Below, piece after piece: positions 1 to 64,000 of a stretch of DNA of 64,000 nucleotides. Each line of letters begins with the position of its first letter. Position 1 is the stretch's first letter. The stretch is from Euglena gracilis (lineage: Eukaryota), in the NCBI GenBank assembly GCA_039621445.1, contig CP154954.1:10063521-10127520 (forward strand), in the 5' to 3' direction. The translations under genes and the position numbers were made by a program. The notes under the pieces are model-generated. The model saw nothing but the letters and a program-made list of their open reading frames with translations. It did not search any database and was not told the DNA's origin.

Positions 1-1
1 C

Positions 2-169
2 CCGTTTGTGGTGGATTGCTTCGGAGGGATGGGGGAGCGAGCGGCAGGATTCATATCCAAGTGCCTCCGTACTGTGTTGGCGCAGACCGATGTTCCCCAA
101 CGACGATCGTCAGAGGCCACGGTGTGGCAAGCGCTGAGTCTAACGTTGGCAAGAGAATTGGCTCGCTAG
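2..169 (+). mobile_element. C-terminal end of the restriction-like endonuclease (RLE) region of a CRE/SLACS-like non-LTR retrotransposon, running in from the window edge; probable 3' UTR to ~470
   Basis: Frame 2 reads PFVVDCFGGMGERAAGFISKCLRTVL...VWQALSLTLARELAR*, resembling the P-F-x-x-[ED]-x-x-G-x-x-G...A and terminal helix of RLE-clade ORFs, and similar to the 5973-6410 fragment. Confidence 0.65.
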
Positions 170-974
170 GCGCACACAGGAACACGGCGACCGCGAGAGC
201 AGCATGCCAGAAGACTCCCGACAGGGAACACACCGGCATAGGGCAAGCCCGACACCGCTGCACCGGCATACACCACAACGCCTCACCGGGCCACCACCCA
301 CCACGCCCCACGCCACACGCACACCGCGAGGTGACACACCAGGACGGCGCACCATGCCTCCCACCCCAACGAACCCCTCCCTCCAACCACCCACCGCCCC
401 CCCCCCCCACGCAGCTGTAAATACTTAACCCTTGTGTACATAGCCCCTCACCGCAGGTACAAAAAATACAGTAGGTTGCGCCACTGGTCGGTGGAATCGG
501 TTCGCCCCACCACCGTTTTCTCTTTTTTCTTTTTTCCCACACCGGATGGTGGCTGCCGTATTATGACTGTTTCTCCATTCAGAGAAATCCTACGAGGAAC
601 GTGAGGTCAATTTTGTAACACGGTGAGACAGTGGTTTAGAGTATGAACTTGATCCTCTTCCTATGCATTCCCCCCCACATTTCAGAAGAAGTTGCAACAA
701 GTCAACGGTTATAAGGTCTGAACAGTCCACAACACAACACAAAAGAGGCCGCCCACAACGGAGGCCAGTTACATGGGGAGGGGCTTCAGGGTTGTTCGTG
801 TTAAAAACACGTTGTTTTAAAACACTCCTTTAAATGGGTTTGAATCAACCGAGCCCCGGGAACGCATAAAACCGCCGGTGTGCGTAGTGAACATGCGTGA
901 CAAACGGGGGCAAAGTGGTTCGCAGAAATGAAAGCAAGGGTTTCTTAACCATAATAACTCCCAAAACCGGCCAC

Positions 975-1670
975 CAGCTGTGGCCCCAAACTTTCCACCA
1001 CCGGCCCGAAAGTGGTCATCATTTGTGGCAAAAAAAATTCCCGCTAGCTGTGGCCCAAAAGCTGGCCGCCAGCTGTGGCCCAAAAGCGGCCACGACCCGT
1101 GGCACAAAAGTGGCCACCACCTGTGGCCCAAAGGTGGCCACCACCCGTGGCCCAAAACTGGCCACCACCTGTGGCCCAAAACTGGCCACCACCTACGGCC
1201 CAAAACTGGCCACCACCTACGGCCCAAAACTGGCCACCATCTGTGGGGCAACACTGGCCACCATCTGTGGCACAAAACTGGCCAGCACCTATGGCCCAAA
1301 ACTGGCCACCATCTGTGGCCCAAAACGGGCCACCATCTGTGGCCCAAAACTAGCCACCATCTGTGGCCCAAAACTGGCCACAATCTGTGGAACAAAACTG
1401 GCCACCATCTGTGGCACAAAACTGGCCACAATCTGTGGCCCAAAACTGGCCACCATCTGTGGCCCAAAACTGGCCACAATCTGTGGAACAAAACTGGCCA
1501 CCATCTGTGGCACAAAACTGGCCACAATCTGTGGCACAAAACTGGCCACCATCTGTTGCACAAAACTGGCCACCAATAATGGGAACCTCGTGTGGCCTAA
1601 AACTAGCCACCATTTGTGGGGCAAAACTGGCCATCATCTTCAAAATCCCTTTCACATTTGGCACACTGGC
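975..1670. repeat. 24-bp minisatellite (CTGTGGCCCAAAACTGGCCACCAY), roughly 25-29 copies
   Basis: Head-to-tail repeats with 8-aa periodicity in all overlapping ORFs. Degenerate relatives occur at ~2975-3130. Confidence 0.95.
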
Positions 1671-2599
1671 ACAATCTGAACAGGAGTTTTGCATAACTGA
1701 CCCAAGTTCCTCGGTTTCCTTTGTTCCGGGGCTATTTTGTATGCAGAAACAAAAGGAAAAGGCAACAAACCGACTTACAATCAATTCTGAAGCGACCAGC
1801 AGCGGCTAAGAAGCCCTAGCACTACGGCTAGAAGCCCTATCCGCCAGCGAATACTCCTGCAAACAGCACTTCACTTCGCCTTGTCCTTGGACTTGGCTTA
1901 TAAGTTGTACTTGAACTTGAAACTTGACAAATTGTACTTTATAAACCCAGCTTGTAACTAGAACCCCACCAGGGGTTCTCACTTCTCAACCATGTGACAT
2001 GTCGAAAAACTACACTTAGAACAGTCACTGGAATTAGGAATAAGTTCCGTTTTGCGATTTGAATGGTTCAAAACCGTTTAAATCTGGTATAAAACAGTTT
2101 CTTTGTATTTAACTCCTCCAAGGTGTTTAAATTCCAACCCTGAGGGGCTTGTTCACTTTCTAACTGAATTGGACATGTTGACTTGCCGGAGGAGGGGGAG
2201 GGGGGCCCAGGACGTAGGCTGGGGGGGGGGGGCCTGTTGGGTCGACCGACTCAGTTGGTTGACCCAACAGAGGGTGGGTCGATCTTCAGAGGATCGGTAA
2301 GGGTCGGCCGACCCAAAACGAACAACTGCGGTATTACTCGTCAAATATGCGCGAATGAGCAACACAATCCACACGTGCGTAAAGGGGATTTTAGAAACAC
2401 GAGGCCGGCCGAGGTCCGCATTCAGAACAAGTTTTCTGCTCTGAAAACGTTGCAGTGTTGGGTCAGCCGCCCCTGGGTCGACCGACCCTCCGAGGGGGGG
2501 TAGATCTGGCCTGGGGGGGGGTTGTGGGCCGACCCTAGGGTCGGCCCACGGTCGCCAAAGGTCGCCAAAGGTCGCCATGGTCGCCAAAGGTCGTGGGTG

Positions 2600-2837
2600 G
2601 GTCATCTAGGGGGGGGTCATTTAGGGGGGGATACTTTTCCCACTTGAAAAATTGCTCTGCTCTATGACCCCCCCCCCTAGATGCCCCCCCCAGGGGGGTC
2701 ATCTAGGGGGGGGGGGTCATAGAGCAGAGCAATTTTTCAAGTGGGAAAAGTATCCCCCCCTAAATGACCCCCCCCCCCTAGATGACCCTTTGGGGGTCCT
2801 GAAGCAACATTAATAGGGTCATTTAGGGGGGGGGGTA
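2600..2837. mobile_element. Palindromic MITE-like repeat, family A (CCCCCCCTAAATGACC / GGTCATTTAGGGGGGG ends)
   Basis: Internal inverted repeat GATACTTTTCCCACTTGAAAAATTGCTCTGCTCTATGAC / GTCATAGAGCAGAGCAATTTTTCAAGTGGGAAAAGTATC. Near-identical to 6697-6880 and 7181-7366. Confidence 0.8.
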
Positions 2838-4279
2838 AGTTCGCCCGTGCCAAAGTTTGCTCGCACAAGGTCACCGTGCTGAATGTTCGGACCGAAATGC
2901 GGCCCGCATGTTGGCTTTATCCCGTGGGTGCTCCGGACAAAAAAGAAACCTGCCGGAGGCCCCCCCCCCAAAAAAACTGGTCCCCACGTGTGGCACCAAA
3001 ACTGGTTCCACCTGTGGCACTGAAAGTGCTTCCCAGACTGGGGCAGTCTCAAAGAATTCTTTAAGAACTATAACCAAGACGTGGGTCCCAAAATGCCCCA
3101 AGGTCTGGCCCAAGATGGCACCAAACTGGGGGGGGGGGGCTCAACAGAATGTTTTCAGAACAAGAACGCTACAACAAAGCCTTTTTCAAATGCCCTTGGC
3201 AAAAAACAATCAAACAACCTTGTTGAACTGCAAAGGCAGAAAGCAAAGGTGAACATTGCAACAAAGAAGAGAAAACAGTTTACAGCAACAGGGTCCTGTG
3301 TTTTTCTGTAAAATACCAAAGGACCCTGACAAAAACAGTTTAAAATCCTTCACTTCATTACTCTTCGTCTCTTCTTGGTTCATCTTCTGCTTCTTCACAC
3401 TTCAACCTGTGAGTCAAGGATGACAGACGAAAGACCAAAAAAAGATGACAGGCAATGTGGTACAAAAAAACATGACGCAATGGCAGTTCGGGGGTTCAAT
3501 TTACAGAATTACAGTTTGAAGGCGAAGGAAAGTAAATTGGAAAGCAAGAAAACACAGAATGCAAGGCCAAAATGTCCCCAAGTCACCTGGCCCAAGACAC
3601 AGAGCTGCAGCTGGAGCTCTGTGAAATGGCAGCAAAAGTTCCAAAACTGTAAAACACGACCAGAAAACCACGAGGACGCTCAGAAAATGATATAAAAACA
3701 GAACGCCCAACAGAAGACATGCCACACAAGAGGGTGGGACTCAAAATTGTCACCCAGCGGACCAAATTTTGGAGAAAATGCCACATTTTTTAAAGTGGTC
3801 CAGATGCACTAGAAAAGACCAATAGAATCATTCTTCAGACACTTTAAGATGGGCGTACTTGCTTCAATGTTCAAAAAATCCTGCATGACTGCATTCCTTA
3901 TCCTTCAAATGGCTTGTACCTGAAGTCAGAATAAAGATAAACAAGGAATTCCAAGAGGGAGAAACACTTTTTTTGGGGGGGTTCTGGTTCTAATCCACTT
4001 TGCCGGATTGTAATTACGGTGGTGGGGCGAGCCGAGTCCACCGACCAGTGGCACAGCCTACTGGATTTGACAGGTTCCGAGGTGAGGTGATGTACAGATG
4101 GGTTGTGCCCATGGTTCAGGGGTAAGGTGGTCAGGTGAACCCGGAATCGGCCATGTAGGGGCCAGGGTCCGAGGGGTGAGGTGGCAGGGAGCAGGCGGGG
4201 TTGGGGGGCATTGATGGGTACCTCCCGGTGCGCTGGCGCTCTCCAAATCAAACACCGAAAGAGTCACCAATTTCTATAC

Positions 4280-4383
4280 AAAAATCGACCGACACTAACA
4301 GATTCAGCAGGGGCGCTGGGCGCGAGCGAGCGAAGCGAGCCGCCCGGCGCCCCTGCTGAATCTGTTAGTGTCGGTCGATTTTT
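4280..4383. repeat. 43-bp-stem inverted repeat with an 18-nt CGAGCGAGCGAAGCGAGC loop
   Basis: 4280-4322 is the reverse complement of 4341-4383 except for one G-T pair. Confidence 0.95.
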
Positions 4384-4475
4384 CTAAAACCTATTTTGTC
4401 TGGGCCCGACACCAAAATTCATTCGACCGAACCGCCTCGACGGAAATATGGCCAAAAAAGTGGTTTTTGGCCCAT

Positions 4476-4640
4476 TAACGGGCGCCTGAATGGAAACCGT
4501 TAGACATAAACGGGCGCCTGAATGGAAATCGACTGACATAAACGGGCGCCTGAATGGAAATCGACCGACATAAACGGGTGCCTGAATGGAAATCGACCGA
4601 CATAAACGGGCGCCTGAATGGAAATCGACTGACATAAACG
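4476..4640. repeat. 32-bp tandem repeat (CATAAACGGGCGCCTGAATGGAAATCGACYGA), about 5 copies
   Basis: Unit starts at 4505, 4537, 4569, 4601 and 4633. Confidence 0.95.
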
Positions 4641-5205
4641 GATTCCGATGTCATGGAAATTGACCAACCTTTTGTGTCCTTTTTCTGAATGCTTTTTTGT
4701 TCCGTTTTGGGACATTGTCAATTTCAGCCTGAAATCTGTTAATGTCGACCAACCTTTTTTCTCATTTTTCTGAAAGCTTTTTTCTTCCATTTTGACAGAG
4801 TAGGATAATAACAATAGAAATTCCAATACAGGCGTCGAGCCCAGAAAACAGGTTTTAACAGTTGCCACCCCTCACCAGAAAGCTTTTCTTTCAGACGACC
4901 AGCAATGACAACTGAAACGGGCCAAAAAATGATAATCTTAAGTTCCGTCCTTCCGTCCGTTCCATCCAAAATTCAGCCAGCTGTGATCACCTGACCCCCT
5001 CCCCCTCCCACCCCCTCCAAAAAAAATTCATCCAAATATGAAGGAAAATGACTCGAAACCCACTCAAATGCTTTCCAAAACCCCCAACCCGACCACCAAT
5101 GGTCAGCAGCCATGGTCGCCAGCGACCAGTCGCTAGCGACCATGGTCGCTAGGGACCAGTCGCTAGCGACCACCAAAAAATATATGGGGCAGGCTGTTCC
5201 CCGGT

Positions 5206-5644
5206 GGAGATCAGGCAGTAGACTTTGGTCATTTTGACCCCCCCCCTCCCCCCCCTATGGTGAAGTTCACCATTTGAAAGTTCACCGGGGGTCCCGGACC
5301 CCCTCCCCCCCCCTCTGCCTAACCCATCGGTGAACTTCACCGGTGAAGTTCACCAAGAGAGCACTTTTTGGCCAAAAATGGCCAAAATGACATTTTTGGG
5401 CAAGTTTTCGGAAATTTCGATGAAATTCCATGAAGCATCAACCTCAAAATGACCATTTTGAGAGGAAAGGAGCAAAATTTCACCCATGAAAATTTCACCC
5501 CCAACCATCAAAACAGTGAAGTTCACCGGTGAACTTCACCAGTGAACTTCACCGCCGAAAGTACCCCCCCCCCCTCCGGTGAATGTTCACCGGTGAAGTT
5601 CACCGGGGGGTCCACAGCCCCCCCCCCCGTACTGCCTAACCTCC
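5206..5644. mobile_element. MITE, family B (15-bp imperfect TIR GGAGRTYAGGCAGTA; internal GGTGAAGTTCACC palindromes; possible 3-bp TSD GGT)
   Basis: GGAGATCAGGCAGTA at 5206 and TACTGCCTAACCTCC ending at 5644. GGT at 5203-5205 and 5645-5647. A partial inverted copy lies at 8669-8817. Confidence 0.7.
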
Positions 5645-5972
5645 GGTGTGCTCAATGGAGGTTTCGGGTTCGTCCGACCTTTCGGCGTTCTCTCAGGTGT
5701 GTTTGCCATGTTGTCTCTACGGGACAGAGCCAATAATACCGGCCCTTGGTGGCCGGTGTATGCTGCCTTGGCTTGGCATCAGCGGCCACAGGTGTTTACA
5801 TGGTGTTCGCCCTGACCCTATTTTACTCCGTGGCATATGGGGTGTGGGTGGTGAGATCCACGTCGCCTGATGGCTCCGCCACTGCCCCCCAAGCCAGCTT
5901 TGGCGGCGCCTGGCGGTGGTTGCTGTTGTTTTTTTTAAAAATTCAGGGGGGCGTGGGGCAGGTAGTTTGTCG

Positions 5973-6410
5973 TTATCGGATGACGTGTTTGGGCTGTAGT
6001 AGCTGCCAGACTTGCCGCATGAGGGCAATGGCAATGTTCTGGTATATTTCGTTCTGCTTTATGCCCCTTTGTTCGCCCTCCTGCCATGCCGAGGAGCGCT
6101 TGGCTATTCTTGCCAACAGTTTGGCGCTTTCGGGTCCGATCCCTCCCCAGGTCCCCATGGCGAAGGGGGCGAAGTACCAGCCAGCATCTTTGCAAGGGCC
6201 GTCATATTTTTGTTTCTTTCCTTGTTCCTTCCGTTTGAGGAAGGAGCGCCACCTCTCTCTGGAGGCTGCTTGCTCCGTGGCCTGCCAACCGTGGCAGATA
6301 GTCACGTCGAGGGCTGTGGGCTTCCCTTCGTGCCAACAGTTAAGTAGAAGGTCAGCTGGCCTCAGGTGGTTGTCACGGTTGTTGGGCAGGGTCACTTCTT
6401 TTTGCACTGC
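5973..6410 (-). mobile_element. 5'-truncated CRE-like non-LTR retrotransposon: RLE endonuclease coding fragment; 3' UTR extends to ~5648
   Basis: Reads KEVTLP...LRPADLLL...ALDVTI...KEQGKKQKY...FAPFAMGTWGGIG, matching the E...RPAD...D...K..KY signature of RLE domains. Codons upstream of ~6410 are a dispersed repeat also present inverted at ~12030-12133. Confidence 0.85.
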
Positions 6411-6696
6411 CGATTTTAGGACGCGCGCCGCCCGCGCGGCTGCCCGCGGACCCCGCTGCTGCTCGCCCCCCCTCAGCCCCCCCCCCCCGTCCCTAGAGCG
6501 ACCTTGGCGACCCTGGAGTTGGCCCACAACCTGGAGCGACCTCAACGACCATAGCGACCCCAGGGTCGGCCCACTACCCCCCAGGCCTGATCTACCCCCT
6601 CCCGTGAGAGAGCACTTAAGACTAGACAATCAAAATGGGACAGGCATGCAATACAAATCCCTCCTGTGTTGATTGTACCTCGTGATTTCACCGATG

Positions 6697-6880
6697 TACC
6701 CCCCCCCTAAATGACCCTATTAATGTTGCTTCAGGACCCCCCAAAGGGTCATCTAGGGGGGGGTCATTTAGGGGGGGGATACTTTTCCCACTTGAAAAAT
6801 TGCTCTGCTCTATGACCCCCCCCCCCTAGATGACCCCCCAGGGGGGGTCATCTAGGGGGGGGGGTCATTTAGGGGGGGGT
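6697..6880. mobile_element. Family A MITE-like repeat copy
   Basis: Matches 2600-2837 and is the inverted partner of 7181-7366. Confidence 0.8.
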
Positions 6881-7180
6881 GGTGGTAGGCATGGGCGTTG
6901 CAAGCTGGCAAGTGGCACTGCCACATATACGTCGTTGAGCCGGGGAGGGGGGCCGGTAAAAGGTGCACGAAATTTTTTCGAGCGCGCCTAAGGTCCTCCA
7001 CCATCGTGTCCATCGGCAGCCCCGCCAGCACGATGGACTGGTGGTCCACCTGCTTGTCCTCCTCTTGCGCCGCCATCCGTCCCCCCTCCTTGTTGAGTTC
7101 ACTTCGGAAGTGAACACGAAGGTCCCGAGACCACCCTCCCCCCCGTGTACCTGGATGTACCCCCCTTATTGTCCCCCCCT

Positions 7181-7366
7181 TACCCCCCCCCCTAAATGAC
7201 CCCCCCCCCCCTAGATGACCCCCCTGGGGGGGTCATCTAGGGGGGGGTCATAGAGCAGAGCAATTTTTCAAGTGGGAAAAGTATCCCCCCCCTAAATGAC
7301 CCCCCCCCTAGATGACCCTTTGGGGGGTCCTGAAGCAACATTAATAGGGTCATTTAGGGGGGGGGG
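7181..7366. mobile_element. Family A MITE-like repeat copy (inverted relative to 6697-6880)
   Basis: Reverse complement of 6697-6880 apart from homopolymer lengths. Confidence 0.8.
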
Positions 7367-8668
7367 TGGTATTGTCCCCCGGCCATTTTCTGCAAATATT
7401 TTTTTTACGTTTTTTCTCTTTTTTGCAGCCATGGCTCCCAAAAATGCGCCAGACAGTGCTGTCTTTCAAGCCGGCCAAATTTGCCAAAAAAAATTGGCCA
7501 TTCTGAGGGGGGGGGACACTTTGAGGGGGGGGGGTGAGGGCACCACAGCCCATGCCCAAAAGGCAGCGGACGACCGAGTCCTCCCAATAGTGTTCCATAC
7601 CCGGCCCAACGGCAGTGCAACAAAAGGCATTTGTGAATGTGGTTTGCGAAGTGGAATCACTCCGCTTTGCAGTCCAATCACGTATCATCAAAATTCATTC
7701 CAACAAACAAAATTTTTTTTTTGCAAAGCTCCAGATCACCTGATCCTCCCCCCACTGTGCCTAGCATAGCCAAGAAAAAGGCATTTTTTTTCAGCAAAAA
7801 TGGCCCAAAAGTGGCCAAAAATGACCACTTTTTGGACCCAAAAATGGGCCGCGCGCCGCCTGCGCGACCGCCCTCCCCCCCCTCCCCCCCCCCCCGCGGC
7901 CGCTCACCCCCCCAGCCCCCCCCCCACTATGCCTAGCCTCCAAAGTGATGGCTTGTGCCATCTCGGCACGATATTGCCCTAATTGACGAACCAGATACCA
8001 TGCCCCCCCTCGATAGTACCCTCCCCCCCCCCCCCCCGATATTGTCCCATGCCCCTGCAATGTGACCCAGCCGGCCAGTCCTAAAAGAATTTTATTCCCC
8101 CCCCCCCCCCGATAGTGTCCCCCCATACCCGCCCCCCCCCCCCTGCCTAACCTCCCATGCATTTTCATATGTGGGTAATCATACTGGTGCAGGGTGACCA
8201 TTTGGCCCCATCTGAACCATTTTTGGGTGATTTGGGTCAGAGGCGACTAGGCCTGGTCGGTACCTAGTCGGCGAGACGGGGGGGGGGGGTAGTCGGCCAA
8301 CGACGGCGAAACACCCATAATGAACTAACGGGTCAATGTCGCTGACTTTTAAGCCCCCGCCCCCTACACGCAGGGTGGGGGTGACAATTAGGGGGGGGGT
8401 TACTCAATTCACCCCACATTTCCATGGTTTCCATGGGTAACCCCCCCCCTAATTGTTGCCCCCAAGGGGGGGCAACTATTAGGGGGGGGTGACAAATAGG
8501 GGGGGTCACGTTAGGGGGGGTGCATTCAATTCAAGTGGTATTTTGTGCAACCACACAAAAGATGACATTCTGCATTTCCAATTATTTTTTTCGCGGTATA
8601 ATTCCTCGCCACAATTTTTGGTGGGAGTGGTTAGCATTTGTTGACGAACCCGGACTGTAACCAATAGC

Positions 8669-8817
8669 GGTGAAGTTCACCGGTGAAGTTCACCGATGGG
8701 TTAGGCAGAGGGGGGGGGATGGGGGTCCGGGACTCCCTGGTGAAGTTTCAAACGGTGAACTTCACCATAAAGGGGGGGGAGGGGGGGTCAAAATGACCAA
8801 TCTACTGCCTGATCTCC
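8669..8817. mobile_element. Partial family B MITE end
   Basis: Approximate reverse complement of 5206-5354, ending TACTGCCTGATCTCC. Confidence 0.7.
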
Positions 8818-9694
8818 ATGGTCAGTGGGGGGTTAATTGTGGGTTGGTGGGACTGCAAAGGGGTAACGCACTAGTCTGATGAACAAGGATTGCATGAAAA
8901 TCCTTTGCAAAGAAAGTGCTTTGTATCTCAAGGGGCAGAAAACTCCCCCCTCCACCCCCACCTGGCCCTCAATTTGGGCCATTTTCTGTGAAAATAGCCA
9001 TGTTAAGCTGGCACCCCCCAACCGATTAATTAATCGAACTTAATCGGCCTACGGTCTCCTCGTGGGGTGGGCTACCCCCCCGCAAACAACAAAATCCGTT
9101 TATGTTGGCAAAATTCTTTGGGGGGCAAAGTTCTTTTTTTGTGGGTCATTTTGAACGGGTCTTCTTTGCCACGGTATGGAAGATGTCCTGGGTAAGAGGT
9201 AATTTTTGGCTGAAAAGTGGACAAAATGAAGGGTTTTCTCCCATATTTTTGCATATTCACCCCCGATTGGGAGGCTCTCAAGCCATTTGGGTGGGTTTCT
9301 GCCGGTTTTGGGATGATTTGGACGATAATTTTTCTGGGGGGCTCAAAAGTTGGCGAAATTGGCCTGTAAGTACATTAGAGTTGGTAGTCAGCCGACTACC
9401 AACTCTACCCACTATCCCCCCCCCCCCCCCCGTCTCGCTGACTAGTTACCGATAAGACCTTGTCGGCCGACCAATTGGGTAGTCGGCCGACTAATCGGCT
9501 GGCTACCCAGACCCCCCCCCCCCCCAGTCTACTGTCTGAGGCCCCCAGGATCCCCGCCCATTTCCCCCCAGGACCCCCCCCCCCCAGCACCCTCCAAGAC
9601 CCCCAGGACCCCCCTAGCACCATTTTCATCGTTGTGCAACAGATGTTCATACCTTGTGAACCCAAGGCCGAATAGCCAGTCGGGGGGGGGGGGG

Positions 9695-9850
9695 CATCTG
9701 GGGACAGCTGTGGATGGCTGTGAACGACTGGGGGCGGCTGTGGATGGCTGTGGGGTCGGGAACGGCTGTGGATGGCTGGGGATGGCTGGGGATGGCTGTG
9801 GACAGCCATCCCCAGCTGTCCCCAGCCGTCCACAAACATCCACAGCCGTC
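9695..9850. repeat. Degenerate 10-bp tandem array (GCTGTGGATG) that flips orientation near 9805
   Basis: GGCTGTGGAT-like units are followed by their reverse complements (CAGCCATCCC, CATCCACAGCC). Confidence 0.7.
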
Positions 9851-10118
9851 CCTGGTATCTGGGCCCTGGTTTCTGGGGCCAAAACAACACACAGGGAGAG
9901 GGGGATGCATTCAGATATTTTTGAAAAATTATTTTTTTTTGTCGAAAGTAAAAGCGTCGAAAGTGGGGTAATCCTGCCCAGTTGGACGCCTTGTCTGTTG
10001 CATAACTCGGGCCAGGCGGGGAGTCGGGGCGGGGCCATCAACGTTGATTGGGTTTCTCCGCAGCTTCCTTATGGTTGGTGTGCGTTGCCTTGTGGTTGAC
10101 TTTGGGTGGACACGGACA

Positions 10119-13100
10119 ATGGCTGGCCAATGGCTTCACCGGGCTATATTTTGCTGCCTTCTTCTTTGCTTCTTCGGAACATGTTATATTGAACAAGGTT
10201 GATTCCAAAATTTGTTATATTTCATTCAGATTTGACATTTTGTTGCAGTCATGCAAGGGTATTTTCCCCCCATCTGGAATTACTTTTCTGAAAGTCCAGC
10301 CGCGGATTAATGTATGAATTCCTGGATATTTTTGACAAGTTTCTAAACACAGCCATACACTGGTCACATTGTGACATTATTCTGACCTGTCGAAACAGCC
10401 ACATGCAATTTCTTGCCTTTTTGGCCAAGCTTTTAATTCACCTTTCCCCGGTCGAATATTACCCCCCCTCCCATTATTGGCCCAGGATTGGATTATTTGG
10501 ATTATTCCCCTACCCCCAAAATTTTGGGGGGGAGTTGGGTTTTGGGGTGGGCAGGGCGTCACAGCGCCCCCGGCGCCAAAGGCGCGAATGTATACCCCGC
10601 CATCATCATTTTCTGACTTTTTTTGGTGCTAGAAATTGAAGCACCTGGGTGCAGGTGCTTCAAAAGTTTGCCCACAAGTCAATGAGTGGGCGGAATTGCT
10701 GTCAACACCTGCCAATATTTGGTAATTGGATCGAAGGAAAATTCTGAAAAAGATGCTCACAAATGCTCAAGGATTGCTTTTTTGTGAAGCGTCGGAGAAG
10801 GTGATATTTTTTCAAGGATGGCATCAAATTTAAACTCCTGAGAATATTTGAACTTTGCACCAGGCTTCTTTTTAACTTAGATGACCCCCGGGGGTGCCCA
10901 TTGTGCCGCACCGAGGGAGGTGGTCCGTGGTCCATTGCGACGGAGAGCCGAAATTTCCCAAAGGACAGCTCACTGGTTCGGTGGCGGGGGACCCCCCACT
11001 TGCAAACCCCTGGGGTTTATAGGATCTAGTTTGGTTGGTTAGTTGAAGGTTTATAAGTGGGGGGTTTCCAAGTCAAGGATTTGTTGGCAAAATCCCGACT
11101 CCCCAAAATGACCCCAAAACCTCCCGAAATCCGAAATCAGCAATTTTCTGCAAATTTGGTAAAAAAATGGCACTTTTGACGAGGAAATGGATCTCAGAAA
11201 ATTGCCAAAAAATCAGTTTTTGGGCGGTTTATGGCAAAAAAGTCGTCCCTGACGGCTTTTCATTTTTCTCCCCCAGGGTGAAGGTTTGGTTGGTTGGCCC
11301 GAGGGGGGAGGTTTATAAGTGGGTGGGTTGTGGGTTTCGATGCGAGCACAGGTAATTTTTTTTGGAAATGCCCCAAAGGTGGCCCGATATTTAGGGGGGG
11401 GGATCCCGTGTGGGGTGGTCCTCCCTCCAGGGAAACTTGAATGCAGTGGGTGTGTGGAATCAACCGTGGTGCCACTCTTTCTCCTCCGATTGCATCGATA
11501 AAATTATTTTCATCTCCCCAACCATTTGTTGCAATACCACACACGATGGTAGCAGCTCCGCGCGCTTTTGTATTTTACCATATGCACCAAAGGGACGAGC
11601 GAACGCCTCCAGCAGCGGTGGCTTTGCATGGCAACCCTTATGGGATGAGTTTGAACTCGCAAAGGAAAGAGCATGTGGAGGGCGAAGTTCACCTCAGTGG
11701 TGATGTGGTGTGTCCGCCATATATGCGTATTGCCACATCCTGGTCACTTCTTGTGTAAATTTATCCAATCATGAAAAGTGGGTGGGATGCTTTGGGTGAA
11801 GAAAAAAGCCGGCACCCTGAACGTCGCCATTGTTGCAACATCCATCTTGCCTTTTTTAAAAAAAATAAGAAAGCCCCCCCTTTGTGGGGGGCCAGCGAGC
11901 CAGATAATTTGATAGGCCTGTTTTTAGAGCATCCCCCAAATTTGTCCCCCCCCAAACCTCGTTCATCCAAACCCCTTCACCTGGCGCCACATTTGTACGT
12001 CAGGGCCATGGTGGCCAATATTCAAGGGAGGCACAGCGGGGGGGGGGGGGGGGCTGAGGGGGAGAGAGAGCGGGGGGGAGGGGAGGGGGGGTCCGAGGGT
12101 GGCTGCACGGGCGGCGCGCGTCCTAAAATCGGTGATCTTTGGGTCCAAAAAGTGGTCATTTTGACCATTTTCAACCGATTTTTTGATCAAAAAATTGCTT
12201 TTTGGGCCGCGCGCAGAGCGCGCGGCCCCAAATTTGCCATTTTATGTCCAAAAATTGTCATTTTGGACCATCTTTGGGCCTCAAAAAAGTTGCGATTTCG
12301 CGATTTTTTTTTATTGGGGATGTTAGGCACAGTGGGGAGGGGGGGGGTCGAGGGGGGGGCGAGCGGCCGCGCAGGGACCTCGCGCGGGGGGGGGGTCCCG
12401 GACCCCCCGAGCGGCGCGCCTAGCCCCCAAGGACCGGGGGGGGGGGGGGGCAATTACTGCCAATAGTGCCAAGCACTCAGTTATTGGTTGAGAGCTCGTG
12501 GAGGCTTACAAGATCCAAGAAAGGGGGAAAGGACCTGCCGCTTCCCAGGTTTGGACATTTTTGGCTCTCCTCCGTGTGGGCCCCATCCGGTGGCTTGACC
12601 CCCTTGGCATGGCAAAGTGCGGACAAATCTGGTGTACCCCTTCGGTGGACTCGGCGATGGCAAAGCCGGTGCAAGGGGCACACCGGGCTTTGTCCTGAGG
12701 CCTTGGTGTGACTCTGGAAAGCCAGGAGGGGGGGGGTCGGACGCCCCCTTTGTCCTCCTCTCTTTCTTGAAAGAGATGACCCTTCTGCTTTGATATCCAT
12801 CGATGGTCCTATCCCCGTCCCAATACAATTTTTGATGGTCCCATCAAAAGAGGCAAGTGGGCAGGCTGTGCTTTGCTTTTTTGAAGATTACGTTGACCAT
12901 CTGTTGTATTTTTTTTAAGTTTTAAAAAGGCTGTTTTAGGTGCGTTGAATTCAGAACACTCCCCCTGTCTTTGGCCCCATCCTTCCATATTTCTCGATAT
13001 TTGAAAATTTCGAGAGAATGACCCCCTCCATTTGGCGAATGGTCGGGCTCCTTCAGACCTCCATTTGCAAATTTAATTTAATTACCAGCATATTTACTGG

Positions 13101-15319
13101 TAATAAATCAATTAATTAATAATTTTGGGGGCAGTTTGCTGGGGGGGGGTGTGGGGGCTCGAGGACCCCATCCTTACCCTAATTTTTTTTACTGGTGCAA
13201 AATTGGTCGATTTTTTTGCACACGGATGAAACTTTATTATTCGGCAACTTGTATAAAGTTTTTTGAAATGGCCTTTTTTTGCAGGTTTTTAAACGCTTTT
13301 CGTGGCTTTGCAAAATTTGGCAGTCTTGTTCCGCAGGCGAATAAGCCAATTGGGGGAGGGGGGTGAGGGTATACATTTGGGGAGAGCTGATGCAGAGGTT
13401 GTTGTCCCAATCCCTCTCCAAATCCAGCTTGCCATTGGTGTTAATGGGATGACATTAATCTTTTTTTCCACCCTCACCTTTGTTCTATTATTCCCACATT
13501 TTCCCAGAAATGCCCGCCAAAGAATCTTTCGGGATTCTGTTAGTGAGAATTATATGAAATGCAATGAAAATTTCAAAGAAAATTCAATGAAAATTGCAGT
13601 TTCAACCGTTCGTGTTGGGGTCCGGATCCCCGACCTGCCAAGGGCTAGCCCAGGGGTTAGCCAGGAGCCTCTCGGGTTCTCCTCCGGCATGCATTATTTT
13701 TTCCCACTCAGCACCCCCTCCCACCCTTGCCCCCTCCCCAGTTGATCCCAGGTGTGGTGCTGGCCGTGGGCGTGCTCCTCACCTTCCTCATTGCGAAATT
13801 GCAACAGTATGGCAGCCGCTCCAGCCTGGAGACCCAAGAGCATCGGGAGATGGAGGCGCTGATGATGGCAGCTGCCACAGGTGGCTGCGTTCTGCTTGCT
13901 TACTTCCCCAACCCAGAAGTTTTAATTTGTTTTTTCACCATCATTGCTTAGCCAGCGATTTTATTCTTTGATATCTTCAATGAAGAATGCTACTCAGAAA
14001 TACCATAATGATCCGTCAACAAAAAACTCGATACTTGGTTCTTTTATCATCATTTCACATTGAAATCAACCTTTGCTGCTTGACTCTGAAAGAAACTTGA
14101 AACACAGTACAAATGACCGAGGAAAAACGTTCAAGAAATATTAAATTGAACAGACACCATTTTGTACTGTGAAACAGGTCCTCCAGATACTTTTTTATTT
14201 GGCTGTTGCTTTTTTAAAATCAACTTTGCAATTACCCTCACCCCCCCCATTTGGCCATGCTTCAGACCCGCCATTACCAATTGGGGGGGGGGGGGGGGCT
14301 TGAGGACCCCTACCCCAATTTTTTCCCTGTGCAAAATTGTCGATTTTTTTTGTGCAGGGCTGGATTCGTCGTAATTTTTTCTTATCCAGCAACTTTGAGA
14401 TTTCGAAAAAGACGTTTCTGTTTTTTTTTTGAGCCCTTTTTGCGGCCGTGCCAAAATTGGCCTGACTTGTCCTGGAGGCCAATGGCAAACAGGGGAGGGG
14501 TGTGAGCACCCCATTTCCTTGGTGTACTCAAGCTGAACAAATGCACCCAACTCATCTGGGTTCAGAAACGATTCCAATTCGTTCTATTTTGTTTCTTTCT
14601 CTTTCTCAGGCGAAATTGAGGAAGACGGTCAACGGTCGTTTGTATTTCCAAAGGTTTGCTTCCATGCTGGTGTCAAAAATGACAACAACAGCCCACCAAC
14701 AACATCAGACACAGCATTTAATACATGTTTTCAACTAGATTACAGTTATTGTTTTCTGTGACTGTAAGGTGAGTTTGAAAACTCGCCTTACAACCCTCAT
14801 GTATCATTTATTCTGGTAATTTGAAAACTCACTTTACAACCCTCATACATTGTTGATTCTAGTTGTTTGAAAAATCACCTTACAACTCTCAAGGCACGCA
14901 GTGACGATGTGTTATATGTGTTAGGTAGGGAGTTTATGATGAAGATGATAGTATTGCAAATTTTCCCTCCATATTTCGTCAATGTTCGGTCGAATGTGCT
15001 GGACTGCCCTGGAGGCTGTTATTTGGATTATTGGCCGAAGTTTATGATTTGGGGGGGGGGTGTTAATTAGGAGGGGACTCCCATCACCATCATCATCATC
15101 ATCGGCGGCGGCAGCGTCGTCGTCATCGTCTTTGTCGTCGTCGTCGTCGTCGTCGTCATCATCATCATCATCGTCATCGTCATCGTCATCATCATCATCA
15201 TCATCATCATCATCACCACCACCACCACCACCACCACCACCACCACCACCACCACCACCACCACCACCACCACCACCACCACCACCACCACCACCACCAC
15301 CACCACCACCACCACCACC

Positions 15320-15373
<54 letters not shown>

Positions 15374-18300
15374 GTCATCATCATCATCATCACTGTAGGA
15401 TCATATTTGAGGGTTAAACCCCCCCAGTTTGACCCCCCCCCCCCGGGTTAGTATTCGGTCGCACTGCGGAGCCTTTGTTTGACTTCGGCCAAAGGGCGGC
15501 TGAGGTCGGTCTGGGGATTGAACGGGGTCGAAAAGAAAGAGTGACTTTTGACGTAATGGGTGGATGGCCGATGGTCCAAGGATGCCAGGAATAAACTTTT
15601 TTCCCTGGTCAACTCAAACCTCAAACGAGGCAATTTTTTTGGGAATGATTTCAAAATAAGTGGATCTGTGCTGGTTGTGTTCTATCGTGGGTGTTCCTCT
15701 GTGACTGGTGTTGGGATCCCCCTCCCATAACCTCATTGGGCTCTTCTTCGGCCTCTTTTTTTATTTATTATTATTTACTGTTTGTTTGTTTATTTATTTA
15801 TTATTGTTATTTTTTGATTTTTTTTTGCCGCTGATGCTTAATTCAATGTAATTTTTTTGTGCTTTCCAATTTTCAGGTTTTATAAAGTTTAATTTTTTGG
15901 GATTCCCATATTGGTGCTAAAATCCTATTTTGATTTGTGGGTGTTCCTTATTTGAGATTCTTGTTTGCAATATAGATTTGGCACTTCCTAAAATAATTCA
16001 GTCACCCAAGATGCAGTTTCCGCTTCACCTTCCCGTTATCCCCCCCCATCTGTGCCAACCGCTCATATGCCAATGGTGTCTAGCACTTTCTTTTCCCAGG
16101 ATCTACCAGTTCCGGCCTTCACATGCCAGTGGCCTCGGGTATTGTCGTTCGCCACGACTCCATTCATTATGGGTCTCTGTGCCCCCCAGGAGACAGCTTT
16201 AATTGTCTCTTCATTTTCATATGGTGTTTTGAGTTTTATGAAACCAGTCGCTTGGCGTGCTGCTGCCTGAATTCATGAATATCTTAATGATCGATGCAGG
16301 GGGAGGAATACAGAAAGTTTTGTGTGCCTTTTTGCTCTTTTCGATTTTGTCAATTTTCTGTATTTTCCAGTATTTCTTGCATTTACTTTACCAGGCTTTT
16401 TTCAATCTCTGCTAAAAGTTTTTTGACGCAAACAATTCTGCATTCTGGACCTGAGTGCCATTTAGACCAATTTTTTGCCTTTTTTGCCATTTTTTTTTGG
16501 CCATGCTGTACTATTTTAGAATTAACATGCTCCCAAAATTACAACACCATATTCGTGATATTTTTTTGAAACAAACAGACCCGCCAAATCGCAAAAAAAA
16601 AGAGGATGGGACCCCCCCCCCAGGGCCACCCGCCTGGGAAACCCCCCCCCCCCCGTGATCCAGCCCCGGACCCACCCACCCCCCCCGGGGGGGGGGTCTT
16701 CTGATTAAAAAGAAGCCTGATCAGGGAGACACAACATAGACCTTCAGAAACCTTAAACACCACAAAAAAAAAACGAATAATGCAAATTAAAAAACCAGAA
16801 ATGGAAGGTTGTGGGGAACACCCCTCCCCTGGGGGTTTTGAAAGAAGCCTGCCCCTGATTGATGTGCTGTGTGGAACCAGAAATCATTTTAATGTGCAAA
16901 CGCGGCAGAGAGTTCTGACCCAAAAAGTTGTGCATCGGGCCGGCATGTTAGGGTCCAGAATATGCAGTCTTAGAAGCGATTTCTTTATTTCTCATCTTCT
17001 GGATTTTATTATTATTATAACCTGGACCCAAACAATTGCCGAATTCTACTATATTCTGTCTTATTTTATTTTTTGCGTCGCATTTTGGTGTAGTCCACGT
17101 CACCATCCCACCCATGAATGTTCTGAAAAGTGCTCTGTGAACCCACCCACAGAAAAACGGAGGTAGAGAGTCTTCCACTGCAAAGCAAAGTTGAGATGAT
17201 GGCTGAAGTGACACTGTTTTGTTGCAGTGGTTGCCTCCTGACGTCATGCTTGTGCAGCTCATCTTCCATGTGCCAGTTCTGGGCTCAAGCAGAGGTTGGA
17301 CAGAGCTCTTTTTTTTTTTGCTCACGGATGCGTTGGAAACCTCGTGGGGGAAGAAGAGCCTGCCTGGAGCCTTTCCTATCCTGGGCGAATTTGTCTTTTA
17401 TCCTGGGCGATTTTTTTTTTGCTGTCCAGCCACCCGAAGGATGGTTGGACTGAATAGTTTTGTTTTTCTGTCAATTTTTGGTGATCTGGGACACAAAGCC
17501 ATGGTTTCAATTGCCAAAAAGCATTTGTTCTAATTGACTGGAAGTGGATTTTGTGGCGACGAAAAGCAACTTTTCATAACTTAGAAATTGCACCTTTGCC
17601 CTCTCATTTGCAGAAGCTTTTTGTTTCATTCGTGGAAGCACGCACGTCTTTGGATGCACATAAAAATACAGTCCATTCCAGAACAACCTTTGCCACTCCC
17701 ATCCGAATGACGCCAATGCAGATCACAGTGCCTGGCAGAATATGTCCAACCTTTGTCTGTGGCGTTTCATTTGGACTTGGAGGTCTCCAAGCTGGCATTG
17801 CTGTGGGCGATCCCCTGGATCTCCATCTCCATTCTTCCTGTGGAGAAAATCCCGGGGCTGGAAATACTCCAGGTGTACTCCCTGCCTGGTTTGCTGAAGG
17901 ATTCCCCACAACGGACTCTCAAGTTCAGGCTGCCGGAGGGGGGTCCTGCAACCCTCGACGTGTGGTGAGTAGACCCCCCTCCTGGTTAGGGGGTTCCCCA
18001 GACAGAGTGGTTGGAGGGTCTGACCTCCTGGATGGGGGGGGGGTGGCAAACCCACCCGCCCTGCTGCATTCCTGAACGACACCACCGTGCAGGTGTGGAA
18101 AGAGATGATGCATCGTCATCGTTTGACATGGTGGTGCTCTGAAACAAATCTGATCAAGCAGATCCTTCCTTGACTCACCATGGTGCCAGAAAAATAATGG
18201 AGAAGGGTGAAACAAACGGAGTGTATGGCCCAATTTTTTTTTGGAATCAGGGTGGAGAGGGCTTCCCTTCAGGCGGTGGGGGGATTCAGAAATGAATGCG

Positions 18301-21300
18301 GTGGTTGGTGAGCAACACAATCATTCGGGGTGCACTATCACTCAGGAGATCCATCAGGTGGGCAAGTTCATCAACATGATCCTGCTGGGGCTGGAAAAGA
18401 GTTTGCGTACCTTGCCCCACACAGCGATGGACGATCTCAAGGCAAGGGTTCTCATCCTCTGCCGTGGATAAGCCAAATAAAAGAGAAAGCTATGAGAATC
18501 TAAAGAATTGACCCGAAGGCCCTGCCTCCTGCACCTATCGCACTGGTCCATTCCAAAATGGCCCTGATGCACCGGGCTTGGTGCTGATGGACACATAGAA
18601 CCAACATGGGGTGATACCTGGGGTGATCACAAAGTGCTCTCTTCCCCAAATCTGCACATTGGGTTGCTTTGCAGACAATCCACACACTTGTTCATGTGTG
18701 CATACTCACGTGTGTATGTGTGCATGTATGTACGTGTGCACGTTTGCATGTGTGTATGTGGGTAAGAATTTATGAATGGATGGATGGATGAATGCATGGA
18801 TGGATGGATGGGTGGATGGGTGAATGGATGGATGGATGGATGGATGGATGGATGGATGGGTGGGTGGGTGGGTGGATGGATGGATGGATGGGTGGGTGGG
18901 TGGATGGATGGATGGATGGATGCGTTCTTTTCAAATAATACAATAAAGAAACGGGTTTTCAATTTTTTGAAAAGTAATGCCTTTTCCACTAACCCGAAAA
19001 TTGGATCGGCCGGCGCTGGCCCCAGATTGTGCTGGCCTCGTTTGTGTTGTCCGTCATGGCGGCGGTGGGGGAGGAGCTGCTGTTCCGCGGGGCCATCCAG
19101 GGCGGGCTGCGCCCATGCCGCCTCCCGAGGGACGACCCAGTGGTTCCTGGTTCCTTCTCCGGTGGGCTTTCTGAGCGTGACTCCCCTTGAGCATCATCCC
19201 GCCCTCGAACTCTCACCCTCCAAAGCCAACCCGCAGATAAACCTCCAAATTGTGGATCATATTATAAACTCCCTCCCCCGAATAACCTTGCAGGCCCTTG
19301 CCCCTGGCAGTAGAGGGGCGAACCCCGAGGACCAGTGGTTCATTCTGCTTGTTCTGATGTTTCGGCTGGAGGAACCGTTTTTTTCATTTTTTTTTTTACG
19401 ACACCTATCCTCCCAACAATAGAATTATTTTCTCCCTGCCCTTCCTCCTCTTGGTCCAGCTTGGATGGGTAACACCAGGGGGGTGACTGACAGAAGCCAA
19501 AGTGCATCTAAGGGGGTGACTGACTGGTTTTTTCAGGCCAGAGCCCCCCCCCCCCGGCCCCAAAAACGAAACAGTGGCTGGCCTAGCGCCGGAATTTTTT
19601 TGGATTTTTTGAGACTTTTTGGAAGTATTGCCTTGCCAACATGAGCACATTCAAGAGTGGCCGATCCCCCCCGGGGGGGGGTAAAGTGACTGACTTGTTT
19701 TTTTGGGAAAAAGTGACTGACTGGTTTTTTTTTTCAGAGTGGAAAGTGACCGGGGGTCCCTAAGCAATGGTATGGTCCAGAATGGGCATTATCGAGCAAA
19801 TATTTCCCGTTTTGTACCCAGCCAGGACCCATATTCTCACCTCTCGGGGTGCGACTGTAGGTGGAGGCACGCCAAACAAAAGGCAGCAACTGGGGGGGGT
19901 TAGGAGCTTGGGGACCGGGTTAACTAAATGTTTCCCCAAATTTCCTTCAACGCCACATCGTTCTAACCCACAATTGTGGGATCTTGGGAGCGGCCCTCTG
20001 GGGTGTGCTTTGGCAGCCAGCCACGACAAGGAGCGGGTGGTGGCATGCCGGTAGCAATTGTTGACGTTCCTCGGCGCTAACCCCACTGCCACCGGAGCTG
20101 TTCCACTCCAGTGCCCCCCTGTGGTCGGTTGTCTGGATTGATTTCGAGAAACATGGCGACAAGCACAATTGCTAAAATAGCCGGGAAAATCATAACGTTT
20201 TGAACTCTTTTGCTAAAATAGCCGGGAAAATCATAACGTTTTGAACTCTTTTCAAAAATGGCCGAGAAACTTTTTTCCATGTGCGTTGACAAATTATTGT
20301 GGACATTGCAACGCAGTGTCGCAGCTAGAACATGTGAAAGATGAAATAATGCTCCACCGAACGTTCCGTGCAGCTGACATTTTTCTTTGTTATTGAAAAG
20401 TTCCATCCAGGATGCGAGTGATGTGATTGATGAGGTTTATCAGTGATCGACAAGAGACCCAAGACAAGACAAGACAAGACAAGACAAGACCGTGATATAT
20501 TTATTTATGTTTATATCAAAGAATATGATAAAATGTATTTTTTTTTCAACATTATCTGTCTGGTCCCAACTGTAACAGGATTCGGCTTCGTCTCAAAAGG
20601 GGGAGTGGGTCACTGAGGACCACAGCCACGCACCACCGTTTTTTGCCAGAAACTTTTGCACAGCGCGACAGAGACAGAGACAGTGGCCCATACTGGGAGG
20701 TGCTTTTTTTCAGAGTGACTGGTTTTTGGCCTGGATCCCCTCCCCCCTGGGGGGAGGTAGTCGGCAAAAATCATAAAGTGACCCGGTGTCGAGTCACCCA
20801 CTGCCCCCCCGGGGGGGGGGAGTTGGCCACCCTGGAATCCAAGGGAAAGTTCACCACAAACATGAAAATAAAATGGACATCCAGTGCCTCGGTGACTGGC
20901 AGGTGTTTGTATGAGTGAAAGTGATCTCCTCCCCCGGCCCGGGGGGGGGGGGGGGTTGGTAAAAATTTCATGCACTGGCCCCCGATTATGGTCAGCAGCC
21001 TGCTGTTCGGGATCGTCCACAACTACACCAACAGCCCGATCTATGCGGTGCTGGTCACGCACCTATAAAAATGACCAAGCGTGACTGGGGTGTCCAAGTT
21101 TGAGATTTTGGATGACCCTAGGTGCGTGCTGCTGGTCACGCTGGGCGGAATGGCGTTCGGTGGGTCCTTCCTGACAACGGACAACCTCGCGGTGCCTATG
21201 GTGTCTCATTTCCTGCTCAGGGTGTCCATCTGCCTTGCAAGGCTTCAGTTTATTTGGTATGCCCATACAACCCAAATTGTTTCTCCTTCTGGCTCACAAT

Positions 21301-21974
21301 TCTTGTGGTAAAGTGTGATTGTGGTAAATTGTAATTTGTGGTAAAGTGTGATTTCAAAGATACATTCGCTTCAATGGGAGAGGAGAGTGATTTGCTTCTA
21401 TGTGTGATGAAGGTTTTAAACGTGTCTTTTCATGTAGCATACTGTATTTCTCATAAATTGTGCAATTCTTGCTCCGCCCGCCCTTACCTGAGAAGGAACC
21501 CCTGGGACATTTTTTTTTCCAGTATGTATTTATAGGCACATATGTATTTCAGGCACAGGAATTGTTTTGGGACCCGGAGGAGAGCAGCGCCACGTCCGGA
21601 GCCCCAATTGCTTCAAATTCGAACAAAGAAATGCCCTTTTCTCTCCAAGTACGTCACACATTTGTCTTTTGATCCCGGAAGGGTGTTGCCGTCTGCCATT
21701 CTGTCTCCACGCTCCTCCTTTCCTGCCCTAAATTCCTGACACGGCCAACAATCCGCAACACTGTGAGCTCAGTTTTGTCCCCCCCCCCCCCGACGCCCTG
21801 GCCCCAGTCAACTTCATCGGCTTCCTCTGGGGCTACACGGTCGTCTGCTGGCTGGACTCCCCCGAGGAGCAGTCCCGCACCTGGAACGGCACCGCCCCCC
21901 TGATCCGCACTCTGCGCCGGCGGTACCACAAGGAACAGGGCCGGGCAGCCGCCGCGGACACCCCCGAACCCTGA
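10119..21974 (+). CDS. CPBP/Abi-family (type II CAAX) intramembrane protease with a Euglena-type plastid presequence; ~14 exons: 10119-10193, 11471-11707, 12481-12573(?), 13742-13880, 14610-14653, 16100-16183, 17246-17286, 17761-17872, 18346-~18387, ~18994-19110, 20053-20104, 20984-21052, 21134-21214, 21806-21974
   Basis: The spliced product carries the CPBP motifs [17 protein letters not shown] and PMVSHFLVN. All joins keep frame using GT-AG or paired +4/-6 junctions. The first three exons are less certain. Confidence 0.88.
10194..11470 (+). other. Nonconventional intron
   Basis: GGTTGATTCCA (from +4) pairs perfectly with TGGAATCAACC (ending -6). In-frame join YIE|ATL. Confidence 0.75.
15082..15392. 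repeat. Compound microsatellite (CGT/CAT)n-(CCA)n-(CAT)n inside GT-AG intron 14654-16099
   Basis: Seen directly; pure CAC/CCA run at ~15213-15333. Confidence 0.97.
16184..17245 (+). other. Nonconventional intron
   Basis: CAGGAG at +4 pairs with CTCCTG ending -6. In-frame join GLCA|MLVQ. Confidence 0.8.
17287..17760 (+). other. Nonconventional intron
   Basis: CAGAGGTTGGACA pairs with TGTCCAACCTTTG. In-frame join VLGS|AFHL. Confidence 0.85.
18774..18921. repeat. (TGGA/TGGG)n microsatellite, intronic
   Basis: Seen directly. Confidence 0.95.
19111..20052 (+). other. Nonconventional intron
   Basis: CATGCCGCCTCCCG pairs with CGGGTGGTGGCATG; C|G...T|A junction; join GGLQ|QLL. Confidence 0.85.
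20105..20983 (+). other. Nonconventional intron
   Basis: CCAGTGC pairs with GCACTGG. Join GAVP|IMVSS. Confidence 0.8.
21053..21133 (+). other. 81-nt nonconventional intron with direct repeats at both junctions
   Basis: CACGCACCTA/TAGGTGCGTG form a perfect 10-bp stem. In-frame stops inside require its removal. Confidence 0.9.
21215..21805 (+). other. Nonconventional intron (consensus RNN-CAG...CTG-NNNNY)
   Basis: GCT-CAGGGTGTC ... GACGCCCTG-GCCCC. Removal restores the H-x-x-x-N motif SHFL|VN. Confidence 0.92.
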
Positions 21975-22475
21975 TCAGCCTCTGGCGCGCGGCCATCGTC
22001 CTTCCCGTCCTCAAACCTCCCCCCCCCCAAATGGCGGCGTCGTGGACGATATCTGCACCCGCGGCGCTGCCTCGCGCTTCGATGCACGTTGCGGGCGTTA
22101 ATGCGTCTCCCGCAAATGGTCACTTTTGAGCGAATCCCATCCCCGAACCCTGGAGTCTCACACCTGACCGACCGTTGGGAGCCGGACTCACCTGGCTTTC
22201 TGTACACTATCCATGGCGGCGGGCGATCGTGGGGGGGGCGGTGGGGGAGAGAAGGGAAAGAAAACGGAGGGGTGCGAAAAAAAAAGAAAGGAGAAATGGT
22301 AAGAAGGGAAAGAATAAGAAAGACAAGAGGAGAGAAGAAGGGTGCTAAGAAGAAGAAGGCAGAAGAAGTACACCATCCATGCTGCGTTTCGACTCCTACG
22401 ACGACATCCAGTCTGTGGGCCCCAAACCCCCCTCCTCCTCCTGGCCTCTTCAATAACTCCTCATCCTCCTCCTCT

Positions 22476-23446
22476 ATGGCTCCGGACCGTCCTGGAGAGG
22501 GACAGCCAGCACCATTTTCCGGCCGGAACTCCCAAATAATGTCCCCCCCACACTTCTCACAGAATGCCACAGAAAAAAATGATTTTTCTGGGAAAAAATA
22601 CTCTGTGGAAGTTTTACATAATTTCTTCTATGATCGGATTGAATACGGATGAGAAATACCAAATTGCAAAAGAATTGCACCTACCATGGGTTTTGATGGT
22701 GTTCAACATAGATGCAATCATTTTGCGTTCAAATTTTTATGCCCATGTTTTTACGAAAAATGTTGCTAAATACTACCCCCCCCCCCCCGAAGGTTGACTT
22801 CAGCTGCCCAAATGATATCCATTATTTGGGGGCGGGGGTTCGGGGTTCCCTGATGCCGGAGAGGACCCCCACCAGGGGTGGGGGTCTAGCCAGCCAACAC
22901 CTTGTTCCAGTCAGCCCACCCCCCTTGGGGTCCGCTGAAATTTGCCGAGCTGGAGTTGTGAGCTGGCTGCTGGGTATTCTTTCCAAAATATCCAGAGTTG
23001 GCCGAACACGTGGCGTTTTTGAGGGCTTATGGGGTTTCACCTCAAAACCTTTGGCTGACAAATCCCAACCCAGCTGGCTTGGGACGTTTTTACCTGTTTT
23101 GGCGTCCAGCCAGGTTCAGCTGCCAGTCGGACCCCCCCCCCCTCTAGAGGGGGTCCAGCCAGCACCTTTCCAAGCCGGCCTGCCGGACCCCCCAGGAGGT
23201 TTTAAGAACAACCCCTGGTCCCGAGACGTCTCTGCCTTCCCCAGCCATGCGTCCTCCATGTTCCCCCATGCTGCCGTCCTCCTCCTTGCACTCTTCCTGC
23301 TGTCTCTCCTGCTGTTCGCCAACCAGGGCGGGACCTCGCTGTCTGCTCCTCGAGCCCCCGCTGTCCCTCCGCTCCGCGTGACACATGGCAGTCCTACGTC
23401 GCTGCAGAGCCAGGCAGCCCACAGCTATACAGTTATGCAGTGGCTG

Positions 23447-23480
<34 letters not shown>

Positions 23481-26400
23481 TGCGTGCGCGCGTGTGTCTG
23501 CATGATATGCATGTGTGTACATGCATATCCGTCCAAGTGAATTTCATGAATTTTCCACTTGCTTCTTATGCAGCAAATGGTCCACTTGCGTCAAATTTAT
23601 TTTAGCTCTAAATGCCTTTCAACTAGCCATGTTGAAAATATGCATTTTTTGACTCCAATTTTTTAATTCCAATGCCAAAAATTGAAGATGACAGAGATGG
23701 TTCCAGATTTTCTGCTCTCCAGTTGAACACATATTTTTTTTGTCAGAACCTCTCCCCCCAACACAAATGGGGTGATTTTGGAGGGATTCAAAATATGAGG
23801 CAGGTGTCTGAAAATAATCAACGTGCACCGTGTGTTTCTCAGACGGTCGACATACCAACAACCACCCTCTGTGGTCTGCTGCCATTTCGGCACTTTGCCA
23901 TTTGCCATTTTCGCAATTGCCATGCCATCGGAGCTAACAGCGTCCATCTTTTTTTTCGATCTTTGCCAAGTCAGTGGTCTTCCGGCGTTTTTAATGCTGC
24001 AACCAGAGCACATTCTTTCTTCATTGGGGTACAATCAAAAAAATGAGCCAATTTGCTCGCCACTGCTTTTATGGGGGGGGGCTGGAAATGAAAGATTTTT
24101 GAATCAATGTCTGAACCAATGCAGTACATTATTTTTTGCTTTCTGCTTGTCCACGTGAGGGTTAATTGTCTCCACCCTTTGGGGCCTTGCAGCAATTGAT
24201 CAGCCTAATTTTGGATTTATTTATTGTGTTATGCATTTTGTTATGTTTTTCCAGTTGCCAAGTTTATCCCTTTTCTGCACTGAATCACTGCTTCCTTTGA
24301 AATCATACCTTCTGCTTGTGACTCTTGCAATAATAAATTATATAATACATGCAGATATATCATGCACAGAAACATGTGTACATGTGGAAATTGTAAAATA
24401 TTGTCCTGGAAACTGAATATTTTCATATTGCATTTGAAATTGAACATTGCAATATTCAACCCTGCATGCATGAAACATCAGAATTAGATCCCGGGCTTGC
24501 TTTTTTGGGTTGGCCACTGAAAGTCCCAATATATATACAGTATGGTTCATAATGATTCATACACCCCATGGTTCATAATCATCAAAAAAATGCTGGAGGC
24601 ATGACAGGATATGTATGTCAAGGCATTAATACGCATATACATGCCTCCAAATGGAGCAGGCAAAAGAGCGTCGTGTACAATATTCGGCACCACATGAAAA
24701 ATCTCAAAAAATTAAAAAGGGGGGGTGTATGAATCATTATGAAGCATACTGTATATATACATATGCGTATATAGTATAATATAATATAATGCATTATATA
24801 TGCATATATACATATATAATGCATTATTCATTTTTATTTTATTACAGGTCATATATTATTTTGGGGGGTAATTTCCATTTCTTTTTTGTTTTCTATTTTT
24901 TTTGCTGACGATTTGGCCGAGAAATGCTTTGCTAGCATAAGCAGGAAAAAGTTTACAAAAAACAGTATTTTTCACAACAAGCAATAAAAAGTTATTCTAA
25001 AAATGCCAACACATGAAAAATATCGAAAAAACCCCAAAATTTTAAAAAAATATCCCATTTTTGGGGGGTCTATGTTTTCGGATTTTCCCCTCGAGAATCT
25101 CGAGGGGGTCTTACTTCATCTATTTTTGGGGGTTTATTTGCCTATTTGTTGGATTTTAGCTCAAATCAGCAAAATGGTTGTATTTTTTTTGGTCACACGT
25201 ATGATTTTTGTTGTCCCCAACCTTTCACAATCAAATGGCTGTATTACTTTTGGGGCTGCCCCCACCCATTTCATCCACCCGGAGGGAATATGTGGCGCTG
25301 CGCCGCCCACCCTCCGTCACGCGCTACGCAGCTGGCACTCCCACGGCCAGGGCCGAACGGAACGATGGGCCGAAATGGTGGCAGGGGGGGGGGGGCTCAA
25401 CCAGGCTCCGGCCACCTCCACGTACACAGACAAGAAGGGCCAGAGGCGAACAACAGCGCCAGGCGAGAAGAAGGGATAAAAGGCACCAAAAAGAAGCCAC
25501 AGTGCACACAGGGGGGGGGCTCAACCACACACCCCACACACAGACAAAAAAGGACCAGAGGCCAAAAACAGCGCCACGCCAGAAGAAGGGATAAAAGGCA
25601 CCAAACAAACAGCCACAGTGCACACATGGGGTTCAACAACCCCCACCCCAACAGCAGAGATTTTCTCAAGCCAGAGGTGACCCAATCCCAGGGTTTTACC
25701 CAGCCAACACTTTTTTTTTCCGCTTGCAACTCCCAGCACGGCTGCGGAGCCCCTCCCCTTGGGGTCAAGCTGAGGCCAGCCTGCCAAAGCCAGCCCGGAC
25801 CGAAACTGTTTTGGCGCAAAGCGACAAAAATGTGGAAAACAGGGGTCAAAAATGGCCAAAAATGGCATTTTTGAGGGAGGTTTGGGTTTTCATCCCCAAA
25901 TTTCTGCTCCTTCCAACCCACCTGGATTCAGGCGGTTTGTCTGTTTTCGGGGCCAAGCCGGGTCCAGCTACCAGGTGGGTCACCTCTCCCTCTCTACCCC
26001 ATACGGGTGAGGGGTCCAGCCAGCACCTTTTTCCGGCCGGCCAGCGGGACCCCCTCGAACGGTTTTTAAGAAAACCCCTGGCGGGGGGGGGGGGGGAGGG
26101 GTCAACACTTCCCGACCGGCCTGTGCAGCCCTGCCCGCAGGCTGCTGCAGATGGCGCAGCAGCGGCTGTTCTGGCTGCAGGGGGTCAACGCCTCCGTGGA
26201 CGCTGAGCTGCGGGCGAGCGGCTTCGAGACCTTTGGTGTGGCTTTCTCCAGCCTGAACTCCAGCTGGAGACGAGGCCCAGGGAGTCCAGAGTCTTAGGCA
26301 GCAGGGTTCTTTGCGCAATTGCACAAAGAATGAAGAAACATTTTTTCCGCTTCATTTCTCATCTCAAAAAGTGAGATTGGCCCTCGTTTTTGCGTTTTTG

Positions 26401-29400
26401 GCTGGCAGCTAGTTTTTGTTAGTGACCCCAGGGAGGTGCCCCAAACCCCCCTTTTCTTTTTTTCTTCCCGGCTGGTGGCACGTTTTCAGCGGTCGGCAGA
26501 CGCGATGTTTTGCAGCCCGAAAATGACAAGCACGTGAATTGAACACAAAAAAGGGGCCGAGGAGAAGGTCCTGACCGCATTTTTTTCCCATGGTGCTGGT
26601 GGCCTCGGAGTGTGCCCTAACCTCCTGGCCCCCCATTTTTGTTTTTCCAATCATCTCAAACCCTGTGAAAGAGATTTTTGGATTTTTGGTCTCTTGAGCT
26701 GGTCCTCCTTCCCCTCACCACCCAACAGTCCCTGAAGTGAATTGCATGCACCTGGTCTGTCAGCCAAAGGTCACATGCATTTGCAGTAAAGGGAAATCAT
26801 TCTTATTGATGGCCGCAGATAATCTGCTTTTCAAGGAATTCCGTCAAAAAGGATCTGACCTTCAAAAAGCTGTTCCCAGCTGTGTGGGGGTGCGATTTGA
26901 GAGGTTTTTGTGTCGGTGGTTTGCTTAAATCGGTGAATGAAATGCTCAGGGAGCTGTATTCAGGCAAGAGAAGCGAAGAGGCCCTGATTTTTCATGTGCT
27001 CCGCTCCCCATGCTCCATCTTTCAGGCGGGTCGAATGTGAACATTGCCATGGCGGTGGAAAACCTCGTGCAGCCTCCCTTTTCAAACTCACTCTGGGATC
27101 TGTATTTGGCCCTAAAAGAGCTTTCCAAGACATTTTACCTTTCCCAAACCATGTTGCCGGGTTGCGTGCGTTATATTGTCTCGAAGTATTACACAAGATT
27201 GTCAATTCGATGGCCCCCAGGTTGTCGCTGGGGTTCATTCGTCCTGGCGTCTGTCTAAGACAGATTTGCCTCCTGCATCCCCCAATGGTGTTTTTTCCCC
27301 CCACAAAAAACCTGCACATAAATCGCATAAAGTCACCTGTGACCACAAAAATCAATTTCCTAGAGATCACACCAGTCTCAAAAAATTACATAAAAAATAA
27401 ATCATTTAAAATAATTTAGCTGATGTTTACACTAAACTTTGTACTCTGACTGATATAATTTTAACAGTTATGGCGTTTAGGTAAGTCACTTCCTGAAAGG
27501 CCCTGTGTGCTATTCCTCTTTCTTCTCAAACCCGAAGCACTGCACAGTCGGTGCCGCTTCACTGCTCTGCACTGTCACTGCTGCTGCACTTTGGCATTAC
27601 TCTCCCAATACTGCTGATGCGGAAAAATTAATACCAGTGCTACTGCCAACATTAGCACAAATACTTATTCAAATGCTAATCCCTCATACCTCATACCAAA
27701 CACATAATACCTAATACACAATACCAAACTCTTCATACCTCATACCTCATACCTCATACATTTAATGCCTAATTCCTAACACCTAACACCTAAAACCTAA
27801 AACCTAAAATCGTAGACAAAATTTTATTACCTAATGCCTGATACCTAATATCTAATACCAAATACCTGATACCTAATACCTAATACCTAATACTCAATTC
27901 CTAATACTTAATGTGGGGTGCCTGCTCGACCACCCCTCTCGGAGTCAAAGGCCGTTTTGAAGGGGCATCTGCAATTGGTTTACCCAATAAAGATCCCATC
28001 GCAGATGATCTTTTGTGGCAAATTTCACGTTCCAGTGTTTGGTGCTCTTTTTCTTGTCTTGTAGTTTTTTCCATCACAGCATTGTTAGACCTAGATATTG
28101 ATTCAGGAGAATTAATTTCAAATTTCTGACTATTTCACGTTGTTAGGGAGTAAATGGCAGATGAGGATGAAGCACGAAAAAGGCAAGCGTTTCAAAAAAA
28201 CAAGGGACAGAGCTGGTTTAGTATCAGCATTAGCATTAGTATTCGGCATTTGCATTAGCATGCATTTGCATTAGCATTGGCATTGGCATTGGCATTGGCA
28301 TTGGCATTGGCATTAGCATTAGCATTAGCATTAGCATTAGCATCAGTATAGTATTAAGAATTGGTATTAGCATAAAGATAACCCAATCAGCCTCTGGGGA
28401 TCAAAAATCAACCCTCTATTTGGGCGCAAATGAAATTGTTTCGCACGAAATCGGGTTCAAAAACCACCAAAATATCTTTGGTCTCGGTTCGTTGTGAAGT
28501 TTCGTTTAAGCTTTTTGCCCACTTTTTCCAGCTGCCAACCTTGATGGAACCACTCCCTTGAGCAACTGTGTTTGGAACTCCCCTCCAATCATCCTGCTGT
28601 TTCAGAAGGAAAGGAACGCTGCTGCCATGGAGCACGCCACGACAGAGCTGATTCTCATTTTGGAGGCTGCGCTGTTTTTCCGCCCAATTTATCACTTTTT
28701 TTTTTGCACTGAAGGACTGTATTTGACCAGTTCAGCAGTTCAATCATATGTTTTCGAAAGATCACATTTCTGTGAGTTGATTTACAATTGTGGAAGGCGG
28801 AGCAATCTTTTGTAAGATGATTTAACTTGAAGAAACGTGGCCTTGCCTTTTCCAATTTTTTTTTGTATTCATCTTCATTCATCTTCTTTCATCTGCACCT
28901 TCATTCATCTTTTTTTTTACTCTTGTCCTGCTTTAGTTTTTCTTCTCTGTTCCACACAAACTGACCCTACGTTTACTCTGCAAATGTTTTGATTTTTTGA
29001 GTCCGAGATGCTTCCACACATCATGAACAATGCAGAAGGTAGATCTGTCCATTGTTTTTTTGGCAGTTTCTCCTCCGTCAAGCTTGCCATTTGATCGGAT
29101 GTTTGCATCATTAAACATAAACATCATGATGGTGGAAATGGAGACCTGAAAAGGGAAGTGAACAAAAAAAAAACGGACCAACAGCGCCCCAGCGAAAGAC
29201 TGGGTGTTGGTGGAGTCAGCCTTGGAGGCTTTTGAGCAGCTGCAGACAGGAACCAGGGCCAAATGGAAAATGCACGTCCTGTGACGAGAGTTGTTTTCCT
29301 GTGGCGCTTTCGGCACCACTGGTCACAGAAACTGCATATTCATAGACCAAACAACAAGTCTCGGCGCTATGAATACATTTCTACACCAAAACACATTTTT

Positions 29401-32400
29401 TTTGTTTCACAATGTGCAGGATGTTTGAACTGTCTCACAACAGACCAAGAACCGTTTTTACAGTATCTTTAGTTACAAAGTGATTTTCGAGTCAATACCC
29501 GCAGAAATGTGTTCGTGGAATAACTCCCCCCCAAATAATAACCCCCCGCCCCCTATACTGACCCCCCCCCCCCAAGTAATAACCCCCCCTGAGTTCGGCC
29601 GCCCAAATAATAACCCCCCCCCTCCGGCAGGTGTGAATGCAAAGGAAAAGAGATTCAAAAACCAACAGAATGCTGAAAATTTTTGAAAGGTGCTATTTTT
29701 GTATTTTTTTCCGTGATTTTTGAGTGGGTCCCCCGGACCCCTGGGGGCCCCTCCAGGGGTGGTGGATGGGGGGACCCCCCCACCCCTCGGTCTTAAAAAA
29801 ACCTCTGGCAGGCCTTAGATTCAATTGGCACCTGTGTGACCCCTCCCCTCAGGGATGTGGTGGGTGGATTTTTGGGGCTGCTGGATCCCCCCAGGGGAAG
29901 CCCCCCCCCAGGTCACCAAGTTTAGAGTTCAAAAAAACTCTGAGCCTGAAGCGGTGGACAGCCCAGGGTGGTCCGACCCCCCCATTAGCCCCCATGCACA
30001 GTGGAGATTACTGTGCAATATCCTGCTCCTTGGTGCTTGGCCAGGAGAGCCAGCACTTGGCCAGAGTCACTTGAGCACTTGGCCAGAGTGACTTGGTGAC
30101 CCCTGGGGGGGGGGGGGCGAGTGGGTATCCTCGCGGTGGGGGCGTCCTATTTGCGGTGCGAAGCCACGACCCGAACTGGACAAAACCGAAATCCTCGAGG
30201 TCCAACATGGAGGTTTCGTCCCTCCGGACCTGGGCGGTTTGCCCGGCAACCCCGCCGCCGTGGCCGTGCGAACGCTATTGTTGTCGCTGACCCTGGGGCT
30301 GGGTGCCCCCCCCCCTATGCCCTGCAAAAAAAATTGCAAAAATGGATAAAATATAAAAGAAAGTATGCCATTAAAGCACCCATTTTTCAAAAAAGCCCCA
30401 AAATGCCAAAAAGTGACCACTGGAGCCTGTGGAGGGTTTTTTTGAGTCGATTTTTGACTTCCAAAAATCCCCCCCCCCAAATGATAAACCCCCCAAATAA
30501 TAAACTCCCCCTGGACCCCGACTTCGAGTGTCCAAATAATAAACCGGGGGGGGAGGTTTATTATTTTGGGAGGTTTACTCTGTGTGAAGCAATTTTTCTG
30601 CATGAGGCTGTGAAAATTGTCGTTGCTGTTTTTTTTTTGGTCGGATGTGATGTTCTTTTAATGTGATTTCATGCATGTTCCCCCCCCCAAGGTTCTGCAC
30701 TTTTTTTTTGCATTTTCGTGCTTTTGTTTGAATTTCCCCAGTTTTTACATTTTGCACCTTTTTTTTCTAAAGCATTCTCCACAACTCTTCACAACTCTTC
30801 CTTTCAACCCATTTCCCCCCTTTGAAGTATTTTGTGATTCCTTTTTTGAGTTTTGGTGCATTTCGCAGTTTTGTTTTCTTGGCCGACGTGTGGTCGTGAC
30901 CATGTTTGTGCCATGCGTTCTTCTTGTTTACCAGGCCAATCTCCCCCTTCCTATTTGCGTTGCACAGCACCAGACCTATCCCTAACCCCAGATAGGAGTG
31001 TCGGGAGCCTATCGACGAGTTTTTTTTTGTTGTTGTCGAGCGCCTGAAGGGTGGCTAGATGGTAGCGGATTCTCTGTCGGAGGTGCAAAAATTGCGCAAA
31101 AATGGGGAAGAAATGCCGTCAAATTTTGGGTCAAAACTCGACTTTCGCACAATTGGCAGTTGTTCGCGGCGTTTTTTCAGTCAGGCCAGTTCTAGCCTTG
31201 AGTTGGGACCCTCCATGTGGGGAGAAGTGGGGGCAGCACGGAGCCTTTTTCAGCCCAAATTTTCCCAGCCTCTGAGTTGGACCCCCTGGGAGGGTTCGCC
31301 AAGGGTGAAGCATCCCCCCCATGTGGTTAGTTTCCACCAGTTTGGTGGACAAGCAGCGGAGGGGGGGTCTGCACAATGCTGATGTGATTCTGGCGGTTCG
31401 GCCAACGGTCATACCTCCGTCCCTTCCGCCCTGGAGTTGGTCCAATTGTTGCAGTCAGGCAAAGCCAACTGGACGTTGCCCGGGTTCCACTCATTAAATG
31501 TGCAGTTGGGAATGGAAGCCAGAGGAAACTCGAGGTTGATGGTTGATGGTTTTTATTTGAAAGAGAATCCTCCATCATCCATCACCCAAAGCTATAATTA
31601 TCCTTTTTGTGTTTTGAAAATTTTATTTTCTATTAGGGATTTCTTGTTTAGTTTAGGAATCCTGATGTTTGTGAAAATTGGTGAATGATTTTGCATCAAA
31701 GGTCCCCACTGCCTCAACAATTTTGCTCAGCCATTGCAATTTAGAGATACTGCTCATTTATTCTGCATACCTTAGTGCAGTTTTTTTTTTTGACATTTTC
31801 GAATTCCAAGTCCCGCCCCAAGTGCCTCTGATACGATACCCCATTGAACCCTGTTGAACCCAATGAACTTTGGCTTCTTTCTGCCCGTTCGGTTGAATTG
31901 TGGAGTTCAAGTCGACAGGATTTTGTCTAAACTGTGATGCCAACGCCCACTGTCAACGTTGTCCGCTACCGGTCACACTACCAGTACGGTTACCCCATGT
32001 GGATGTTCTCCATCATCGGCGAGCGGAACGAGCAAACCTTCGCCAAGAAGTACCCTCAAATGATGCAGTATTTCTGCAACTGTTTCCACTGGTGTGGCCC
32101 GTGCACTGGGATGTGGTATACACATTTGCCACCTGCGTCATGATTATAGATGACTCATGTCTTCAAATATTAGTCCGAATGTATCAACTTCATTTATGTA
32201 AGTATTTATGCAAGGTTCTTACAACACATGACAAAAATTGATGGCATGATCGCCTCAACTGTTCAGCAAACACATTTCTCGGTTGCCAGTTGCCCTGTCC
32301 TGCATTGCGGAAAAACAAACATTCTTTCTTCTTGTGAACAAAGCAGATGTATGTTTTTTTTAGACACGATTGGTTTGAAGGTTGGGGAGGTTCCTTCCGA

Positions 32401-35400
32401 CTGTCCCTGCCACATGTTGCAGGTACACAATGGCGGAGATGCAGAAGAAGTATCCCAGGCCAGCCGCGTGCCAAATGAACTTCACCTTCGGGTGAACGAC
32501 CTGCCGTGTGTTTGAAAGTGCTCGCATTAGCCACAACTTTGCTTCTTTTTTTCTTGTTTTCTGTTTCCTTTTTTTATTTGATGCTTTTCCTTTCAAGTAC
32601 TCCTCTTCTATTGGCTCCCGCGGCTGGGCCCATATCTTCTCATTTTGCGGAGCCAATTCCACCGTGATTTGCGTTGATCAGGGACGCGATGCGGCACCGA
32701 AAATCCGCAGAAAGCGTGGGTACGCGCATGCCTTGAAGGAAGGCCTCAACCTCAACCTCGGGGTCTGCGCTCATGCCATTGCACAGATGGCACGAACTGG
32801 GTGAGGGGAATGGGGGTGGGGTGGGGGGATAGGAATGGGTACATTCTTTCCTAGAGGCGAGGGGTTGGGGTGGGGGTTATGTTTGGGATAGGGTTTGGAT
32901 CTCGTTGGCCAGCAAAGTTAGGAATGAGATCTGGGAGGGGGCAGGGAGGGCGTGGGGGTTGGGGTCCCGGGTTCGTGCTGTGTCTCTTCCATTGTTCCTC
33001 CAGTTGTTCCGCTCGGTGTTTACGCATATGTGCCTGGTTCAGGGTGACAGGGTGCTTGGCATTGTCTGGCAAATACCCCCAGCGAATGGTAAAGGGCCAC
33101 TCCTGGACCATCCCTGGCCCTGACTCTTCGCGGTGCAACTGGACCAACAACCCCACCCAGTGGCGATTGGACAACCCCTCGGATGAGGTTGGTCCCAAAC
33201 ATCAAACAGAGGAGATCATGTCCAAACTCACAACAGAACGTTTAAAATGTCCAACACTGTTTCTCCCGTTCATCCAGGATAATGCCTCTCAAAATGGGTG
33301 AGACACGTGTTCCCATCTTTCATCATGCTTCATTGGGCTGGAGGCATCCAAAGGTGGTGTGGTGCCCATGATTTTCATGATTACAATCTAAATCAAAATC
33401 ATAGGCATAATCATAATCACAATCAGAATCATAAGCATAATCAGAATCGTGATTGTAATCGGAATCACAATCATACTCAGAATGGTGATCGTAGTTTTTG
33501 ATCAAGCTGAACCAGTTTTTTTTTTAACTTTATAATGATTTCCACATTTTGGCTCGGAAATTCCCCCAGAGTCCAATGCCATAAAATCTATTCTGTATAT
33601 TTACCAATAATTTTGAAATTGTTGCAAAGTCGACAAAGCTAACGATTGCAGAATTGTCGACCCCGTCTGTATCGTGTAATCGTTTCCTTTCCACCAACCC
33701 CACATTCTTTCCGCACACGCCGGCCACTGGCCGCGCCCTCTTCAAAGCCGCGTTTTGGCGCCAGCATTTGTCCCCCATCGCGCACACCTGTGGCCCAGCC
33801 CAGGCCAACAGGTCTGCCGGTGTTGCTTGGTTTCTTGCTTGGAACCGGTATTTTTTTATTGGCAGACGATTCCAGTCAGGGATTTATTGGGTGACCGCCA
33901 GACCCCCTTTCCCCAAGGGAACCCCAAAGGGCGTTGTGGGTCCCCGGCCAGAGGTGGGGGGTTTCGGCCATTTTTCTTACGATGCGAAGCGACGCTTTGA
34001 CCCAAAACCCCAAAATTGACACCCAAAGGGTCTTAAAAGAATCCTTTTCCATCGTTCCCTCAGCTGAATTTGTAATTGTCTGCACTGCTGTGGACAGGAT
34101 TGGCCAGAGGATGACATTGGCTTTTTCAGCAAAGGCTGATGAGACTGGAGCTTTTTCAGCAGAGGCAAGGCTGGCTAGGGCATTCTGCTGAGCTTGATAT
34201 TATGTGCAGTTCCGTTTCCTGACAAACTGCAGGTGTTTCGAGGACACCCTGGATACCAAGCCAGAGACATGGAAGGCCAAGCATTTGACCGTCGCCTTCA
34301 CCGAAGGTGACTTTGTGGTCCTTCCAAGCTGTCGGAAATGGAATAAGGGAACGTGGTGCTGAAACCTTGTCATCCTTCTGATCCTTCTCCATTTCCCCCA
34401 CGAACAATTGGCATACACTTACAAATGATTCCTGGGGATAGGCATTGGTAAAAACTTGTTCTGAAAAATTGCTGGCGGAAAATTGAAATACTTCTGAAAT
34501 GGTCCGTACACATGTGGGAGGTTTTGTTGAAAATGGCAGTTAGAAGAATTTTGTTTATACCTCATGCTTTCATTTTGTGGCTGGTTACTCGTCGCGCAAA
34601 AATCAGCGGTTTGGGCGAAGTTCTCATTTTGGCTTAGAAGAACTGTGTGGTTTCCTTAAAGTTGACCAATAGTATTTGATAAGCTAACATCGTTAATTGC
34701 TATTACAGCATCATTGACATTTTTTTTCTTCTAAACCGTGCATACCCCATTGAAACCTTCTTTTGTTTTGTTGTTCTGCGGGTTTCATGATCATAAACAG
34801 AACCCTACACTTTTTTTTAAAAAAATTTGCCTGCAATTTATCCTCTTTCCACACCTTAATTTTATGTGCATTTACTCCACTGCCCAAATTGTCCCAACCA
34901 ATTTTATCTATGTCAATATGCATGTACATATGGCAACCATTGGTTATACGCCCCCCGCCCCAGGGGGGGGGTCGTATAACCAATCCAGGGGGGTCAATTT
35001 TTTTGGGTTATTGATGGAATTGGGTTAGGGTTAGGAGTTTGGCCTAATTTTCAGGCTAACGTGCACATCTAACACTAATGAATAAGTTAGGCCCTTAATA
35101 ATCTAATAAACTCAACAAAGAAGACAATGTGTGTGTGCATATGTATGTACATGGATGTACATGTATGCATACATGTATATATGCACATACAGATATACAT
35201 GTACATGTGTATGATACATGCATTACACATATATGCATGTACGGTATGTAGGGGGGGTCATATAGCCAATCCAGGGGGTTATTGATGGAATATGGTTTGG
35301 TATATTTTTTTCGTTTTTTTTTTTGCCTCAATCCCCTCACATCTTTTGCTGGTGAAATTTCAGTAAATTTTCATATTTCCAAGGTCATTACCCACGACTT

Positions 35401-35757
35401 TGGTCGTTGAACATGGTCGCTTCACCCATGAATCATGGGTGAAGCGCCGGTGTTGCAATTTCACAGTGCACGGAACCAGTGGGTTGCAAGTTTGCATTCT
35501 GTTATCTTTGCTTTGTTTCTCTTAGCCGACCGCTGTCCCCTCCGTGCCCCCTCTGCGCAGGTTTATTCAAACACGTGGACATCCAAAAGTACGGCAACAA
35601 GTCTCAGACCGACCACGTGTACCACGGCCGCCGAGGGGTCCAGGGCGTCGCTGAAGCTGCATACCCCCCTCCCCCCCCGAGGCGGGGGGGCCAGCCAGCC
35701 GCAGCCCTTTTCCACCCAGCCGCCTTTTCCATTCAGCCCAAGTTCTCCCAGCTCTGA
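22476..35757 (+). CDS. Putative type II membrane glycosyltransferase (GT-A/GT2-like); exons include 22476-22488(?), 23250-~23448, ~25238-25258, 25301-25344, 26139-26235, 27026-27066, 28627-~28664, ~29194-29250, 31439-31466, 31955-32091, 32423-32457, 32632-32675, 33122-33154, 33735-33811, 34233-34306, 35561-~35646 and a final piece ending 35757
   Basis: Signal anchor AAVLLLALFLLSLLLF. Spliced core reads TLRHALRSWHSHRLLQ...NVNIAMAVENLMEHATTELILILEKDWVLVE...GKANVVRYRS...CNCFHW...NWTNNPALFK...EGLFKHVD. ILEKD is a DxD-like strand end. The gene is well supported; the function is inferred, and 23450-25240 is unresolved. Confidence 0.7.
27690..27910. repeat. Degenerate heptamer array (CCTAATA/CCTCATA/CCTAAAA)n, intronic
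   Basis: Seen directly. Confidence 0.8.
28220..28372. repeat. (GCATTR)n hexamer microsatellite, intronic
   Basis: Seen directly. Confidence 0.9.
32458..32631 (+). other. Nonconventional intron
   Basis: GGC-CAGCCGCG ... CGCGGCTG-GGCCC. Join KYP|NIFS. Confidence 0.88.
33155..33734 (+). other. Nonconventional intron
   Basis: ACC-CAGTGGC ... GCCACTG-GCCGC. Join WTNNP|ALFK. Contains a degenerate (AATCAY)n array at ~33375-33490. Confidence 0.88.
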
Positions 35758-36383
35758 GCTGACCATGCTGAAAGCGCAGAGCCGGGTCGTTCCGCGACAC
35801 CCTGGAGGGGACAGAAAAGACGCAAAGCCTCACAGACGGTAACCCCCCGTCTTTTCCCTCCATTGTGGGTCTGCTTTGTGCAGTGCTGTTGATGCTTGTT
35901 GCCGCAGGAAGGTTCCGTATGGTTCTGGATGTTTGTGTTGCGCTTTGCCTCATTCCGTGGAGCTCTGTGAGATTATCTGCTCCCCCCAAACCTGCCCCTT
36001 CTCTTTACGAAAAACAGCCTGGCCTACCACGAAACCTCCCGCGAGGTCACGCCTCCTAACCGAAACTTTCACACCGTCTTCTCGGACGTGGCCCCACGCC
36101 GCCATCCGGTTGCCTTGCTTTCCTGTTCCGCGGTGCTCACTGCGGGCTGTCACACAGGAAGTGTGGCTTGCGTCCACCAGATCCCATTTGATGATCAGCC
36201 CACCCACCAGTGCGCATCACGTCTTTTGGCACCTCTTTTTCTTCACATTTCCTTTCCACTCTTGTGGTGTTTTGAATTTGAGGGCTGTGGCAACCCCCCC
36301 ATGACTTGGTTCCACCCTTGCCTTTGGCAGTGGCTGGGCATATTTCCAGTAAAAGCGCCGAGACAGTGGCGATCACGACAGCA

Positions 36384-37921
36384 GCCACCACCACCACCAC
36401 CACCACCACCACCACCACCACCACCACCACCACCACCACCACCACCACCACCACCACCACCACCACCACCACCACCACCACCACCACCACCACCACCACC
36501 ACCACCACCACCACCACTTCCTCTCCAACCACGAACATCACCGTCCCCCACCACCACCACCACCACCACCACCACCACCACCACCACCACCACCACCACC
36601 ACCACCACTTCCCACCACCTCCACCACCACCACCACCACACCACTACCACCCACCACCACCACCACCACCACCACCACCACCACCACCACCACCACCACC
36701 ACCACCACCACCACCACCACCACCACCACCACCACCACCACCACCACCACCACCACCACCACCACCACCACCACCACCACCACCACCACCACCACCACCA
36801 CCACCAACCACCACCACCACCACCACCACCACCACCACCCCCCCACCACCACCACCACCACCACCCACCACCACCACCACCACCACACCACCACACCACC
36901 ACCACCACCACCACCACCACCACCACCACCACCACCACCACCACCACCCACCACCCCCACCACCACCACCACCACCACCACCACCACCACCACCACCACC
37001 ACCACCACCACCACCACCACCACCACCACCACCACCACCACCACCACCACCACCACCACCACCACCACCACCACCACCACCACCACCACCACCACCACCA
37101 CCACCACCACCACCACCACCACCACCCCCACCCCCACCCCCCCCCCCCCCACCCCCACCACCACCACCACCACCACCACCACCACCACCACCACCACCAC
37201 CACCACAACAGAACCACCACCACCACCACCACCACCACCACCACCACCACCACAACCACCACCACCACCACCACCTCACCCCCACCACCACCACCACCAC
37301 CACTACCACCACCACCACCACCACCACCACCACCACCACCACCACCACCACCACCACCACCACCACCACCACCACCCCCACCACCACCACCACCACCACC
37401 ACCACCACCACCACCACCACCACCACCACCACCCACCACCACCACCAACCACCACCCCCACCACCACCCCCACCACCACCACCACCACCACCACCACCAC
37501 CACCACCACCACCACCACCACCACCAACCACCACCACCACCACCCACCACCACCACCACCAACCACCACCAACACCACCACCACCCACCACCACCACCAC
37601 CCACCACCACCACCACCACCACCACCAACACCACCAACCACCCCCACCACCACCACCACCACCACCACCACCACCACCACCACCACCACCACCACCACCA
37701 CCACCACCACCACCACCACCACCACCACCACCAGCACACACCACACCACCCACCACCACCACCACCACCACCACCACCACCACCACCACCACCACCACCA
37801 CCACCACCACCACCACCACCACGACCACCACCACCACGACCACCACCACCACCACCACCCCACCACCACCACCACCACCACCACCACCACCACCACCACC
37901 ACCACCACCAACACCCCCACC
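36384..37921. repeat. (CCA)n microsatellite, left flank of the retrotransposon
   Basis: About 1.5 kb of CCA with scattered indels. Confidence 0.98.
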
Positions 37922-38074
37922 AAGTATGGTTGCAGCTTCTTTCTTCTGAAGGCCCCCTCACCCTTGATGACCTTGACCCCCTTTGACCCCTTGACCGTCT
38001 CCTCGAGGATATGCTGTCCCCATGGAGACTGCCCCCCTTGCGCTACGGCTTCGGACGCGACCGTCTTGTGGGCG

Positions 38075-40324
38075 ATGAGCTCCAAGGCCCGCAACCGCCG
38101 GCAGCATGCTCTGAATGGGAACCCCCGCGGAGACCGCCTCGGGGCTCGCCGGACACCCACGCCCGCGCCTGCCACACGCTTGGAGCCGCGGCAACTGCAG
38201 GAGCTCCAGCTGGCGGCGACTCTTCGCGCTGCTGGCTGGACACTACCCACCTCCGTGGCCCCCGATGCGGCGGTCCGCGTGTACGACACGCGGCTGGACC
38301 CAGAATGGCTCCGAGGGCTGGCCCATGACCTCGAGTCCGGCCAGATGGCTGACCTGCAAGGCATATGCGTTGTCGGAGGCGACTTCGCTTCTGGCCCAGA
38401 TGTCGTGGATGCCGACGCCTTGCAGACGTCGGTGGCCCGACCATGGGGCCCCGGGGGGGCCCACTTGCTGCTCGTACCACCGCGCCCCCACTTGGAGAAG
38501 TGGCTGGAGAGGGTGCGGTTGCAGATCCCGTTGGAAGACGCCGCGTCCGTCGTCGCCGTCCTCGCGGTGGTGGAGCGCCGGCGCTGCCCAGCCCAGCTGA
38601 ACGCGGACACCCTCCGTCACCTGCTCCCCCAGGCCGTCGCCCTCTTCGACGACCCGCAGCTGGCCGTGGACATCATCGCCGTGGGCGAGCGGGCCCCCAT
38701 CCGCCGCGTGCCCGCGGACTCTCGGCAGCTCCCCCCGCCGACCTGGGAAACCGCGTTCCTTCCCCGGAATAAGGTCCTCGTGGCCCTGCGGGTGCGCCGC
38801 GCAGGCACCGATCGCCCCTTGCTGAGCGGTACGTGGATCCGCGGCCTACCCCCTGACCCTGAACCCTCTGCCGTGGAGCTCCTGCGGGTGGAGTATGTAG
38901 CACCCCCGGCGACCCGACAGCGGCAAGTCGAACGAGAGGCTCGCCGGGCGCTGGAGAAGCTGGCTGGGGCGATGGGCATTACTTTCGGCCCTGCCCACCG
39001 CCTTCAGCAGGTGCAGTTGACCCATGGGGGCTTGGCGGCCATCTTGGCCGTGCCGCGGGCCGAGGCTTCGCGCTGGCTGCGCGGCTCTGGCTGCGCTGGG
39101 GTGTTCCTGCGACCCTTCTGGACGGCGGACACCTCCCCAGCGCTCAATCGCGCCAACTTCAACCTGGTGTGGCTCCGCGGGCGCCGGGAGGAGGCGGCGG
39201 CCTTGTGGGAGAAGCTCCACGCGATGGAGGGCTTCGCGGGCTTGCTGCCTTCGGAAAAGGATGTGGCCGTCCGCATCGTTGGTGGTCCTGGACGTGGGGA
39301 GCTGGAGGCGCAGATCCGCTTCCTCCTCGGTGACGCCAAGGCCAACATCCACGTCCCCGTCCGGGGTGCGGTCTGGTGGCGGCTGGGCCCTCTCGAGGAC
39401 GCCGACGTCTTCCAGCTGCCGTCGCTGCTCGCCCAGCTGGGTTTGCAGCCGCTGCAGACACGCCTTGCCGCCGCCGGGCCGTTCCGTCGAGCGGCCTACG
39501 TGCAGGCCGTGGGCACCTCCTTCGACACGGGCGGGTGGGGACGTTCATGCGCTGCACGACTCACCCCGGCGTCCGCCCCGCCGCGTTCTGCGCCTCGTTC
39601 TTCGCCACGATCTGCGCCACGATCTGCCTCACCCTCCTCAGCGCTGCCACCCTCCTCGACGTGGGGCGGTGCACGGAAGATCCCCCCCCCGTCATCCATG
39701 GCCGCCCCAGCCACCCGGCCCACCCTGTCCGCCCCGTCCTCACCGGCTTGGCCACCCCCTGCCCCCCCAGGCTCGCGGAAGGAGCGCCTTGCAGCACAGC
39801 GACAGCAAGTCCTCACGCCGGCAGGGGAACCGGCCCCGCGGGCCCCCTTCGCCGCCCCTGCGCCTCCTCCGATGTCCACCGCGACGGACAATCTCGTGCT
39901 GGAGCTGCGTGAGATGCGCCGCGCCTTGGAGGGTCTTCAACGCCAACTCGCCGCGGTGCAGGAGGAGAACGCCACGCTCCGTCGGCAACTCGCCGCCGCT
40001 ACTTCCTCTAACCGCCGCCTGCCGCGCCCCCTCAGTGTCCCCCCCTATGAGCCCTCTCCTCCCGCTGGTCACCCATCCGAGCCCCTCTCCCCAACGCGGC
40101 CGCTGTCCACCCCCGGCGACGTGCGCGACCGGCGCGACGCAGAGGCCCTGCTCGCGCAGGACGAGGCGATCGCCGCCAGCTTGGGCGGAGACTCCCCGAT
40201 GACCCCCGCCGCGCTCTCCGGTGCTAAGCGTCCTACCGACCCCGCCGTGCTGACCACGCCGGAGAAGGACAAGCAGAAGCTGCCTCGCCGCTCTGCTTCG
40301 GTGGGCGCTGCCCACCATGACTGA
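38075..40324 (+). CDS. Retrotransposon ORF1 (~750 aa counting from ATG 38075; the frame is open from 37964)
   Basis: Uninterrupted ORF with a Pro/Ser-rich linker and C-terminal coiled coil (LVLELREMRRALEGLQRQLAAVQEENATLRRQL). Its stop overlaps the ORF2 start (ATGACTGA). Confidence 0.85.
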   Translation: MSSKARNRRQHALNGNPRGDRLGARRTPTPAPATRLEPRQLQELQLAATLRAAGWTLPTSVAPDAAVRVYDTRLDPEWLRGLAHDLESGQMADLQGICVVGGDFASGPDVVDADALQTSVARPWGPGGAHLLLVPPRPHLEKWLERVRLQIPLEDAASVVAVLAVVERRRCPAQLNADTLRHLLPQAVALFDDPQLAVDIIAVGERAPIRRVPADSRQLPPPTWETAFLPRNKVLVALRVRRAGTDRPLLSGTWIRGLPPDPEPSAVELLRVEYVAPPATRQRQVEREARRALEKLAGAMGITFGPAHRLQQVQLTHGGLAAILAVPRAEASRWLRGSGCAGVFLRPFWTADTSPALNRANFNLVWLRGRREEAAALWEKLHAMEGFAGLLPSEKDVAVRIVGGPGRGELEAQIRFLLGDAKANIHVPVRGAVWWRLGPLEDADVFQLPSLLAQLGLQPLQTRLAAAGPFRRAAYVQAVGTSFDTGGWGRSCAARLTPASAPPRSAPRSSPRSAPRSASPSSALPPSSTWGGARKIPPPSSMAAPATRPTLSAPSSPAWPPPAPPGSRKERLAAQRQQVLTPAGEPAPRAPFAAPAPPPMSTATDNLVLELREMRRALEGLQRQLAAVQEENATLRRQLAAATSSNRRLPRPLSVPPYEPSPPAGHPSEPLSPTRPLSTPGDVRDRRDAEALLAQDEAIAASLGGDSPMTPAALSGAKRPTDPAVLTTPEKDKQKLPRRSASVGAAHHD

Positions 40325-43300
40325 CATATCTTACCCTGGCGCCCGGCTCGGGCGGGAGCCGGTCGTCACACCCCTCGGAGCCGCCGGATCAAGACCCGCT
40401 TCCCCCTCCCCAGTCACCGCCCCGCCGCCAGCCCCTTCCCGTCCGCCCCTTCTCCGCATCGGCACGTGGAACATGTCCCACTGGACACCCGCCAAGGTGG
40501 CCGCGGTGGCCTCCCTTCCCTTCGATATCCTGGCAGTGCAGGAGACCCACCTCGCCCCCGTGCTGCTGGAGCGCGCGCACACCACCACCCGCCACCTGCA
40601 GCTGCACCTGCACCATGGACGCCCCGCCCCCCCCTTGGAGCACTCCGAGCATGCCCGCTCTGTCGGAGTGGGCTTTCTCTGCCGCAGCGGCCTCCCCGTC
40701 TCCCCGATGGTCCCCCAGTTTCCTGCGTGGTGCCGCCTGGTGTCCATGCGGCGCCTGCACGCCGTCTCCCTCCCGCCGCGCCCTGACCTCCCCCGCGGTC
40801 TGCTGCTGCTCTCCGTGTACGCCCCGCTGGATCGGCAGTCTGCAGAGCGCGCCAGCTTCGACCTCGCCTTCCGCGAACTCTCCCACTCCCTCGACATGCA
40901 GGTACCCACACTGCTGCTGGGGGACTGGAACGGCTCCGTGCTGCCCTCCCGGGATTACAGCAGTCGCAGCGGCCGCCAGCGTACCCCCTGCCCCCTGCTG
41001 GCCCACCTCACGGGTCCCGGAGCCCCGTGGACTGACGCCCATGCAGCCCTCCTCCCCGAACCCCTCCCCATGACCTTCCACTCCCCCCAGCTGTCCGGCC
41101 AGGTGGCGGCCTCCCGGATCGACCTCATCCTGGCCAACAACGCCGCCATGCCCCTCCTCCGCGGCGCCTCCGTGGAGTCGGACTTCCGCGATGGGGGTCA
41201 CTCACCGTGCTTCGTCTCCCTGTCCCTCTCCGCCGGACGCCTGGAATGGCGCCCCCCCGTGGACCGCCCACCGCCCCCCTGTACGGCCCCTCCGCCGACC
41301 TCTTGCAGTCCTCCGCGTGGAGCGAGATCCTGACTTCCTGGGAAGCCTCGCCAGAGGTGGCCGCCCTGTCCCCGGACCGCGACCACACGCTCGAGTCCCT
41401 CTCGGCCGCCCTGCACGCGGCCCTGCAGCGTCTGGTCAGTCTGGCTGGCGGCTGGACGCGGCGCGCCCCGCACCGCCGGCCTGCGTACGAGTCCGTGAAG
41501 GTGGTGCACCTCCGTGGCACGCTCGCGGAGCTGCACCGCCTGGAGCGCCTCACCGCCCGCCCGCCCTCCACCGGCCCATGGCCCTGGTCCTGGGTCCGCC
41601 TGCTGGATTCCCTCGCCGCCCGCGGTGTCCACCTCCCCCGCACGACCGTCCCCGCCCTCCGCAGCGCCATCTCCGCAGCGTCCGCCGCCCGCCGCACCGC
41701 CCTGGACAGCGCCCTCCAAGCCCACCGCCGCGCCCGCCATACCCGGTGGCGGGACGCCCTCCCCCAGCTGTGGCACGAGCGCCCCGCAGTGATCTTCCGC
41801 TGGCTCAAGGCGGAAGCCCCTCCCTTTGGCGCTCGGCCCATCCTCGACGCCTCCGGCTACCAGTGCATGACCCATGCCGCCGTCGACCAAGTGGTCCAGT
41901 CCTTCTGGGTGGACAGTGTACTGCGCCAGCACGCCTCCCAGGACCCCGCAGCCCGCTGGAGCGCCTTCCTCTCCTCGGAGTTCGGTGCCCATCTGCCGAC
42001 CGCCTCGTGGCCCTCGGTACCCTGGACGACAGAGCGGGTGCGGTCCGCCCTCCGCAGCATGCGGGATGGCGCCGCCCCGGGCATCACCGGCATCCCCCTG
42101 GCAGCGTGGAAGGCCATGCCGACATGGTGGTACGCTGCTGTGGCGCGCCTCCTCGCTCTGGTGGAGCAACAGCGCCGCTGGCCCCAGGAGTGGCTGCAGG
42201 CCTACGTGGCCATGGTGCCCAAGTCCTCTGGCGGCGTCCGACCCCAAGACCAGCGGCCCATCACCGTCCTGGAGCTGATCTATCGAGTGTGGGCCAAGGG
42301 GACTGTCACCTCCTGGGCCTCCACGCTGGAGCAGTTCGTGCTGAGTGACGCCGCCTTCGGCTTCCGTTCGCAGCGGGGTACACTGCCCGCGGCACAGGTG
42401 GTCGCGGACCTCATCGAGCGCTCCGCACGCGAGGACTCCGAGCTGTGGCTTGCGTCCTTCGACGTGATGAAGTGCTTCGACTCCCTCCCGTGGTGGGCGG
42501 TGTTCGGCACCCTCCGACATGCGGGAGTCCCAGCAGCCACGGTGGACTGCTTCGAGGCGTTCTACACCTCCGTCTCCCGGCGCTTCCGGTATGGCCACGT
42601 CGACGGCTCCTCATGGCGCGCGGCCAATGGCCTGGCCCAAGGCTGCCCTGCCAGCCCTGATCTCTTGAACATCCTGTTCGAGGGGTTCCACCGATGGGCG
42701 GCCACCTCCAGCTGCGGGGTGCATATCGCCGGACACCACGTGGCCTCCCTCAGCTTCGCCGACGATCTCGTCCTGGTGGGCTCCGGCCGTGACGCTATCA
42801 CATCCCTCATCTCCGCCTACCTGCGCTGGTGCGCCTTGCTGGGCGTCCGCGTGACGAAGGTGCAGCTATGGTCGTCCCTCGGCGCGGGCCTCTCCGTCCC
42901 TGTCCCGAACATGGTCCTGACCTCCGCCGCGAGCTTCCGCTTCGTGGGTATCGAGCTCGGAATGCGGGAGCCCGCGGCCTCACGGGTCCACTTTGCCCCC
43001 CGGGTGGAGAAGGCCCTGGCTGCTGCCCACCGCCTCCGCTCCCTGCCGCTCCCCGCCGCCGTCTGCTGCACCTTGTGGCGCACCGCCGTGCTGCCCCAAG
43101 CCCTCTACGGCTGCCAGCTGCGCAACCTGCTGCCTGCGGACGTAGCCCTCCTCGCCGCCGCCGGGAAGTCCCTGCTCCACAAACCCCCGCTGGAGCTCAA
43201 CCTCTGGCGCAGCCCCGACGTGGCCATGGGCCTCCCCCTCGGCGCCTCAGCCGTCCGCGAGCCCCTCGCGGAGGCCCGCCTGTTGCAGCTGCAGTGGCTC

Positions 43301-45973
43301 CAGCTGATCGCCAACTCCCCCGGCCTGGTCGGCTGCCTCCACCGCGCCATCGCCTGCCCCGGCCCTGACTGGCTCGAGCACTCCGTCGCCCTCCGTGCCG
43401 CCCTGCAGGCCGTCTCGTGGACCGTGCGCCGTAACCCGGCTTGCCCACGAGCCTCACAGTGGCCCGCGCTGTCCCCCGAACCCCCGTATCCCGGAGACGT
43501 GACCTTGACCGCGATGGACCGCCTCCCCGCCCCCGGTGCGGCCTTCACGGACGGCTCGCTAGGCCGCCGAGGCGGTGCCGCAGCGTGGTTCCCCGACACC
43601 GAGGACTTCTCCCTGATCAGTGTCCCCGCCCCCCGCAGCAGTACCCACTGTGAGCTGGCGGCCCTCGGCGCTGCCCTCCGGCGCTGCCCCTCAGAGGTGT
43701 TCTCCGACAGCCTGTGCTCCCTTCAGCTGCTGCTTCGCTGGGGTTCCCGCTCCACCGCCGCCGCCCTCCGCTGCGTCGACCGCTTCGATGTCCGCCACGT
43801 GCTGGAGCTCGCCCGCAGCTGCCCCTCCGCCCCCCCGCTGCACAAGGTGCAGGCCCACCAGGAGGACGCCATCGCCTCCGGTCACCCCCTCGCCATCGGC
43901 AACGACCAGGCCGACTCCCTCGCCAAGCGGGCCGCCCGAGACACCGGCCTCCCCGTCTGGGATCCGCCCCCCTCCTGCCGCGACGCCGTCGAGCTGCTGG
44001 ACCCCTCCGGCGCCCCCGTCATCGACGTGCTGTCCGCCTTCCCCGTGACCTGGTGGCGTCGTCAACGCCGTTCCTGGGGACCCCCTGGCACCCGCCCCCG
44101 CCTCGAGCTGCTGTACCCCCGTGGAGATGGACTTCGACTGGCCCTCCTCGGTCGCCATCTTCCTGCGGCCTTGCTGCGCGTCAGGCCAGTTCCGCCACCC
44201 GGTGGCCCCAGCAGTGGTGAAGTGGGTCGCCCGCGTCCGGAGCGGCTGCCTGGCCACCCAAGCCCGCCGCCTCCGATGCCGATGGGTCGACTCCGCGCTA
44301 TGCCCTTGCTGTGCCGAGATGGACGAAGATGACCGCCACCTCCTGGCAGACTGTCCGGCCACCGGCTCACGCGACTGGCCAGCGGCGCTCCCCACCCTGT
44401 GGGCCTCGGTGGCTCTCGCCTGCCGCTTGGCCGTCCCCCCTCCCCCAGCGGACTGGCTGCATCAGCACCATCTTCCCCTCACGGCGGCCCTGATCCCGAC
44501 GTCCACCCTGCAGCACCACCCTCTGTCCTCGGCAGATGCGGTTCGCTTCCTGCGCCGCCTCCACGTGGCGTTGGCCGAGCGCCTCGCCGAGCTGCTCAGC
44601 CGCCGCTACACCCTCGTGCTGGCGGATCCCTCTCCCGGGCCTGCCCCCGCCCCCCCCAGCCCATCGGCTCCCCGCCTCCGTCGTCCCTGCCCGCTCCCCG
44701 CCTCACGCCAGCCCACCGTCCCCACCCTCCGCCAGTGGGAGATCTCCGACCGCGCCGCCCCCCGCCCCCCTCCGAGCCCCACACCCACCCCACCGCATGG
44801 CGAAGCCCGACGGCTGTGGCTGCGCTCCCGCCTCGACGAGCTCCTGCGCGATGAGATGGTGGCCTGCCCGGCCGCCTCCGGATGCTCCGCCGTCGCCATC
44901 CTGGCCCTCTTCGAGTCCACCACGGGAGAGCCTTTCACCGCCTCCCCCGGCACCCCGGTCAAGGACCGCGTGTCCGCTGTGGCCCGCGTGCTGAGCAACT
45001 TGCTGGCCGAATCTGCCTTGATGCAGCCCCCCCTCTCGAGAATCCGGCGTCAGGGCACGTTCTATTACAGCCGTGCCCCCAAGACCTCGCTGGACGCGGA
45101 CCGGTGGCGACGCTCCACCCAAGCCCGCGAGGCCGCCCACCCCGCGGCCGCCCTCCACCACCGGATGACCTCCGCCGACTCCACCTTCGTCCCGTGGATC
45201 CGCGATCACCGTTCCCTCACCCCCGTACCCCCGGACCGGGGCGAGTGCAGCATGGCCCTGTTGCTGCTGTGGGAGATCGACCACGATCGCCCCTTCCCCT
45301 CCACCGGCGCCGACCCGTCCAAGATCCTGTCGGGCTTCACCCGCCGCCTCCAGACCCACGTGCGGCAGTCCCCCGACCTGGACTGGTTCTTCCACAAGGA
45401 CGTTCACCTCCCCCTCGCCCGGGGCCTCCCGTGCTCCCACCACGTCCGATGGTCGGTGCAGGTGGTGGAGCCCACAGCCGGAGCGGGTGCCGCCTGGTAC
45501 CACCGGTTCGTGGCACACTGGCAGCTGTACCTCCGCAGCTTGCTGGCCCCCGCCCTCCCCCCGGTGGCCCCGGCAGCCCCGATGCCCTTGCTCCCCCGGA
45601 GCCATCGTCATCGCCCCCTCCAGACCCAGCGTCCGAGACCGCGACAGTGTCGGCCGTCTCAGTGAACGTCCCCGCACCAGCCGACGCAGACCCCCCCAGC
45701 CCGCCCGACCCAGCCCGGCCGCACCGTGTAGCCCCCAAACGTCGCGCGGTCTCCTCCGAACGCCGGCCGCCCACCCCGGCTCTCTCCGGCCGTCGACCGC
45801 CTGCCTCCCGCAGCCCCCTAGCCGCGGATGCCAGCTCCTCAGCACGCCGACCCGCCCCGCTGCCGGCCGACCCACCCCCGCGGAAGAAGCAGGCCACCTT
45901 GGCCGACTGGATGCAGCCCGCTCGTCCCCGGCCGCCTCCCCATGGGCGTGCCACGGAGGGCCCGCCCACCTAG
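40317..45973 (+). CDS. Retrotransposon ORF2: APE (~40450-41215), RT (~42050-42970), RNase H (~43540-43935), CCHC finger (~44300-44355), long C-terminal extension; three apparent frameshifts (~41250-41280, ~44116-44120, ~45545-45600)
   Basis: APE: TWNM, LAVQETH, SVYAP, LGDWN, SRIDLI. RT: RPITVL, DVMKCFD, GLAQGCPASP, FADD. RNase H: FTDGS, CELAAL, FSDS, KVQAH, GNDQADSLAK. Finger: CPCC...RHLLADC. The breaks fall in or next to C runs. Confidence 0.93.
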
Positions 45974-46157
45974 CCCGGTGGGCCAGGGCGCGGGAATCGC
46001 GGCCTGGGTTCGCGCCTAGGCCGTTGAGCCCACTCAGCGCCCGGTGATGGACAGCTCCATCGCCAACCGAGACAAAAAAATCAAAAAAAAAAAACAACAA
46101 AAAAGAATAAGAGATAAACAAAACAAAAAAAAAAAACAAAACAAAAAAAAAAAAAAA

Positions 46158-47232
46158 CCCCCCCCCACCACCCACCACCACCACCACCACCCACCACCAC
46201 CACCACCACCACCACCCACCACCACCACCACCACCACCTCCACCACCACCACCACCACCACCACCACCACCACCAGCCACCACCACCACCACCACCACCA
46301 CCACCACCACCACCACCACCACCACCACCACCACCCCCACCACCACCACCACCACCACCACACACCACCACCACCACCACCACCACCACCACCACCACCA
46401 CCACAACACCACCCACCACCCCCCCCACCACCACCACCACCACCACCACCACCACCACCACCCCCCCCCCCCCCACCACCACCACCACCACCACCACCCC
46501 CACCACCACCACCACCACCACCACCACCACCACCACCACCACCACCACCACCACCACCACCACCACCACCACCACCACCACCACCACCACCACCACCACC
46601 ACCAACCACACCACCACCACCACCAACCCCCCCCACCACCACCACCACCACCACCACCACCACCACACCACCACCACCACCACCACCAACACCCCCCCCC
46701 CCCCCCCCACCAACACCCACACCCCCCCCACCCCCACCACCACCACCACCCCCACCACCACCACCACACACACCACCACCACCACCACCACCACCACCAC
46801 CACCACCACCACCACCACCACCACCACCACCCCACCACAACCACCACCACCACAACCAACCACAACCAACACAACCTCCACCACCGCCACCACCACCACC
46901 ACCACCACCACCACCACCACCACCACCACCACCACCACCACCACCACCACCACCACCACCACCACCACCAACCACCACCACCACCACCACCACCACCACC
47001 ACCCCCACCACCCCCACCACCACCACCACCCACCACCACAACCACCACGCACCCCACCACCACCAGTCTCACCACCACCACCACCACCACCAAGAAATAG
47101 TGTTGAAACCACCACCGTACCACCACCACCACCACCACCACCACCACCACCACCACACCACCACCACCACCACCACCACCACCAACCAACCCCACCACCA
47201 CCACCACCACCCACACCACCACCACCACCACC

Positions 47233-47263
<31 letters not shown>

Positions 47264-47798
47264 CCACCACCACCACCACCACCACCACCACCACCACCAC
47301 CACCACCACCACCACCACCACCCCACCACACCACCACACCACCACCCCACCACCACCACCACCACCACCGACCACCACCACCTACGCACCACCACCACCA
47401 CCCCCACCCACCACCACCACCACCCACCACCACCCCCACGCACCCCCACCACCACGCACCACCACCACCACGCACCACCACCACCACGCACCACCACCAC
47501 CACGCACCACCACCACCACCACGCACCACCACCACCACCACGCACCACCACCACCACCACCACCACCACCACCACCACCACCACCACCACCACCACCACC
47601 ACCACCACCACCACCACCACCACCACCACCAACACCACCACCACCACCACCACCACCACCACCACCACCCCCCCCCACCACACCACCACCACCACCACCA
47701 CCACCACCACCACCACCACCACCACCACCACCACCACCACCACCACCACCACCACCACCACCACCACCACCACCACCACCACCACCACCACCACCACC
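46158..47798. repeat. (CCA)n microsatellite, right flank of the retrotransposon
   Basis: About 1.6 kb of CCA, same strand as the left flank. Confidence 0.98.
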
Positions 47799-48985
47799 AA
47801 TGGGTTTTTTGTTACCACCGGTGCTGCAGCAACTTTCCTGTTGTGTGCCAGCTGTGTCACTACATCACGAAACCTTCCAGTTTCTTCCCATTTTTCTCCA
47901 TTGTAAAGAAGGGCATTTGGTGGTATTTTTTTCCCAGAAAGAAACACAACAGAAAGGAACCATCCGCTATGTACTTGTGGCGACGCAGGGACAGATACCA
48001 ATGTTCCAATGTTTGAACGGACACAGTGCTTCCACCACTTGGAGACCCTCCTGGTCAGCAGCTTTAAGCAGCCGATCTCGCATTTAAGCTTTTCTCTGTT
48101 CTTTTGCAATTGCGCAAAGGAACTCGATGTGGTTTGAGTCCAGGTTTTTGAACCGCCGGCACTCTGTGTGTGGATCTTCATCATTTTCGGGGGTGAACCA
48201 TGCGTACAGGCCAAAATTGCTGTGTTTTCTAGTCCGCCAACCATCCCTGCTTATAGTTTCTCCTGCATTGAAAACGTTTACAGCAGCAAAAGTCATCGAA
48301 AATCTTGAATTTATCGGGTCCCAAAAAATGTCGTGAAGTATCGGCTTTATTGGGGGGTTGCGTGTTCTTTTTGCTGTTTTTTGGGGCCATTTTGGGATTC
48401 TCCAAAATCACAAAATGAGCATATCGGGGCACAAAATGATCATATAGGTTTTATCGTCTTATATCGAGGATATCAGGGTGTCAATCTATCAAAATTTATC
48501 GGGACCCCCCAAACCCAATATCAATATCCATCCTTGATCCAGAAATATTCCATTCAGCTGGCATAAAAGTAATCGAACAAGCCCATTGCAGGATGCACGC
48601 CTTTTCAGGCTCAAACGGAAAGGGAGTTAATTTTACTTTTTGATTGGCAACGGCGGTCCAATGGCAGGTCGAACAGGGGTCAAAAATTAAACTTGAGAAA
48701 CTTTGAAACGTTGAGAAACTCATTTTTTGACGTTTTGGGTGGATTGGCAAATGGCCAGAGATACCTTCCCTCTCCCCCGAAACTCGACCCTTTTTTTTAT
48801 ATACCAAAACATGGCCATGTTTTCGCCATTTTGCCTGTGCTGGGACTGGAATTTCTCTTTGGCTAAGGCTGCATCGTGCTGTACCAGCGAGCCTCTGCGC
48901 CGGAAAGGCGGCAAAAGAGCAGTGGAGTGCACACCTCAGGGCCCGCCACGCCGTGCACAGACCGGCCGTCCCCCCGGTCCCCGCC

Positions 48986-51900
48986 ATGATGGACACCTGG
49001 GCCCGGTGGCAGGCTGCGGAGCGGGCCCCCGACCTGCGCCCCTCGCACTACGACCTGGCGCTGGCCCCGGCGGAGCAGGCGGCGATGCAGGAGATGCACC
49101 GCCGGTGTGCCGGCATGGCTGTACCATCAAGCGGGGGGGGGGGGAGGCAATCCTTTCTGCAGGATTTGACTGCAGAATTTGACCCCTCCCAAAATCCAAA
49201 GTCCTGAAAATCACAAATTTTCAGTTTGCATTTTTGCTCCCCCCGTATCAATACACTGCAACTGGAGTGAACAAGCAACCACACTTTCCAGATAGACTTG
49301 GGTGGGCGATGTGGGCGTCCGTTCCGTTTTTTTTTTCCCCAGGTCCGTGTGCATACTTGTAGTTAGTGTGACCGGAAAAAATGTTTCCGTGCGCCGCGAC
49401 TACCGCGGAAAATTTTTTTGAAACCGGCAGCGCCGCGGCAAAAATTTTTCTGTGCGCCGCGCATGCCGCGGCACTGGTTTATGTGTGCGCCACGACCGCC
49501 GTGGAAACTTTTGAAATTTGTGCCGCGACCACCATGGCAATTGTCTTTTTAAATTATGTGCCACATATACTTCCTTTCGGCCCCTTCCCCTGCCTGGCCT
49601 CTTTGATACTTTCTTGACCATGGTGCTGTGGGGCGGCCCCTTTGATGGTTCACAGGCACTGCGTCGGGGTAGACCCCCTGCCGAAGTTCCTGCAGGACGC
49701 CACGTTCCGGCACACTGTGTTCCGGCGCTACCTTGGCGCCCGCTCCTGGGACATCGACCGCGCGAGCCGCATGCTGGGCCGGTGTGTGCTAATCCTTGGC
49801 CCAGACATACAGCGCCGGACGAACACCCCAAAAGACGAACCCCCCCCAAGCGCCAAAATGTGCATTCTCCGAGTTGATACAGGTTTGATATTAGCACAAC
49901 CGAATTAGAAGTGCTTCCTTTCGTCCACCATTCACTTCCTCAATTCCATATTCTGGATATTTATTCCATACTAATTCCTATTCAGCTTTCATCTTTTGTT
50001 ATTTCCTTCGGCAACCTCCTTGGCCACCACATTATCAGTCAAGGATTGTTTGTCAAAATTCGACACCTCAAAAAACCCCAAAATGCACCCAGGGTTACCC
50101 TCTTTGACCCCAAATTTACCCCAAACCCCCCAAAATGACAATCCTGATGATAGTTCGCAAGAGTTCGCACACAAAAGTTGCAACAAGTCTGTTTCTGGGG
50201 TTTTTTCGCAAAAGAAAGAGAAACAACCAGTCACAAGGCTCCTTTCTTTACCCTCACCAGGGAGGGGTGGTCTGTTGTATGCTGTCTGTTGGCTTGTTAG
50301 GCTGAGGTGGTATTTCATCAGTTAGGGGGGGAGAATGGGCGGTTGTAAGTTACAACCCAAGGCTCCAACCGTGGCATTTTTTGGGAGGTTGCTGTGGTTG
50401 TGTGCATCCCTCCGTGAAATTTCAAGCCCCAGAGTGGCGGGATGTGCTGGTTGGGTTTGGGCTGCCGGGCTGTTGCTGGTGTTTGGGTTGATCTCCCCGG
50501 GGTCCACCTTTGTGGCACCATCTGTGCCCCTCCCCAAACCCACCCCACCCCACCAATGTTGCCCCCCCCCCTCCCACAGGACGCTGGCATGGCGGGCGGA
50601 GAACAAGATGGACACGCTGCCCTTCCTCCCGGCGCCCACCCACACCACTGCACCACCTCTTCTTCCACCCGCGGGGGGGGGGGGGCTTGAGGGCCACACC
50701 AGCTCTGTTTGAACATGACCTTTCACTTCAGACTGCACAGTGGATGTTGTCCGACCCCAGGGGAACATCCCTGTCGGGAACACTGGCAGTTTTTGTATTT
50801 TTTGCTTTTGCACCGTTTTGTATTTTTTTGCATATTGGAGTTCCTGTGTTCCACACCCACCGCTGGCCACTACCTGGCATTTTTTTTTGGCCAAGTTGCC
50901 GTGACCTGCCATTTGGCAAAGAAATGTCTCGTGCCCAAAAGCAAGTGAAAGGAAGTAGGAAGCAACCCTGCCATCTGATTTCGGGTGCAAGGACGTGCCC
51001 CCGATGGCTTCTCACGGGGATACCACCTGGACCCCCACAGCGATTTGTACGGCCGGGAGTTGCGGAGCGACCCGGTGACCGACCGCTTCCTGCAGCAGAT
51101 CCAGAAGGTCCGCCCAACGGATTGTTTGGCGGCGCTTGCCAACGACCCTCCTGAACGTCCAGGGTTTTGGAGTTGAAGTGGGTGATAGAAAAACAAGTTG
51201 TGTGTGTAAGCCTTGCCTGTTCTGCCGCTATCACCGCTCCATGTGTGTTTGCTTGCCAGGTGTACCACGGCACATGGCACATGTGGGACCGGGAGGGCAA
51301 CCCGGTGTTCATCGAGCGGACCGGCTACTCCGATCCTCACCTTGGGCTCGGCAGACCCCCACCCCCACCCCCACACAGCCGGTGCCATCCGTTTTCTGTT
51401 TCTTTCCCAATACAACCCGACATATTGATTTCCATTGGAATGCGGTCTTCTCGCATTTTGAAACCGGTTTTAGTCCATTCTGCAAGGCATCACTGTAAGC
51501 AGGGGCGCTCCCTCAAGAAGAAGTCTCACCTTTGGCTGACCCAATCCAAACTTCAGCATACCCTGAACCCACATCAAACCAAAACTCTACCTGAATCCCA
51601 AGCTTCCAACTGCTAATGTTACCACGCCCCCATTCCATGCCACCCCCCTACCCTACCTCTCCTGATCCTCTCCCGGGGTTGTATCATATTCAAACACACC
51701 TGATGGTGATGCGAACACCCATTTTTTTTGAGCAATGTCCATGGTACGTACACACATATATGCACACATATATACGACAGAGGGGATGCTGACACACACA
51801 GTTTTCCAGGCTTCTGCTAAAGGTTCACAGTGACGCCAGAATTTCTGGAATGAAATCAGCCAAAAAGGCACATTAGAAACACGTAGCGCTGGAATAATTT

Positions 51901-54900
51901 TTCCAGTCAGGGGACCCCCAGGTGGTCCAGGTAAACCCCCCCCCCCAAATATAAAACCCCCCCGGTTTTATAATTGGGCGGAAATTTCAAGACCCCGAGG
52001 GGGGGTTTTATATTTGGGGGGGGGTTTTATATTCGGTCGGAAAAATCAACTTCCCGGTGGGCTGCAGTAGACACTTTTTTGGTCCAAAATAACAAATACG
52101 CCCACCCTTGGGGGTCCAAAAACTTCATTTTTCGGGCGAAGGAGCAATTTTCACATGTTTTGGTAAAAATTGTTCCCAAATCTGCCAAAAATGACAATTT
52201 TGGGAGAAATTTTGTCGAAAATTTTTCCTTCCGGCGCTTCGCGCCGGAGGGGGGGTTTTATATTTGGGCGGGATTTCAAGGTCCTCAGGGGGGGTTTTAT
52301 ATTTGGGGGGGTTTTGTATTTGGGGGGGTTTTATATTTGGGGGGGGGTTTAGTAGCTTTTTCCAATGCCTAGCGAGTGGACCCCCGGGGTTCTCAACAGC
52401 CCCCCCAGGGAAATGAGCTGCCTGGGAAACTGTCCTCTACCCTCTAACCTCTGCCCTCTGTACTTGCTAACCTGTCCTCATATGAACCTGTCACCTGCCC
52501 TTGTCCCCACTGACCTGTACCTGATTTTTTGATTTGCCATTTTTTTGTTGAAAAAGGTGTGTTTCCCTCGTGGATGATATTGGTTTTATTTTTTTCCTGG
52601 CTTCGAATCGTGAATATGTTAAGACCCCCAGTGTCGGGTACCACACATTGTGCACACCGTGCGTCTTTCATGGCTTACTCTTTAAAAAAATTCGAACAAT
52701 CAATGCGGACCATGGAATATTGTCAAAAAATTTATTTTGGGGTCAAATTTCATCGAAAGACGCACAGCGTGCAAAGTGTGCACGGTGTGCACGGTGTGTG
52801 GCACGGTGTGTGGCATGGTGTGGCACGGTGGCACGGCGTGACACGGTGTGTGGCACGGCGTGACACGGTGTGTGCCACGGCGTGACACGGTGCGTGGCAC
52901 GGTGTGGCACGGTGTGTGGCACCGTGTGGCACGGTGCGTGGCACGGCGTGACACGGTGCGTGGCACGGTGTGCACGGTGTGCCGCACACCATGTGTCAGC
53001 GTCCCCCGAGAGCTACTTGCATAACCGCCCCCAAAACGACCCCCCACCTGTTTTTTTTCCTGGCCGGCCCCAGCCCCCGCGCCATGGTGCGGATCGGCAA
53101 GGAGGCCGCCAAGGAGCGCGGTACGGGCACCAGCTTCGAGGAGGAAATCCTGCACGGGCACCTGCTGTCGATGGAGCTGGGGCTGCACCTCACCAAGCTG
53201 CAGACGGCAAAGCTCCGTATGTCCCGGCCCCAAGTGACTCTGGAACGTTTCTTTCCTCTCCCCCTTTTTCTCCAACACAACTCCGAATATTTATTCCTAC
53301 AACAGCCGTATTTGACTGACATCGATTCTGACCACACGAAACATCTCATCATGGAATCACGGTATGCAAATATTTGGAACTATTATCATTGTAAACCGAC
53401 AGTGTCTGGAAATGCTCTCACAAATCATGAGCTATTTCCCATTGCAATTGACATGGCAATTTGCCATGTGCATTTCCAGCCCCTCCAAAAATTAATTAAA
53501 ATTAATTCTTTCATCTATAGACAACCATTGCAGTTGGTTGGATTGCTTGGATTGGATGACCAGTGACTGAGAACACCTCCAAATTGACCACACGCATCTG
53601 TCTGTCAGATCGGCCCATCTTCCAGTTCACATACGTGCTGGACCTCAAAGGATACAAGCTGTCCCACCTCCACCAGCCAATTTTCTCCGGTGTGATACCT
53701 TTTCCACCCTAATTATTTTTTTCTTCCCCCCTCTGTCACATTGAATTAACTTTGAATTAAATTGTGGGTGTGGCATTCACCAGGCAGTTGCAGACAAATT
53801 GGAACAAGGCCACCTCTTTATTTGCTCTTTGAACCATTTTGGAAATTTCCCCCCCTCCGAGGTCCTTCAGCAATGCCCTGACCTGAAGTCGGAGTCCGGT
53901 GGCTTTATTATTTGAGGGGTGGGTTGGAATTTGGGCGAAATTCCCCAAAAGAGCTCCACAAGAGCTCCGGGTCCCCAAGCCTTTTTTTTTGCTCTTTGAG
54001 CTGTTTTGCAAAATAGAAGCTCTTTTTATTATGCTTACTCTGGCCAAATTGCATCAATTTTTACTGATTCTCCCGATGTTTTTTTGGGGGTCATTTGTCC
54101 TCTTGGCTTCGTTTGCCTTCACTATTGTGTGGAGGGAGGCGTATTTTTTATTATTTGTGCAGCACATTATTTGCAAGTCATCAGGCGGGGTTCTCATTTG
54201 GGTTTTTAGAATCAGAGGGTCACAGAGCATACAAAATCGGTTGCGTAGGCCATTTTTGTACGTGTTTTTTTCCACAAGTTTTGGAGGCATGTTGCTACTC
54301 TTCATTCAGAATCAAAACTTTGAAGAAGTCAATGCCTGTCTTGAACCTCCGTCGTCGTTTTGGCTTTGGGGTTTCCCTTTGTTCCCTTGTGACCTGCCGC
54401 GCGTGCCCACCATACTGCTTTTGTTGCAGCCCTCAAAGTGATCATTGAGAATGACAAGCGGCACTACCCGATTCGCCACCTCGCTAAGAGAAGACTGCCT
54501 CTGGGGCACCCTCTCTGCCCAATTCCTCTCTCATTGACCCTGCCGGCAGACGTCTATGTCAGTTGGGGGGGGATGTCTGGGCCAGGGCAGTATGGGAATC
54601 GGCCAAACAGCCAGGGTGGATGGGTGGGGAGACCGACCATCCCCCCACCCCCCACCACCGCCCGTCCTTGCGGGATCACCAATTTCCGACCCCAAAAATT
54701 TTTCTGGGTGGATTTCTTAAACAAAACCCGTGAAAATGCTGTGGTGGCTGGGGGGGTCGACCCCCCCCCCCCAGCCCTTCCTGTGCAGCGCTCTCTGGGT
54801 CGCTGGACGGCAACTTTGTCGGGACCCCTCGGACCTCAGCGGGGGCGGTGGCGGCCGAGACGACCTGCCACGCCTTCGTCGTTAATGCCCCGAGCATCGT

Positions 54901-56515
54901 GACGGTGGCGTGGGCCCAGTGGCCCGCTGATTTCCACTCAACTAACAACACGAGAAACCCTCAACCTGTCAAAATGCCTGGTGCCGCACTTTCCGAAAGA
55001 CGAGTTGATGTTCATGTGCTTTTTCCATTTCGATCAACAAAACCAAGAGAATTGGAGACCACCAATTGTTTTGATGCATGCCTTCTGTTCAACGGTTAAT
55101 ATTTTTTTTCATGAATGCAGCGTGGGCAAACTTGCGGTTTTGTGCCGTATGTTTGTTCCCTTTCTTGTTTGTCTTCGACTGTTGCAACATTTGCTTTGCG
55201 GAGCACTGCCCACAACATTATCAGCCCCCTTCTCGACCAGCGGACGCGGGAAAAGGTGCGCATCCTGGGCAGCAACTACCACCTGGCCCTCGAGAAGGTC
55301 ATTGCTCCCGCCCAGTTGCCTCTCAGGAGGCACCCTTTTGGCCAGACTGCCTCCACACCGTTGCCATACAGAACACCTCCATCCCAATCACCAGCTTGTT
55401 GGTGCTACCACACTGAGTCTCTAAACTGTCCACCTGGAGGGATTGCTATCTTTGCCTCCACAATTGAGGAACAAAACTCGGAGCCATCCTTCTGTAAGAA
55501 GACACTTGCTTTTAAATAATCATAATAATTTAAAGGTCACATACACTGTTTAACCATTTCATTAAGAAAACTCAGGAAATTAATCAGCATTACCCCTGAT
55601 TTTTATCATATAATGTCATGTTGCGTACATCTGTTGCTCGGTGAGCTTTTCTTAATGAGCTGGACAAAGTCTGTAAGCCACGATATTCTTTTTCCGCTTG
55701 AAGACCCAGCCATGTGTCACTTTGAGCTTTGAGGTTCAGGGATGCGGTGAAAACAGGAAAGTTCACAGACTAAATGCCTAAATCTTACAGGGTGGGCAAA
55801 ATTGGGGGGGAAATTGGAAACTTCATGCCGGAGGGTGAAACTGGTTAGAAAAAAATACTAAAAATAACTACTAAAACTACACTGTTATGGTGAAATTTTG
55901 GTATTTGACCAAAATTTGATTGAAAATGGCCCGAAAATGACAAAAAATGTCTATTTTGGCAAAGATTTACCTTTTGTGGCATTTTTGAGGCAAAATAGCC
56001 AGATTTTGTGTTCAGTGCCGCAATGAAAAAACAGGGGGGGGGTCGACAATAAACGGTCGAATAATTTTTTTTTGTTGCAAAAAACCATTTTTTTTCAGGT
56101 TCAAAATTTTCCGAGCCTATTTTACGATATTTTTTTTGCCGTAATTTTTGTCTACCATCTAATTAATACTCACTTGAACTCTCGCCCTAACCCTTATTTT
56201 TTCCAGAAGCTTAAAATAAACCCTCGATTTCCTGATCACCCCTTCGGCTTAAAGTCTGTTTAACTTTTTTTGATTTATATAATTTCATTTTTTCTTTTTT
56301 TATACCACATTCATTTTAATACGATGAGAAAATAATGACAGATGACAGGCTAATTCATTTTTGAATGGTTTTTTATTGTAGTCTACATTTGGTAATATTT
56401 TATACACAAACATTTCTGTTTGAAAATTTCCAACAGTTTTTGTGGCTTCTGGTGCCTCCTGCCACCGATCTTCCTTGGGGGCGAGTGCGAGTGCCCCGGG
56501 GGCTGTGTGCCATGA
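48986..56515 (+). CDS. Sec14/CRAL-TRIO lipid-binding protein; exons approx. 48986-49112, 49664-49777, 50578-50636, 51009-51107, 51260-51332, 53072-53216, 53609-53689, 54430-54469, 54856-54913, 55214-55320, 56467-56515 (possible extra last exon 58907-58968)
   Basis: CRAL-TRIO-N-like FRRYLGARSWDIDRASRML..TLAWRAEN; WDREGNPVFIERTG; FTYVLDLKG; HYPET..AFVVNAP..VAWNIISPLLDQRTREKVRILG; QLPIFLGGECECPGGC. Mixed GT-AG and paired introns. Confidence 0.92.
51932..52351. mobile_element. Intronic MITE, family C (TAAACCCCCCCCCCAAATATAAAACCCCCC TIRs; terminal TA may be the TSD)
   Basis: ~30-bp TIRs and repeated GGGGGTTTTATATTTGGG subterminal motifs. Related partial ends at ~29520-29625 and ~30470-30577. Confidence 0.8.
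52776..52985. repeat. Degenerate 10/12-bp tandem array (GTGGCACGGT), intronic; relatives at ~61975-62037 and ~62312-62371
   Basis: Seen directly. Confidence 0.85.
54914..55213 (+). other. Nonconventional intron
   Basis: GCC-CAGTG ... CACTG-CCCAC. Join VAW|NII. Confidence 0.9.
55321..56466 (+). other. Nonconventional intron
   Basis: CAGGAGGCACC/GGTGCCTCCTG form a perfect 11-bp stem. Join QLP|IFLGG. Confidence 0.92.
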
Positions 56516-59500
56516 GGTGCCTTACCCCAGGGAGGGGCAAAATATGCACCGTGCAGTTTTTGCAGTTTTTTTTTGCAGTTTTCACGTTTTGGGGTTTTTG
56601 CAGTTTTTTTTTGCAGTTTTTTGCAGTTTTTTGCAGCTTTTTTTCTGAAAAAACTGCACACGTGCAGTTTTTTGCAGTTTTTTTTTATTCCAGTTTTGAG
56701 GAAACCTGAGGTGCTCATTTTTTGGTGCTCTGCGCCTTGTTACGCTGGATTATATTGTTTGAAGGATGTTTCTCAGGAAAAGTCTCTCTGAAAAAATCTC
56801 TTGATGAGTTGTGTTGTCTACAGTAATCCCACCAGTTGTCTTGCCCCCAACTTTCTTGCCAACTGCCTTGCCTCTCGACACAACAGAAGTTGTTGTTGCC
56901 ACGATTTCAAAAAACACATTGTTTCGGTGACAACGCCACCATTACTCCCCAACCAAAATTGCTCCATCTCCATCTTGTGCATGTGGTGACAGATGTCACG
57001 ATGCTTATTTTGGCAATCGTCATTTGCACACTCCTGAGCAGATTCAACTAATTATTTGGGATTCCAGGGGACTAAATCCAAAAACTGTTTTTTTTTGTGC
57101 AAATTTTGGTTGAAGTTGGAGTTGAAGATTGCGAGATTCGTGGAGACGCAAAGGAGCACACGCTCCTGAAGAAGATTGGGTCTTGTCCCAAGCATTTTGG
57201 CCAAACATCACACAAGCCAAATGCTTCAAAGAAGTCTTTTTTATTTGCAAGAAACTCCCAGACCATTTGGCAATCTCCTAAAGACAGTGTTCAAAGTTTG
57301 TGATGGTTGTTGTAGATTTTTTTTTAGTTTTGTAGGTTTTTTGCATCGTGACATGGGTGAAGTTCACCAGGTGATGGACCGAAAGTTCCAAAACTGAACA
57401 TCCCATGCAAGAATTAAAAGCATAGAAAATTTCTGCATATGGGCATGTGCATTTTTTCCATATTTAGCCGTTTTTTATGGGCAAGGCCGTCACAAGCTTT
57501 GGTGCAGGAAAACCAGTGTGAACCAGCAACCAAAACAAACACATGACTTGCATTTCAATGCATGAAAACCCATGTACAGTGTACCTTGATCGATTGCTTT
57601 CATTTTTATTGTCATCAGCTCCAAAGCTGTGCAAAAGTTAGGTGAATTGGGGCGTTCTCGTGTGGTCACAATTTACGTTGTTTTGCATATGCACACCATT
57701 TCAGCTTGTTTATTGTTATTTTTTGTTGATGTGCAGTTTTTTTGCAGTTTTTTGCAGTTTTTTTTTGCAGTTTTTTTTGCAGTGCAGTTTTTGACCTGCC
57801 CGTGTGCAGTTTTTGCCCCCCCCCCCCCCTGCTTACCCCCTTTCACTGTACAAAAGCCTCAGCCACCCTGTTGGCTTGATGTCTCGCACACCCCCCTCTC
57901 ATCCACAGCATCTTTTTTGGCTGACCAGGATTGGCACTGCAAAAGCAAGGACGGATATGCAAGTTTCACAATTGGCCAGAATTTTTGCAGGAATGTAAAG
58001 AGTGATTTCGAACCTTTGGCTATCAGTCATTTTACAACTCTAAAAGGCAGTGAATGCTGGAGAGATTGTCATTCCACATCTCGAGAGGTGAGTCTCTGAA
58101 TTTCCTCATTTTTCCAACAAACACCCAATAAAAAAACCCCCGAACAAAAACACCCCAAAAAAACACCATAAAAAAACACAAAAATTCAATGTCCTTCCCT
58201 CCCCCAAAAAATGTTTCCTCCAAACTCAAAACAGCAACTCGACAGGTGGGGATGAAAACAGCCCCGCAACCAAAACCAAGTTCCGAGGTAGTTGCCCCCC
58301 CCCCCCGGGGCAAACCTGTTTGACGGCCAACACAGCCCATGGCCACCCCAACAAATTCCCCTCTGGGCCGAAAAACCAGCCCCCCCCACCTCTCGGTGTG
58401 ACCTCTGGTTTCAAACGGAAGAGCAATTTCCCGAACCCCCATTTGTGGTCAAAGTTTGGGGGGAAAAAACACAAAAAATCACACATTTCCCCAAAAATTC
58501 ATGTCTCCATTTCCCCAAAAAATGTTTCTCAGTGCTTCTTCGACGTGGGTGGGGATGGGGAATCGCAGACTCCGGCAAGAGTGATGTTGCCGACAGGGGG
58601 GGGGGGGCATTTTCGACCTGATTATTGTGGTGCTCCAGCCCTCCGAAAATGGTCCTCTTCAGGGGAATTTGGGGTCTGGGCCAAAAAACCGAGTCAGTCA
58701 CTCGGTCACTCTGAAAAACCAGCCCCCCCCCCCCGGGGGGGGGTAGGCCAGTGTGTCGGGCGTTGCATGGACCCCAACGTTGTGCATTCCACCGGAACCT
58801 GGAATACGAGTACCTACGGTGGGTTGCGTCCACACCTCTGGTGGGAGGCGCTGGGGAGGGGGGGGGTTGGCCGACTTCCAGTCTGCTTGGCCCTAAGGCG
58901 CCCCGGATGCCCAGCGTCAGGGCGTGCCCATCTGCCCTGCCCACCCGGAGCCGTCGCTGTCCCTGTGATGCCCCACGTGACCCCTTTGCCGCCACACCGG
59001 CTGCCACTGTGGCGGCCCCCATTGGCCCCGGGGCAACCCGTTTTCCCTTCCAGGGAGCTGCAAACCACGGACGATTTTTCCATTTTTGTTTCGTCCCCCC
59101 CCCCCCCCCGGCTTTTTATAACTGATTTTGTGGCCTCTCCAAGTGAAACCCTTTGCATGCTTCTGACTGGTTTGTGCATAACATGGTGTTCCCCCAGCAA
59201 TTTTTTTGTGATAATGTTTTCCTCAAAGTAGACGGCACGCAAAACACAAAATCACCAAAAATACAAATAGATTTAAAACTGCGAGTTCAAGTTTATGCAT
59301 TTTGAGGGGGGCCGGGTGTGACAACGTTTTCGTGCCCCTGTCGCTTTCCCTTGTAGGCCCTCGTCCCTTGCCTCGCCCCAAACCTTCGAAAGGCGACCCC
59401 ATGTGCAGCGCATGCCTCAGGTTGCTGGGGCAGCCAACTCTGGCCGGCACTGGCCCCTACCCTCATTGCTGATGACGCAGAATTCAGCTGAGTCAGTGTT

Positions 59501-62500
59501 CACTCATTTGTGCCGACCCCAACCCAAATCCAACCCCCTGAAACCCTAACCCCCGAAACACCTGACCCCCCCCCCCCAAATAAGATCCCCTGTGATTTTC
59601 AGAAAAGCTCCAAAGCAACCCCCACTAAAACTATTAAAATCCCAAAATGGGTGACATTCTGACCTTTTATTTTTTCTGTGTCAAATTTGCCATTTTTTTT
59701 CCGGATGATTTTTGTTCATTGCAACGTGTTTGTTTTGTTCCTGTTTGTTTTGGACCTATTTGCAAGGCTTTTTTTCGGCTGAAACCTTCAGAAAAAATTA
59801 AAAAAGAAACCCCCAATTAAGACCCCAATATGGTCCAAAGAATCACCCGATTTGACTTTTGGAGGGGATTTTATGTCTTGGGCCAACCTTCTTTCACGAT
59901 ACTTGGCGACAGCGGCATACAGGATAGGCTCCTCCCCGCGAAGAGGGGCTGCTACAGCCCGCCCAAATTGCACCGCTGCAACAATGCCAGCTCAGTCAGC
60001 TCACGCCTTTTTCGTTGCTGGGCCAGCCAAAACGCGCTTTGCATCAAAATTTTTTTGATGCAAAGCGCCTGAAGTTTTTTGAAAAGGTGGTCAAAAATTG
60101 TTAATCACAATGTGATTTTGAGGGGTTTGTGGGAGGGGGGTTTGGTGTTGCTGCTTGCTGTTCCTTGCCACAGTGCTTGGTCGCCCTTTTTCCTTTCCTG
60201 TGTTTTTTGTTGTTGTTTTGGCTCCTCCCCCTCCAGCACCCTCACCCTGCTCGTTGGCCTAAATTTTCAGCCCTAGCCCAGCAACTCTTAAAGAGAATCT
60301 GTATGGTTGGGTGGGTCGAGCACACAAAACCCATTTTTTTTCCAGTGACCGGTGCGAAGCGCCGGAATTTTTTTGGGACCCCCAAAAATGGCCAAAAATG
60401 CCCGTTTTTGGCCATTTTTGGGAATTTTGGAACAAAAGCAGCCAAAAACCTATTAAAAACCTCATTTCCACCTCTTTCATCAATTTTTTTTCCAGTTGGG
60501 GGGACCCCCGACCCCCCCCCCCCCCGGGGGAGGGGGGTCTAGGTAGTCCATTTTTTCCAGTGCCTAGCCGATTGGCTAGCCAGTAGCCAGTAGCCAGTAG
60601 CCAGTACCCCCCCCCCCCCCCGGAGGTCCTTAAGCAAAAGCCTGGCAGGCACCCCCCCCCCCCCGGGGTCGGATGGGGTGCTATGGGGCGCCTGCCCCTA
60701 GCACCTCCCCTGTGGGGCACCCGACTAAGCACAAGCCTGCAACTGATATGTGTTTGTGCACGCATTTGCGCCGCAAACAAATTTGTGTGTGTGTGCCGAG
60801 GCTCGCACAAACATACTGTTTTGAAGTGAATGTTTAAATGTTGTGCCCATAAACAAAATTTGTTTGTGCGCGCAAATGTACGCACCAACAGGCCTATCAC
60901 GTCCAAAAAACCATGTAGGGTTGTGGTAATCACCAGTGTCCTTCAACATGAGCATGTTGCTGTTGCACTCCATGAACTTCCCTCTTTTTTTTCCCACTCC
61001 TGGGGGAGGTCCCAGGGGTTTCGAGGTGCGGAGCCCATTTTTCTAGACCTCCCAAAGACATCATTTTCTGCCAAAGTCCTAGGGGTACACCCCCAAAAAC
61101 AGAATTTTGCTCATTTTTTTTTGCGTTCTCCTGTCACTGTGTTTTCAAACCTCCCAGAGCCACACAGCCGAAACAAAAGTATTTATTTATTTTTTTTATT
61201 TAATTTGTGCATATGCGCAAACCAACACGAATAAATGCGAATCCAGCCGCCTAAGAAAGCCCCCCTTTTTTAGGCATTTTCATCTGGGTGGCTCATTGGC
61301 CCCCTAAGACCATTGGTGTCTACCTCGATGTCCTGAAGTTTGCCCCTTGGTCCACTGTGCTTTCATCCCAGACTTGAACGGCATTTGCAACATTCCATCC
61401 GCCCCCACCCCTACCTTTTCCCAGGCAAGCCTCTCAACAGAATGCTCTCCTCTCTGTCGCTGCCCTGCGGTGCCGATGTGCGGGTTGAGTGGACGGGCTC
61501 CAGAGCGGCTCGGACGGCGTGCAGGCGATTGTCGTGTTTAGCCGAAGGTTGGGGTGGCATACCTTCCTTGGATGGGTGTGCTTCTTATGGTTGCATTGGA
61601 TTGCATACAAGCATAGGAATATAGGAATATAGGAAATATAGGAAATATGGGACAAAATAGTGCGCAGGCTCGGCGACTGTATTTTTGAATTGGTCTGTCA
61701 CACGCTATCGTCAAGTGCTTTTACCAGAGACTGATTTCCAGAAATAAATACAGATATTCAGGCCAACAATCAGCAATTTCCCCCCCAGTTTCTTGTCTTT
61801 TTTTTCCCCTGGGAATTTCATTCCTGAAGTTTAGTTGTTGTGGTCGTTGGGATTTGGCTGTTTGGAGGCACCATTGGCCGAGTCGGCCCGGCAGACCGGG
61901 GCCAACCATGGCCGACTTTTCAGACCCGTAGGTGGGGTCACGACCAGGACCGGCGGGGGGGGGGGAGGATGCTGCCACACCACGTGCACCACGTGCAGCA
62001 CCATGTGCACCGCGTGGCGCAGCGTGTGCACCGTGTGGGAAATTTCACTCGTTTCCAGTATTCCTCTAATTTTTCTTTCATTTTGGCCACCTTTAACCGC
62101 CTCTAACCTCCTTGTTCCATCGTCGGCTACTTGTTGCCATTTTTTTTTGGTGTTTTTTTCTGCCTTATTTGGTGTCTTTTTCCATTTGAATCATTTTTTT
62201 TCATGCTACTGTTGGTAATTTTATGGTGATTGTTTTGCAATTTTAACAATATTTCAATTTTGAACCTTTTTTAGCTTTTTTTTTTTTGCCTGTTGCGGTG
62301 GTTGCAGATAACGTGGCACGGAGTGCAGCACATGGTGCACTTGCGGTGCCATGGGGTGCACACGGTGCCGCGAACCATTTGTCCGCCAAATTGTTGGAAG
62401 TGAGTGTGAAGCCTTTCTCCCCTGTTCCTTTCTACCCTACCCCTTGGTGCAAGGACTCTCCCTCTCCCCATTCTCTGATTTCTTGTTTGCACTGCAAGTG

Positions 62501-63149
62501 AATCATAAAGGGAATGAGCGCCTGCTGCGGTTCGAAAACAGAATAAAGTGTAGCTGAAGATCAATGAAGTTAAAATAATGGCATTGTTGATCAGGAAGAG
62601 CCTCCACAGGGCGATGGAATTTCCACAGACAATGTGTCAAGTCTTTTTACAGCCAGCACCTGCACCCCAGCTGGGCTGCAGACCTACCTTTTGTCTGAGG
62701 TTCTTTTTTTTTTTGATTGGCATGGTGCAATTTGCATGTGATTTGTAAACCAGCAAGACAGTGCTGGTTGAAGCCATTCTTTGGTGGTAATATGTGCTAA
62801 TAGAGTGGGAACACAAGAACAGCAAGTTGGAATGGCGCGCGATTGCTCAGATGGAGCAAGTTTCGAAGGATGCAAAATGGCGAAATTGGTTTCAAACCCA
62901 AATGGCCAAAATTGCTTGAAAGTTGTTGGAAAAATGGCTCACCGTGGAAAAAATGGCAAAATTGCAAGACGGGCTAAAGCTGGTCCTCTAGGGATGAATT
63001 GGCTGTTGAAGAGATGACAGCCTTCGAAGACAATGTAGCTTCTTATTCCTTCCTTTAAATCTTTTTTTTCAGAATTTTTGCATGAAAATACTGCAGTTGA
63101 TTTTCTCGTTATTGAAGCTGGAAAAACAGTGCTGGCTGGACCTGGGAGA

Positions 63150-63445
63150 CAGGTGTTTTTTTTTTAGCCTTGGACCCCGGGGGGGGGGAAGGGCAGGGTG
63201 GGTGGGTCCAGACGAGCCTCCCCCCCCCGGGGGGGTTGCCCAGGGGGGGGGGATAGTTTTTGGCGCCAAAGGCGCCGAATTTTTTTTGAAAGGTGCTATT
63301 TTTAGCATTTTCCGCGATTTTTGGCCTTTTCAGGGAAAAGTGGGTTGGGTCTCCGAGACCCCCCCGGGGGGGGGGGGGGGGGGGGCCCCCAGGGGGGGGG
63401 GGGTGGGGGGGGGCCCCCCCTCCCCCGGTCTTAAAAAAACCCCTG
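63150..63445. mobile_element. hAT-like MITE with CAG...CTG ends and a perfect 8-bp TSD (CTGGGAGA)
   Basis: CTGGGAGA at 63142-63149 and 63446-63453. Ends are CAGGTGTTTTTTTTTTAG and CTTAAAAAAACCCCTG. Confidence 0.88.
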
Positions 63446-64000
63446 CTGGGAGAGGGGGCTTCCGCCATCCGACTGGCAGGTGTTGACCAGAAAAAAAAAA
63501 CGGTGCTGGCTTGCTGGACCTGGGCGGGGGGGGGGGGGAGGGAGGGGTCCGGCTTGAGAAATTCCCTGGAATGGGGGCATAGGTTTACGATGTGGCTGAA
63601 GGCATCAAAAAGTCAAGTAATTGAATTTCCGAATATTCAAAATATTGTGTGACAAACAAGAGTAAAAAATATGTCCCATTGTGTGACAAAAATTCCCAGA
63701 GCCCTGACCGCAAAAAAATGTATGAGAATGCCACAAATATCATTGTGTGGCTTTGAATCATGATTCTTCTGAATTGACATACCCTTCTCAACCTCTGGCC
63801 AATTATTTGCCGGGCCAGGGCCGGCCATGGCTAGAACACCAAATTCGGAATGAACCATGGACCTATTAGGAGCCATTAGGGACCACATTTGCACAGTGGC
63901 CTGGGGCTGCTGAAGCTCTTGCAGTCCCATCACCGCCAGTTGGCCATCCCAGTCGGCAGGGCTTTTGCCGATAGCTAAGGTGCATTTATTACCATTCGAA

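What the first reader, a model, noticed from the sequence alone, without database searches (positions are those of the whole stretch)
21048..21141. 81-nt intron retaining a 7/8 target-site duplication
Seen: a perfect 10-bp terminal stem (21056-21065/21119-21128) flanked by GTGCTGGT (21048-21055) and CTGCTGGT (21129-21136); the repeat extends to 12 nt (TGCTGGTCACGC). Partial matches at the same register: 6/8 at 25259-25300, and 5/8 at 25345-26138, 31467-31954, 32676-33121 and 33155-33734. Several other introns show only 0-3/8. Inference: recent intron gain by insertion; a local tandem duplication is an alternative.
Basis: partly seen in the sequence, partly recalled or inferred. Interest (0 to 1): 0.7.

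Follow-up and report, generated by a model that had tools for sequence, protein, structure and literature searches.

The report
Young Euglena intron with insertion scar
This is a real 81-base intron of the unusual non-GT-AG kind that Euglena uses, flanked by an exceptionally long 12-base duplicated sequence that looks like the scar of the insertion that created it; the phenomenon is already described in print.

Summary
TGCTGGTCACGC occurs at 21049-21060 and 21130-21141, 81 nt apart, around a perfect 10-bp inverted repeat (21056-21065/21119-21128).

RNA reads from two runs (7 reads each) and one transcript contig skip exactly 81 nt, with a 12-nt ambiguity in the joint. A Euglena gracilis transcript protein reads straight across the joint.

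The host is a CPBP/Rce1-like protease gene. None of the 13 equivalent registers has GT/GC-AG ends. Register 21053-21133 gives the published euglenid nonconventional geometry: 3-nt spacer, stem, 5-nt spacer, purine. The motif is CAC/GTG instead of CAG/CTG.

Among 18 introns mapped in this window the next longest junction repeat is 6 nt. By chance, 12 nt is expected 0.28 times in about 413,000 introns.

An insertion scar is the best reading. Recency, and transposon versus break repair, remain untested, because no genome or orthologous DNA was available. The repeat is really 12 nt and overlaps the stem by 5 nt, so it is not a clean 8-bp duplication.

A recently gained E. agilis intron with an 8/8 repeat in the same register is already published. 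This is a new member of a known kind.

The parts
21053..21133 (+). 81-nt nonconventional intron in the register predicted by the published splicing code. RNA allows 13 equivalent registers, from 21049-21129 to 21061-21141.
   Evidence: joint 21048->21130 skips 81 nt, 'both' = 12. It is seen in 7 reads (7 starts) in X21, 7 reads (7 starts) in X22, and 1 contig of depth 122.8 in X18; only register k=4 gives a 10-bp stem starting at +4/-6, a 3-nt and a 5-nt spacer, and G as the first exon base. No register has GT/GC-AG ends.
21049..21060 (+). Direct repeat copy 1 (TGCTGGTCACGC). In the predicted register, 4 nt are exon and 8 nt are intron.
21130..21141 (+). Direct repeat copy 2. In the predicted register, 4 nt are intron and 8 nt are exon.
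21056..21065 (+). Left arm of the terminal stem (CACGCACCTA). Its first 5 nt belong to direct repeat copy 1.
   Evidence: inverted repeat I2, 10 nt, 100% complementary; in the minimum-energy fold.
21119..21128 (+). Right arm of the terminal stem (TAGGTGCGTG).
21066..21068 (+). In-frame TAA inside the intron. The 81 nt cannot be read through as coding sequence.
   Evidence: translation ...AVLVTHL*.
20987..21052 (+). Upstream exon of the CPBP/Rce1-like gene (...[21 protein letters not shown]...). The 5' edge is uncertain by 1-2 nt.
   Evidence: PF02517 profile positions 35-63; joint 20107->20989 in the X18 contig with 2 letters between; P0001.
21134..21230 (+). Downstream exon (...[28 protein letters not shown]...). 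The 3' end was not determined.
   Evidence: PF02517 profile positions 56/66-90; depth.
19019..19110 (+). Earlier exon of the same gene (Rce1-like profile positions 3-33).
   Evidence: E = 5e-5; loose end before 19019, and joint 19110->20053 in 9 + 4 reads plus a contig.
20053..20107 (+). 55-nt exon of the same gene ([18 protein letters not shown]).
   Evidence: joints on both sides.
19111..20052 (+). Neighbouring 942-nt nonconventional intron with no junction repeat. It has the same geometry with CAT/ATG at +4..+6/-8..-6 and a 9-bp stem.

Best explanation
The 81 nt are a genuine nonconventional (non-spliceosomal-type) intron in an expressed Euglena gracilis gene for a CPBP/Rce1-like membrane protease.

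How it is removed. In the pre-mRNA the two ends pair through a perfect 10-bp stem. The euglenid nonconventional machinery, whose components are still unknown, cuts 3 nt upstream of the stem on the 5' side and 5 nt downstream on the 3' side, before a purine. That places the intron at 21053-21133 and removes exactly 81 nt. The stem starts with CAC/GTG instead of the usual CAG/CTG. Pairing at +6/-8 is kept but the base identities are swapped.

What the repeat is. The perfect 12-nt direct repeat straddling both junctions is best read as the scar of the DNA event that created the intron. In that event, 12 nt of the exon were duplicated around 69 nt of foreign or filler DNA.

Shown: the anatomy, precise removal from mRNA, colinearity of the spliced protein with homologues, and the rarity of such a repeat.

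Inferred: that the repeat is an insertion scar, that the intron is evolutionarily young, and the exact cut register. Neither the mRNA nor an excised circle can reveal the register, because all 13 registers give identical products.

Mechanism. The repeat is 12 nt rather than 8 and supplies the outer 5 bp of the left stem arm. I therefore lean slightly towards fill-in of a staggered break with captured DNA, or a microhomology-guided insertion, over a classical fixed-length target-site duplication.
For: Anatomy.

Splicing:
- the 81-nt skip is seen in 14 reads from 2 RNA runs and in 1 contig from a third study.
- protein P0001 (named eukprot EG_transcript_17823) reads [15 protein letters not shown] with a single VLVT.
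- PF02517 matches P0001 residues 77-173 as one stretch.
- the alignment is colinear with prokaryotic CPBP proteins, with no 27-residue gap at the site.

Type:
- no GT/GC-AG in any of 13 registers. Register k=4 gives N3 + 10-bp stem + N5 + G.
- Published code 5'-N3CDG...CH'GN5-6|R (PMC12501133, Results read).
- The neighbouring intron 19111-20052 is RNA-confirmed and uses CAT/ATG in the same geometry.

Rarity:
- junction repeats of the 18 introns mapped in this window are 0,0,0,0,1,1,1,1,1,2,3,3,4,4,4,5,6 and 12.
- 0.28 introns with a repeat of 12 nt or more are expected by chance among 413,446. That intron count comes from the SI of PMC12501133.

Precedent: E. agilis ACOI 323 gapC intron 4 is absent from the other strains. 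It has an 8/8 repeat made of 5 exon + 3 intron nt versus 5 intron + 3 exon nt, abutting its stem (Table S3; text).
Against: - No empty site, no orthologous locus and no other strain's DNA could be examined, so 'young' is unproven.
- The one DNA run laid (X3) has zero depth over 21077-21415. It gives neither a DNA control for the joint nor independent confirmation of the 81 nt.
- In the predicted register, most repeat positions are constrained by coding or by the stem. Only 7 of the 12 repeat positions (GGT, TGCT) are free to drift, so a perfect repeat excludes only large ages.
- The motif CAC/GTG does not satisfy the experimentally defined CDG/CH'G code. In that work single substitutions inside CAG or CTG abolished splicing.
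- The test for flank-templated pieces in the 69-nt insert was not significant (k=6 P=0.34, k=7 P=0.24, k=8 P=0.049). The break-repair variant therefore has no positive support beyond the repeat's length.
Confidence: 0.6

Rival explanations
1. First reader's version. A 73-nt MITE-like element with 10-bp terminal inverted repeats (21056-21128) transposed into the exon and made an 8-bp target-site duplication (21048-55 / 21129-36). One base has since mutated. The splicing machinery removes the element plus 8 nt (3 from the left copy, 5 from the right).
For: - 7/8 match in exactly the register where the published recently gained gapC intron 4 shows 8/8.
- Across the 11 other nonconventional introns of this window, same-base matches are 43 of 88 inside that 8-nt window and 65 of 264 outside it (Fisher P = 3e-5).
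- Re-pairing 5' and 3' windows among introns gives P = 0.014.
- A MITE origin and 'TSD-like' repeats are the standing hypothesis in print (PMC3935182; PMC11282704).
Against: - The repeat is a perfect 12-mer that continues 5 nt into the left inverted-repeat arm. Under this model that is a 1-in-1024 coincidence, while the outermost position of the 8-mer mismatches.
- There is no other copy or relative of the 81 nt in the window. The best local score of 32 lies within the shuffled-query range of 26-34.
- The stem arms of the 12 nonconventional introns here show no common family sequence beyond CAG(GG).
- Much of the 8-nt window excess is shared junction composition: cross-intron pairs give 2.93/8 against 3.91/8 within introns.
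Confidence: 0.25
2. The spliced reads come from an intron-less allele or paralogue. The window's copy keeps the 81 nt in its RNA, which would make it a disabled copy with an in-frame stop.
For: - About half of the laid RNA reads are only 95-99% identical to the window (61 at 99%+ versus 59 at 95-99% in X21).
- P0001 is 95% identical to the window translation, so at least two expressed variants exist.
- The DNA run gave no coverage here.
Against: - RNA depth in the two bins containing intron sequence is what the exon parts alone would give. This is my estimate from the depth table, so little or no RNA covers the intron interior.
- The spliced X18 contig carries the window's base at 21031 (table 3).
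- The insert has textbook nonconventional-intron geometry.
Confidence: 0.05
3. The repeat is not a scar. The intron is old, and its two junctions resemble each other because of a splice-site consensus, coding constraint or chance.
For: - Junction windows of unrelated introns already match at 2.93/8, above the 2/8 expected for random sequence.
- 82-84% of Euglena introns are 'slidable' (PMC12501133).
Against: - A run of 12 of 12 is expected 0.28 times per 413,446 introns.
- It is twice the next longest of the 18 introns mapped here.
- Published consensus positions are weak and do not extend 8 nt into the exon.
Confidence: 0.06
4. A local tandem duplication of an 81-nt unit, one copy of which decayed into an intron.
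For: Only the 81-nt spacing of the repeat.
Against: - Beyond the 12-mer, in-register identity to the next 81 nt is 17 of 69, and to the previous 81 nt it is 26 of 81. Both are near the 25% chance level.
- The spliced protein is colinear with homologues, so no coding repeat was lost.
Confidence: 0.02

Closest known systems
Euglenid nonconventional introns and their splicing code (Milanowski et al. 2014 PMC3935182; 2016 PMC4770533; Nomura et al. 2025 PMC12501133)
   Same: - No GT/GC-AG ends.
- Terminal stem pairing +4..+6 with -8..-6.
- 3-nt and 5-nt spacers.
- Pyrimidine|purine at both junctions and a purine as the first exon base.
- Short direct repeats that make the boundaries 'slidable'.
- Removal confirmed in RNA.
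   Different: - The motif is CAC/GTG, not CDG/CH'G. It would fall in the 'unclassified' class of Dataset S7.
- The junction repeat is 12 nt, far longer than usual.
gapC intron 4 of Euglena agilis strain ACOI 323 (Milanowski et al. 2016, Table S3)
   Same: - A short nonconventional intron (160-162 nt there, 81 nt here).
- A long perfect junction repeat lying in the register 5 exon + 3 intron / 5 intron + 3 exon, directly abutting the stem.
- A non-CAG motif (CAT/ATG there).
- The authors read the repeat as a mark of recent gain.
   Different: - There the gain is demonstrated by absence from five other strains. Here no comparison was possible.
- There the repeat is exactly 8 nt and stops at the stem. 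Here it is 12 nt, misses the outermost of the 8 positions and runs 5 nt into the stem.
Introner elements / transposon-derived introns (Micromonas, Aureococcus, Amoebophrya; review PMC11282704; PMC7789003)
   Same: [quoted passage not shown]
   Different: Those elements form sequence families with many copies. No second copy of this one was found in the 64 kb available, and the whole genome could not be searched.
Intron gain by double-strand-break repair (Daphnia pulex, as cited in PMC4770533)
   Same: Short direct repeats flank new introns that carry unique inserted sequence.
   Different: Those are spliceosomal introns. No polymorphism data exist here. My knowledge of the Daphnia work comes from the citing passage and from recall.

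Membership tests
Euglenid nonconventional intron | Removed from mRNA in vivo | tested here: met
   the 81-nt skip is seen in 7 + 7 reads and one contig; the transcript-derived protein reads across the joint.
Euglenid nonconventional intron | Lacks GT/GC-AG borders | tested here: met
   none of the 13 equivalent registers has GT or GC at the 5' end together with AG at the 3' end.
Euglenid nonconventional intron | Stem pairing +4..+6 with -8..-6, giving a 3-nt 5' spacer and a 5-6-nt 3' spacer | tested here: met
   register 21053-21133, which lies within the RNA-permitted range, has a 10-bp stem starting at +4/-6.
Euglenid nonconventional intron | Purine as first base of the downstream exon; pyrimidine|purine at both junctions | tested here: met
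   junctions T|G and T|G, with G at 21134.
Euglenid nonconventional intron | Motif identity CDG ... CH'G (Nomura et al. 2025) | tested here: not met
   CAC ... GTG. No register offers CDG at +4 (checked by eye). Membership of the broader class stands. That class is defined by complementarity (PMC4770533), and 29% of E. agilis introns are unclassified.
Euglenid nonconventional intron | Non-spliceosomal removal, excised as a circle | not testable with these tools
   Known from the review passage. No circular-RNA data were examined.
MITE / non-autonomous TIR DNA transposon | Terminal inverted repeats | tested here: met
   10 bp, perfect.
MITE / non-autonomous TIR DNA transposon | Target-site duplication of fixed length immediately outside the inverted repeats | tested here: inconclusive
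   The match is 7/8 outside the inverted repeats, but the true repeat is 12 nt and overlaps the left arm by 5 nt.
MITE / non-autonomous TIR DNA transposon | Multiple related copies in the genome | tested here: inconclusive
   None in the 64-kb window. The whole genome is not held. No look-alike in earlier scan notes.
Recently gained intron | Absent at the orthologous site in relatives or other strains | not testable with these tools
   No euglenid genomic DNA was reachable. The metagenome scan gave only a 35%-identical relative.
Tandem duplication | In-register similarity of adjacent units beyond the junction repeat | tested here: not met
   17 of 69 downstream and 26 of 81 upstream.

The most novel reading that the evidence does not exclude
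The two cut sites of the Euglena nonconventional splicing machinery may sit inside an 8-bp target-site duplication, 3 nt into the left copy and 5 nt into the right copy. On this reading the fixed spacers (3 + 5 = 8) are a fossil of the inserting element's duplication length. Most Euglena introns would then descend from one class of DNA elements with 8-bp duplications and CAG-ended inverted repeats. From recall, those traits are typical of hAT- or P-like transposons. The excision machinery could be derived from that element's own end-recognition system.

In this window the signal is as follows:
- Matches are 43/88 inside the 8-nt window against 65/264 outside it, with sharp edges.
- The excess survives a cross-intron control only modestly (P = 0.014, 11 introns).
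- The published young intron is 8/8 in this register.
- The focal intron and intron 35638-35809 are both 7/8.

One literature search for 'nonconventional introns' + 'hAT' found no such proposal.

The focal intron's 12-nt repeat does not fit a strict 8.
Probability: 0.15. Interest if true: 0.75.

Novelty: new member of a known kind. Interest (0 to 1): 0.3.

Why it matters
How Euglena acquired hundreds of thousands of non-GT-AG introns, and what removes them, are open questions. Young introns that still carry their insertion scar are the best material for both. So far, the papers I read document only one such intron (E. agilis gapC intron 4).

This locus offers a second, cleaner candidate in the model species. 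It is very short, and it has a perfect stem and a perfect 12-nt repeat.

It is also an in vivo example of a CAC/GTG intron that lies outside the experimentally defined CDG/CH'G code. The neighbouring intron, with CAT/ATG, is another.

Because the repeat overlaps the stem, part of the recognition stem may have been built from exon sequence. That bears on whether a transposon is needed at all.

None of this is new in kind.

Tried and rejected
- Whole-genome search for other copies: no genome is held for this window.
- Earlier scan notes by place and by sequence: nothing.
- The look-up of sequencing runs: no RNA holder listed in the index. RNA evidence came from laying raw-read runs.
- DNA control: run X3 has a hole over 21077-21415. 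It says nothing either way about the intron in DNA or about an intron-less allele.
- Orthologous genomic DNA: the metagenome scan with P0001 returned one locus (L001) at 35% identity, which is not a euglenid orthologue. P0003, the only other euglenid-like protein, is truncated before the site.
- Relatives of the 81 nt in the window: exact or up to 3 mismatches, blastn-short and local alignment against shuffled queries found nothing above chance. Short recurring motifs such as AAAATGACC belong to other repeat families and do not extend.
- Flank-templated ('snap-back') origin of the insert: not significant.
- Pfam scan of 114 ORFs at 24.5-35.5 kb to check the comparator introns: no usable hit. 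They were checked instead by mapping P0009.
- Literature on transposon content of the E. gracilis assembly: the search was unproductive.
- My hand count on Tables S1-S3 of PMC4770533 (not a tool result): the 54 older nonconventional rows give about 1-6 of 8 in the same register, against 8/8 for the two gapC intron-4 rows. I give it little weight.
Full report
**What is there**

Around 21048-21141 on the + strand the sequence reads as follows:
- exon;
- the 12-mer TGCTGGTCACGC (21049-21060);
- 69 unique nt (21061-21129);
- the same 12-mer again (21130-21141);
- exon.

A perfect 10-bp inverted repeat, CACGCACCTA / TAGGTGCGTG, occupies 21056-21065 and 21119-21128. Its left arm therefore shares its first 5 nt with repeat copy 1.

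The mismatch is the outermost base. The 81-nt unit is in frame but carries TAA at 21066-21068.

**Host gene**

Three + strand ORF pieces match Pfam PF02517 (Rce1-like / CPBP protease) in order:
- 18993-19187, profile positions 3-33;
- 20925-21065, positions 35-63;
- 21075-21308, positions 56-90.

A search with the downstream exon returned one protein, P0001. Its source names it eukprot EG_transcript_17823. It is 95% identical to the window translation and reads ...[17 protein letters not shown]..., with a single VLVT across the site.

PF02517 covers P0001 residues 77-173 in one stretch. An alignment with prokaryotic CPBP proteins is colinear through the site. The 81 nt are therefore an insertion relative to the coding sequence, not former coding sequence turned into an intron.

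**RNA evidence**

I laid two raw-read RNA runs (X21, X22), one older contig set guessed to be RNA (X18) and one DNA contig set (X3) on 18930-22300.

- The joint 21048->21130 skips 81 nt, and 12 letters fit either side.
- It is seen in 7 reads at 7 start places in X21, in 7 reads at 7 start places in X22, and in one X18 contig of depth 122.8.
- It is absent from X3, but X3 has no depth at all over 21077-21415, so there is no DNA control.

Two further introns of the gene appear in the same lay:
- 19111-20052: 9 + 4 reads and a contig.
- About 20108-20986: the contig only, with a variant base. P0001 supports it.

Half of the laid reads are 95-99% identical to the window. Variants at 21175/21176 match P0001's FLMTDN against the window's FLTTDN. 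At least two expressed alleles or paralogues therefore exist.

**Type of intron**

None of the 13 registers allowed by the repeat has GT or GC with AG. The published code for Euglena nonconventional introns is 5'-N3 CDG ... CH'G N5-6 | purine, with base pairing continuing inward (PMC12501133, Results read).

Register 21053-21133 gives GGT | CAC...GTG | CTGCT | G. It has:
- a 10-bp stem starting at +4/-6;
- the 3-nt and 5-nt spacers;
- T|G at both junctions;
- a purine as the first exon base.

The one departure is C:G instead of G:C at +6/-8. This intron would therefore sit in the 'unclassified' class, which is about 29% of E. agilis introns (Dataset S7).

Milanowski et al. state that complementarity at these positions is kept rather than sequence (PMC4770533). 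The RNA-confirmed neighbour 19111-20052 uses CAT/ATG in the same geometry.

The fold of the intron alone contains the stem (-29.9 kcal/mol, z = -3.69).

**How unusual is the repeat?**

I mapped a second transcript-derived protein onto the window. P0009, named eukprot EG_transcript_14727, maps as 16 exons at 23258-35839. With the CPBP gene this gives an unselected set of 18 introns.

Their nucleotide-level junction repeats are 0,0,0,0,1,1,1,1,1,2,3,3,4,4,4,5,6 and 12. Four are GT-AG introns, whose repeats reflect the AG|GT consensus.

With the window's base composition, a repeat of 12 nt or more has probability 6.9e-7. That is 0.28 expected among the 413,446 E. gracilis introns reported in the SI of PMC12501133.

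- Four of the five comparators are real introns by the P0009 mapping.
- 25259-25300 is not.

For the 11 other nonconventional introns, the register was fixed by the stem and not by the repeat. Their same-base matches are 43/88 inside the 8-nt window and 65/264 outside it, with sharp edges (Fisher P = 3e-5).

However, 5' and 3' windows of different introns already match at 2.93/8, against 3.91/8 within introns. The re-pairing test gives P = 0.014, or 0.007 without the two junction-adjacent positions.

There is thus a modest true within-intron excess. Single values of 5/8 mean little.

**Origin**

The tandem-duplication alternative fails. Beyond the 12-mer, in-register identity is 17/69 downstream, and 26/81 upstream.

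An insertion scar is the natural reading, and it has a direct precedent. gapC intron 4 of E. agilis ACOI 323 is absent from the other strains studied. It has an 8/8 repeat in precisely this register, abutting a CAT/ATG stem (Table S3; text).

Those authors suggested double-strand-break repair. Other papers favour MITE-like transposons and call the repeats 'TSD-like' (discussion of PMC12501133).

For the present intron the two models differ as follows:
- The transposon model needs one substitution in the 8-mer plus a 5-nt coincidence between the element's left end and the exon beyond the right copy.
- A 12-nt duplication needs neither. It does imply that the outer 5 bp of the left stem arm are exon-derived, and that the insert's 3' end (GCGTG) happened to complement them, or was selected to do so.

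I found no other copy or relative of the 81 nt in the window. I also found no significant excess of flank-derived pieces in the insert. The genome itself could not be searched, and no orthologous DNA was reachable.

**Verdict**

It belongs to the euglenid nonconventional class in a non-canonical motif variant.

Its 12-nt junction repeat is genuinely exceptional and is most likely an insertion scar. That it is 'recent', and that a mobile element made it, remain untested.

Two earlier follow-ups in the same genome reached similar conclusions for other introns.

The kind of feature and the interpretation are both already in print. I therefore rate this a new member of a known kind, of moderate-to-low interest. 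Its practical value is as a very compact test case for experiments on how these introns arise and are recognised.

Noticed in passing
window 23258-35839 (+): A second expressed gene, matching eukprot EG_transcript_14727 (338 aa, no Pfam domain), maps as 16 exons with 15 introns. Ten introns have nonconventional geometry, eight of them with CAG/CTG. Four are GT-AG. One (28665/6-29193/4) fits neither class.
   Followed up: yes
window 35638-35809: A 172-nt nonconventional intron with a perfect 6-nt junction repeat (GAGGGG) and 7/8 in the 8-nt register.
   Followed up: partly
The transcript-derived protein places the flanking exons at 23883-23936 and 25306-25344.
   Followed up: yes
window 20108-20986: This intron of the CPBP gene has no stem at +4. 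Instead CCAGTG at +1..+6 pairs with CACTGG 9-14 nt from the 3' end. It is supported only by one RNA contig (with a variant base at 20988) and by P0001. It fits neither the conventional nor the published nonconventional pattern.
   Followed up: partly
window 19382-19833 and 20625-20963: Very high-copy repeats lie inside the two large CPBP introns. Summed contig word depth in the DNA run reaches 296,207, against about 100 for the flanks. They contain C-run/G-run palindromes and GTGACTGG-type motifs. Similar palindromic elements occur at 2500-2840, 6690-6850 and 7290-7370.
   Followed up: no
window 21303-21353 and 21175-21176: A 16-17-nt tandem repeat, plus nearby variants, differs between the window and the database transcript. 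This changes the predicted C-terminus of the CPBP protein (window ...SGSQFLW-stop; transcript ...SGSHAVKILVVKCDLW). It is evidence for diverged alleles or paralogues.
   Followed up: no
window 36001-48000: A block of about 70% G+C (38-46 kb) is bordered by two stretches with extreme strand asymmetry (GC skew -0.83 at 36-38 kb and -0.86 at 46-48 kb; AT skew +0.62 and +0.77).
   Followed up: no
window, 12 nonconventional introns: Four of the 12 stems begin CAGGG (25345, 29251, 32676, 35638). Otherwise the arms share no family sequence. From recall, CAG-initial inverted repeats with 8-bp duplications are typical of hAT-type elements. This is an untested lead.
   Followed up: no

What the first reader, a model, noticed from the sequence alone, without database searches (positions are those of the whole stretch)
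63142..63453. hAT-type MITE geometry matches the nonconventional intron consensus (3+5 nt = 8-bp TSD): candidate introner system
Seen: this MITE starts CAG, ends CTG and has a perfect 8-bp TSD. Seen: roughly 20 introns here splice in frame when cut 3 nt before and 5 nt after a terminal stem that is often CAG...CTG. Known: hAT elements make 8-bp TSDs, and a MITE origin for euglenid introns has been suggested. Inference: excising 3 nt + element + 5 nt removes exactly one TSD equivalent, so such an insertion in an exon would be a ready-made, scar-free intron. Similar TTAAAAAAANCCTG-type ends recur near 10861, 16705, 16838, 23202, 26066, 29793 and 60630.
Basis: partly seen in the sequence, partly recalled or inferred. 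Interest (0 to 1): 0.85.

Follow-up and report, generated by a model that had tools for sequence, protein, structure and literature searches.

The report
Transposon ends match Euglena intron rule
A 296-base jumping-gene relic with an 8-base flanking duplication sits inside an intron of a euglenid-type gene, and its ends fit that group's unusual splicing rule so exactly that such insertions could be introns from birth: an idea already in print in outline, here given exact arithmetic and one likely recent example.

Summary
Observation confirmed. 63150-63445 is a 296-bp element that starts CAGG and ends CCTG. It has imperfect terminal inverted repeats and a perfect 8-bp duplication, CTGGGAGA (63142-63149 and 63446-63453).

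Interpretation partly supported. This MITE is not an intron. RNA reads place it inside a 2,390-nt nonconventional intron (61519-63908). The "3 nt + CAG...CTG + 5 nt" geometry is already published as the tested Euglena splicing code (PMC12501133). The MITE-origin idea and the "TSD-like" repeats are also in print. No paper I found equates 3+5 with the 8-bp duplication of CAG...CTG (hAT-like) transposons.

In the window, CAG...CTG elements with inverted repeats and 8-bp duplications occur at 5 loci, against about 1 in shifted-register controls. One RNA-verified intron (56521-57831) is a whole 1.3-kb high-copy inverted-repeat element flanked by an 8-nt direct repeat, and a DNA run holds the form without it.

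Against the idea, that element fits the ruler one base short (7, not 8). Four older introns show no duplication remnant. No hAT transposase was found, and no genome was available.

Verdict: a new variant of a known hypothesis, and testable.

The parts
63142..63149 (.). Left copy of the 8-bp target-site duplication, CTGGGAGA
   Evidence: Read directly. Flanks printed identical.
63150..63445 (.). MITE body, 296 bp, CAGGTG...CCCCTG. It is rich in G and C runs and has no coding capacity.
   Evidence: The ORFs over it have no Pfam family. DNA-run depth at 63312 is 288,807, against 39-92 for single-copy contigs. This suggests high copy number but is not a count.
63150..63180 (+). 5' terminal inverted repeat (CAGGTGTTTTTTTTTTTAGCC..GGACCCCGGGG)
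   Evidence: [quoted passage not shown] Gapped alignment of about 30 nt.
63415..63445 (+). 3' terminal inverted repeat (..CCCCCGGTCTTAAAAAAACCCCTG)
63446..63453 (.). Right copy of the 8-bp target-site duplication, CTGGGAGA
61519..63908 (+). Host intron, 2,390 nt, nonconventional: GTG-CAGGCG...GGCCTG-GGGCT|G. The MITE is nested in it.
   Evidence: Joint 61518->63909 in 36+33 RNA reads of X21 and one X15 contig; 0 in DNA run X1. It fits the N3-CAG..CTG-N5|R code.
61443..61518 (+). First coding stretch (from an ATG) of the gene that holds the host intron. The exon's true start is not mapped.
   Evidence: Sequence. RNA depth of about 6 in bin 61351-61884. The ATG and the upstream AG acceptor are my reading, not shown by reads.
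63909..63955 (+). Next exon of that gene. The transcript continues beyond the window.
   Evidence: Joint at 63909, and a loose end behind 63955 in 70 X21 reads.
56521..57831 (+). Intron 11 of the upstream CRAL-TRIO gene, in its 3'UTR: 1,311 nt skipped in RNA. It is one whole TIR element, 56528-57831: CAGGGAGGGGCAAAATATGCAC ... GTGCAGTTTTTG(C)14TG, with TGCAG(T)n subterminal repeats.
   Evidence: Joint 56520->57832 in 17+26 X21 reads and in X15 and X16 contigs, with 'both' = 8. The same joint is in DNA run X1 (1 contig, depth 52.9, 22 letters on the short side). X1 depth inside is 2.0-3.2e5, against 250-370 in the neighbouring bins. Sequence; TIR.
56521..56528 (.). Left copy of the 8-nt direct repeat CTTACCCC at intron 11. 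Its last C is also the C of the element's CAG, so by TIR symmetry the TSD is 7 nt.
   Evidence: A loose end of X15 at 56528 shows that homology to another copy begins at that C.
57832..57839 (.). Right copy of the direct repeat CTTACCCC
24538..24751 (.). Second MITE, an unrelated family: 214 bp, CAGTATG...CATACTG, TIR about 26-30 nt with 1 mismatch, flanked by TATATATA / TATATATA.
   Evidence: The TSD is low-complexity, and the next base also matches the element's C.
35641..35804 (.). Third MITE-like element: 164 bp, CAGGGCGTCGC...GCGACACCCTG, flanks GAGGGGTC / GAGGGGAC (7 of 8).
787..2142 (.). Candidate 1,356-bp CAGGGTTG...CAACCCTG element with an exact 8-bp flanking repeat, AGGGGCTT.
   Evidence: The ungapped TIR is only 8 nt, so this is weaker.
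29628..29807 (+). Shorter relative of the MITE: CAGGTGTG...GGTCTTAAAAAAACCTCTG. It has no TSD (CCCTCCGG / GCAGGCCT).
   Evidence: blastn gives 86% over 44 nt and 82% over 68 nt. Sequence; alignment.
55321..56466 (+). Intron 10, nonconventional: TCT-CAGGAGGCACC...GGTGCCTCCTG-CCACC|G, with a perfect 11-bp terminal stem.
   Evidence: Joint 55318->56465 (+2) in 47+56 X21 reads. Code fit.
54914..55213 (+). Intron 9, nonconventional: GCC-CAGTG...CACTG-CCCAC|A.
   Evidence: Joint in 46+43 X21 reads. Code fit.
50638..51002 (+). Intron 3, nonconventional, with the same 3/5 geometry but CAC...GTG.
   Evidence: Joint 50634->51000 (+3) in 10+26 X21 reads.

Best explanation
What it is: 63150-63445 is a non-autonomous DNA transposon (MITE) of a high-copy family. 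It was inserted by a transposase that makes an 8-bp staggered cut, which produced the duplication CTGGGAGA. It is hAT-like in its CAGG...CCTG termini and its 8-bp TSD. It sits, and is passively removed, inside the 2.4-kb first nonconventional intron of an expressed gene. It is not itself an intron here.

How the link to introns would work: in RNA the inverted ends of such an element can pair, CAG with CTG. The euglenid nonconventional splicing machinery, whose factors are unknown, measures 3 nt upstream of the CAG and 5 nt downstream of the CTG. Because 3 + 5 equals the 8-bp TSD, both cuts fall at the same position in the two TSD copies. Ligation then restores the pre-insertion mRNA exactly. 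Any CAG...CTG element with an 8-bp TSD that lands in a transcribed exon is therefore a working intron from the moment it inserts.

Shown here:
- the MITE's anatomy and its place inside an intron;
- its fit to the published code;
- a recurrent class of CAG...CTG elements with 8-bp TSDs in this window;
- one intron that is a whole TIR element, flanked by a direct repeat and absent from a DNA allele.

Inferred:
- that the transposase is of the hAT superfamily;
- that this MITE would be spliced if it lay in an exon;
- that such insertions are a major source of nonconventional introns.
For: 1. Anatomy: exact 8-bp TSD, CAG...CTG ends, 11 of 12 TIR matches.

2. High copy: X1 depth at 63312 is 288,807, against 39-92 for single-copy contigs. 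Nine related ends lie in the window, and one partial copy.

3. Class enrichment: CAG..CTG pairs with at least 9 of 12 TIR matches and at least 7 of 8 flank identity number 5 loci at the element boundary, against 2, 0, 0, 1, 2, 1 with shifted flanks. Of all 64 terminal trinucleotides only one scores higher, and that is a single repeat family. Summed over all trinucleotides the counts are 55 against 49.8, so there is no general excess.

4. Code: PMC12501133 (abstract, sections 5, 8, 11 and discussion passages read) shows by knock-in that a 3-nt spacer before CAG is strict and that 5-6 nt after CTG works. The MITE with its TSD satisfies N3-CAG..CTG-N5|R.

5. In the 16 kb with RNA, 3 of 7 non-GT-AG introns fit the full code and 1 more fits as CAC..GTG. 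Their ends are TIR-like: 11 of 11 for intron 10.

6. Intron 56521-57831 is a complete TIR element of very high DNA depth, flanked by an 8-nt direct repeat. It is skipped in 43 X21 reads and in the X15 and X16 contigs. The joined form is also in DNA run X1 at single-copy-like depth (52.9), while X1 shows 0 for the other 11 RNA joints.

7. The X1 contig of depth 52.9 carries 57885 T and 57907 G. RNA shows both alleles: T in 53 of 77 reads and G in 26 of 44. RNA depth inside the intron is at most 1.6.

8. Independent precedent: a newly gained nonconventional intron in E. agilis gapC has 8-nt direct repeats (PMC4770533, section 7 read).
Against: - The MITE itself is intronic and not shown to be spliced. 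RNA depth over it is about 0.2.
- The best example, intron 11, has CAG...CTG plus 7 nt. The observed skip of 1,311 means N3+N4 or N2+N5, and the base after the cut is a pyrimidine. It therefore departs from both the 8-bp TSD and the published code by one base. A homopolymer miscount in the assembly is possible but not shown.
- The RNA joint reads could come largely from the intron-less allele. That the filled allele is spliced rests on allele linkage, which I could not see read by read.
- The X1 joint has only 22 letters on its short side. A 5'-truncated retrocopy is not formally excluded.
- Four older code-conforming introns show no TSD remnant: 11 of 32 positions, against 6-14 of 32 at shifted registers.
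- 2 of the 7 RNA-listed nonconventional introns, plus a 3'UTR intron inferred from loose ends, do not fit the 3/5 geometry.
- No hAT transposase domain in any of 177 ORFs of at least 100 aa.
- The recalled hAT target consensus nTnnnnAn is not met at position 7 by CTGGGAGA.
- The MFE fold of the MITE RNA does not pair its termini.
- Other superfamilies also make 8-bp TSDs. Merlin does so in E. gracilis (PMC8101967, passages read).
Confidence: 0.55

Rival explanations
1. Ordinary intronic MITE and coincidence. The element is a plain transposon relic in an intron. CAG...CTG in nonconventional introns is a splicing signal, CAG...CTG on the transposon is a transposase signal, and 3+5=8 is a numerical accident. 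New nonconventional introns arise by other routes, for example double-strand-break repair that leaves short repeats.
For: - The MITE is not an intron.
- There is no TSD remnant in 4 older introns.
- Intron 11 is one base off.
- The published code tolerates N5-6, so the ruler is not strictly 8.
- Milanowski et al. 2016 read the 8-nt repeat of a new gapC intron as a break-repair mark.
Against: - Intron 11 is bounded end to end by a TIR element of very high copy number. It is not random filler DNA.
- CAG...CTG elements are the only recurrent class in the window with TIRs and 8-bp TSDs.
- Two independent recent introns carry 8-nt repeats.
Confidence: 0.25
2. The model is right but the superfamily is wrong. 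The elements are mobilised by a non-hAT transposase that also makes 8-bp (or 7-9 bp) duplications, such as Merlin, P or Mutator-like.
For: - Merlin families with 8-bp TSDs are reported in E. gracilis (PMC8101967).
- Intron 11 looks like a 7-bp TSD.
- No hAT domain was found in the window.
- The TSDs do not fit the recalled hAT target consensus.
Against: - Merlin TIRs end in 5'-GG. Here the duplication abuts CAG/CTG directly.
- CAGGG and CAGGT termini resemble the recalled hAT terminal consensus YARNG (Ac-like). This is my recollection and was not tested here.
Confidence: 0.15
3. Reverse direction. The MITE-like families descend from excised nonconventional introns (full-length RNA circles) that were copied back into DNA, so introns made the repeats and not the other way round.
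For: - Nonconventional introns are released as full-length circles (stated in PMC11282704, passage read).
- A reverse-transcriptase element lies in the window.
Against: - A reinserted intron copy would carry its old 3+5 flanking bases and would not duplicate the new target.
- The MITE, 24538-24751 and 787-2142 each have a different exact 8-bp flanking repeat, as staggered-cut DNA transposition gives.
Confidence: 0.04
4. Not a mobile element. A chance 8-mer repeat around a G/C-run-rich, partly palindromic stretch, or an assembly artefact in low-complexity DNA.
For: - The body is dominated by G and C homopolymers, and RNA reads 'seem cut' at 63353-63430.
- Without a TIR filter, exact 8-mer repeats around CAG..CTG are not enriched.
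Against: - TIR plus an exact TSD at the boundary gives 2 observed, against 0-1 at six shifted registers.
- A related copy lies at 29628-29807 and related ends at seven more sites.
- DNA depth over the core is very high.
Confidence: 0.03

Closest known systems
Euglenid nonconventional introns and their tested code 5'-N3CDG-/-CH'GN5-6|R (Nomura et al. 2025, PMC12501133)
   Same: The MITE plus its TSD carries the whole signature. 3 of the 7 RNA-supported non-GT-AG introns here fit it exactly, including the intron that hosts the MITE.
   Different: The MITE is not shown to be spliced. In the passages I read, the paper names MITE-like elements only as a possible source and does not relate the 3+5 spacers to a TSD length or to a transposon superfamily.
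MITE-origin hypothesis for nonconventional introns (Milanowski et al. 2014, PMC3935182; review PMC11282704, 2024)
   Same: Inverted repeats at intron ends, direct 'TSD-like' repeats at junctions, and insertion as the source of new introns.
   Different: In 2014 no transposon was known in euglenids. Here concrete TIR/TSD elements are seen beside the introns, and the equality of spacer sum and TSD length is made explicit.
Newly gained gapC intron 4 of E. agilis ACOI 323 with 8-nt direct repeats (Milanowski et al. 2016, PMC4770533)
   Same: A strain-specific nonconventional intron with an 8-nt junction repeat, like 56521-57831 here.
   Different: It was interpreted as a mark of double-strand-break repair, and no TE identity was reported. 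Here the intron is a whole high-copy TIR element. Its Table S3 could not be read because supplements were closed.
Introners of Micromonas and Aureococcus (Huff, Zilberman and Roy 2016; seen only in reference lists, content recalled)
   Same: DNA transposons that become introns at insertion because the element plus one TSD copy is what is removed.
   Different: Those are removed by the spliceosome at GT/AG sites built partly from the TSD. Here removal would be by the non-GT-AG, stem-measuring euglenid system.
hAT-superfamily MITEs, and Ds elements spliced from maize transcripts (Giroux et al. 1994, seen in the reference list of PMC3935182; content recalled)
   Same: 8-bp TSD, CAGGG-type termini, short non-coding body, subterminal repeats (in the 56528-57831 element).
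   Different: No transposase partner is known here. Ds splicing uses cryptic spliceosomal sites and is usually imprecise.
Merlin transposons of E. gracilis (PMC8101967)
   Same: 8-bp TSDs in the same kind of organism.
   Different: Merlin TIRs end in GG. These end in CAG/CTG directly against the duplication.

Membership tests
hAT-superfamily non-autonomous element (MITE) | 8-bp target-site duplication directly flanking the termini | tested here: met
   CTGGGAGA at 63142-63149 and 63446-63453, exactly 8 nt. Also 8 of 8 at 24538-24751 and 787-2142, and 7 of 8 at 35641-35804.
hAT-superfamily non-autonomous element (MITE) | Short terminal inverted repeats with the terminal consensus YARNG (consensus recalled, not from a call) | tested here: inconclusive
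   The 5' end is CAGGT and the 3' end (reverse complement) is CAGGG, so the fifth base fits on one end only. TIR 11 of 12.
hAT-superfamily non-autonomous element (MITE) | Small, non-coding, many copies | tested here: met
   296 bp. The ORFs over it have no family. DNA-run depth over the core is thousands of times the single-copy depth, which is not a true copy count. Related ends at 8 other sites.
hAT-superfamily non-autonomous element (MITE) | Autonomous partner encoding a hAT transposase (BED finger, DDE core, hATC dimerisation domain) with the same TIRs | not testable with these tools
   No whole genome is held. Within the window, 0 of 177 ORFs of at least 100 aa hit such a domain. 389 of 539 shorter ORFs were not scanned.
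hAT-superfamily non-autonomous element (MITE) | Target preference nTnnnnAn (recalled) | tested here: not met
   CTGGGAGA has T at position 2 but G at position 7. TATATATA, AGGGGCTT and CTTACCCC do not fit either. n is 4, and this is a preference, not a rule.
Euglenid nonconventional intron | Sequence signature N3-CDG...CH'G-N5-6 followed by a purine, with pairing ends | tested here: met
   AGA-CAG...CTG-CTGGG|A (against the code read).
Euglenid nonconventional intron | Actually removed from RNA at those positions | tested here: inconclusive
   No joint at the MITE's borders is among the 15 joints shown; 240 more were not shown. RNA depth over it is about 0.2, because the host intron is removed.
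Introner (transposon family that creates introns) | An intron that is a whole element copy, removed together with one TSD equivalent | tested here: inconclusive
   56521-57831 is a whole TIR element plus 7 nt, with an 8-nt direct repeat. It is precisely skipped in RNA. It belongs to a different family from the MITE and is one base off the ruler.
Introner (transposon family that creates introns) | Presence/absence polymorphism of the intron in DNA | tested here: met
   The joined form is in DNA run X1 (1 contig, depth 52.9, short side 22 nt), with 0 for the other 11 RNA joints. Caveats are given in the report.
Introner (transposon family that creates introns) | Many near-identical copies serving as introns in unrelated genes | not testable with these tools
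   No genome. Only 16 kb could be laid with RNA.
Merlin superfamily | TIRs with terminal 5'-GG and 8-9 bp TSD | tested here: not met
   The TSD length fits, but the termini are CAG/CTG against the duplication (definition from PMC8101967).

The most novel reading that the evidence does not exclude
The euglenid nonconventional splicing system is a ruler co-adapted to one class of DNA transposon. Its fixed 3-nt and 5-nt spacers exist because they add up to the 8-bp duplication made by CAG...CTG (hAT-like) elements. Every such insertion into a transcript is then born as a scar-free intron. On this reading most of the roughly 70% nonconventional introns of Euglena are old insertions of this kind, and the process is still running, as strain-polymorphic TE-introns such as 56521-57831 would show.
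Probability: 0.33. Interest if true: 0.85.

Novelty: new variant of a known kind. Interest (0 to 1): 0.62.

Why it matters
The origin of euglenid nonconventional introns and the logic of their non-GT-AG splicing are open questions. The machinery is unknown, and the 3-nt and 5-nt spacers were established only in 2025, without a rationale.

If the spacer sum equals the duplication left by a resident transposon class, three things follow:
- the spacer rule is explained;
- it becomes clear how a genome can carry about 70% nonconventional introns without insertional damage;
- the MITE-origin hypothesis becomes a set of sharp tests: the TSD spectrum, an excess at sliding distance 8, and knock-ins with 7-, 8- or 9-bp flanks.

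It would also be a second, non-spliceosomal route to 'introners'. If the match is a coincidence, the finding is an ordinary intronic MITE.

Tried and rejected
- Pfam on 150 short ORFs (45-99 aa) from 1-14.5 kb: 0 families at E<=0.001. The other 389 short ORFs were not scanned.
- Sequencing-run index: no RNA holder listed. RNA raw-read runs came only through the species label. One of them (X21) was laid, along with two small 'RNA?' contig runs.
- Metagenome scans for more copies: the 19-nt 3' end gave 0 hits. A 20-nt core gave 10 loci, all matching only over the 20-28 nt seed in unrelated DNA of 29-55% GC.
- blastn of the 56521-57839 element against the window: no other copy.
- MFE fold of the MITE RNA: the termini are not paired, the G/C runs dominate, and z = -2.2. 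Uninformative.
- Rfam: 0 matches.
Table S3 there, and the SI figures and datasets of PMC12501133 (the sliding-distance distribution), may bear directly on the 8-nt prediction and were not seen.
- Reconstructed empty site of the MITE against the nearby partial duplicate at 63496-63532: the alignment crosses the junction by only 5 G's. Too weak to use.
- 54619->54749, a DNA-level indel inside intron 8: it has no CAG...CTG or TIR features and was dropped from the argument.
Full report
**The element.**
- At 63142-63453 the sequence reads CTGGGAGA | CAGGTGTTTTTTTTTTTAGCC ... GGTCTTAAAAAAACCCCTG | CTGGGAGA.
- The two 8-mers are identical. The repeat is exactly 8 nt, because the neighbouring bases differ on both sides.
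- The 296-bp body (63150-63445) starts CAG and ends CTG. Its first 12 nt match the reverse complement of its last 12 at 11 positions, and with gaps the inverted repeat runs about 30 nt.
- The interior is mostly G and C runs around a T-rich core.
- The ORFs that cross it have no Pfam family.

**Is it more than chance?**
- I took all 951 CAG...CTG pairs 40-3500 nt apart with at least 9 of 12 TIR matches. Two have an exact 8-mer repeat at the element boundary and 5 have at least 7 of 8. With both flanks shifted outward by 1-6 nt, the counts for at least 7 of 8 are 2, 0, 0, 1, 2 and 1.
- I repeated this for all 64 terminal trinucleotides. CAG gives 5 independent loci against a control mean of 1.0. 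Only AAC scores higher (6), and those hits all belong to one local repeat family. Summed over all trinucleotides the counts are 55 against 49.8, so the excess is specific to CAG.
- Without the TIR filter there is no excess: 3 exact repeats, against 2, 6 and 3 at shifts 1-3.
- The five loci are:
 - this MITE;
 - 24538-24751 (214 bp, near-perfect TIR of about 26-30 nt, flanks TATATATA/TATATATA);
 - 35641-35804 (164 bp, flanks 7 of 8);
 - 3156-4687;
 - 18422-19018.
- 787-2142 has an exact flanking repeat, AGGGGCTT, but only an 8-nt ungapped TIR.
- These elements are unrelated in sequence apart from their CAG(G)...(C)CTG tips.

**The family.**
- A shorter relative lies at 29628-29807 (86% over 44 nt and 82% over 68 nt). 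It has no preserved TSD.
- Ends built as C-run/G-run..GTC..TTAAAAA..CCTG occur at 63445, 29807, 26080, 23217, 16719, 16851, 10861(-), 60642 and, as the MITE's own 5' end, 63150(-).
- The short end motif is over-represented: 29 matches against 13.3 +/- 3.8 expected.
- In DNA run X1 the summed contig depth at 63312 is 288,807, against 39-92 for the single-copy contigs listed. The tool warns that this is not a copy number, so I take it only as 'highly repeated'.
- No further copies could be fetched. No genome is held, and two metagenome scans gave nothing related.

**Where it sits.**
- I laid one RNA raw-read run (X21), two small 'RNA?' contig runs (X15, X16) and one DNA run (X1) on 48001-64000.
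- 15 joints were shown and 240 more were not. Of the 15, 12 are supported by X21 reads. Five of these are GT-AG and 7 are not.
- Exons from about 49.1 to 56.5 kb belong to a CRAL-TRIO/SEC14-type gene on the + strand:
 - PF00650, E=1.9e-4 on exon 55214-55318;
 - PF00650, E=4.9e-5 on ORF 55115-55516;
 - weaker colinear hits on two other exons.
- Its stop codon lies in exon 56465-56520.
- A second gene has an ATG at 61443 (my reading). Its intron 61519-63908 is supported by 36+33 X21 reads and one X15 contig.
- The MITE lies inside that intron. So the MITE is a passenger in an intron, not an intron itself, and RNA depth over it is about 0.2.

**The 3+5 geometry.**
- This is already established knowledge.
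- Milanowski et al. placed CAG at +4..+6 and CTG at -8..-6 (PMC3935182, passages; PMC11282704, passages).
- Nomura et al. 2025 (PMC12501133; abstract, sections 5, 8, 11 and discussion passages read) showed by knock-in that the 3-nt donor spacer is strict and that the acceptor spacer works at 5-6 nt. They wrote the code as 5'-N3CDG-/-CH'GN5-6|R.
- Applied to the 7 non-GT-AG introns listed:
 - introns 54914-55213, 55321-56466 and 61519-63908 fit the code fully;
 - 50638-51002 has the same geometry with CAC...GTG;
 - 56521-57831 fits only as N3+N4;
 - 51338-53077 and 54471-54856 do not fit.
- An eighth intron in the 3'UTR (about 57925-58943), inferred only from loose ends, does not fit either.

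**The inference.**
- The MITE plus its TSD reads AGA-CAG...CTG-CTGGG|A. It meets every element of the published code, including the purine.
- Cutting there removes the element plus 8 nt and leaves one CTGGGAGA.
- The logic is sound: cuts at the same position in two TSD copies always restore the target, and 3+5 equals the TSD length of this element class.
- The idea that a transposon plus one TSD copy makes a scar-free intron is known from spliceosomal introners. That is my recollection; the papers appear only in reference lists I saw.
- MITE origin, 'TIR' and 'TSD-like' wording for euglenid introns are in print (PMC3935182, PMC11282704, PMC12501133, PMC12621601).
- I found no statement that the spacer sum equals an 8-bp TSD, and none that names a superfamily. 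The searches, and the passages, held no paper linking hAT to these introns.

**An actual case in the window.**
- The joint 56520->57832 skips 1,311 nt and has 8 letters that fit either side: CTTACCCC at 56521-56528 and at 57832-57839.
[quoted passage not shown] TGCAG(T)n repeats lie under both ends.
- X1 depth inside it is 2.0-3.2e5, against 250-370 in the bins beside it.
- It lies 7 nt past the stop codon, in the 3'UTR.
- The joined form occurs in 17+26 X21 reads, in the X15 and X16 contigs, and in one X1 DNA contig at depth 52.9. X1 shows 0 for the other 11 RNA joints, and X1 contigs span exon-intron borders, so X1 behaves as DNA.
- A contig of that same depth carries T at 57885 and G at 57907, and X1 shows no other allele there.
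- RNA shows both alleles: T in 53 of 77 reads, G in 26 of 44.
- RNA depth within the intron is at most 1.6.
- In X15 and X16 the joint contig runs 53 letters to the right, up to the variant. I take this as the absence of a competing intron-retaining path. That inference assumes unitig-like contigs.
- The simplest reading is a recent insertion of a high-copy TIR element into a transcribed exon, present in the window's haplotype, absent from another, and removed from RNA so that the empty-site sequence is restored.
- This parallels the 8-nt repeat at the strain-specific gapC intron of E. agilis (PMC4770533, section 7).

**What weakens that case.**
- By TIR symmetry the element starts at the C of CAG (56528). 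An X15 loose end shows that homology with another copy begins at that base.
- The duplication is then 7 nt, with an eighth matching base by chance. The skip equals element + 7, not + 8.
- The base after an N3/N4 cut is a pyrimidine.
- Either the event was atypical or the C-run is miscounted in the assembly. I could not tell which.
- The joint reads may come mostly from the intron-less allele.
- The X1 joint has only 22 letters on its short side.
- A 5'-truncated retrocopy is unlikely, because the T/G allele is the majority expressed allele. It is not excluded.

- For the four introns that sit in the N3/N5 register, the 8-mer before the CAG and the 8-mer after the CTG agree at 11 of 32 positions. 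Registers shifted by -4..+4 give 6-14 of 32.
- There is no remnant of a duplication in these older introns.
- With n = 4 this neither supports nor refutes the model.

**hAT or not.**
- In favour:
 - 8-bp TSDs at three to four elements;
 - CAGGG/CAGGT tips, which resemble the hAT terminal consensus as I recall it;
 - subterminal repeats in the 1.3-kb element.
- Against or open:
 - no transposase (0 of 177 ORFs of at least 100 aa; the only mobile-element domains are those of a LINE at 40-46 kb);
 - the recalled target consensus is not met;
 - Merlin elements with 8-bp TSDs exist in E. gracilis, though with GG termini.
- I therefore call it hAT-like, not hAT.

**Verdict.**
- The element is an ordinary intronic MITE in what it does at this locus.
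- The proposed link is a sharpened, testable form of a published hypothesis. In this window it is supported by a recurrent CAG...CTG/8-bp-TSD element class and by one probable TE-born, polymorphic intron.
- It is weakened by a one-base misfit and by the lack of genome-wide data.

Noticed in passing
window 36353-45662, with 36385-37922 and 46165-47799: A GC-rich (0.64-0.73) non-LTR retrotransposon with Exo_endo_phos, RVT_1, RNase_H and a weak zf-RVT hit in long + strand ORFs. It is bracketed by two (CCA)n arrays of about 1.5 kb each (510 and 539 copies).
   Followed up: partly
window 6699-6883 / 7182-7367, and 2599-2836: 185-bp inverted repeats (95%) around a core of about 300 bp, with a third copy 4 kb upstream. 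They are built from CCCCCCCTAAATGACCC / GGGTCATCTAGGGGG units. This is a different TIR element whose tips are not CAG/CTG.
   Followed up: no
window 960-1639: A tandem array with shifted copies 77-89% alike, giving an open proline-rich frame with a Cornifin hit (E=3.8e-9). It lies inside the candidate element 787-2142.
   Followed up: no
window 54619-54751: A DNA-level form lacking about 130 nt inside intron 8, seen in 7 X1 contigs and 2 X15 contigs, with TCGGT in its place in one X1 record. It has no CAG...CTG or TIR features.
   Followed up: partly
window 51020, 54439, 55284, 57885, 57907: Exonic variants seen in 50-84% of RNA reads and fixed in the X1 contigs. Two haplotypes or recent paralogues of the CRAL-TRIO gene are expressed together.
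   Followed up: partly
window 57921-58943: A further 3'UTR intron of about 1,016 nt, inferred only from contig loose ends, with two alternative junctions. It does not fit the N3/N5 code.
   Followed up: partly
window 63122-63146 and 63496-63524: The MITE's left flank (AAAAACAGTGCTGGCTGGACCTGGG) recurs 374 nt downstream, so the MITE seems to have landed in one copy of a local duplicate or of another repeat.
   Followed up: partly
window 59457-59498: Probable 3' end of the CRAL-TRIO transcript. X21 molecule ends cluster at 59457, and an X16 contig runs from 59498 into A's and adapter-like sequence. The tool notes that contigs cannot prove an end.
   Followed up: no
window 49104-54428: All five GT-AG introns of the gene begin GTG/GTA/GTC. 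Four of the five have G|GT...AG|G-type junction repeats that let the cut slide by 1-4 nt. In all, 9 of the 12 RNA-supported introns are 'slidable'.
   Followed up: no
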